Shown here piece by piece: positions 1 through 64,000 of a stretch of 64,000 nt of DNA (position 1 is the stretch's first letter; every line of letters starts with the position of its first letter). The notes below the pieces were generated by a model. The model ran no database searches, had not been told where the DNA came from, and saw only the letters and a list, made by a program, of their open reading frames with translations. Source of the stretch: Octopus vulgaris (lineage: Eukaryota); assembly GCA_951406725.2 (NCBI GenBank), contig OX597820.1, forward strand, positions 59,582,001-59,646,000. Reading direction: 5' to 3'. A program made the translations under genes and the position numbers.

Positions 1-3000
1 CCTGGCCTGGCCTGGCCTGGCCTGGCCTGGCCTGGCCTGGCCTGGCCTGGCCTGGCCTGGCCTGGCCTGGCCTGGCCTGGCCTGGCCTGGCCTGGCCTGG
101 CCTGGCCTGGCCTGGCCTGGCCTGGCCTGGCCTGGCCTGGCCTGGCCTGGCCTGGCCTGGCCTGGCCTGGCCTGGCCTGGCCTGGCCTGGCCTGGCCTGG
201 CCTGGCCTGGCCTGGCCTGGCCTGGCCTGGCCTGGCCTGGCCTGGCCTGGCCTGGCCTGGCCTGGCCTGGCCTGGCCTGGCCTGGCCTGGCCTGGCCTGG
301 CCTGGCCTGGCCTGGCCTGGCCTGGCCTGGCCTGGCCTGGCCTGGCCTGGCCTGGCCTGGCCTGGCCTGGCCTGGCCTGGCCTGGCCTGGCCTGGCCTGG
401 CCTGGCCTGGCCTGGCCTGGCCTGGCCTGGCCTGGCCTGGCCTGGCCTGGCCTGGCCTGGCCTGGCCTGGCCTGGCCCTGGCCTGGCCTGGCCTGGCCTG
501 GCCTGGCCTGGCCTGGCCTGGCCTGGCCTGGCCTGGCCTGGCCTGGCCTGGCCTGGCCTGGCCTGGCCTGGCCTGGCCTGGCCTGGCCTGGCCTGGCCTG
601 GCCTGGCCTGGCCTGGCCTGGCCTGGCCTGGCCTGGCCTGGCCTGGCCTGGCCTGGCCTGGCCTGGCCTGGCCTGGCCTGGCCTGGCCTGGCCTGGCCTG
701 GCCTGGCCTGGCCTGGCCTGGCCTGGCCTGGCCTGGCCTGGCCTGGCCTGGCCTGGCCTGGCCTGGCCTGGCCTGGCCTGGCCTGGCCTGGCCTGGCCTG
801 GCCTGGCCTGGCCTGGCCTGGCCTGGCCTGGCCTGGCCTGGCCTGGCCTGGCCTGGCCTGGCCTGGCCTGGCCTGGCCTGGCCTGGCCTGGCCTGGCCTG
901 GCCTGGCCTGGCCTGGCCTGGCCTGGCCTGGCCTGGCCCTGGCCTGGCCTGGCCTGGCCTGGCCTGGCCTGGCCTGGCCCTGGCCTGGCCTGGCCTGGCC
1001 TGGCCTGGCCTGGCCTGGCCTGGCCTGGCCTGGCCTGGCCTGGCCTGGCCTGGCCTGGCCTGGCCTGGCCCTGGCCTGGCCTGGCCTGGCCTGGCCTGGC
1101 CTGGCCTGGCCTGGCCTGGCCTGGCCTGGCCTGGCCTGGCCTGGCCTGGCCTGGCCTGGCCTGGCCTGGCCTGGCCTGGCCTGGCCTGGCCTGGCCTGGC
1201 CTGGCCTGGCCTGGCCTGGCCTGGCCTGGCCTGGCCTGGCCTGGCCTGGCCTGGCCTGGCCTGGCCTGGCCCTGGCCTGGCCTGGCCCTGGCCTGGCCTG
1301 GCCTGGCCTGGCCTGGCCTGGCCTGGCCTGGCCTGGCCTGGCCTGGCCTGGCCTGGCCTGGCCTGGCCTGGCCTGGCCTGGCCTGGCCTGGCCTGGCCTG
1401 GCCTGGCCTGGCCTGGCCTGGCCTGGCCTGGCCTGGCCTGGCCTGGCCTGGCCTGGCCTGGCCCCTGGCCTGGCCTGGCCTGGCCTGGCCTGGCCTGGCC
1501 TGGCCTGGCCTGGCCTGGCCTGGCCTGGCCTGGCCTGGCCTGGCCTGGCCTGGCCTGGCCTGGCCTGGCCTGGCCTGGCCTGGCCTGGCCTGGCCTGGCC
1601 TGGCCTGGCCTGGCCTGGCCTGGCCTGGCCTGGCCTGGCCTGGCCTGGCCTGGCCTGGCCTGGCCTGGCCTGGCCTGGCCTGGCCTGGCCTGGCCTGGCC
1701 TGGCCTGGCCTGGCCTGGCCTGGCCTGGCCTGGCCTGGCCTGGCCTGGCCTGGCCTGGCCTGGCCTGGCCTGGCCTGGCCTGGCCTGGCCTGGCCTGGCC
1801 TGGCCTGGCCTGGCCTGGCCTGGCCCTGGCCTGGCCTGGCCTGGCCTGGCCTGGCCTGGCCTGGCCTGGCCTGGCCTGGCCTGGCCTGGCCTGGCCTGGC
1901 CTGGCCTGGCCTGGCCTGGCCTGGCCTGGCCTGGCCTGGCCCTGGCCTGGCCTGGCCTGGCCTGGCCTGGCCTGGCCTGGCCTGGCCTGGCCTGGCCTGG
2001 CCTGGCCTGGCCTGGCCTGGCCTGGCCCTGGCCTGGCCTGGCCTGGCCTGGCCTGGCCTGGCCTGGCCTGGCCTGGCCTGGCCTGGCCTGGCCTGGCCTG
2101 GCTGGCCTGGCCCCTGGCCTGGCCTGGCCCTGGCCTGGCCTGCCCTGGCCTGGCCTGGCCTGGCCTGGCCTGGCCTGGCCTGGCCTGGCCTGGCCTGGCC
2201 TGGCCTGGCCCTGGCCTGGCCTGGCCTGGCCTGGCCTGGCCCTGGCCTGGCCTGGCCTGGCCTGGCCTGGCCTGGCCTGGCCTGGCCTGGCCTGGCCTGG
2301 CCTGGCCTGGCCTGGCCTGGCCTGGCCCTGGCCTGGCCTGGCCTGGCCTGGCCTGGCCTGGCCTGGCCTGGCCTGGCCTGGCCTGGCCTGGCCTGGCCTG
2401 GCCTGGCCTGGCCTGGCCTGGCCTGGCCTGGCCTGGCCTGGCCTGGCCTGGCCTGGCCTGGCCTGGCCTGGCCTGGCCTGGCCTGGCCTGGCCTGGCCTG
2501 GCCTGGCCTGGCCTGGCCCTGGCCTGCCTGGCCTGGCCCCCTGCCCCTGGCCTGCCTGGCCCTGGCCCTGGCCTGGCCTGGGCCTGGCCTGGCCCTGGCC
2601 TGGCCTGGCCTGGCCTGGCCTGGCCTGGCCTGGCCTGGCCTGGCCCCTGGCCTGGCCTGGCCTGGCCTGGCCTGGCCTGGCCTGGCCTGGCCTGGCCCGG
2701 CTGGCCTGGCCTGGCCTGGCCTGGCCTGGCCTGGCCTGGCCTGGCCCTGGCCTGGCCTGGCCTGGCCTGGCCTGGCCTGGCCTGGCCTGGCCTGGCCTGG
2801 CCTGGCCTGGCCTGGCCTGGCCCTGGCCTGGCCTGGCCTGGCCTGGCCTGGCCTGGCCTGGCCTGGCCTGGCCTGGCCCTGGCCTGGCCTGGCCTGGCCT
2901 GGCCTGGCCCTGGCCTGGCCTGGCCTGGCCTGGCCTGGCCTGGCCTGGCCTGGCCGCCTGGCCTGGCCCTGGCCTGGCCTGGCCTGGCCTGGCCTGGCCC

Positions 3001-3446
3001 TGGCCTGGCCCGGCCCTGGCCCTGGCCTGGCCTGGCCTGGCCTGGCCTGGCCTGGCCCTGGCCCCTGGCCCTGGCCTGGCCTGGCCTGGCCCCCTGGCCT
3101 GGCCTGGCCCTGGCCTGGCCCTGGCCCTGGCCCAGGCCCCTGGCCCTGGCCTGGCCCTGGCCCTGGCCTGGCCCTGGCCTGGCCCTGGCCCTGGCCCTGG
3201 CCTGGCCTGGCCCTGGCCCTGGCCCTGGCCCTGGCCCCTGGCCCGGCCCAGCCTGGCCAGCCCTGGCCCTGGCCCTGGCCCTGGCCTGGCCCTGGCCCTG
3301 GCCCTGGCCCAGGCCCTGCCTGCCCCCAGGCCCTGGCCTGGCCAGCCCCCCCCCCCCTGGCCCTGGCCCTGGCCCTGGCCCGGCCCGGCCCTGGCCCTGG
3401 CCCTGGCCTGGCCCGCCCAGCCCCCCTGGCCCTCCCCTAACCCTGG
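1..3446 (+). repeat. (CCTGG)n/(CCCTGG)n terminal array; probably basecall-corrupted (CCCTAA)n telomere
   Basis: Near-perfect CCTGG pentamer from base 1, with increasing CCCTGG hexamers and C-run noise toward ~3430, merging into CCCTAA. CCCTAA-to-CCCTGG is a documented nanopore telomere miscall. Confidence 0.9.
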
Positions 3447-3549
3447 CCCCAACCTCCCTACCCCCCCCTAACCCTACCCTAACCCTAACCCTAACCCCTA
3501 ACCCTAACCCTAACCCTAACCCTAACCCTAACCCAACCCTTAACCCTAA
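3435..3549 (+). repeat. Telomeric repeat (CCCTAA)n = (TTAGGG)n on minus strand
   Basis: ccctaaccctaaccctaa... clean from ~3466 to 3549; C-rich strand on + as expected for a left chromosome end. Confidence 0.95.
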
Positions 3550-4215
3550 TTTAATAATATGCGAGGGGAGTAACTCTAGAAAGGGAGATAACTAACAAAA
3601 AATCTTCCAGGGTTACCGCCCTTACATCTAATTAAATTACTATTAAGTATTATTAAATTGAAATCTTCAAGGGAAATAACTCTAGAAAGGGAGATAACTA
3701 AAAAAAAATCTCCCAGTTACCTCCCTTACATCTAATTCAATTACTATTATTTGTTATTAAATTGGTGTATTCACGGGGAGTAACTCTAGGAAGGGAGAGA
3801 ATTACTCCCCTTGAAGACCTCAATTTAATAACACAATACTAATTTAATTAGATGTAAGGGAGATAACTCTGGAAGATTTTTTTTAGTTATCTCCCTTTCT
3901 AGAGTTACTCCCCTTGAACATTTCAATTTAATAATACGTAATATTAATTTAATTAGATGTAAGGGAACTAAAAATCTTCCAGAGTTACCTCCCTTATATC
4001 TAATTAATTTACTATTATGTATTATTAAATTGAAATGTTCAAGGTGAGTAACTCTAGAAAGGGAGATAACTAAAAGATCTTCCAGAGTTACCTCCCTTAC
4101 ATCTAATTAAATTACTATTACGTATTATTAAATTGAAATATTCAAGGGGAGTAAATCTCCTAGAGATATATAAAAAAATCTTCAAAAGTTACCTCCCTTA
4201 CATTTAATTAAATAA
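3550..4215. repeat. Telomere-adjacent ~106-bp AT-rich tandem repeat with an internal inverted block
   Basis: Unit ggggagtaactctagaaagggagataactaaaa..atcttccagagttacctcccttacatctaattaaattactatta..tattattaaattgaaat; copies at ~3800-3967 are reverse-complemented. Confidence 0.8.
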
Positions 4216-4401
4216 CGACTATTATCAAAATGTGTCATGGAAGCTAATTAACTCTACAATATAATGTTCAGACGTAACACTTTTACTCCTTTCCTTGTTT
4301 AGTCATTTCAATGTGCCCATGCTGGAGCACAGCCTTTTCTAGAGCAAATCGACACTAGGACTTTTATCTACGTCAGTCTAGTATTTATTCTGTTGGTCTT
4401 C

Positions 4402-4687
4402 AGACCATAATATCCTACTCTCAAAATTGGCAAATGTTGGAATCCGTGGAAAAGTTCTACACTGGATCAAGTATTTCCTGGCGAATACAACACAACATGT
4501 TGTAGTTGATGGAGTCCACTCAAGCCAAGCAAAAGTCAACAGCGGTGTCCCTCAGGGGTCTGTCTTGGGTCCGCTACTCTTCATAATCTACATAAACGAC
4601 CTTTCCAGTGTCGTACATTACTGCAAAGTGAACATATTTGCTGATGACACTAAGCTCCAGCAAATCGTCAATGAAGAAGCAGACCGA
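4402..4687 (+). mobile_element. CR1-group LINE RT fragment (family A)
   Basis: ORF 4427 has SGVPQGSVLGPLLFIIYINDL and FADDTK; near-identical to 52584-52867. Confidence 0.9.
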
Positions 4688-5419
4688 TCCAGGTATGTAG
4701 ATACGGGGTGCTTAACACTCGCAAATCTGGAGTCACTAAAGGTGCAATTGAACTTCTTTTCATTTAGAACTTAGGGATCTGCAAATGTCGGTATCTTAGA
4801 GATGCTTAAAGTGTTTGTTCTAGCTGTAATTGTCGCATACAAACAGACGCTCACACACGTATACACAGAAATAAAAACATTCACACAAACACAAACACTG
4901 AAATGAAAACAGTTACATACCTACACATGCACACACACAAATAGAAATGAAAATAGTCACACACAAACATACGCACCCACACAGAAATGAAAACGCAGTT
5001 ACACATTCACACAAAACCCTAACTAGCATAAACATACAATTTATTCAGAATGTAGAGGGGCATTGAGTGCTTTGCACTCGCAGTTAGAATATCAGCTCCC
5101 TCCACGCCAGAATTAGAATTTCTGTCATCCACTTGTGAAATTAATACATTGACGACACATGGGAAAAATATGAGCAACATCTGAAGCCACTAAAGGTGCA
5201 ATAAATTGAACTTATTTGTATTAGTAGTTAGTGATATATGAATATCGACGTAGGAATGGCTGTTGTAAGTAGTTTGCTTACGAACCACATGGTTTCGGGT
5301 TCATTCCCACTGCCTGTCATCTTCTGCAATTGTTACTATTGTAGCCCAGGGCCTAGCTAATCCTTGTGATGGGATTTAGTGGAAGGAAATTGATAGAATC
5401 TCGTCGTATATACGTTTAA

Positions 5420-5457
<38 letters not shown>

Positions 5458-5665
5458 GTGCGTGCGTGTGTTTGTGTGTGTCTGTGTATGTTCGCACTCG
5501 AAGGGCACACGAGAATGCACGCACGTACTATCACACATACAGATGCAAGTTTTCTTAATAAAACGGAATGAACTCCCATTCCATCCCTTACAGTTTCTTT
5601 TTTGTTTTAGATACTACATATACGTGTGTTGGTATATTCACGTATATCTGTATGTATATATTTAT

Positions 5666-5696
<31 letters not shown>

Positions 5697-6340
5697 AATA
5701 TATATATATAAATATATATACGACGCTATGTACGACATATAAATACACAAACACATACATGTGTGTGTGTGTGTGTGTGTGTGTATATGAAGGTGCAATA
5801 AATTGACTTATTTTGATTTAGTATTTAGTGATCACCAATGTGGGTATCTTACAAATGGTCAAAGTGTTTGTTGTAGTTGTAAGTGACGTACGCACAAATA
5901 GAAAAACTCAGTCGCTCACACACTCGCGCACACAGAAATAAAAACACTCTCACACACAAACACTGAAATGAAAATACCCACACTCACATAAATAAAAACA
6001 GTCCCACACACAAGGAGCCCCAATAGGTCTATCAAAAAAGTTTCTAGTATTTTTCCTAACCCTAACCCATAATTTATGATAATTGAAATTCTTACAATAA
6101 ATAAATAACTACTAAATAAGTATATCGAACATTACGTCCCCGTAACTTATCGGTTCTGCAAAAGAGACCTATACATTAAGTAATAGGCATACAAAGAATA
6201 ATTTCTGGGCTTGATTTGCTTCACTAAAGGCGGTGCTCCACCATGGTCGCAGTGAAATAACGGAAAGAGTCTAAGAGCGACAAAGCGTATATTACGATAA
6301 CTACATACTTAAGGGAGATAACTACTTAAGGGAGGTAATT
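4688..6340. repeat. Subtelomeric mosaic spacer (decayed SINE pieces, CA/TA microsatellites, shared duplicated modules)
   Basis: Sub-blocks match 17370-18065, 24270-24860, 26480-27510, 58190-58990 and 63355-63580. Confidence 0.75.
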
Positions 6341-9300
6341 ACGTGGCCCTGAATTACATGCACCTGAATGTCCTGCCCCTTAATTACATGGCCCTCAATT
6401 ACATGGCCCTGAATTACATGACCCTGTATTACCTGCCCTTGAATTACCTGTACCTGAGTTACATGTCCCTGAATTACATGCACCTGAATTACCTGCCCGT
6501 CAATTACCTTCCCCTGAATTACATATCCCTGAATTACATGTCCCTGAATGACATTCCTCTAAATTACCAACCTCTGCATTACCTACCCCTGGATTACATT
6601 ACCCCTGAATTACCCGCCCCTGAATTACATGCCCGAATTACATGCCCCTGAATTTCATGCCCCTGAATTAACTGCCCCTCAATTACCTGCTCCTTAATTA
6701 CATGGCCCTGAATTACATGGCCCTGAATTTCCTGCCCCTTAATTACATGCCCCTGTATTACCTGCCCTTGAATTACCTGCCCCTGAGTTACATGTCCCTG
6801 AATTACATGCACCTGAATTACCTGCCCCTCAATTACCTTTCCCTGAATTACATGCCCCTGAATTACATGTCCCGGAATTATCTGCCAGTGAATGACATTC
6901 ACCTGACATTCATCAATTACCTGCCCCTGAATTACCCCTGAATTACCTTCCCCTAAATTACATGCATCTGAATTACCTGCCCCTGAATTACAAACACCTG
7001 AATTAGATGCCCCTCAATTACCTGCCCCTCAATTACATGCACATGAATGACCTGACCCTGAATGATATGCCCCTCAATTATCTATCCCTAAATTACCTGC
7101 CCCGGAATTACCTGCCCGTGAATGTCATGCCCCTGGATTAACTGCCCCTGAATTACATGCCACTGAATAACATACACCAGAATAAGATACACCTGAATTA
7201 CCTGCCCCAAAATTACATACCCCTGAATTACCTGCCCCTAAATTACATGCATCTGAATTACCTGCCCCTGAATTACATGGCCCTGAATTATCTGCCCCTC
7301 AATTACATGCCTCTTAATTACATGCACCTGTATGACCTGACCCCGAATTATCTATCCCTAAATTACCATGAATTACCTGCCCGTGAATGACATGCCCCTG
7401 AATTACCTGCACCTAGATAACCTGCCCCAGAATTACATGCACCTGGATTACCTAACCCAGAATTACATGCCCCTGAATTACCTGCCCATGAATGACATTC
7501 CTCTGAATTACCTGTCCCTGAATTACCTTCCCCTGAATTACATTCCTCTGAATTACCCACCCATGAATTACATGCCCCTGAATTACATGCCCCTGAATTA
7601 ACTACCCCTCAATTACATGCCCCTGGATTACCTAACCCAGAATTACATGCACCTGGATTACCTAACCCAGAATTACATGCACCTGAATTACATGCCCCTT
7701 AATTACATGCCCCTGAATTACCTGCACCTGAATGACATGCCCCTGAATTACGTGCCCCTGAATTACCTCCCCCTGAATTACGATATCCTGAATTTCATGC
7801 CCATGAATTACCTGCCCCTGAATTACCTGCCCCTGAATGACATGCCCCTGAATGACCTGCCCCTTAATTACATACCCCTGAATTACCTGTCCCTGAATAA
7901 CCTATACCTGAATAACCTGACACTCAATAATCTGCCCCTGAAGTTCCTGCCCCTAAATTACCTTCCCCTGAATTACATGCCCCTGAATTACATGCCCCTG
8001 AATTACATGCACCTGAATTACATGCGCCTGAATTACATACACCTGAATTACCTGCCCCTGAGTCACATGTCCCTGAATAACCTGCATCTGAATTACCTGC
8101 TCCTGAATTACATACACCTGAATTACATGCCTTTGAATTACCTGCCCCTAAATTATGGGCCCCTGAATTACCTGTCCCTGAATGACATGCCCCTGAATTA
8201 CACTCTGAATTACCTGCCCGTGAATTACCTGCCCCTCAATCACCTGCCCATGAATGACATCCCTATAAATTACCTTTCCCTGAATTACCCCTGAATTACC
8301 TGCCCCTAGATTACCTTCCCCTGAATTACACTCTAAATTACCTGCCCCTGAATGACCTGCCAATGAATGACATTCCTCTAAATCACCTGCACCTGAACTA
8401 CCTGCCCCTGGATTACCTTCGCCTCAATTACCCGCCCATGAATTACATGCCCCTGAATTACCTTTCCCCTGAATTACATGCCCCTGAACTACCTGCCCCT
8501 TAATTACATGTCCTTGAATTATTTGCCAATATTCCTCTAAATTACCTGCCCCTAAATTAATTGCCCCTAAATTACCTGCCCATGAATTACATGCCCCTGA
8601 ATTACCTGTCCCTGAATTACATACACCTGAATTACCTGACCCTGAATTACATGCCCCTGAATTATCTACCCCTGAGTCCCTGAATAACCTGCACCTGAAT
8701 TACCTGCACCTGAATTACCTGCCCCTGAATTACATACACCTGAATTACATGCCCGTGAATTACGTGCCCGTGAATTTCCTGCCCCAAAATTACATGCGCC
8801 TGAATTACGTGCCCCTGAATGACATGCCCCTCAATTACCTGCCCATGAATTACATACACCTGAATTACATGCCCCTGAATTACCTGCCCCTATATTACAT
8901 GCCACTCAATTACCTAGCCATGAATTACCTGCCCCTGAATAACATACACCTGAATTAACTTCCCCTCAATTACCTGCCCCTGAATTATATACCCCTGAAT
9001 TACCTGCCCCTGAATTACATGCACCTGAATTACCTGCCCCTGAATTACAAACACCTGAAATACATGGCCCTGAATTACCTTCCTCTTATTTACATGCACC
9101 TGAATTACCTGCCTCTGAATTATCTATCCCTAAATTACCGGCCCCTGAATTACCTATCCGTGAATGACATGCCTCTGAATTACCTGGACCTAGATTACCT
9201 GCCCCTGAATTACATGCCCCTGAATCACCTTTCATCTGAATTACATGCCACGCGATTACCTGCCCCTAAATTACCTGCCCATGAATGACATTCCTCTAAA

Positions 9301-12300
9301 TTACCTGTCCCTGAATTACCCCTGAATTACCTGCCCCTGGATTACCTTCCCCTGAAATATATTGCTCTGAATTACCCACCCACGAATTACATGCCCCTGA
9401 ATTACATACACCTGAATTACATGCCCCTCAATTACCTGCACCTCAATTACATGCCCCTGAATTACATGCACCTGAATTACCTGCACCTGAATTACATGCC
9501 CCTGAAATACATTGCTCTGAATTACCCACCAACGAATTACATGCCCTTGAATTACATGCCCCTGAATTACCTGCCCTGAATTACATACATCTGAATTACA
9601 TGCCCCTCAATTACCTGCACCTCAATTCCATGCCCCTGAATTACATGCCCCTTAATTACATGCCCCTGAATTACCTGCACCTGAATTACCTGCCCCTCAA
9701 TTACCTGCGTCTGAATTACCTTGCTCTGAATGACATGCCCCTTAATTACTTAACCCTGAAGTACCTGCCCCTGAATTACCTGCCACTAAATTACATGCAT
9801 CTGAATTACCTGCCCCTCAATTACATGTCTCTTAATTACATGCACCTGAATGACCTGCCCCTGAATGACATGTCTCTGAATTGTCTATCCCTGAATTACC
9901 TGCCCGTGAATGACATACCCCTGAAATACCTGCACCTAGATTACCTGCCCCTGAATTACATTTCATCTGAATTACATGCCCCTGAATTACCTGCCCATGA
10001 ATGACATTCCTATAAATTACCTGTCCCTAAATTACCCCTGAATTACATTCCTCTGAATTACCTGCCCCTGAATTACCTGCCAATGAATGACATTCCTCTA
10101 AATCACCTGCTCCTGAATTACCTGCCCCTGGATTACCTTCCCCTCAATTACCCGCCCATGAATTACATGCCCGAATTACATGCCCCTGAATTACCTGCCC
10201 CTGAATTGAAGTGCACCTGAATTAAATGCCCCTGAATTACATACACCTGAATTATCAGCTCCTGAATTACATGCCCCTGAATTACATGCCCCTGAGTCCC
10301 TGAATTACATGCCCGTGAATTACCTGCCCCTAAATTACATGCCCCTCAATTACCTACCCATGAATTACATACACCTGAATTACATGCCCGTGAATTACCT
10401 GCCCTGAATTACCTGCCCCTGAATTACATGCCCCTGAATTACATGCCCCTCAATTACCTGCCCATGAATTACATGCCCCTGAACTACCTGCCCCTTAATT
10501 ACATGTCCCTGAATTATCTGCCAATGAATGACATACCTCTAAATTACCTGCCCCTGAATTACAAACACCTGAATTACCTGCCCCTCAATTACATGCCTCT
10601 TAATTACATGCACATGAATGATCTGACACTGAATGATATGCCCCTGAATTATCTATCCCTAAATTACCTGCCCGGAATTACCTGCCAGTGAATGACATAC
10701 CCCTGGATTAACTGCCCCTGAATAACCTGCCCCTGAATAACATACACCTGAATTACCTGCCCCTGAATTACATGCCCCTGAATTACCTGCCCCTGAATTA
10801 CATGCCCCTGAATTACCTGCCCCTCAATTACATGCACCTAAATGACCTGCCCCTGAATTATCTATCCCTAAATTACCAGCCCGTGAATGACATACCCCTG
10901 AATTACCTGCACCTAGATTACCTGCCCCTGAATTACATGCCCCCTGATTACCTAACCCAGAATTACAAGCCCCTGAATTACCTGCCCATGAATGACATTC
11001 CTCTAAATTACCTGTCCCTGAATTACCCCTGAATTACATGCACCTGAATTACCTGCCCCTAAATTACATGACTCTTAATTACATGCACATGAATGATGTG
11101 CCCCTGAATTACCTATCCCTAAATTACCCACCCGTGAATGACATGCCCCTGAATTACATACACCTGAATTACCTGCCCCTGGATTACCTAGCCCTGAATT
11201 ACCTGCCCCTGAATTACCTTCGCTGAATGACATGCCCCTGAATGACATGCCCCTGAATTGCATACCCCTGAATTACCTGCCCATGAATTACATGCACCTG
11301 AATTACATGCCCCTGAATTACATGCAACTGATTTACATGCCCCTGAATTACACTCCCCTGAATTATCTACCCCTGAGTCCCTGAATAACCTGCACCTGAA
11401 TTACCTGCCCCTCAATTACCTGCCCATGAATTACCTGCCCATGAATTAAATGCCCCTGAAGTACCTGCCCCTAAATTACATGCCCCTGAATGACATGCCT
11501 CTGAATTATCTATCCCTAAATTACCAGCCCGTGAATGACATGCCCCTGAATTACCTTTCATCTGAATTACATGCCCCTGGATTACCTGCCCCTAAATTAC
11601 CTGCAGATGAATGACATTCCTCTAAGGTACCTGTCTCTGAATTACCCCTGAATGACATGCCCCTGAATTACCTTCCCCTGAATTACATGCCCCTGAATTA
11701 CATTCCTCTGAATTACCCACCTACGAATTACATGCCCCTGAATTACCTACCACTGAATTACATACACCTGAATTACAGACACCTGAATTACATGCCCCTC
11801 AATTACATGCCGCTGAATTACCTAACCCTGAATTACCTGCCCCTGAATTACCTTCCCTGAATGACATGCCCCTGAATTACATACCCATGAATTACATGCA
11901 CCTGAATTAAATGCCCCTGAATTAAATGCCCCTGAATTACATGCCCCTAAATTACCTGCCCCAGAATTACATGCCCCTCAAGTATCTACCCCTGAGTCCC
12001 TGAATAACCTGCACGTGAATTACCTGCCCCTGAATTACATACACCTGATTTACATGCCCTGAATTACCTGCCCCTGAATTACCTGCCCGTGAATTACCTG
12101 CCCCAAAATTACATGCCCCTGAATTACCTGCCCCTGAATTACATGCCCCTCAATTAACTGCCCGTGAACTACCTGGCCCTAAATTACATGCCCCTGAATT
12201 ACCTGCCCATGAATTAAATGCCCCTAAAATACCTTCCCCTGAAGTACCTGCCCCTAAATTACATGCATTTGAATTACGTGCCCCTGAATTACCTGCCTCT

Positions 12301-15300
12301 TAATTACATGCACCTGAATGACCTGCCCCTGAATTTCATGCCTCTGAATTATCTATCCCTAAATTACCAGCCCCTGAATTACCTGCCCCTGAATTACATG
12401 CCCCTGAATTACATGCACCTGAATTACCTGCCCCTGAATTACATGCCCCTGGATTACCTGCCCATGAATGATATTCCTCTAAATTACCTGTCCCTGAATA
12501 ACGCTTGAATTACCTGCGCCTGGATTACCTTCCCCCGAATTACATTCCTCTGAATTACCCACCCACGAATTACATGCCCCTGAATTACATACACCTGAAT
12601 TACATGCCCCTCAATTACCTGCACCTCAATTACATGCCCCTGAATTACATGCCCCTGAATTACAAGACCCTGAATTACCTGTCCATGAATGACATTCCTA
12701 TAAATTACCTCCCCCTGGATTACCTTCCCCTAAATTACATTGCTCTGAATTACCTGCCCCTGAATTACCTGCCAATGAATGACATTACTCTAAATCACCT
12801 GCACCTGGATTACCTTCCCCTCAATTACCCGCACATGAATTACATGCCCGATTTACCTGCCCCTGAATGACATGCCCCTGAATTACATGCCCCTGAATTA
12901 CATACCCCTGAATTACCTTCCCATAAATTACATACACCTGAATTACATGCCCGTGAATTACCTGCCCCTAAATTACATGCCCCTGAATGACCTGCCCCTG
13001 AATGACCTGCCCCTGAATAACCTATACCTGAATAACCTGCCCCTGAATAACATACACCTGAATTACATACACCTGAATTACATACACCTGAATTACATGC
13101 CCCTCAATTACATGCCCCTGAATTACATGCAACTGATTTACATGCCCCTGAATTACATACACCTGAATTACATGCCCCTGAAATATCTACCCCTGGGTCC
13201 CTGAATAACCTGCACCTGAATTACATACACCTGAATTACCTGCCCCTAAATTACATGCCCCTGAATTACCTGCCCCTGAATGACATGCCCCTGAATGACA
13301 TGCCCCTCAATTACCTGCCCATGAATTACCTGCCCATGAATTAAATGGCCATGAATTACCTGCCCCTGAACTACCTGCCCCTAAATTACATGACCCTGAA
13401 TGACCTGCCCCTGAATGACATGCCTCTGAATTATCTATCCCTAAGTTACCAGCCCCTGAATTACCTGCCCGTGAATGACATGCCCCTAAATTACCTGCAG
13501 ATGAATGACATTCCTCTGAGTTACCTGTCCCTGAATTACCCCTGAATTACCTGCCCCTGGATTACCTTCCCCCGAATTACATTCCTCTGAATTACCCACC
13601 CACGAATTACATGCCCCTGAATTACATACACCTGGATTACAAGCCCCTCAATTACCTGCACCTCAATTACATGACCCTGAATTACAAGACCCTGAATTAC
13701 CTGCCCATGAATGACATTCCTATAAATTACCTCCCCCTGGATTACCTTCCCCTGAATTACATTGCTCTGTATTACCAGCCCCTGAATTACCTGCCAATGA
13801 ATGACATTACTCTAAATCACCTGCACCTGGATTACCTTCCCCTCAATTACCCGCAATTGAATTACATGCCCGAATTACCTGCCCCTGAATGACATTCCCC
13901 TGAATTACATACCCCTGAATTAGCTGCCCGTGAATTACCTGCCCCTAAATTACATGCCCCTGAATGACATGCCCCTCAATTACCTGCCCATGAATTACAT
14001 GCCCCTGAACTACCTGCCCCTTAATTACATGCCCCTGGATTACCTGCCCCTGAATTACCTTCCCCTGAATTACATGCCCCTGGATTACCTGCCCCTGAAT
14101 TACCTTCTCCTGAATAACATACATCTGAATTACCTGCCTCTGAATTACCTGCCCTGAATTACATACCCCTGAATTACCTGCCCCTAAATACCATGCATCT
14201 GAATTACCCGCCCCTGAATTGCAAACACCTGAATTACATGGCCCTGAATTACCTGCCTCTTAATTACATGCACCTGAATGACCTGCCCCTGAATGACATG
14301 CCTCTGAATTATCTATCCCTAAATTACCAGCCCCTGAATTACCTGCCCGTGAATGACATGCCCCTGAAATACCTGCCCCTGAATTACCTTTCCTCTGAAT
14401 TACATACCCCTGATTTACCTGCCCCTGAATTACATGCCCATGAATGACATTCCTCTAAATCACCTGCACCTGAACTACCTGCCTCTGGTTTACCTGCCCC
14501 TTGATTACCTGCCCCTGAATTACATGCCGCTCAATTACCTGCACCTCAATTACATGCCCCTTAATTACATGCCCCTGAATTACCTGCACCTGAATTACCT
14601 GCACCTGAATTACATAAACCTGAATTACATGCCCCTCAATTACCTGCCACTGAATTACCTTGCTCTAAATTACATGCCCCTTAATTATTTAACCCTGGAT
14701 TACCTGCCCCTGAATAACCTGACCCTGAATTACCTTCCCCTGAATTACGTGCCCCTGAATTACATACCCCCTAAGTACCTGCCCCTAAATTACATGCATC
14801 TGAATTGCCTGCCCCTCAATTACAAACACCTGAATTACCTGCCTCTTAATTACATGCACCTGAATGACCTGCCCCTGAATGACATGCCTCTGAATTATTT
14901 ATCCCTAAATTACCTGCCCGTGATTGACATTCCCCTGAATTACCTTTCATCTGAATTACATGCCCCTGAATTACATACCCCTGAATTACATGCCCCTGAA
15001 TTACCTGCCCATGAATGACATTCCTATAAATTACATGTCCCTTAATTACCTTCCTCTGAATACCCGCCCCTGAATTACCTGCCAATGAATGACATTACTC
15101 TAAATCACCTGCACCTGGATTACCTTCCCCTCAATTACCCGCCCATGAATTACATGCCCGAATTACATGCCCCTGAATTACCAGTCCCTGAATTACCTTC
15201 CCTGAATGACATGTCCCTGAATTACATACCCCTGAATTACCTGCCCATGAATTACATGCCCCTGAATTACCAGCCCCTGAATTACCTTCCCTGAATGACA

Positions 15301-16030
15301 TGTCCCTGAATTACATACCCCTGAATTACCTGCCCATGAATTACATGCACCTGAATTACCTGCCGCTGAACTATCTGCCCCTCAATTACCTGCCCAAGAA
15401 TTACATACACCTGAATTACATGCCCGTGAATTACCTGCCCCTCAATTACGTGCCCCTGAATTACATACCCCCTAAGTACCTGCCCCTAAATTACATGCAT
15501 CTGAATTGCCTGCCCCTGAATTACAAACACCTGAATTACATGCCCCTGAATTACATACACCTGAATTATATGCCCCTCAATTACCTGCACCTCAATTACA
15601 TGCCCCTGAATTACATGCACCTGAATTACATTCCCCTGAATTACCTGCACCTGGATTACATAAACCTGAATTACCTGCCCCTGAATTACATGCCCCTCAA
15701 TTAACTGCCTCTGAATTACCTTGCTCTGAATTACATGCCCCTTAATTACTTAACCCTGGATTACCTGCCCCTGAATAACCTACACCTGAATAACCTGACC
15801 CTGAATTACATACCCCTGAATTACATGCCCCTCAATTACCTGCCCGTGAATTACATGGCCCTGAATTACATGTCCCTGAATTTCCTGCCCCTTAATTACA
15901 TGCCCCTGAATTACTTGTCCCTGAAATACATGCACCTGGATTACCTGCCCCTGAATTTCCTGCGCCTGGATTACCTGCCTTGAATTACCTTCCCCTGAAT
16001 TACCTGCCCCTGAATTACATGTCCCTGAAT
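6340..16030 (+). repeat. 15-bp satellite, consensus CCCCTGAATTAC(A/C)TG, ~9.7 kb
   Basis: Continuous tandem array of the 15-mer (roughly 640 monomers by length); source of the spurious (MPLNY/LPLNY)n ORFs. Confidence 0.97.
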
Positions 16031-16039
16031 GTATGAATA

Positions 16040-16412
16040 TCTATGTATGGACGCATGATGTGTGAACGAGGCTTGTTTGTATGGACGCATGATGTGTGAA
16101 CGAGGCTTGTTTGTATGGACGCAAGATATGTGAACGAGGCATATTTGTATGGACGCATGATGTGTGAACGAGGCTTGTTTGTATGAACGCATGATGTGTG
16201 AACGAGGCTTGGTTGTTTGGACGCATGATGTGTGAACGAGGCTTGTTTGAATGGACGCATTATGTGTGAACCAGGTGTGTATGAGTGGACGCATGATGTG
16301 TGAAAGAGGCTTGTTTGTATGGACGCATGATGTGTGAACGAGGCATGTTTGTATGGACGCATGATGTGTGAACGAGGCATGTTTGTATGGACGCATGATG
16401 GGTGAACGAGGC
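16040..16412 (+). repeat. 34-bp CpG-containing satellite block 1 (ATGGACGCATGATGTGTGAACGAGGCTTGTTTGT)
   Basis: ~11 tandem copies with 34-bp period (16081 to 16115). Confidence 0.95.
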
Positions 16413-16501
16413 AGCACTTATTTTTTCTAAGCCTAGTATTTATTCTAACTTATTCTTTTCTGCCGAGCCGCTGAAATACAGGGAGGAAAACACACCAGAA
16501 A

Positions 16502-16805
16502 AATCTACTATAGCCCCGAGCCGACCAAAGCCTTGTGATTGGATTTGGTGGAAGGAAACTGGAAAACTCCAGTCATATATATGTTTATATGTGTGCGTGT
16601 GTGTCTTTGTTCCCAAACATTGCTACACAACGGATGCTAGTCTGTTTACGTCCCCATAACTTAGAGGTTCAGCGAAATAAACTGATAGAATAAGCACTAG
16701 GCCGACAATGAATAAGTCCTGGGGTCGATATGCTCGACTAAAGGTCGTGCTCCAACATGGCCACAGTCAAATGACTGAAACAAGTAAATGAGAGTAAAAG
16801 AGTTA
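16502..16805 (+). mobile_element. Octopus OK/OR-type SINE, 5'-truncated
   Basis: ctactatagcc..ccgaccaaagccttgtg..ggatttgg..ggaaactg, central CA/GT tract, 3' tail gtgctccaacatggccacagtcaaatgactgaaacaagtaaa. Confidence 0.8.
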
Positions 16806-17147
16806 AATAACGAGAAAAGTCCATGACCTGTTAACTAGGGAGATAGCAGAAAATATCTCCTAGAGTTACTTCCCTAACGTCATATAATACGTTTCATGTT
16901 GTAATATCTGTAAGAAAGTAATAATGACATAATCAAGTTTCTTTTTTGTTTTATATAGTATATATGCGTATGTGGGTATATACACGTGTATCTGTAAGTA
17001 TATATATATATATATATATATATAAATACTGGAGCGCCGCCTTTAGTCGATCACATCGTCCGCAGCACTTCTTTGTAAGCCTAGTATTTTATTCTCTTTT
17101 GCCGAACCGCTAAAATACAGGGAGTAAAACAGCTACAGTCGTTCGAA

Positions 17148-17375
17148 GGTAATGACCAAACTGTCTACTTTTATCCACCAGTTCCAACACGATTTAACAA
17201 AAAAGGAGACAAATTGCTTGACTAGATTTCACTGCAAAGCCAGTAACATCTATGAACTTCCCAAAATCTACAAAAGTTAAGCCATAAACAAAACCTGTAA
17301 CAAGTTAACTTCTATAGTTATAAATATTCCACACCCGAGAGATATCCGAATGAGGCCAATTATGGCCAATCCAGG
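17148..17375 (+). mobile_element. Penelope-like element RT N-terminal fragment (pseudogenised)
   Basis: Translates ..KASNIYELPKIYKS*..PHPRDIRMRPIMANP, matching the PLE motif YGLPKIHK..RPI; paralog at 63137. Confidence 0.65.
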
Positions 17376-18363
17376 TATGTAGATACGGGAGGCATTGGGT
17401 GCTTAACACTCGCAAATCTGAAGTCGCTAAAGGTGCAATAAATTGAACTTCTTTTCATTTAGAACTTAGGGATCTGCAAATGTGGGTATCTTGGAGATGC
17501 TTAAAGTGTCTGCTGTAGCTGTAATCGTCGCACAAACAAACGAATAAAAACAGTCGCTCACACACACGTACACACAAAAATAAAAACATTCACGCAAACA
17601 CAGACATTGAAATGAAAATAGCAACACACACACACAAAAAGTCCCACGCACACAAACACTGAAAAAAAAATTCTCACAAAAACACTCACATACGCACAAA
17701 AAATAAAAATACAGATACATATTCACACACTCAAACACGCGGACAAACACAGAAATGAAAACAGTTACATACCTACACATGCACAAACACAGACACACAC
17801 AAATACAAATGGAAAATACGGTAACACATCCAAACTCTAACACACTAACATACGCACAAACACACACAGAAATGAAAACGCAGTAACTTATCGGTTCTGC
17901 AAAAGAGACCTATACATTAAGTAATAGGCTTACAAATAATAATTCCTGTGGTTGATTTGCTTCACTAAAGGCGGTGCTCCACCATGGTCACAGTGAATTA
18001 ACTGAAAGAGTCTAAGAGCGACAAAGTGTATATTACGATAACTACATACTTAAGGGAGATAACTACACAGTATCTTCTAACAGTTACTTCCCTTGAATAT
18101 TATATTTTAACAATAATAAAATTATATTTTAGGAAATTAACTCTCGGAAGGGAGATAACTAGATAACATCTTCCAGAGTTACTTTCCGTAAATGTAATTT
18201 AATTACTTTCGTTAAATTATAATATGCGAGGGAAGTAACTCTCAATTATATTATTCAGATATGACACACTTTTACGATTTTTTGGAGTTTAACTGCTCTC
18301 TCTAGTGAGTCGGATGTCCCATTATGGCCATATATATATATATATATATATATATAGATATAT

Positions 18364-18427
<64 letters not shown>

Positions 18428-18433
18428 CTCCTA

Positions 18434-18468
<35 letters not shown>

Positions 18469-18661
18469 TAAACAAACACTGAAAAAAACTACTCAGACAC
18501 ACACACTCACATACGCACAAACACAAACACACAAATGAAAATACAGATACATATTCACACTCAAACATGCGGTCAAACAGAAATTAGAACAGTTACATAC
18601 GTACACATGCACAAACACACAGACACACACAAATAGAAATGAAAAATACAGTTACACACTC

Positions 18662-18794
18662 ACTGCCCCTGAATTACATGCCCCTGAAGTACCTGCTCCT
18701 CAATTACATGCCCCTGAATTACCTGCCCCTAAATTACCGTCCCATGAATTACGTGCCCCTGAATTACCTGTCCCTGAATTAAAAGCCCCTGAAT
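18662..18794 (+). repeat. 15-bp satellite, short block
   Basis: ~9 copies of ccctgaattac(a/c)tgc, directly upstream of the 34-bp block as at 16030. Confidence 0.9.
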
Positions 18795-20069
18795 GTATGG
18801 ACGCATGTGTGAACGAGGCTTGTGTGTATAAACGCATGATGTGTGAACGAAGCTTGTTTGTATGGACGAATGATGTGTGAACGAGGCTTGTTTGTATGGA
18901 CGAATGTGTGAACGAGGCTTGTTTTTATGGACGCATGATGTGTGAACGAGGCTTGTTTGTATTGACGCATGATGTGTGAACGAGGCTTGTTTGTATAGAC
19001 GCATGACGGGTGAACGAGGCTTGTTTGTATGGACGCATTACGGGTGAACGAGGATTGTTTGTATGGACGCATGACGGGTGAACAAGGATTGTTTGTATGG
19101 ACGCATGACGGGTGAACGAGGCTTGTTTGTATAGACGCATGTGTGAACGAGGCTTGTTTGTATAGACGCATGACGGGTGAACGAGGCTTGTTTGTATAGA
19201 CGCATGACGGGTGAACGAGGCTTGTTTGTATAGACGCATGATGTGTGAACGAGGCTTGTTTGTATGGAAGCATGACGTGTAAACGAGGCTTGTTTGTATG
19301 GACGCATGACGTGTGAACGAGGGCTTGTTTGAATGGACGCATGACGGGTGAACGAGGCTTGTTTGTATGGACGCATGACGGGTGAACGATGCTTCTTTGT
19401 ATGGACGCATGACGGGTGAACGAGGCTTGTTTGTATGGACGCATGACGGGTGAACGAGGCTTGTTTGTATGGACGCATGATGTGTTAACGAGGCTTGTTT
19501 GTATGGACGCATGTGTGAACGAGGCTCGTTTGTATAGACGCATGACGTGTGAACGAGGCTTGTTTGTATGGACGCATGATGTGTGAACGAGGCTTGTTTG
19601 TATGGACGCATGACGGGTGAACGAGACTTGTTTGTATGGACGCATGACGGGTGAACGAGGATTGTTTGTATGGACGCATGACGGGTGAACGAGGCTTGTT
19701 TGTATGGACGCATGACGGGTGAACGAGTCTTGTTTGTATGGACGCATGACGAGTGAACGAGGCTTGTTTGTATGGACGCATGACGGGTGAACGAGGCTTG
19801 TTTGTATGGACGCATGACGGGTGAACGAGGCTTGTTTGTATGGACGCATGACGGGTGAACGAGGCTTGTTTGTATGGACGCATGATGTGTGAACGAGGCG
19901 TGTATGTATGGACGCATGATGTGTGAACGAGGCTTGTTTGTATGGACGCATGATGGGTAACCGAGGCTTGTTTGTATGGACGCATGATGTGTGAACGAGG
20001 CTTGTTTGTATGGACGCATGATGTGTGAACGAGGCTTGTGTCCATGGACGCATGATGTTTGAACGAGGC
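18795..20069 (+). repeat. 34-bp satellite block 2 (~37 copies)
   Basis: Tandem 34-mer with GATGTGTG/GACGGGTG variants and occasional 31-bp monomers. Confidence 0.95.
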
Positions 20070-20126
20070 TAACCCCAACCCCAATCCCGACCCTGAAACT
20101 AACCCTAACCCAAACCCAACCCCAAT
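20070..20126 (+). repeat. Degenerate interstitial telomere-like tract
   Basis: taaccccaaccccaatcccgaccctgaaactaaccctaacccaaacccaaccccaat: 6-bp periodic AACCCY variants in the same orientation as the terminal telomere. Confidence 0.7.
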
Positions 20127-20225
20127 CGTAATGTAATTTCATGTAAGGGAAGTAACTGTGGAAAATCTTGTACCTATTTCCCTTTCTAGAGTCACTTCCC
20201 TAGAATATATAATTTAATACATAAT

Positions 20226-20560
20226 AGGCGAAGCAGTGGTAAGTAGCTTGCTAACCAACCACATAGTTCCGGATTCAGTCCAATTGCGTGGCATCTTGGG
20301 CAAGTGTCTTCTGCTATGGCACCGGGCCGACCAATGCCTTGTTAGTGGATTTGGTAGACGGAAACTGAAGGAAGCCTGTCGTATGTATATGTATATGTGT
20401 GTGTGTTTGTCCCCCTAGCATTGCTTGACAACCGATGCTGGTGTATTTAGGTCCCCGTCACTTAGCGATTCGACAAAAAGAGACCGATAGAATAAGTACT
20501 AAAGGTGGTGCTCCAGCGTGGCCGCAGTCAAATGACTGAAACAAGTATAAGAGTAAAAGT
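20226..20560 (+). mobile_element. Octopus OK/OR-type tRNA-derived SINE
   Basis: tRNA-like head gtggtaagtagcttgctaaccaaccacatagttccggattcagtcc through to tail gcagtcaaatgactgaaacaagta. Confidence 0.85.
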
Positions 20561-21010
20561 AATTTAATTAGATATAAGGGAACTCGGGAAGATTTTAGAG
20601 TTATCTTCCTTCGTAGAGTTACTTACCTTCACGTTATAAGTTAATAATATAGAAGGGGAGTAACTCTAGAAAGGGAGATAACTAAAAAAATCTTTCAGAG
20701 TCACCTCCCTTACATTTAATTAAATAACTATTATGTATTATTAAATTGTAAATTTCAATGGGGGTAACTCTACAAAGGGGGATAACTTTAAAAATCTTCA
20801 AAAGTTACCTCCCTTACATTTAAATACATGACTATTATCAAAATGTATTATGGAAGCTAATTAACTCTACAATATAATGTTCAGATGTACCGCATACACT
20901 TTTACTCTTTTCCTTGTTTAGTCATTTCACTGTGCCACTGCTAGAGCACAGCCTTTTCTAGAGCAAATCGACACTAGGACTTTTATCTACGTCAGTCTAG
21001 TATTTATTCT
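20560..21010. repeat. Internal paralog of the telomere-adjacent sequence (~3950-4401)
   Basis: ~106-bp repeat units followed by gactattatcaaaatgt..ggaagctaattaactctacaatataatgttcag..gacactaggacttttatctacgtcagtctag, as at 4217-4401. Confidence 0.85.
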
Positions 21011-21169
21011 GTTAGTCTTCTTTTCCCGAACGAATAAGTTAATGGAGTGTAAAAAACACCGGCATTGGTTGTCAAGCGGTTTTGGGGACACCGAAACATA
21101 CACACATATACATATATATAAATATCTATATGTATATACATGTTTCTCTATATATATATATATATATAT

Positions 21170-22830
21170 TGCAGAAACAATACTGCTGTCTTTAGTGTTC
21201 CCACTGATATTGACGTAAGAGAAGCGAACGAAGTTGACTCCAAACACAAAATTGCAGACATAACCTTCACTCCCACTGACATCGTAGCAGCAATAAATGA
21301 GGTCAAATACTACTCTGCTGTAGGCCCTGATAGGATTCCCCGTTAGTCTCCTGAAGGAATGTAAACACCAACTTGCAGTCCCACTGACCAACCTCTGGAG
21401 AAATTCGTTAGATGCAGGTTATATACCAAAACAGTTTCTATCCCAGTCAGTCATCCCGGTTTTCAAACAGGGAAACAGATCCCTCGCACTCAACTATCGC
21501 CCAATCTCACTCACCTCCCACATCATCAAAGTGTTTGAAAGAGTGTTAAGATCAAGGATGGCTGACTTCCTGGAGACCCACAAACTCCTAAATGCAAAAC
21601 AGCATGGCTTTCGCTGTGGCAGGGACTGTCTAACACAGCTCTTACACCAAATTGAAGTTCTACACTGGATCAAGTATTTCCGGGCGAATACAACACAACA
21701 TGTTGTAGTTGATGGAGTCCACTCAAGCCCAGCAAAAGTCACCACCAGTGGTGACCCCCAGGGGACTGTCTTGGGTCCGCTACTCTTCATAATCTACATA
21801 AACGACCTTTCCAGTGTCGTACATTACTGCAAAGTGAAAATATTTGCTGATGACACCAAGCTCCAGTAAATCGTCAATGAAGAAGCAGACCGAACTCAAC
21901 TCCAGTCTGATCTATATGCTGTGAGTCAATGGGCAAACAGAAACAAAATACAACTAAACGAGGGAAAATTTGAGCTGATGCATTTTGGAAGAAACTCCTC
22001 ACTAAAACAGCCATACTCTCTTCCTTCAGGGGAACCGCTCACAGCCTCTAACAATATCAGAGAACTGGGTGTAATTGTTGATGACCATCACAGTTGGAGT
22101 GCACACATCAACAAGAAGGTCGATATAGCTCGTAGGATGAGTTCCTGGATCTTAAGAACTTTCCGGTCCAGAGAACAAGGTGTCATCATACCACTTTTTT
22201 CCTCCTTTGTACGGCCACACCTTGAATACTGCTGCCCACTGTGGTCTCCTCAAACAAGACTAAACATCTCCAGAATTGAGTCACCCCAGAGGGCACTCAC
22301 TAAACGAATTGAAGGCATGGCTGCTCTCGATTATTGGGATTGCCTTAAAGCCTTGAAACTTTACTCCCTCCAGCGTGAGCGGTACATCATTTGTACGATG
22401 TGGAAAATATACCGCCAACTATGCCCAAACGACCTAAACATTAGCTTCAAGGTTCATCCAAGACTTGGACCACGGGCTATACGTCCCCTGCCCAATTCAA
22501 GATCACAACATACATGTACACTGCAACATAATTTCTTTTCCTCAACAGGCCCTGCCCTATTTAACATTGTCCCGAGAGAGATCAAAGAGGAAAAGGATCC
22601 CATCAACTTTAAACAGAGTCTGGATAGATTCCTTCAAAGAATACCAGATAAGCCACCCATAATTGGATACAAGAACTCACTACTTGAACAAAACTGGATA
22701 CAACTCACCCAACAAGAACTCACTACTTGAACAAAACTTGACTTAAACAGGATTCGAATAATCCTATCAGGTGGTGCTATTAAGTTAGACATGTCCTGGA
22801 CCAATCTTTGGTCGAAACATATCTAAGTTT
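21170..22830 (+). mobile_element. CR1-group LINE family A, 5'-truncated pseudogenised copy
   Basis: [41 protein letters not shown]; contains stops and frameshifts; 3' end flanked by (TA)n. Confidence 0.93.
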
Positions 22831-22850
22831 ATATATATCTGATATATCTT

Positions 22851-22886
<36 letters not shown>

Positions 22887-23014
22887 AATCTATCTTCTTC
22901 GAGCACATCGTCAGCAGCACTTATTCTTTCTAAGCCTAGTATTTATTCTAACTTATTCTTTTCTGCCGAGCCGCTGAAATACAGGGCGAAAAACACACCA
23001 GCATCGTTTGAAAA

Positions 23015-23310
23015 ATCTACTATAGCCCCGAGCCGACCAAAGCCTTGTGATTGGATTTGGTGGAAGGAAACTGGAAAACTCCAGTCATATATATGTTTAT
23101 GTGTGCGTGTGTGTCTTTGTTCCCAAACATTGCTACACAACGGATATTAGTCTGTTTACGTCCCCATAACTTAGAGGTTCAGCGAAAGAGACTGATAGAA
23201 TAAGCACTAGGCCTACAATGAATAAGTCCTGGGGTCGGTATGCTCGACTAAAGGTCGTGCTCCAACATGGCCACAGTCAAATGACTGAAACAAATGAGAG
23301 TAAAAGAGTA
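23015..23310 (+). mobile_element. Octopus OK/OR-type SINE (duplicate of the 16502 copy)
   Basis: Near-identical to 16500-16805, including flanks (16412-16930 vs 22914-23430). Confidence 0.8.
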
Positions 23311-24479
23311 AATAACGAGAAAAGTCCATGTTCACTAGGGAGATAGCAGAAAATATCTCCTAGAGTTACTTCCCTAACGTCATATAATACGTTTCATGTT
23401 GTAATATCTGTAATAAAGTAATAATGACACTCGAAGGGCACACGAGAATGCATTCACGTACTATCACACATGTAGATGCAAGTTTTCTTAATAAAACGGA
23501 AAGAACTCACATTCCATCCCTTAGCTTCTTTTTTGTTTTAGACACTACATATACGTGCGTGGGTATATACACGTATATCTGTATGTGTATGTCTGGGTAA
23601 AACAGACTTTCGCGGTTGGGTCACAGCCGATGCGACAACCTTGGGTATGTGTGGACTGTGCTCACACACGAACAAATACCCACACTTCCGCACTCATGCA
23701 CATAGATACATGCAAAGCTATTTTATGTTTTCAATAAGTTGTGCCATTCGAGTGCGAACAAACGCACACACACACACGCACACATTTAAACATATATACG
23801 ATGGTATTTTATCAGTTTCCTTCCACTAAATCCAATCACAAGGATTAGGTCGGCCTTGGGGTACAGTAGTGTTTGTTGTAGCTGTAATTGTCGCACAAAC
23901 AAACGAATAAAAACACAGTCGCTCACACACACGTACACACAAAAATAAAAACATTCACACAAACACAGACACTTAAATGAAAATAGCAACACACACACAT
24001 ATAAAAAGTCCCACGCACACAAACACTGAAAAAAAAATTCTCACAAAAACACTCACATACACACAAAGACAAACACACAAATAAAAATACAGATACATAT
24101 TCACACACTCAAACACGCGGACAAACACAGAAATGAAAACAGTTACATACCTACACATGCACAAACGCAGACACACACAAATACAAATGGAAAATACGGT
24201 AACACATCCAAACTCACACACACTAACATACGCACAAACACACACACAAACATAAGCACCCACACACAGAAATGAAAACGCAGTTACACACTCACACATA
24301 AAACCCTAACCGTAACTAGCACAAACATACAATTTATTCAGAATGTAGAGGGGCATTGGGTGCTTTGCACTCGCAGTTAGAATATCAACTCCCTCCACGC
24401 CTATATTAGAATTTCTGTCATCCACTTGTGAAATTAATACATTAACGACACATGGGAAAAATATGAGCAACATCTGAAG

Positions 24480-33090
<8,611 letters not shown>

Positions 33091-33234
33091 TATTACATTA
33101 CATTCAATTAGCCATACATTATTAGTTTCATTATCCAAATATTTTCCTTCACGTTTCATGTATACCGAGGACCTTCTTTTTCATTGCTTCAATCAGTGTA
33201 CATAAAGTGTTTGTGAAAGCAAAGAGTTTTCACA

Positions 33235-34110
33235 CTTATTTACTAATGAGCTTCTTCTTATAGCTAAATCACTACCAGAACTAGAGAACAAATTGTGCGT
33301 ACGGAAGCAAGGTCTAGAATTGAAAGGTCACAGAATTAACCTACCCAACCCTAACACAAAGTCTTAGTAAGTAGGAAAACAGATAAATCGTAAAGCCCTT
33401 CAGGTACATGGCCATCCTCAATATGAAGGAAACAGGTAGGTAGATGTACTCTGTATAACACATAATAGGTGTAGCAATATCAGAGGAAGGTAAACTGGGA
33501 AAATATTTTTTGCATGTGGAAGGTGCACATGTACAGTAAACACTAAAAGTGTACAGAAAATGGGCTTCATCAAATACCAGAGGAGTACGATAAAGATTGT
33601 TGAGCAACAAAGTCAGTAGCAGAGGTGGATGAACCAAGAGTGAGGCTGCAAGAATAAAAATAGGCTGAGCAAATTCAGAGAGCTCCTTCCTCTGTTTAGT
33701 AACTAAGGGTCTCTCCTTCAGAGTGAAAGTCAAGATTTATTATACCTGTGCAGACAACTATGCTACATGGCAGAAGAAGTAGACATAAGAAGGCATTGGA
33801 CAAGGTGGTAATGCATGATCTTTGACTGTTGGAACTTATAAAGGCAATGACTAATGACTGACACCTTTCATGATATGCCGTGCCTTAGAAGACAATATAT
33901 TGTAATTAATTTCCCATCAATTAATTTTTTCACAACCCCTGCCCACAACACTCATGGAGTGCTTGATGTTAAGAAGGGCATCCAGCCATAGAAACAATGA
34001 CAAATCAAGACTGGAGTCTGCTGCAGACCCTCAGCTTACAGCCCTGATGAAACTGTCCAACCCAAGCCAGCATAGAAAATGGACATTAAATGATGATGAT
34101 GATGATGAGG
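33235..34110 (+). mobile_element. Old, degraded RTE-clade LINE 3' portion
   Basis: Aligns to the reverse complement of 48508-50050 (..IAKSLPELE.., ..KFRELLPL..TKGLS.RVK.., 3' end ggacattaaa(tga)n). Confidence 0.8.
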
Positions 34111-34993
34111 ACAATTCTTTTTGTAAAACTTTTGCATTTGATGCTGAACATTTAGTTTAAAGTTAATTTTATACATTGAATTTTCATTTCCAGTGAAATC
34201 AATTTTAATATTTCAAATTCAAAAATATTTAACAAAATATAATGAGAAACTGAAGCAAGTACTACTTCTATATTTGTAAAAACAAAAAGAAACAAATAGA
34301 GGAAAATGAGCAAAATTGTGCAAAAGTGAACTAAGAAACAGAATACTGTGTAAGGCAAGAGACAACTGTATTTTATGAGAGTACCATATTGCATAAACAC
34401 AAAAAAAAGAAACTATTGCAGAGGGAATTAAACTGAAACAGATATCAACATGACACACACAACCCATGCTAGTATGGATAAAATGATTAGATATTTCTGT
34501 CGAGAGAAAATTCAGTGACAATCTTATGCAACCAACAATAACCTCAAATTTATCAGATTATTGTAGATGAGCAACAACTCAAGAAAACCTGTCAAAATTC
34601 TATGTTCTTACAATGAATTAATTGCAAGTATTTAAGTATGTAGACAACATAATTTTATGTTTTATATGCATCAATACATGTGTAAAAATAAGTCTCATAC
34701 CTACGTTCATTTTTCCATCCTAGCATGAGTTTGAAAAATATAAGATTTAATAGTTGGGTAACGTTGTCGTAGCTAATGCTAATTTTCTACTAAAGGTTTT
34801 CTTTTTCTTTCAAAGTGCAATTGTAACAAATGATACATTTGTACACAAACATGACAAAAGTAAATAGATACCCATTAACACATTGTTATTATAACTTGAA
34901 GAGGTTTATATTTTTTTTATTAATTGACATTTATATGTTTCAGGTTCTATATGTAACTGTTTAATCATGCCATGTACAAAAGAAGCCTTTAAA

Positions 34994-35960
34994 ATGTCCA
35001 ATTTACAAAGAGGCCATATGCTGCACCTATTTCAAGGCTGACTTAGCCTAAAACCACAGAAAACATTGTGATTCTACTTTCTACAGTAAATAGAGTAATT
35101 TTTCAATTCACTAAACGGGAAAGTAGTCCATATCACCTTACCCAGGTAGACTAAGGCCCTCTGACAACACTTTGCTTTCTTAAGAGAAGTGTGTAAGATA
35201 ATCCTCATTGCAAGGCCTCCAATATAGCAGAATAAGTTGATGTCAGTCCCAGAATAGCTGTCAGTTATCTCCGCAAAATTGGCTATTATGGCAGAGCAGC
35301 AAGAAAGAAGACACTGCTTCGACCAGCCAATATCAAATGGAGAAAAGATTGGACAAGTGAAATGGTAGAGAGGTCACTAGCACTTTGGGACACAGTCAAA
35401 TCCTCTGATGAATCCAGATTTGCTGTATTTTCTGACACTGATCGAATGTGGGTCTGGAGAATCAGTCACCAATATTTTCACGTGAATATATTGCAGCCAA
35501 CAATGAAACATGTGATGGTCTAGAGAGCAGTTTGGAGCAATAGTCAATCAGAAATGGTGGAATGTGAGGGATACATAAACTCAGATAAATATGTGTCCAT
35601 ATTATAGAAAAATCTTCTTCCTATAACCTCCAGGAGTAAAATGATTAAATAACACTATTTATGGAAGATAGGGCTTTCTTGCACAACTAAAAGACCCAGG
35701 ATTGGTTGGAAGAGAATGGCATTAAAAAGCTTCCATAGCTAAGCCAATCACCAGATATGAACCCTACTGAACACATCTGAGGCATGATGGATGAGATACT
35801 TCCTAAAAAGAAAAAGAAAGCATCCTTAAAGCCAGATCTTTTGATATTACTGCAAGAAACTTGGCAAGAAAATCATGAAGAGAATATTCATCAGATCAGT
35901 AGCATGCCTGCTAGGGTCATTGCATTCAAAAATGCAAGGAGCCTGTCTACTAAATATTAG
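34994..35960 (+). pseudogene. Tc1/mariner transposase fossil
   Basis: Broken translation: GYYGRAARKK..WDTVKSSDESRF..VWR, LQPTMKH, FMEDRA, SQSPDMNPTEHI, SMPARV..STKY*, matching Tc1 WSDES/QDNA/SPDLNPIE/TKY motifs. Many stops; TIRs not resolved. Confidence 0.85.
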
Positions 35961-36539
35961 ATATTCACATTATAATAATTAATAAATAATTTAAATAAAT
36001 TTTAACAATTATAAGGATGTCTATTTAATTCTGTCATGTCTATGTAGTTTTTGAAGCAAAACACAATGGAAACATTAATATTAAGACCTTTTCAAAAATC
36101 TCTCTCAAGCTTTTCATGCACACTAAGATTTTATTGACATTCATTCAAATTCACTCATTCCAACATGAAACAATTTTTTCCATCAAAAACTTAGTGATGT
36201 TTTCACTGTCTCTAATTTGATCTAGATCCTCTAAGTGTCTCTAATGCATTCATGCCTTAATTTCAATTTGTTCCCTAGATTTTTCCTCAGGGCCAACTCA
36301 CCAAACAGAAATTAATGAGACCTAATTGCCTTTCATCTTGATCACATAAATACTCCCACATATTTGGTGCTCAAATACAGCATGCTCCACACTAGGAGAT
36401 TGACAGTTACCCAGTATATGCAAAAATCGAAAACATTTGCAGTACTAAACAAGCCATTACTATTGCATTTTCTGGCTTCATGTTTCCCAATTATATCCCA
36501 ATTTTTTTTATCTCTGAAATCACCAAGTATGAAGATTTT

Positions 36540-36800
36540 ATAAGCAGAAAGAATACTGCACAGAAGCTTTTTTCATGAAAGATAAAATATTAGTCCTTTT
36601 TTTCTCTTCAGAGGAACACATGGTTGGAGGGTAGACACTTACTAAGGTAACAAATCTCTTGTTTGACAATGGCAATCTCACTGACATCAAGGTAATCAGT
36701 AAATCCAAAGAGTTCATAATCTTAGATGCCAATATTTCACAAACATTCAATGGTCTGTACTCTCTTGCAGTAGCAAGATGACACATAGGCCCAGGCAGCA
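36540..36800 (-). mobile_element. Degraded RTE-type AP endonuclease fragment
   Basis: LMSVRLPLSNKRFVTLVSVYPPTM..EEKK resembles the RTE endonuclease segment RLMxxRLPL..TxxSxYAPT. Confidence 0.55.
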
Positions 36801-38179
36801 ATACTGTGGGACACCTTCCAAGCCAGACCTTTCACTATCCATTCCACATCCCTTCTTGACATTACTCTAAATTATTTTGATTTTTCAATGAGTATTTTGC
36901 ACTTTTTGTCAACAGTTACCTATAACATGCATCACATAATTGATATGGTGTATACACACACATGCAATAAGCTTCATATAGTTCCCATCAACCACTTTCA
37001 CTAAAAATGCATTTGTTGGTCCCTACCTATAGTCGAAGACTCTTGCCCAAAATGCCACACAGTAGAACTAGACCCTAAACCATGGCATTGGGAAACAAAC
37101 ATATTTTAAATTTGCAAACATATATGTCTTATGGAAATTGTTCAATATACACAGAGAAACAGTTGTTCAATTTACAAACAGCTATGGTTAACTAACAGAA
37201 AACTTAATTTAACAAAAAAATTATGTACTTACATATAGGTGAAGCTTCGCATGGGCTACTTGCTTGGTAAAATCTACATGTATAAAGAAAAGTCTACATG
37301 TATAAACTGTTGTGGTGAGAGTCATTGGCACCCCTATGGGATTGGAAGAATGGACTAGCAAAACTCTTATAAAAAAATTAGCATATTGGTTGAGACAAAG
37401 AGATTCATTGGGAGTTCATGGAAGTTGTTGACATTGTTCAGAGTTTATATTTATTAGAAGTATTGTGTTTAGTAGAGTAATCTGAAGTGGGTTGTGTGAA
37501 GACAGTTGTGTCTATCCCGCTTCGTGAAATTTGCATATCCAACATATAGAAGGATATAAAATAAACAAAAGTTCGCATGTAAACAAATAAGTGTAATCAT
37601 TCATTTTTTAACTCTGAAAGTAAAAGTGAAAAACTTCCTAATAGTAGCGAAAGGAAAATTTTGGCTTTAATATCAGTTCAATACTCTTTATTTGAAGTGA
37701 CAAGCAGCCAAGTATTATGCAAAAGGAAACTTTTACATGTCTCATGTTACATGCATATATATGCATGCTTGCACCCAGTTTCTGTGCACAGCAGTCGACA
37801 AGGCATGTATAACGATTAAATAAAAAAAAAATGTGTCTATATCTTCGATCACTGTCATTATTCCATTGAGTCAACCTCATTGTTTTCTACATATCAGACC
37901 GTTACATAAACAGGCAAAGGTAATCTCTCGTTTTAACTCGAAATAATGTAAACACTGAATCGGCCATACATACATACACACACACACACATACATAGATA
38001 GATAGATACATACACACACACACACACACACACATGCATACATACATATACATATACACCGAGTAAAAATTTCAGTTATCTCTCTCTGTCTCTTCACACA
38101 CACTAACAGAAGCACTTCACTTACACAACATACTTTCTGTCTCGCACACCCCATCAAACACACACACACACACACATGT

Positions 38180-38800
38180 ACATCAAAGCTTCCCATTCGC
38201 GGTAACTTCAAAAAGAAATTCCCTCCTCATACAATCGCTTTCTCTTAGTCTCTTTCGCTCTCATTACTTCAAAAGTTCCCGCAAACCCATATGTAAAAGA
38301 AAAATAAAAGTTTTTTACGGAAATCGACGGAAAGGTCTACTAGAAACGAAAGATAATCTTTCGTTTTAACCAACATCTTAATTATGAACCTCAACTCCAA
38401 ACTTTTTATACATTTTGCCACTAAATAAAATGAAAACCGAGCGGCCTTCCGTCACAACAGACTTCCTTCAGCTTTTCTCTTTACATCGTCACCAACTACT
38501 CTCACTTATTTTTCTAGATATTAACAATAACAATAATAATAATTTCTTACCTACTTCTTTCATAATTGTTAGCTGCAGGAAAAACATTCAAAGACGAAAA
38601 TTCAATAAAAAAACAGAGACCGTCGCCATTGAAAAGCATACGACAACAATCCCACAATGCTTTGCGAAAAGTCAGACACCAGTTTTTAGCCGCCATAGTT
38701 TCGTATTTGCTTGGTTCATAAATTGTAAAATAGATACATTTACAGCTTATTTTCTTCTGTTTTTTTTTTGCGGAACACGTACAAAAATACGGAGTTTATG
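38180..38800 (-). promoter_or_regulatory. Putative CpG-rich promoter / non-coding first exon, transcribed toward the telomere
   Basis: Unique CpG-retaining sequence; two ATGGCG (YY1-like) motifs on minus at ~38624 and ~38689; AG|GTAAGA donor at 38551/38550; downstream sequence is CpG-decayed. Confidence 0.4.
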
Positions 38801-38855
38801 ATTCATGTGTGAGTGTGTGTTCTTGATAATCGTTTAGAACAAGTATTCTATAAGC

Positions 38856-38859
<4 letters not shown>

Positions 38860-38911
<52 letters not shown>

Positions 38912-41370
38912 CATGTAGTAATCCATGCATAAATGTTGAAATGCATGGTACTAAAATACATATATGCAGTTATATATAACCGTGCGAGCGTACATTGTTT
39001 GATACGTATGTACATATGTGTAGATGTATATGTGTGTACACGTGTCTGTGTATGTGTGTGCCGTATGTTGTGTATATTTGTGTATAAATATGTACATGCA
39101 TGCACATTGTATTATATATGTATGCATACTCTTTACTCTTTTACTTGTTTCAATCATTTGACTGCGGCCATGCTGGAGCACCGCCTTTAGTCGAGTAAAT
39201 CGACCCCGGGACTTATTCTTTGTAAGCCCAGTACTTATTCTATTGGTCTCTTTTGCCGAACCGCTAAGTGACGGGGACGTAAACACATCAGCATCGGTTG
39301 TCAAGCAATGCTAGGGGGACAAACACAGACACACACACATACATACATATATACATATATACGACAGGATTCTTTCAGTTTCCGTCTACCAAATCCACTC
39401 ACAAGGCATTGGTCGGCCCGGGGCTATAGCAGAATACACTTGCCCAAGATGCCACGCAGTGGGACTGAACCCGGAACCATGTGGTTGGTTAGCAAGCTAC
39501 TTACCACACAGCCACTCCTGCGCATGTAAAATATATTAAAAAAAAACAATAAAATAAAACAAGTTTGAATTTTAACCATTGTCCTTGGAAAAATTGTCAT
39601 ATATATGTATAGAAAGAGCCATATACATCGATGACATAGTTTTCCGATCGGTCACGGTTGGAACGTCTCTCCGATCACCCATAATCCAACTACTGGTTCA
39701 GTAAAGACTGTAGAAGTAGGGGTTTTAAACATGATCGACAACGCGGATTTCAGCAAAAACCACGCACCATAAGGAAACAAACTAAAACCGTGTTGTTTAC
39801 AATGTTTATATGTATTTAAATGTGTAATATACTGACCTTTTCATTGTCCAAGGTGGAGGTAAGGAACTGGCCCAAGTCCACGACAGGGTGACCATTTGGA
39901 CACACGAGCGGAAGAGATAGCAACATAATAATCCTTGTAGTGAGTTTGATAATGGCTTTTAAACATTGCACTAAGAGCTGCTGCTGATGGTGGTGGTAGT
40001 AAAAGGTAAAAAGTGCGTCGTGGTGAGATGAAGTCACTCTGTACTGATGGTGGTGACGGTGTTGTGGTGTGGTGAGAGATAATGTCGTGATAGAACACTC
40101 TGTACCGATGAGGGTGGTGATGGTGACTGTTGTGGTTGTGGTGAAAGTTACTCAGAACTGATGTGGGGCTGGCGGGAGATACCGGTGTACCGATGATGGT
40201 GATAGTGGTGGGGAGAAGTTACTCTACTGATGGGGTGGTGATAGCGACTGTATAATGATGGTGGGAGTGGTGGTGAGCGGTTACAGTGTACGAATGATAG
40301 TGGTGGTGGTAGAGAGAGAGAGAGAGAGAGAGAGATAGGTAGACTGTAGTAGTAGTAGGAGGAACACAAACGCACACACTCGAACACATAGAAATAAATA
40401 CATTCACTCACACACAAACGTATGCGCACACAGTACCTGGATCTGTAAAACAGATCAAAGATAAAATACAAGAGATCGTAAGATCATTTCCAGTTTTCCA
40501 CACGCACATATCAACACTTGTCAATGAACGTAGTGCACCAAATTACCAAACTCCCAACAGGTCAGGGGTCACTTCAACGTATCCTGATTGATATTGCTAT
40601 CTGACCTATTTCCAACACAGAAATGAAAACACTCACTCACACACACGCACAAACACAGAAATGAAAACACACAGTTACACACTCACAAACGCACAAACTC
40701 GAACACATAGAAATAATTACATTCACTCACACACACGCACGGAAATGAAAATAATCACACATACTCACACACAGAAATGAAAACACAGTTACAAGCTCAC
40801 ACACCTAGCAATGAAAACACACATGTACACACTCACTCATTCACACACACACACACACACTCAGGCACAAACATTGAACCGGAAACACTCTGTCACACAG
40901 GTGCGCGCAAACACAGACACAGAAATTAAAGCACACACACACACATATTGGCTTACAAACACACTCATTTAATTTCTTCAGAATGTCAAAGTTTTAAAGT
41001 CAACATATTTAAAGCATAAATACCTACAAGTGTGCATCTTTGCATGTATCTATGTGTGTGTGTGTTCGGACGTATGTGTGTTTGTGCGTGTTTGAGCACA
41101 GTCCACACATACGCTGCCGTAACGTAACGGTTAGAATGAGTACTAGCATTCCACAGAATAAGTCCTAGAGTACGTTTTGTTTGACTAAAGACGGTGCGCG
41201 GGCATAAATATATATATATATGAATACATAATAATAATAATAATGGCCGTCCACTCGTGACCGAGGAAAACCATTGCCGACCTTCATGAACATTGTGCGC
41301 TCTAGGACTAACTTATATTTTGCATTTGCGGCTCCGTTGGTGGCTAATGAGCCCTGCTCTTGACAAGCAT
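38860..41370. repeat. Segmental duplication copy 1 (paralog of 43129-45330)
   Basis: Near-identical to 43129-45330 apart from a SINE insertion and small indels. Confidence 0.92.
39128..39523 (-). mobile_element. Full-length octopus OK/OR-type SINE
   Basis: Minus strand: gcgcaggagtggctgtgtggtaag (A-box-like)..ggttccgggttcagtccc (B-box-like)..cagtcaaatgattgaaacaagtaaaagagtaaagagt; empty site at ~43393. Confidence 0.93.
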
Positions 41371-43128
41371 TCACCATTGTTCGTGTGGATCGCACAGACC
41401 GAAATAAGGGAGGGACAGCCATCTTTATCCATGACTCCTTTTCACTTGATGCCAAAGACATATTTTCCAATGGCTATTGTGAATCTGTATCACTATTCAG
41501 CAAGGCCAAGGACATAATCATTGTTGGTCTTTACAGGCCTCCCCAAGCACCTCTAAAGTGCTTTGAAGAGTGCCTTAGTAAAGTCAAGTCCTTCATTCGG
41601 AAGTACAACTCCGGAAACATACTAGTGATGGGTGATTTTAACCTTCCTTATGTGTACTGGCCCACAAATACTCTGAAGTTAGGCAAATGCTCTACATCAG
41701 ATAGAGCAGCAGCAGAACTGCTCTTTAATCGCATGGATGAATACTTGCTGACTCAGCTAGTGCTCGAACCAACGAGACAGAATAAAACGATCTTGGATCT
41801 GGTATTGACCAATCACTCTAGCTTCGTTCACAGTATTTCAGTTGAAAAAACTATCCTCTCAGACCACGACATGATACTCTGCAATTTCAATTCCCGACAT
41901 ATAAAAACCAAACCAGCCAATACCACTCCATGGCACTCATTTGACAACATAAACTTCCACAAAGCGGACTGGGGAGCAACCAGAAAGGATCTGTCTTGCA
42001 TCGACTTGTCTTTCACTCTCAATTCCATCCATACTGAGACCGCATGGCAGCACTTTGAAAACATTGTCACCTATACATGCGCTAAACACGCTCCCATGAA
42101 ATCTACTAACACAAACAGAAACCGGCTCCCTAAAAAGAAAAAAACACTCATCAGGCGCATCAAAAGACTCAACAAACAAAATCAACCAATTAAAATATTC
42201 CCACATACAACATCCAAATTCAACAACAATGAAAAGGCTAGAGCTGGAAAAACTTCATCTACAGAACGACATGAAAACCTCCATTGAAAATCAAAGAGCT
42301 GTGGAGGAACAGTGGGTAATCAAAAACATCAAACAGAACCCAAAAGTGTTCTATTCTTATGCAAATAAGCATAGAACCACTGTCTCACCCATTGGGCCAT
42401 TGATTGATGAAAACGGCATTCCCCAACACGATGCTAAAGAAATGGCAGAAATACTGCAGAAACAATATTGCTCTGTCTGATATTGACGCAAGAGAAGCGA
42501 ACGAAGTTGACCCTCAACATAAAATCTCAGACATAACCTTCACTGCCACTGACATCACAGCAGCAATAAATGAGATCAAATACTACTCTGCTGTAGGCCC
42601 TGATAGATTCCCCGCTAGTCTCCTGAAGGAATGTAGACACCAACTTGCAGTCCCTCTGACCAACCTCTGGAGAAATTCGTTAGACGCAGGTTATATACCA
42701 AAACAGTTTCTATCCCAGCCGGTCATCCCGGTTTTCAAACAGGGAAACAGATCCCTCGCACTCAACTATCGCCCAATCTCACTCACCTCCCACATCATCA
42801 AAGTGTTTGAAAGAGTGTTAAGATCAAGGATGGCTCACTTCCTGGAGACCCAGAAACTCCTAAATGCAAATCAGCATGGCTTTCGCTGTGGCAGGGACTG
42901 TCTAACACAGCTCTTACACCACATTGAAGATGTACTCAAAGCCTTGGGAACAGGTTCGAACTCTGATGTCATATATCTTGACTTCAGTAAAGCGTTCGAC
43001 AGGGTAGACCATAATATCCTACTCTCAAAATTGGCAAATGTTGGAATCCGTGGAAAAGTTCTACACTAGATCAAGTATTTCCTGGCGAATATAACACAAC
43101 ATGTGGTAGTTGATGGAGTCCACTCAAG
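41371..43128 (+). mobile_element. CR1-group LINE family A internal fragment (APE + RT N-half), duplicate of 50946-52704
   Basis: [35 protein letters not shown]; shares frameshifts with the 51-52 kb copy. Confidence 0.93.
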
Positions 43129-45105
43129 TCTCTCTCTCTCTCTCTCTCTCATTTACATGTAGTAATCCATGCATAAATGTTGAAACGCATGGTACTAAAA
43201 TACATATATGCAGTTATATATAACCGTGCGAGCGTACATTGTTTGATATGTATGTACGTATGTGTAGATGTATATGTGTGTATACGTGTCTGGGTATGTG
43301 TGTGCCGTATGTTGTGTATATTTGTGTATAAATATGTACATGCATGCACATATGAGCATGTGTAAATATACATATGTATTATATATGTATGCATGTAAAA
43401 TATATTTTAAAAAAATAATAAAATAAAACAAGTTTGAATTTTAACCATTGTCCTTGGAAAAATTGTCATATATAGTAAAAAGAGCCATATACATCGATGA
43501 CATAGTTTTCCGATCGGTCACGGTTGGAACGTCTCTCCGATCACCCATAATCCACCTACTGGTTCAGTAAAGACTGTAGAAGTAGGGGTTTTAAACATGA
43601 TCGACAACGCGGATTTCAGCAAAAACCACGCACCATAAGGAAACAAACTAAAACCGTGTTGTTTACAATGTTTATATGTATTTAAATGTGTAATATACTG
43701 ACCTTTTCATTGTCCAAGGTGGAGGTAAGGGACTGGCCTAAGGCTTCATTCAGTGTGGGGGTGATCGTAAGTCCACGACAGGGTGACCATTTGGACACAC
43801 GAGCGGAAGAGATAGCAACATAATAATCCTTGTAGTGAGTTTGATAATGGCTTTTAAACATTGCACTAAGAGCTGCTGCTGATGGTGGTGGTAGTAAAAG
43901 GTAAAAAGTGCGTCGTGGTGAGATGAAGTCACTCTGTACTGATGGTGGTGACGGTGTTGTGGTGTGGTGAGAGATAATGTCGTGATAGAACACTCTGTAC
44001 CGATGAGGGTGGTGATGGTGACTGTTGTGGTTGTGGTGAAAGTTACTCAGAACTGATGTGGGGCTGGCGGGAGATACCGGTGTACCGATGATGGTGATAG
44101 TGGTGGGGAGAAGTTACTCTACTGATGGGGTGGTGATAGCGACTGTATAATGATGGTGGGAGTGGTGGTGAGCGGTTACAGTGTACGAATGATAGTGGTG
44201 GTGGTAGAGAGAGAGAGAGAGAGAGAGAGATAGGTAGACTGTAGTAGTAGTAGGAGGAACACAAACGCACACACTCGAACACATAGAAATAAATACATTC
44301 ACTCACACACAAACGTATGCGCACACAGTACCTGGATCTGTAAAACAGATCAAAGATAAAATACAAGAGATCGTAAGATCATTTCCAGTTTTCCACACGC
44401 ACATATCAACACTTGTCAATGAACGTAGTGCACCAAATTACCAAACTCCCAACAGGTCAGGGGTCACTTCAACGTATCCTGATTGATATTGCTATCTGAC
44501 CTATTTCCAACACAGAAATGAAAACACTCACTCACACACACGCACAAACACAGAAATGAAAACACACAGTTACACACTCACAAACGCACAAACTCGAACA
44601 CATAGAAATAATTACATTCACTCACACACACGCACGGAAATGAAAATAATCACACATACTCACACACAGAAATGAAAACACAGTTACAAACTCACACACC
44701 TAGCAATGAAAACACACATGTACACACTCACTCATTCACACACACACACACACACTCAGGCACAAACATTGAACCGGAAACACTCTGTCACACAGGTGCG
44801 CGCAAACACAGACACAGAAATTAAAGCACACACACACACATATTGGCTTACAAACACACTCATTTAATTTCTTCAGAATGTCAAAGTTTTAAAGTCAACA
44901 TATTTAAAGCATAAATACCTACAAGTGTGCATCTTTGCATGTATCTATGTGTGTGTGTGTTCGGACGTATGTGTGTTTGTGCGTGTTTGAGCACAGTCCA
45001 CACATACGCTGCCGTAACGTAACGGTTAGAATGAGTACTAGCATTCCAAAGAATAAGTCCTAGAGTACGTTTTGTTTGACTAAAGACGGTGCGCGGGCAT
45101 ACATA

Positions 45106-45170
<65 letters not shown>

Positions 45171-45330
45171 GTGTGTGTGTGTGTGTGTGAATACATAATA
45201 ATAATGGCCTCCACTCATGACCGAGGAAGACCATTGCCGACCTTCAGGAACATTGTGCGCTCTAGGACTAACTTATATTTTGCATTTGCGGCTCCGTTGG
45301 TGGCTAATGAGCCCTGCTCTTGACAAGCAT
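43129..45330. repeat. Segmental duplication copy 2
   Basis: Matches 38860-41370; includes a GGT/GAT-rich tract, CA-rich tract, SINE tail and RTE 3' tip. Confidence 0.92.
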
Positions 45331-46990
45331 ACACGACTGCAAACATTGCAGACCAAGCTTTCCCCATTCACTATACGAGCCGTGTGCTTTCGCGCAGCTC
45401 GCTTAAGTTCTTCATGCTGGATACGTGCTCTCTCAAAAGTGTCCTCCATCTGTGGCGATGACAGGTATTGCTCTCCCAGTCAGTGTCCTGCATATCACAG
45501 GCCTTTAATGAGGACTTGACACAGTCCTTAAATCGCAGCCTTGGTTTCTGCCGGACTCTCCTTCCATTCACAAGTTCTCCATAGAGCATCTGCTTAGGAA
45601 TCCTTCTATCCTTCATTCGAATAAGGTGTCCAGTCCAACGCAACCGGTGCTTGTGCACCACCGCTTCAATACTCAAGATATCAGCTGTCCTCAGGATCTG
45701 TGTGTCGGGAGTTTTTGAAGTCCAGCCAACATTGAGAATGTGTCTGAGACATCTCTGATGAAAACGTTCAAGGACCCTTACCTGACGTTTGTACAGAGTC
45801 CATATCTCACATGAGTAGAGAAGCGATGTCAGTACATAAGTACGGTACACAGCAACTTTTGTTCTCCTTGCGATGCCATGTTGGTACCAGACACGAGACT
45901 GAAGAGACTGGAAGGAATTAGTTGCTCTCTGCAACCTGAAAGATAGTTCCTCATCCAAGGAGCAAGAACGGCTGAGTGTGCTGCCCAGATAGACAAACTT
46001 GTCTACTACCTTCAGAATTGTTCCTTCAACGAAGATAGCTGGTTCTATATATGGATTTCCGGGTGCAGGCTGGAACATTACAACAGTCTTGTCCAGGCCA
46101 ATGCTGAGTCCAAATGCTCTGCAAGAAGCAGAAATGCAATTCATGATTATTTGCATGTCATCTACTGTATGAGTGACTAAGTCACAGTCATCTACATAAA
46201 GGAGGTCACGAATAATAGTCTGGAAAACCTTTGAATTGGCAGCAAATTGGCGAAGATTAAAGAGGCGGCCAGAAGATAGATATCTGATATATATTCCCAG
46301 AGAGCTAACCTTAGCAAAAGCATGAGTAAAAGTAGCAGCAAAGTACAAAGAAAAGAGAGTTGGGGCAAGGATGTCACCCTGCTTGACACCATTCTCTACA
46401 GGAATGGGTCCCACCATGGCACCACCAACATTGACCTAAGCCTCCATTCCATCATGAAATGATTTAATTATAGATACAAAGTGATCCGGACATCCAAGTT
46501 TGCCAAGTATTTTCCATAGAAAGGCCCTATTTACGGTATCTAAGGCCTTAGCTAAATCAATGAATACCTGGACAAGATCCATATTCTGCTCATAGCACTT
46601 CTCATGCATCTGTCTTGCTGTGAAAATCATATCCATTGTCCCTCTACCAGATCGGAAGCCACATTGAGATTCAGATAGGACATCATTTACGAGACACCCA
46701 TTCAGACGGGCAAGAAGAATATTTACCAGAACCTTACCAGCAGCTGATAGTAGAGCAATACCTCTGTAGTTACCACACATTGTTCTGGCTCCTTTTCCTT
46801 TATATAGAAGAAGAATAATTGCATCCTTCCAGTCTTTATGGATTGCACCATCCCTCCAGACTGCACTAATAAGTTCATGAAGGGACTGCGTGATGCAATT
46901 ACCACCAAATCGCAAGACCTCAGCACAAATTCCATCCTTTCTAGGTGCCCTACCAAGATTCAATTTAATTATTGATGTCATTACTTCATC
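45192..46990 (-). mobile_element. RTE (BovB-like) LINE, 5'-truncated, RT plus C-terminal C2H2 motif
   Basis: [43 protein letters not shown]; C-terminus CNVCSRVCLSRAGLISHQR; TAA/ATT-type tail at ~45195. Confidence 0.92.
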
Positions 46991-47043
46991 TATATACATA
47001 TATATACAAGTATATATATATGCAAACATACACATATCAATAT

Positions 47044-47097
<54 letters not shown>

Positions 47098-47169
47098 ATA
47101 TACATACATAGATATATACATATATATATTTATATATATTTACATACATATATACGTGCATTTACCCAC

Positions 47170-47570
47170 ACACGCATATATCCACTGAATATGGCCAATA
47201 ATATTCCAAAACACTACTGGGTTGAAAATGTAATCAGTTCACTGATAAACGCTTGGTACACTCACCAAAACGATTGTGTAAAAGCTAATGTTTACAGTAA
47301 ACTCGCTGAAAAATTAGCAAAACATTCAGAAGACGATACAAAAAACACGGACGGGTCATTCGAAGCCTTCAATCTTCAGTGAAGAACCGGATCATCCTCG
47401 CAATTTCGGCTGATTAATTTTGAGATTGCTCCAATCTGACCAGCCCCAAGGAAAAACTAAGCTAAGCGCATTAGATTCCTTGGAAAAAAGCTTCGAATGT
47501 ATACGAAACAAGGACAGAAAAACGGACGATGTTATACGAATATGAATACAAAAATAACACGAAATAACAA
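47170..47570 (-). mobile_element. Probable Penelope-related interspersed repeat
   Basis: Contains CTGAAGA..CGAA and CCGAAA motifs on minus, resembling PLE terminal motifs; no protein evidence. Confidence 0.3.
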
Positions 47571-48427
47571 TAATAATATATATATATGCGACAGGCTTCT
47601 TTTAGTTTCCATATACCAAATCCACCAGACTATAGTAAAGACAGTTGCACAAAGTACAGTGCAGTGGAACAGAAACCGGAACCATTTCGTCGGAAAGCAA
47701 ATATTATACCACAGAGCCGCCTGCGCCTACACACAGATTGCAGCCACATCTTCCTCGAATCGTAGCATAGTGTTTAGAAGAGTCACGTGGTATAAGGTAG
47801 TTTTAAATGCAGTGAAATCGAAAAACAAAAAGTACGGGAAGATATGGTTGGTTGGGATCATCGGCGAGGTCGATCAATACTTACCTAGGGTTAAATAATA
47901 TCAAACCTATATAGCATTTTTTATCATCTCTCTTTTAAGCTGCCGTGTGTATGACATATGTGATGGCATGTATGGTCTACACAGGTGCCGGAACTGATCT
48001 TTTTAGGTGCACTCGAATTTTGATAAAGGTTTTAAAAATGCATTTAACCCTGTGAGTGAGTGAGTGAGTGAGTGAGTGAGTGAGTGAGTGTGAGTGTGTG
48101 TGTGTGTGCGCGCGCGCGAAAATATTACCTAACGGCAAATATGATCGGATAAAGGCCCTTTGGCATGTTCAACAAGGCGATAATCAGAACATGAAAATTC
48201 AGTCATCTCTATGTTCACAATGTACACACACACAGACATGCACACCTCACGTACACACACACACAGGCAAACACACACATAAAGCTGAAGATATAAGTAT
48301 AGACACACATACATACATTATATATATGTATGCCCAAAATGCCACGCAGTCGGACTGAACCCGGAACTCTATGGGTGGTAAGCGAGCTACTTACCTCACA
48401 GTCAGTCCTACGCCTATATAAATATAT

Positions 48428-48429
<2 letters not shown>

Positions 48430-48506
<77 letters not shown>
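48430..48506 (+). repeat. (GATA)n microsatellite
   Basis: Perfect tandem GATA. Confidence 0.95.
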
Positions 48507-48507
48507 T

Positions 48508-50173
48508 AATCATCATCATCATCGTTTAACGTCCGTTTTCCGCGCTAGCACGGGTTGGACGGTTCGACTGGGGTCTGGGAAGCCAGGGGCTGCACCTGGC
48601 TCCAGTCTGATCTGGCAGTGTTTCTACAGCTGGATGCCCTTCTTAACGCCAACTACTCCGCGAGTGTAGTGAGTGCTTTTTACGTGCCACCTGCACAGGT
48701 GCCAGGGGGGTCTGGCATCGGCCACGATTGGTTGGTGCTTTTAACGTGCCACCGGCACGGAAGCCAGCCGAGGCGGCGCTGGCATCGGCCACGTTCGGAT
48801 GGTGCTTTTTATGTGCCACCGGCACAGAAGCCAGTCGAGGCGGCGCTGGCATCGGCCACGTTCGGATGATGCTTTTTATGTGCCACCGGCACAGAAGCCA
48901 GTCGAGGCGGCGCTGGCAACGGCCACGTTTGGATGGTGCTTTTTATGTGCCACCGGCACAGGTATCACAACTACTATTTCCATTGATATTTGTTTCGATG
49001 TTCATGTACATGCACTTGACTCAACAGGTCTCCTCAAGCACAGCGAGATGTTCTGGGATCCAAGGTACTTTGAATGGGCAGGGGCTATGCGGAACTGGTG
49101 CCGGAAGCATCCCGGGTCTTTGCAGTCACAGCACATCTCCAGAGATCTCGGTCCTTCGCCATTGCCTCAGTGAGGCCCAACGCTCTGAGGTCATGCTTGA
49201 CAACCTCATCTCATGTCTTCCTGGGTCTACCTATCCCCCTGATTCCTTCAACTGTTTGGGAGCGGCACTTCTTCACACATCTCTCCTCATCCATCCACAG
49301 TACATGACCATACCATCGCAAGCGTCGCTCTTGCACACCACATCTGATGCTTCTTATGCCCAGCATTTCTCTCAGGGTGCTTACACTCTGTCGTGCGTTC
49401 ACACTGACATTACACATCCAGCGGATCATGCTAGCTTCATTTCTTTCAAGTCTACGCATGTCCTCTGCAGTCACGGCCCATGTTTCACTATCGTGAAGCA
49501 TGGCAGTTCGCACACATGCATCATACAATCTACCTTTCACTCTGATTGAGAGACCCTTTGTCGCCAGTAGGGGTAGGAGCTTTCTAAACTTTGCTCAGGC
49601 TATTCGTATTCTAGTGGTGACACTCTCTGAGCATCCACCTTCACTACTAACTTGGTCACCCAGGTAGCGGAAACTATCAACTACTTCTAGTTTCTCCCCC
49701 TGGGGTGTGATGGAATCTGTTTTCTGAGTATTTGTGGTGTCTATTGTCCCTGTGCATCTGCCGCACATGAAAGCTATCTTATCAATTAATTTCCCTTTGA
49801 TGTTGCTGCACCTCTTATGCGTCCATAGCTTACACTGGATGCATCTTATGGAGTTTCTACCTACACCTTTCCTACAGATCGAGCAGGGCCACCTGCCCGA
49901 TGGGGTGTGTGCTGAGTTCGCCTTTCTGCTTACTATAACTTTGGTCTTTGCTACATTTACTCTAAGGCCCTTTGACTCTAACCCTTGTTTCCACACCCGA
50001 AATTTCTTTTCTAGTTCCGGTAGTGATTCTGCTATGAGAGCCAGGTCATCAGCATAGAGGAGCTCCCAGGGGCAACCTGTTTTGAATTCCTCTGTTATTG
50101 CCTGGAGGACTATGATGAATAAAAGGGGAATGAGGGCTGAGATTTGGTGTACACCTACTTCTACCAGGAATTC

Positions 50174-50175
<2 letters not shown>
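48508..50175 (-). mobile_element. RTE-clade LINE 3' half (PHD-finger-containing family) with (GAT)n tail
   Basis: VGVHQ, LLYADDL, PHD-like CSICRKGVGRNSIRCIQCKLWTHKRC..CGRC, RLRWYGHV; 3' end ggacgttaaacgatgatgat. Confidence 0.92.
48672..48962. repeat. ~67-bp GC-rich minisatellite inside the RTE 3' UTR (~4 copies)
   Basis: gtgctttttatgtgccaccggcacagaagccagtcgaggcggcgctggcatcggccacgttcggatg at ~48735, 48802, 48869 and 48936. Confidence 0.9.
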
Positions 50176-50225
<50 letters not shown>

Positions 50226-50489
50226 TACATACATACATACATACATACATACATACATACATACATACATACATACATACATACATACATAGGGACAACA
50301 AAATACCAAATAAAATATGATGACCTCGAAGACAGAATATTCCGGAATTGGTAACTTGATCTGTTAACACTTTTGAATTAATAAAGAGTCCAAAGTAAGA
50401 ATGCTGTGTGTGTGTGTGGTAGGTTGTATGCATATATCTGATAATAGCGATAATGAGATACACACCTGTATACACATACCAAACTACTA

Positions 50490-53400
50490 AACACCCAATA
50501 ACACCAACATGAAATATGTATCCTCTGACAAAGTGGCAAATCAAATAGGTAACTCTTTTTTACTGTCTTACCTAGATAATATGAAGGCCGACCTAAGCCA
50601 GGATATCCAACGAGCTATCAGCAACCACCTATGCAAATCACAAGGACCACACACCCACTACCAACAAGAAAATCATACACACACAGCTCCATATAAGAAC
50701 TACCCACATTGTTACCACTGAACAACATAAAACACAACTTAGAACAAGGCAAACATCAAACTCCCCTTACCTCGACATTCCTGTTAAATGTACGTGGCAT
50801 CAACCCATCAATTATTGCCCAAAAATGGAAGATCCCATATATAGAGAGTTGGCTTGCTGAATCGGCACATTGCTTCCCTTCCTTTATCCTTACTGAGACT
50901 CACATGAACAACACCCATATGGACGCCGAGGTGAAAATAAAGATTTCACCATTGTTCGTGTGGATCGCACAGACCGAAATAAGGGAGGGACAGCCATCTT
51001 TATCCATGACTCCTTTTCACTTGATGCCAAAGACATATTTTCCAATGGCTATTGGGAATCGGTATCACTATTCAGCAAGGCCAAGGACATAATCATTGTT
51101 GGTCTTTACAGGCCTCCCCAAGCACCTCTAAAGTGCTTTGAAGAGTGCCTTAGTAAAGTCAAGTCCTTCATTCGGAAGTACAACTCCGGAAACATACTAG
51201 TGATGGGTGATTTTAACCTCCCTTATGTGAACTGGCCCACAAATACTCTGAAGTTAGGCAAATGCTCTACATCAGATAGAGCAGCAGCAGAACTGCTCTT
51301 TAATCTAATGGATGAATACTTGCTGACTCAGCTAGTGCTCGAACCAACGAGACAGAATAAAACGATCTTGGATCTGGTATTGACCAATCACTCTAGCTTC
51401 GTTCACAGTATTTCAGTTGAAAAAACTATCCTCTCAGACCACGACATGATACTCTGCAATTTCAATTCCCGACATATAAAAACCAAACCAGCCAATACCA
51501 CTCCATGGCACTCATTTGACAACATAAACTTCCACAAAGCGGACTGGGGAGCAACCAGAAAGGATCTGTCTTGCATCGACTTGTCTTTCACTCTCAATTC
51601 CATCCATACTGAGACCGCATGGCAGCACTTTGAAAACATTGTCACCTATACATGCGCTAAACACGCTCCCATGAAATCTACTAACACAAACAGAAACTGG
51701 CTCCCTAAAAAGAAAAAAACACTCATCAGGCGCATCAAAAGACTCAACAAACAAAATCAACCAATTAAAATATTCCCACATACACAATCCAAATTCAACA
51801 ACAATGAAAAGGCTAGAGCTGGAAAAACTTCATCTACAGAACGACATGAAAACCTCCATTGAAAATCAAAGAGCTGTGGAGGAACAGTGGGTAATCAAAA
51901 ACATCAAACAGAACCCAAAAGTGTTCTATTCTTATGCAAATAAGCATAGAACCACTGTCTCACCCATTGGGCCATTGATTGATGATAACGGCATTCCCCA
52001 ACACGATACTAAAGAAATGGCAGAAATACTGCAGAAATAATATTGCTTTGTCTGATATTGACACAAGAGAAGCGACCGAAGTTGACCCTCAACATAAAAT
52101 CTCAGACATAACCTTCACTGCCACTGACATCACAGCAGCAATAAATGAGATCAAATACTACTCTGCTGTAGGCCCTGATAGATTCCCTGCTAGTCTCCTG
52201 AAGGAATGTAGACACCAACTTGCAGTCCCTCTGACCAACCTCTGGAGAAATTCGTTAGACGCAGGTTATATACCGAAACAGTTTCTATCCCAGTCAGTCA
52301 TCCCGGTTTTCAAACAGGGAAACAGATCCCTCGCACTCAACTATCGCCCAATCTCACTCACCTCCCACATCATCAAAGTGTTTGAAAGAGTGTTAAGATC
52401 AAGGATAGCTGACTTCCTGGAGACCCACAAACTCCTAAATGCAAATCAGCATGGCTTTCGCTGAGGCAGGGACTGTCTAACACAGCTCTTACACCACATT
52501 GAAGATGTACTCAAAGCCTTGGGAACAGGTTCGAACTCTGATGTCATATATCTTGACTTCAGTAAAGCGTTCGACAGGGTAGACCATAATATCCTACTCT
52601 CAAAATTGGCAAATGTTGGAATCCGTGTAAAAAGTTCTACACTAGATCAAGTATTTCCAGGCGAATATAACACAACATGTTGTAGTTGATGGAGTCCACT
52701 CAAGCCCAGCATAAGTCACCAGCGGTGTCCCCCAGGGGACTATTTTGGGTCTGCTACTCTTCATAATTTACATAAACGACCTTTCCAGTGTCGTACATTA
52801 CTGCAAAGTGAAAATATTTGCTGATGACACTAAGCTCCAGCAAATCGTCAATGAAGAAGCAGACCGAACTCAACTCCAGTCTGATCTATATGCTGTGAGT
52901 CAATGGGCACACAGAGACAAAATGCAACTGAACAAGGGAAAATTTGAGTTGATGCATTTTGGAAGAAATTCCTCAATAAAAGGGGAACCGCTTACAGCCT
53001 CTAACAATATCAGACCTGGGTGTAATTGTTGATGACGATCTCAGTTGGAGTGCACACATCAACAAGAAGGTCGATATAGCACGTAGGATGAGTTCCTGGA
53101 TCTTAAGAACTTTCCGGTCCAGAGAACAAGGTGTCATCATACCACTTTTCTCCTCCTTTGTACGGCCACACCTCGAATACTGCTGCCCACTGTGGTCTCT
53201 TCACACAAGACAAAACATCTCCAGAATTGAGTCACCCCAGAGGGCACTCACTAAACGAATTGAAGGCATGGCTGCTGTCGATTATTGGGATCGCCTTAAA
53301 GCCTTGAACCTTTACTCCCTCCAGCATCGCCGTGAGCGGTACATCATTTGTACGATGTGGAAAATATACCGCCAACTAAGCCCAAACGACCTAAACATTA

Positions 53401-53770
53401 GCTTCAAGGTTCATCCAAGACTTGGACCACGGGCTATACGTCCCCTGCCCAATTCAAGATCACAACATACATGTACACTGCAACATAATTTCTTTTCCTC
53501 AACAGGCCCTGCCCTATTTAACATTGTCCCGAAAGAGATCAAAGAGGAACAGGATCCCATCAACTTTAAACGGAGTCTGGATAGATTCCTTCAAGGAATA
53601 CCAGATAAGCCACCCATAATTGGATACAACTCACCCAACAAAAACTCACTACTTGAATGGACCATAAACAAAACTTGACTTAAACAGGATTCAAATAATC
53701 CTATCAGGTGGTGCTATTAAGTTAGACATGGCCTGGACCAATCTTTGGTGGAAACATATCAAGGTTTATC
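50490..53770 (+). mobile_element. CR1-group LINE family A, near-complete ORF2 (APE + RT), pseudogenised
   Basis: LLNVRGI..TETH, GDFNLP, SDH, YLDFSKAFD, FADDTK, LEYCCPLWS; several stops/frameshifts; 3' UTR stem-loop at 53706-53757. The 5' boundary is uncertain. Confidence 0.92.
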
Positions 53771-53987
53771 TAAGTTTATATACAAACATACAAACATGTA
53801 TATACAAATCTATATACAAACATATATACAAATATATATATACAGACATATATATACAAATATATATATACAAACATATATATATATATACAAACATATA
53901 TACAAACACATATATACAAATATATATACAAACATATATACACAAATATATATACAAACATATACATACAAATATATATACAAACAT
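53770..53987 (+). repeat. (TATATACAAA/CATATA) low-complexity tract
   Basis: Degenerate tandem AT/CA repeat after the LINE tail. Confidence 0.85.
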
Positions 53988-54590
53988 ATGACCCTCTCCG
54001 TAACCTTCATTACCTGATCCAACAGCTTGATACCTCTGTATTTATTTGTATCTAAAGCGTCACCTTTACCTTTGTAGCAGTTGACTATTATGCTGCTACA
54101 CCAGTCATTGGGTATGACTCCTTCGTGTATCAACTGGTTAACTATACGGGTGACTAGGCTATAACCAACACTGCCAGATATTTTGAGCCTCTCTGCAGTA
54201 ATTCCTGATGGACCTGGGGCTTTCCCTGTCTTCATACTTCTAATTATCTTATCTACCAAAGAACTGTCAACTCGGATAGCTGGTCCCTCAGTTGGGTCGA
54301 CATTCGGCAGACTCTCTTTCTCCCATTCATTGTCTTTATTCAGCAACCTTTCATAGTGGCGTCTCCAAACCTCTCTCTTTGCAGCCACATTTAGCGCAAG
54401 TGAACCATTATCCATGCGAACACATTTCTCTCCTACCACATCACGATTCTCTCTCACACACTGTCTTGCAACACGAAATATCTCAAGTCTTTTGTCCTCA
54501 CATCGCAGAACATTGGCAAATTTTTTCTTATCTGCTTCTCCTATGGCTAAATAAACCTGCCTCCTAGCTTCCCTTCTGGCAGTCTGACAC
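53987..54590 (-). mobile_element. RTE-clade LINE upstream RT segment (same family as 48508-50175)
   Basis: MKTGKAPGPSGITAE, YKGKGDALD, YRGIKLLDQVMKVTERV. Confidence 0.9.
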
Positions 54591-54968
54591 ACTTCACCCA
54601 TATAGTTAATCAGGATATATAGAAAGGTATTATACCCAATGACTGGCATAGCAGCATTGTAGTCAACTGTTATAGGAAGACAGACGTTAAATGATGTTGA
54701 TATATTTTTTAGTATACATAACTGACTTCTACACGTCCTTCATGGATGATTCTATGATCCACAAAAACAGATGAATTATATCCAAAATGCTAATGTTGCT
54801 GCTACCAAAAGGTATTGAGGACTTGATGCTTTTTGTTTCAGTAGAGTTGCCCTTCCAACTATAATCATCCTTATTTCTTTTAAATCTCTGAATTATCACC
54901 ATTATCCCATTGCATGACATTTTGAGTCTATTGGGTACCTGGAAAATGAATAAAACCAGTCGTGTGTA

Positions 54969-55470
54969 TCTCTTATTATAAAAGGCAGATTTTATCTGCC
55001 TCCCTTTGGGAGTTATACAAATCTACAATATAGGATTTCTTCAATTACAATTTACCTTGCATTTTTAAGAGTACAATGCATTGCGTCATGCCAGCTCCAG
55101 TTTTTAAAATTTAAACTCCAGTTAAGCAAAATTTACAGAAAACTCACATTCTGGTGTGTGTGTCAAATGCTTTTCTTAGTCTGGTTTACACCACACGCAA
55201 ACGCACACACACAGTGGGCAACGAATAAAATGAAACTAATTCACTTACTGTAGTGAGTGATTCTTTCACTCTGCCTCCCACTTCTTCTTTCCACACAGAC
55301 ACGCAAATATATAAATAAAATTGTAAGCTAACGTGCGTGTGTGTGAGTGGGTGGGTGTGGGTGTGCGCGTGTGTGTGTGTGTGTGAGGGTGCGTGTGTGT
55401 GTGTGTGTGTGCGCGTGTGTGTGAGTGTGTGACAGGAAAGTTTTTTTACGACGAATATAATACCTATATC
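54969..55470 (+). mobile_element. Possible non-autonomous Helitron, 5' part
   Basis: Starts A|TCTCTTATTATAAAA (Helitron-type 5' end); no CTAG/hairpin 3' end found. Confidence 0.35.
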
Positions 55471-55482
55471 CAAGTAGCAGAA

Positions 55483-55970
55483 AGATAAGACAGTAAGGTG
55501 TGATTTGAGGGAGATTTGGCTGCTATTTCTACCATGTCTAGCTGCCATGTAGGGGTCTCCCTCATAGGCTCATACATACATATATATATACATAGATAAG
55601 ACAGTAAGGTGTGATTTGGGGGAAATTTGGCTGCTATTTCTACCAAGTCTAGCTGCCATGTAGGGGTCTCCCTCATAGGCTCATACATACATATATACAT
55701 AGATAAGACAGTAAGGTGTGATTTGGGGGAAATTTGGCTGCTATTTCTACCAGGTCTAGCTGCCATGAGGGGTCTCCCTCATAGGCTCATACATACATAT
55801 ATACATAGATAAGACAGTAAGGTGTGATTTGGGGGAAATTTGGCTGCTATTTCTACCAGGTCTAGCTACCATGTAGAGGTCCCCCTCATTGGCTCATATA
55901 TATATATACATACATAAGACAGTAAGGTGTGATTTGAGGGAGATTTGGCTGCTGTTTCTACCAGGTCTGT
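55483..55970 (+). repeat. ~107-bp minisatellite (~4.5 copies)
   Basis: gataagacagtaaggtgtgatttg(a/g)gggaratttggctgctatttctacca..ctcataggctcatacatac at ~55484, 55595, 55702, 55807 and 55913. Confidence 0.9.
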
Positions 55971-56331
55971 TAGGCCTTCTCATGTAAACTCAAGCTTTCT
56001 CATGCCTTCAACATATGACCAAAGCAGAGAATGTATTCTTTTATTCTTCTGCTTTTTCCAGCCATTGGTCTGTGGCCATGCTGGGACAATGCCTTGAAGA
56101 ATTGTAGTTTAATGAATCAACTCCAGTTTTATTTTTGTAAGCATTGTACTTATTCTATCTGTTTCCTTTGTCAAACCACTAGGTGACAGGGATGTAAACA
56201 AACCAACATTCGTTGTCAAGCAGTGGTGGAGGACAATCACAAGCACAGACACGCACACACACACACACACACACATACATGCATACACATATACACACAT
56301 ACATACATATATATATATGTGTATATATATA

Positions 56332-56590
56332 TTGCAGCGTGGAAGGTGTTTGTAAGCCATTTAAGAAACACACAAAAACCGTTACATTCACTTCAACATT
56401 TAAATTTAATTTGCCAAAATATTTTCGTCGCTTTGAGACCGCCACCTGTTCACTGACAAAAATATCGTGCTAACAGGTCGCGGTCTCAAAGCGACGAAAA
56501 TATTTTGACAAATTAAATTTAAATGTTGAAGTGAATCTAACGGTTTTTGTGTGTTTCTTAAATGGCTTATAAACACCTTCAACGCTGCAA
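56332..56590. repeat. Long near-perfect inverted repeat (119-bp arms, 21-nt loop); fold-back/MITE-like element
   Basis: 56332-56450 is the reverse complement of 56472-56590 with ~5 mismatches. Confidence 0.9.
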
Positions 56591-56662
56591 CTGTTTTCGT
56601 TCCAGCACACGATCTCAGATCAAGTCACTTGCTATGCAAGTACATCTCTGTAACTATATATA

Positions 56663-56699
<37 letters not shown>

Positions 56700-56760
56700 G
56701 TAAAAACAGTAAGATAACAAAAGAAAGAAAGAGACCTCAATATTATGTAAATAGAGGAAA

Positions 56761-57154
56761 TCTTTATAGATAAAAGTGAGGTTGTGTGTCTGTCTCCTAC
56801 GATTTAGATTCCTAACTACTCCCACATTTTGCGGTGCAGTTTAACCAAAACCGGGTATCTTATAGTCGTGATTCATATCGAGACCGTCTGGGTATTAGCG
56901 CGCGTCTACGATGAGTCTACGATTTATAAAAAAATTTACCATCAATTTTTCCAATTTTTAATACATTTTTGACATATATAAGGGAAGTAACTCTCTAAAA
57001 TTTATTATTAAATCTCAGAACGTAAAAAGCTACAGTAACACCCCTCCCCTTTGTGGTTAGCCATATTGAGATGGCTATTATACTTTACATCTCTAAAAAT
57101 GCTTATATAATTATTTCCCTTACAAACCCGAGCAACGCCGGGCGATACTGCTAG
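56761..57154 (+). mobile_element. Non-autonomous Helitron (394 bp)
   Basis: A|TCTTTATAGATAAAA 5' end; subterminal hairpin cccgagcaacgccggg; CTAG|T 3' end; no TSD. Confidence 0.85.
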
Positions 57155-57167
57155 TGTGTATATATAT

Positions 57168-57455
57168 GAGTGGCTGTGTGGTAAGTAGCTTGCTTACGAA
57201 CCACATGGTTCCGGGTTCTATCCCAATGCATGGCACCTTGGGCAAGTGTCTTCTACTATAGCCTTGTGAGTGGATTTGGTAGACGGAAACTGAAGGAAGC
57301 CCGCCATGTGTATATATATATATTTGAGAGTTTGTGTATGTATATGTTCGTCCCCACCAACATCGCTTGGCAACCGATGCTGTGTTTACTGCAAAAGAGA
57401 CCGATAGAATAAGTACTAGGCTTACAAAGAATAAGTCCTGGGATCGATTTGCTCC
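57168..57455 (+). mobile_element. Octopus OK/OR-type SINE, 3'-truncated
   Basis: gagtggctgtgtggtaagtagcttgc..ggttccgggttc..ataagtactaggcttacaaagaataagtcctggg. Confidence 0.85.
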
Positions 57456-57754
57456 ATCAAAAAAGAGAGAAAAACACGTTTTCACTCTCTAAATATCGAC
57501 TTCTTTCATAAACAACCAAGTTGATTTGTTATTGGGCTCCTAGACTGAACAATTGCATGATCTTGTATGGATCTGAGAGTAATTTGACTGCTATTTCTAG
57601 CCACCCCAAGTTAGCCTTGTTAATCATGTGAACGTCTAAAGAACTGAAAGTTATTTTAACAGTTGACAAACCAAATTCTAGTCAAGAACTCGTTTAAAAA
57701 TTGCTGAGCCTTAACAGAAACCATTAACATTTGAAGTAATAGACTTATTTTTAA

Positions 57755-57789
<35 letters not shown>

Positions 57790-57939
57790 TGTGTGTGTCT
57801 GTTTGTCCCCAAACATTGCTACACAACGGATGTTAGTCTGTTTACGTCCCCATAACTTAGAGGTTCAGCGAAAGAGATTGATAGAATAAGTACTAGGCCT
57901 ACAAAGAATAAGTCCTGGGGTCGATATGCTCGACTGAAG

Positions 57940-57984
<45 letters not shown>

Positions 57985-58990
57985 CTGGAGCGCCGCCTTT
58001 AGTCGAGCACATCATACACAGCACTTCTTTGTAAGCCTAGTATTTATTCTAACTTGTTCTCTTTTGCCGAACCGCTAAAATACAGGGAGTAAAACACACC
58101 TCTATCGGTTAAAAGCATCAACAACTACAGTCAATCGAAGATAATGACCAAACTGTCTACCAATTCAGACACTCAAACACGCTGACAAACACAGAAATGA
58201 AGACAGTTACATACCTGCACATGCACAAACACACAGACATACACATATAGAAATGAAAAATACACACTTACACATTCAAACTCTCACACTCACACAAACA
58301 CACACACGCACCCACACACAGAAATGAAAACACAGTTACACAATCACACATAAAACCCTAACCCTAACTAGCACAAACATACAATTTATTCAGAATGTAA
58401 AGGGGCATTGGGTGCTTTGCACTAGCAGTTAGAATATCAGCTCCCTCCACGCCAGTATGAGAATTTCTTTCATCCACTTGTGAAATTAATACATTGTCGA
58501 CACATGACAAAAATATGAGCAACATCTGAAGTCACTAAAGGTGCAATAAATTGAACTTATTTTGATTTAGTAGTTAGTGATCTCAAATGTGGGTATCTTA
58601 GCAATGGTCAGTGTCGCACACACACAAGCAAATAGAAACACTCAGTCGCTCACACACTCGCGCACACAGAAATAAAAACACTCTCTCTCACACACACACA
58701 CACACACACAAACACTGAAATGAAAATACCCACACTCACATAAATAAAAACAGTCCCACACTCACAAGGAGCCCCAATAGGTATATAAAAAAAGTTTCTA
58801 GTATCTTTCCTAGCCCATAATTTATGATAATTGTAGTTCTAACAATAAATAAATACCTACTAATTCAGTACATCGAACATTACGTCCCCGTAAATTATCG
58901 GTTCTGCAAAAGAGAACAATACGTTAAGTACTAGGAATACAAAAATAAGTCCTGGGGTCTATTTGCTCGACTAAATGCGGTACACCACAA
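57790..58990. repeat. Proximal copy of the subtelomeric spacer modules
   Basis: Matches 16605-16745, 17020-17170 and 24110-24860. Confidence 0.75.
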
Positions 58991-59159
58991 TTTAATAACA
59001 ATAATATAATTATATGCAAGGTAAGTAAATCTATATGATATTTTGTAGTTATCTCACTAACTTACGGTGACGTAAACACATCAGAATCGGTTGTCAAGCA
59101 ATTTTGAGGACAAAAACGCAGACAGAAACATAGACACACACATACATATGTGTGTGCGT

Positions 59160-60720
<1,561 letters not shown>

Positions 60721-62716
60721 CATCAGTCCCATGAAAAGGAGAGAGCAGATAAAGAAGCTTGGGTAATAGAAAATAGAAAATCAAACCCTAAAGCTTTCTT
60801 TAAGTTTGCCAAAGAGACAGCCACAGTGCACCAGAGAATAGGACCTCTCTTCCAAAAAGATGGCTCTCTCACAGGAAATCCCACGAGGATAAGTGAAATA
60901 CTGAACGAACAGTTCCAAAGTGTGTTCACTACACCTCTAGGACACAGGCAAGTAAACAACCCAGAAGAATTCTTTGCCACTTTACCAGCGGCCAAAGAGA
61001 CAAAAATTGAGTACATCAACATCGAAGAAGATGATATCACACTAGCCATTGATGAGATTGACACAAACTCAGCTGCTGGACCTGATGGATTCCCAGCGAT
61101 CCTTCTCAAATCGTGCAAACGAGCCCTTGCAAAACCACTACAGCTTCTTTTTCAGAGCTTTCTTGCAAGTGGTAAGCTCCCAGTCAAACTGAAAGAGGGG
61201 GTAATATGCCCTATCCATAAGGGAGGTAGCAGAGCAGATGCTAAAAATTATAGGCCTATCTCTCTGACCTCACACATCAGCAAAGTCATGGAACGAATAG
61301 TCCGTAAGAAACTAATCATGTTCCTTGAAGAAAATGACTTACTGTCTGACACCCAGCATGGATTTCGACCAGGTAGAGGCTGCCTAACACAGCTCCTGCA
61401 ACACTATGACTGGGTGTTGAAACAGCTACTAAATGGCTCAAATGTGGATGTAATATATCTTGACTTTGCAAAAGCCTTTGATAAAGTCGACCATGATATG
61501 ATCTGTCACAAACTGCGTGGTCTCGGCATAGGCGGGAAACTTGGAGAGTGGCTGCACAACTTCCTAAAAGACAGAAAACAGGCAGTTGTGAGCAATGGAG
61601 CCACCTCCAGGGAAACGCAAATAACAAGCGGTGTCCCACAGGGCACTGTCTTGGGGCCACTGATGTTCATAGTGGCCCTTTCAGACATGCCTTCAGTTGC
61701 TACGATGACCACCCTTGCTAGCTATGCAGATGACACAAAAGTCTCCCACGCAATACAAAACCCTGAAAATATTGCGCATCTGCAACATGAGCTGGACACA
61801 ATATACAGGTGGGCTGAGGACAACAACATGCAGTTTAATGCAGGTAAGTTCCAGGCCCTGCGCTACTGGCACACAAAGGTAAATGACGTGCATACTGGAT
61901 ACACTGGCCCAGGAAGAATTGCAATCCCTGAGTCAAAATCAGTGCGTGACCTGGGCATTGACATGAGCAATGATGCATCTTTCCAAATGCATATTGCTAA
62001 TCTGGTGATAAAATGCAGACAGCTAGCTGGATGGATTCTCCGAACTTTCAGAACAAGAGAGAAGGAGACACTGATGGTCCTATGGAAAACATTTGTCCTC
62101 AGCCGCTTGGACTACTGCTCCCAACTTTGGTCACCACACAATATAAAACAAACAGCAGAACTCGAAGCAACTCAGAGAAGCTACACAAAGAAAATCGTCT
62201 CAATGCGAAATGTCAGCTACTGGGAAAGACTGAAGGTATTAAACCTCTTCTCCCTGGAGCGGAGGCAGGAGAGATATGCAGTGATATACATCTGGAAAAT
62301 CCTGGAGGGTCTTGTCCCAAACTTTGGCATTCAAAGTTACTCCAACCGCAGAACGGGGGCCGCTGCGTGGTGCCAAGGATTCCAACATCACCATCAAAAT
62401 ACAGGTCCAGATACTGCAACAGCTTGGGTTTCAGAGGACCACAGCTCTTTAACATCCTCCCTAAATGCCTGAGAGACTTACATGGTGTGGATGTGGGTTT
62501 CTTTAAAACTAAACTGGATCTCTTCTTGTTGGGAGTCCCAGATGAACCTACCTCACGACAGGAGACACGGATGCGGGCAGCAGCATCGAACTCCCTTGTT
62601 GATCAAGTGCCACGTATCAGAGGTGGATTCACAAACTAGTGTAGCTCATTCAGCGGTGGTGCCCCAGCATGGCCGCGGCCTTCGGGCTAAAACATTTTTA
62701 AGGATTTAAGGATTTA
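60721..62716 (+). mobile_element. CR1-group LINE family B, 5'-truncated, young (RT frame open with one frameshift near 62355)
   Basis: [52 protein letters not shown]; C-terminus continues in another frame to TAG at 62639; tail (taaggatt)2. Confidence 0.95.
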
Positions 62717-62778
62717 TATATATATCTTTATGTGTATATGTATATATATATATATATATATGTATATATCTTTATGTG

Positions 62779-62815
<37 letters not shown>

Positions 62816-63136
62816 GTATATATAAATGCTGGACCACCGCCATTATTCGAGCACATCGTGCGCAGCACTTATTCTTTCTAAGCCTAGTATTTATTCTAAC
62901 TTATTCTTTTTGGCCGAACCACTAAAATACAGGGAGGAAAACATACCAGCATCGGTTGAAAAATCTACTGTAGCCCAGGGCCGACCAAAGCCTTGTGATT
63001 GGATTTGTTAGACGGATTTGTTAGAAGATTGTCGTATATATATGTAACAGTGGCTGTGGTATGTAACTTGCTTTCAAACACACCAGCATCGGTTAAAAAA
63101 TCTAACCCTAACCCTAACAAATCAGTCAATCGAAGA

Positions 63137-63361
63137 TAATGACCAAACTGTCTACTCTTATCCACCAGTTCCAACACGATTTAACAAAAAAGGAGACAAA
63201 TTGCTTGACTAGATTTCACTGCAAAGCCAGTAACATCTGTGGACTTCCCAAAATCTACAAAAGTTAAGCCATAAACAAAACCTGTAACAAGTTAACTTCT
63301 ATAGTCATAAATATTCCACACCCGAGAGATCTTCGAATGAGGCCAATTATGGCCGATCCAG
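63137..63361 (+). mobile_element. Penelope-like element RT N-terminal fragment
   Basis: IMTKLSTLIHQFQHDLTKKETNCLTRFHCKASNICGLPKIYKS*..PHPRDLRMRPIMADP. Confidence 0.7.
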
Positions 63362-63816
63362 GTATGTAGATACGGGGGGCATTGGGTGCTTAACACTTGC
63401 AAATCTGACGTCGCTAAAGGTGCAATAAATTGAACTTCTTTTCATTTAGCAGTTAGTGATCTGCAAATGTGGGTATCTTGGAGATGCTTCAAGTGTTTCT
63501 TGTAGCTTTAATTGTCGCACACACACAAACGAATAAAAACACAGTCGCTCACACACACGTACACACACAAATAAAAACATTGGTATCTCTGATTTTTACA
63601 GAAGCGAGTACTCTTAACATTTCTACAAGAGTTTACTGGCTGTCGGAGGTCCTGTTTATATTGACTGTTGTTTTCACCAAGTCATTTATTTATTAAAAAA
63701 AATATATATATATATAAACTATGAGCTATGGTTAGATGTGTGTATTTCCATTTCTGTGTGTGCGACTACGTGCTTTTATATACATGTGTGTGTGTGTGTG
63801 TGTGTGTATGTATATA

Positions 63817-63847
<31 letters not shown>

Positions 63848-64000
63848 GTCTACATCCCCGTAACTTAGAGGTTCAGCAAAAGAGACTGTTAGAATAAGTA
63901 CTAGACCTACAAAGAATAAGTCCTGGGGTCGATATGCTCGACTGAAGGTATTGTTCCAGCATGGCCACAGTTAAATGACTGAAACAAGTAAATGAGAGTA
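63848..64000 (+). mobile_element. OK/OR-type SINE 3' half
   Basis: ccccgtaacttagaggttcagcaaaagagac..ccagcatggccacagttaaatgactgaaacaagta. Confidence 0.8.

What the first reader, a model, noticed from the sequence alone, without database searches (positions are those of the whole stretch)
3549..21010. Layered subterminal satellite cap built distal to an old chromosome end
Seen, from proximal to distal: ~106-bp repeat plus flank (20560-21010), degenerate telomere tract (20070-20126), 34-mer array, 15-mer array, mosaic spacer (16413-18661), 34-mer array, long 15-mer array, mosaic spacer, the same ~106-bp repeat/flank (3550-4401), present telomere. The [spacer-15mer-34mer] order occurs twice with the same ccctgaatgtatg junction (~16024, ~18787). 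Inference: an ancestral telomere was buried by appended satellite/spacer cassettes through recombination or break-induced replication between ends, then re-capped using the same telomere-adjacent sequence. This is architecturally analogous to great-ape subterminal satellite caps with spacers. I know of no such description in cephalopods.
Basis: partly seen in the sequence, partly recalled or inferred. Interest (0 to 1): 0.75.

Follow-up and report, generated by a model that had tools for sequence, protein, structure and literature searches.

The report
Satellite cap burying an old telomere
A leftover scrap of telomere with satellite DNA stacked outside it recurs at twelve places in this likely-octopus genome and starts at the same junction as the telomeres of uncapped chromosome ends, so these ends were likely lengthened by recombination copying one end onto another, a process already known in humans and worms.

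Summary
The layered order is confirmed. The 57-bp tract (20070-20126) ends at the same junction as telomeres on uncapped ends, two of them true scaffold ends. The 34-mer|remnant join recurs at 12 loci, and the three repeats were found only in such end-type blocks. Best reading: a terminal segment of another end type (satellites, spacers, its own telomere-adjacent element) was likely joined once to an eroded end, partly duplicated, then spread by ectopic recombination. Corrections: (1) bases 1-3413 are (CCTGG)n, a known nanopore miscall of CCCTAA; (2) the window lies mid-scaffold (C7, 59.6 of 128.6 Mb), head-to-head with another telomere tract, probably a mis-join, unresolved; (3) the outer element is a ~5% diverged paralogue, not the buried one reused; (4) the doubled cassette is one junction duplicated. 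It works like human subtelomeric duplicons and C. elegans CB4856 chrVR; it is not an ape StSat cap. No cephalopod description in three searches; the scan had not noted it on other DNA. Bonus: a 350-bp piece of internal DNA inside the same telomere tract is high-depth in two samples and near background in a third (TALT-like lead).

The parts
1..3413 (.). (CCTGG)n/(CCCTGG)n tract; likely nanopore miscall of a CCCTAA telomere array; continues 3.6 kb upstream of the window
   Evidence: TTAAAA, CTT and CCTGG blocks alternate with canonical repeats in other tracts; miscalls documented in PMC9414165 and PMC10769321
3414..3549 (.). Transition zone and canonical CCCTAA repeats (3466-3549); outer junction type J1
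3550..4401 (+). Outer telomere-adjacent element (TAE): ~104-106-bp hairpin units, a 347-bp fold-back palindrome (3619-3965) and a flank
   Evidence: full-length relatives at 89-93% abut telomere tracts elsewhere
4402..4687 (+). LINE reverse-transcriptase fragment, following a ~705-bp deletion seen only in this copy
   Evidence: Pfam RVT_1 E 1.5e-11; deletion against the C30 copy, junction found in no other fetched locus
4688..6336 (+). Spacer A: mosaic of SINE-like pieces and microsatellites shared with the proximal 23-32 kb region
6337..16030 (+). 15-mer satellite, 652 copies, G-rich on the telomeric G strand, with higher-order structure colinear with arrays at other ends
16031..16412 (+). 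15-mer|34-mer junction and 34-mer array (10.9 copies)
16413..18661 (+). Spacer B: mosaic; its first 517 bp are 94% identical to 22916-23429
18663..18794 (+). Short 15-mer array (8.8 copies); second copy of the same junction, with a short deletion in this locus
18794..20070 (+). 34-mer array (37.9 copies); its proximal end is the join to the old telomere
20070..20126 (.). Buried degenerate telomere remnant ending at junction type J2
   Evidence: same junction next to telomere tracts at the C22 right end, C24 and (variant) the C13 start
20127..21020 (+). Inner TAE, interrupted by a high-copy SINE-like insertion (about 20226-20559) found only in double-cap copies
21166..22832 (+). 5'-truncated LINE (RT; CR1/L2-like by recalled motifs) that follows the TAE at capped and uncapped ends; broken frames
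22916..33089 (+). Proximal mosaic with ~2.2-kb tandem units; the block from 18.8 kb on is repeated 47.7 kb downstream at 93-97%

Best explanation
The 57-bp tract at 20070-20126 sits at the same junction as telomeres on uncapped ends and is likely an old chromosome end that was buried when the terminal segment of another end type was likely copied onto it by recombination and then spread to other ends. Steps: (1) shown: uncapped ends read telomere|J2-TAE|LINE (C13 start, C22 right end, C24). (2) Inferred: such an end eroded to ~60-100 bp of degenerate proximal repeats and was joined once, with a 2-base overlap, to a 34-mer array. The 34-mer carried distal to it the 15-mer array, spacer, LINE piece, a TAE and a telomere (break-induced replication or non-reciprocal terminal translocation); single-cap forms survive at C10 and C15. 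(3) Inferred: in one lineage a SINE entered the inner TAE and the segment holding the 15-mer|34-mer junction was duplicated, giving this window's double cap. (4) Inferred: ectopic recombination primed in the shared TAE and satellites copied the cap to about ten loci recently (inner copies 99.1-99.7% alike), with unequal exchange resizing the arrays. The cap is non-coding; no function beyond being exchangeable end DNA is shown. The CCTGG tract is likely a base-calling artefact and the mid-scaffold position likely a mis-join.
For: Junction identity between the buried tract and uncapped ends. 34-mer|remnant join at 12 loci in the same phase, control 0. 15-mer|34-mer junction 19 hits, two sequence variants, control 0. 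TAE 22-mer: 52 of 52 exact hits in these blocks. 34-mer 40-mer: of 870 hits, the 22 on C1-C27 are all at cap loci. Tree of 35 rows: outer clade 100/98, SINE-bearing inner clade 100/100. Capped inner copies are rejected as one clade (p-AU 4.6e-7; test chosen after seeing the tree), as expected if the cap moved between ends. 15-mer arrays are colinear but differ in length, 4.5-17.6 kb. Independent burials elsewhere: a ~95-kb 34-mer array beyond a 514-bp TTAGGG tract on C28, and a ~22-mer array beyond a remnant at C5:106.12 Mb. Short-read contigs of 4 runs (3 studies) cover the remnant and its flanks.
Against: Only 2 of 10 capped loci on large scaffolds are at scaffold ends. Distal to the 12 joins lie: a tract at or running toward a scaffold end 4, tract plus gap 3, gap before any telomere 2, non-terminal tract without a gap 2 (this window, C15), internal tandem copy 1. 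No short-read contig has 31 letters on both sides of the 34-mer|remnant join (29 and 26 on the satellite side), and two of the four runs may come from the source study. Gene conversion could also explain the non-clade result. The tree does not place the buried copies as sister to any one uncapped end (nearest, C13 start, 96.7%). The direction and pathway of copying are not shown. 114 of 214 15-mer hits and 770 of 870 34-mer hits were not listed.
Confidence: 0.72

Rival explanations
1. The block is real but now truly interstitial: an end-to-end telomere fusion or internalised subtelomere, so the 'present telomere' is itself buried.
For: No N gap at the head-to-head TTAGGG/CCCTAA join 10 kb upstream or in the 100 kb sampled further left. 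C15's tract runs into unique DNA without a gap. C42, C48 and C31 share a head-to-head TAE arrangement with a common 1-kb middle. Long tracts at C17 and C27 are followed by a LINE.
Against: Both tracts are noisiest near the join (perfect-repeat fraction 0.20-0.41), like read tips. C5 shows TTAGGG running into C-strand miscalls and then a gap, a chimeric-read pattern. Telomeres face each other across a gap on C17. The segment to the right is only ~125 kb before a gap.
Confidence: 0.25
2. The satellites were inserted or expanded inside the proximal telomere tract of one end (or the remnant is a repair-derived interstitial repeat), and the outer TAE arose by local duplication.
For: At C10 the outer and inner TAE group together (98/96); C28 has tandem TAE+remnant units.
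Against: In the double-cap class the outer TAE belongs to another clade, 95% identical, with a different telomere junction; the remnant ends at exactly the junction used by uncapped ends.
Confidence: 0.12
3. The order is an assembly artefact (collapsed or chimeric repeats).
For: Telomere tracts contain miscalls; this copy has a private 705-bp deletion; placement is suspect.
Against: Twelve loci with different array lengths and locus-specific variants share the joins; short-read contigs tile the remnant region in 3 studies.
Confidence: 0.06
4. The layers are a head-to-tail array of a telomere-targeted retroelement (HeT-A/TART-like or Penelope terminon).
For: The LINE after each TAE points its 5' end to the telomere; a second LINE with a (TAAC)n tail abuts telomere tracts at 2 loci.
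Against: The TAE-linked LINE also lies at 42.4 and 52 kb of the window and has no telomere repeat at its 3' end; Pfam gives RVT_1 and APE-type endonuclease only; no hammerhead among 64 Rfam matches at E<=1; 0 of 29 other copies of the TAAC-tail LINE are next to CCCTAA.
Confidence: 0.04

Closest known systems
Human subtelomeric duplicons with internal (TTAGGG)n tracts (PMC2323237; passages)
   Same: Telomere-oriented internal tracts at duplicon boundaries; the same subterminal blocks next to terminal and internal tracts; short 11p allele ends where the long allele has an internal tract
   Different: Here the appended block is mostly two minisatellites and transposon debris, 3-29 kb, with no genes
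C. elegans CB4856 chromosome VR new subtelomere (PMC6581047; abstract and passages)
   Same: Short remnant of the old telomere followed by an appended segment and a new telomere; explained by ALT/BIR with telomerase present
   Different: One end and 200 kb of internal genes there; here about 12 loci and satellite arrays
Great-ape pCht/StSat subterminal caps (PMC12758386 abstract and introduction; PMC3371704 passages)
   Same: ~32-34-bp satellite punctuated by spacers just inside the telomere; near-identical caps on non-homologous chromosomes
   Different: Hundreds of kb of one monomer with segmental-duplication spacers; a buried telomere was not mentioned in the passages read; the window's cap is 16.5 kb (the C28 array, ~95 kb, is closer in scale)
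TALT elements (PMC4595603; abstract)
   Same: For the 350-bp insert upstream of the window: internal DNA flanked by telomere repeats, found in more than one telomere array
   Different: TALT spread was seen in telomerase-null survivors; here units are 7-17 kb apart and the telomerase state is unknown
Budding-yeast X and Y' elements (recalled, not read)
   Same: Core end element, internal telomere tract, optional distal element spread by recombination
   Different: Y' encodes a helicase; this cap is non-coding

Membership tests
Buried-telomere subtelomeric duplicon | Internal telomere-like tract oriented toward the end, at a duplication boundary | tested here: met
Buried-telomere subtelomeric duplicon | Same adjacent block next to terminal telomeres on short (uncapped) ends | tested here: met
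   C22 right end and C13 start (scaffold ends), C24 (tract plus gap)
Buried-telomere subtelomeric duplicon | Near-identical copies on non-homologous chromosomes | tested here: met
   inner copies 99.1-99.7%
Buried-telomere subtelomeric duplicon | Physical location at chromosome ends | tested here: inconclusive
   2 of 10 capped loci on large scaffolds are terminal; most others end at gaps; this copy is mid-scaffold
Great-ape StSat/pCht cap | Arrays of hundreds of kb of a single 32-bp monomer | tested here: not met
   two monomers, 15 and 34 bp, 16.5 kb here; largest array seen ~95 kb; the assembly may collapse arrays
Great-ape StSat/pCht cap | Spacers that are duplicated segments between satellite blocks | tested here: met
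   spacer B start 96-99% across loci, though only ~2 kb and made of transposon pieces
Great-ape StSat/pCht cap | Heterochromatic block with hypomethylated spacers | not testable with these tools
   no methylation or cytology data
Telomere-specific retroelement / Penelope terminon | Penelope-type RT, hammerhead pLTR, or family-wide insertion at telomere repeats | tested here: not met
TALT-like template (upstream insert) | Internal donor locus and copies flanked by telomere repeats | tested here: met
   99.35% over 309 bp to C18:67.47 Mb; 3 copies inside telomere tracts on C7 and C17
TALT-like template (upstream insert) | Amplification across many ends | tested here: inconclusive
   contig depth 2900 (X6) and 1062 (X8, same sample) against 425-790 for the long inner-TAE contigs in X6; near background in X13; depth is not a copy number
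TALT-like template (upstream insert) | Telomerase-independent maintenance | not testable with these tools
   no activity data

The most novel reading that the evidence does not exclude
Octopus chromosome ends grow by repeated, recombination-driven capture in the germ line: eroded telomeres are buried under newly seeded satellites (34-mer, 15-mer, ~22-mer), and a 350-bp piece of internal DNA has entered telomere arrays and is spreading between ends as a polymorphic TALT-like template in wild animals that keep TTAGGG telomeres. This would be a natural, ongoing ALT-type system in a mollusc.
Probability: 0.25. Interest if true: 0.8.

Novelty: new member of a known kind. Interest (0 to 1): 0.5.

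Why it matters
It gives a readable series in one genome (uncapped, single cap, double cap) for how subterminal satellite caps start, a stage that is overwritten in apes. It supplies end-specific markers (TAE, 15-mer, 34-mer) for FISH and for correcting scaffolds: many of these telomere-capped blocks lie mid-scaffold, which matters for work on cephalopod karyotype fusions. It also warns that (CCTGG)n in this assembly is not a new telomere motif. The telomere-embedded insert makes germ-line copying between telomeres directly testable.

Tried and rejected
CCTGG as a genuine variant telomere: rejected as likely miscall; not tested with short reads. TAE as a dispersed MITE: rejected, 52 of 52 core hits lie in end-type blocks. 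TAE as a hammerhead or known RNA: only sub-threshold miRNA/snoRNA hairpin matches. Coding satellites: ORFs in the arrays are repeat translations. TAAC-tail LINE as telomere-specific: 0 of 29 others. A megablast comparison of 15-mer arrays returned nothing at my filter and was replaced by unique 45-mers. C7 scaffold ends show no telomere in 5 kb each, which is uninformative. No RNA holder was listed. The sequence left of the upstream TTAGGG tract is a dispersed repeat, so no second allele could be traced. Tree rows: 39 flanks were found; 35 entered (the window's outer copy left out for its deletion, 3 too near a fetched stretch's end); 4 more divergent rows were left out. Supplements of papers were not read.
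Full report
OBSERVATION. Every layer is present at the stated place. Tandem Repeats Finder gives the 15-mer at 6337-16030 (652 copies) and 18663-18794, the 34-mer at 16044-16412 and 18794-20070, and 103-104-bp units at 3556-3798 and 3966-4213. The outer element matches the inner one over 3938-4401 against 20553-21020 at 83.7% and holds a 347-bp fold-back palindrome. The tract at 20070-20126 scores 7 telomere-type motifs against at most 2 in 43,817 windows of the rest of the window. The spacers are mosaics of pieces that recur at 23-32 kb.

WHERE THE WINDOW LIES. It is C7:59,582,001-59,646,000 of a 128.6-Mb scaffold in a 2.8-Gb genome; an octopus is inferred from size, scaffold number and notes of this scan, not named by any tool. 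Upstream, a dispersed repeat is cut abruptly by 8.3 kb of TTAGGG, which meets about 6 kb of CCCTAA head-to-head without a gap; then come a 350-bp insert, 7 kb of CCTGG and the TAE. A gap follows ~125 kb after the window's start. Quality is lowest near the head-to-head join. I put a mis-join at about 70-75% and a real fusion at about 25%; the tools cannot decide.

THE CCTGG TRACT. Tracts elsewhere switch between canonical repeats and TTAAAA, CTT and CCTGG/CCCTGG blocks. PMC9414165 (passages) reports TTAAAA, CTTCTT and CCCTGG as nanopore miscalls; PMC10769321 (passages) lists CCTGG among C-strand error patterns. TTAGGG is the one cephalopod motif cited as experimentally determined (PMC13218726, passages). 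The tract is therefore likely a telomere array; this was not tested with short reads.

GENOME-WIDE DISTRIBUTION. A 22-base core of the ~106-bp unit has 52 exact hits, all in such blocks. The 34-mer probe has 870 hits; the 22 on C1-C27 are at cap loci and most listed others lie in a ~95-kb array on C28; 770 were not listed. The 15-mer probe has 214 hits; the 100 listed fall in 12 loci, all at caps or within ~100 kb of a scaffold end. The 34-mer|remnant join occurs at 12 loci. Distal to them are: a telomere tract at or running toward a scaffold end in 4 (C10, C22, C52, C53; the first 5 kb of C53 not fetched), a tract and gap in 3 (C19, C27, C28), a gap inside the 15-mer in 2 (C20, C30), a tract without gap in 2 (this window, C15), and 1 internal tandem copy. 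The satellites are thus not dispersed, but terminal position rests on contig ends more than on scaffold coordinates.

THE BURIED END. The remnant ends at junction J2. The same junction follows 10-kb-scale terminal tract sequence at the C22 right scaffold end, 325 bp of repeats plus a gap on C24, and (as a variant) the C13 scaffold start, none of which has a satellite cap in the stretches fetched. Live tracts are degenerate in their proximal repeats in the same way. The outer element uses another junction, J1. In a tree of 35 flank+LINE segments the outer copies form a clade (100/98) and the SINE-bearing buried copies another (100/100); identities to the window's inner copy are 99.1-99.7% within that clade, 94.7-95.8% to outer copies and 95.8-96.7% to uncapped ends. 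C10 and C15 carry one 15-mer/34-mer unit and no SINE. The two 15-mer|34-mer junctions are variants of one sequence with 19 hits, so the repeated order is a duplication. All capped inner copies share one join yet are rejected as a clade (p-AU 4.6e-7; test chosen after the tree), which fits transfer of the cap between ends or gene conversion. The 15-mer arrays are colinear across 9 of 11 loci compared, weakly so at C15 and not at C17.

INDEPENDENT DATA. Contigs of 4 short-read runs from 3 studies have depth across 20041-20204, with pieces at 20041-20104 (X1), 20044-20111 and 20113-20264 (X19) and 20113-20262 (X6). None meets the 31-letter bridging rule at the satellite join, and X1/X19 may be the source study.

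MECHANISM. Shown: the anatomy, the shared junctions, the three end classes, near-identity of recent copies. Inferred: erosion, one join with a 2-base overlap to the 34-mer, arrival of the distal segment with its own TAE and telomere by break-induced replication or terminal translocation, SINE insertion, duplication, and spread by ectopic recombination. Separate burials on C28 (514-bp tract under the large 34-mer array in opposite polarity; tandem TAE+remnant units) and C5 (~22-mer array) show the process recurs. Confidence 0.72.

THE INSERT IN THE TELOMERE TRACT. The 350-bp piece at C7:59,578,024-59,578,372 matches C18:67.47 Mb at 99.35% over 309 bp, plus a short leader found nowhere else; it occurs 3 times, always inside telomere tracts, twice on C17 where the array leads to a different subtelomere. 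In X6 and X8 (one sample) contigs identical to the insert, spanning both bases that distinguish it from C18, have depth 2900 and 1062; the long inner-TAE contigs in X6 have 425-790. X1 has summed depth of 2-5e5 over its AT-rich part. X13 has 48-195 in the middle and 0 in both junction bins, but only 76% of that run was read and it differs in several variants. Depth is no copy number, and assembler reuse of one array is not excluded. It resembles TALT (PMC4595603, abstract) and is a lead, not a result.

COMPARISON. The layout matches human subtelomeric duplicons (PMC2323237, passages) and C. elegans CB4856 chrVR (PMC6581047, passages). It works like an ape cap in layout and exchange (PMC12758386, abstract and introduction; PMC3371704, passages) but fails the size and monomer test. 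A telomeric retroelement array is rejected. Searches for an octopus or cephalopod description (listings only) and for germ-line inserts copied between telomere arrays found none; one search listed general subtelomere papers. The library lacks most subscription papers and supplements were not read. Earlier scan notes hold nothing on this structure.

VERDICT. A real, recently spread subtelomeric cap over a buried telomere; a new member of a known kind, apparently undescribed in cephalopods; interest 0.5.

Noticed in passing
L001:6024-6372 (C7:59578024-59578372); C17:54139612 and 54157279; donor C18:67468594-67468902: 350-bp internal fragment (SINE/LINE tail plus AT-rich flank, short private leader) inside telomere arrays; high short-read depth in two samples, near background in a third
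   Followed up: partly
C7:59563573-59571925 (L002, L001): 8.3-kb TTAGGG tract starting abruptly inside a young dispersed repeat, like a healed break, and meeting the window's tract head-to-head without a gap
   Followed up: partly
C28:20831819-20946391 (L067, L141, L068, L142, L040, L064): ~95-kb 34-mer array with interruptions between a 514-bp internal TTAGGG tract and tandem TAE+remnant units, telomere and gap; possible donor array
   Followed up: partly
C27:22585321 (L063) and C17:20147 (L050): Same LINE copy (99% over 2.9 kb) joined by its (TAAC)n tail to the distal side of 8.5-kb and 17-kb telomere tracts; the family is otherwise dispersed (0 of 29)
   Followed up: partly
C42:51600-54400, C48:70700-73600, C31:9.865 Mb: Head-to-head TAEs separated by a short remnant, 1 kb of shared unique DNA, a small new repeat and ~1.2 kb of CCCTAA; possible real fusion relic
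   Followed up: no
C15:59807531-59807924 (L029): Short telomere tract holding an 85-bp LINE piece and running into unique DNA with no gap
   Followed up: no
C5:106118300-106119650 (L080): A ~22-mer satellite between a telomere remnant on a diverged TAE and a longer degenerate tract
   Followed up: no
C7:59706929-59714200 (L091): Degenerate TTAGGG blocks alternating with a ~540-bp repeated insert just after the gap
   Followed up: no
window 4401/4402: ~705-bp deletion private to this copy, at a short inverted repeat; real or assembly error unknown
   Followed up: partly
window 18794-37744 against C7:59648500-59675300: Tandem duplicate of the inner block 47.7 kb downstream at 93-97%
   Followed up: partly
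C17:3138, C52:5468, C28:12014125: Telomere repeats added directly to the 15-mer array or to the spacer without a TAE (at C28 after 400 noisy bases), like truncated and healed caps
   Followed up: no
whole assembly: At least ten telomere tracts end at mid-scaffold gaps, suggesting widespread mis-orientation or misplacement of end contigs
   Followed up: no
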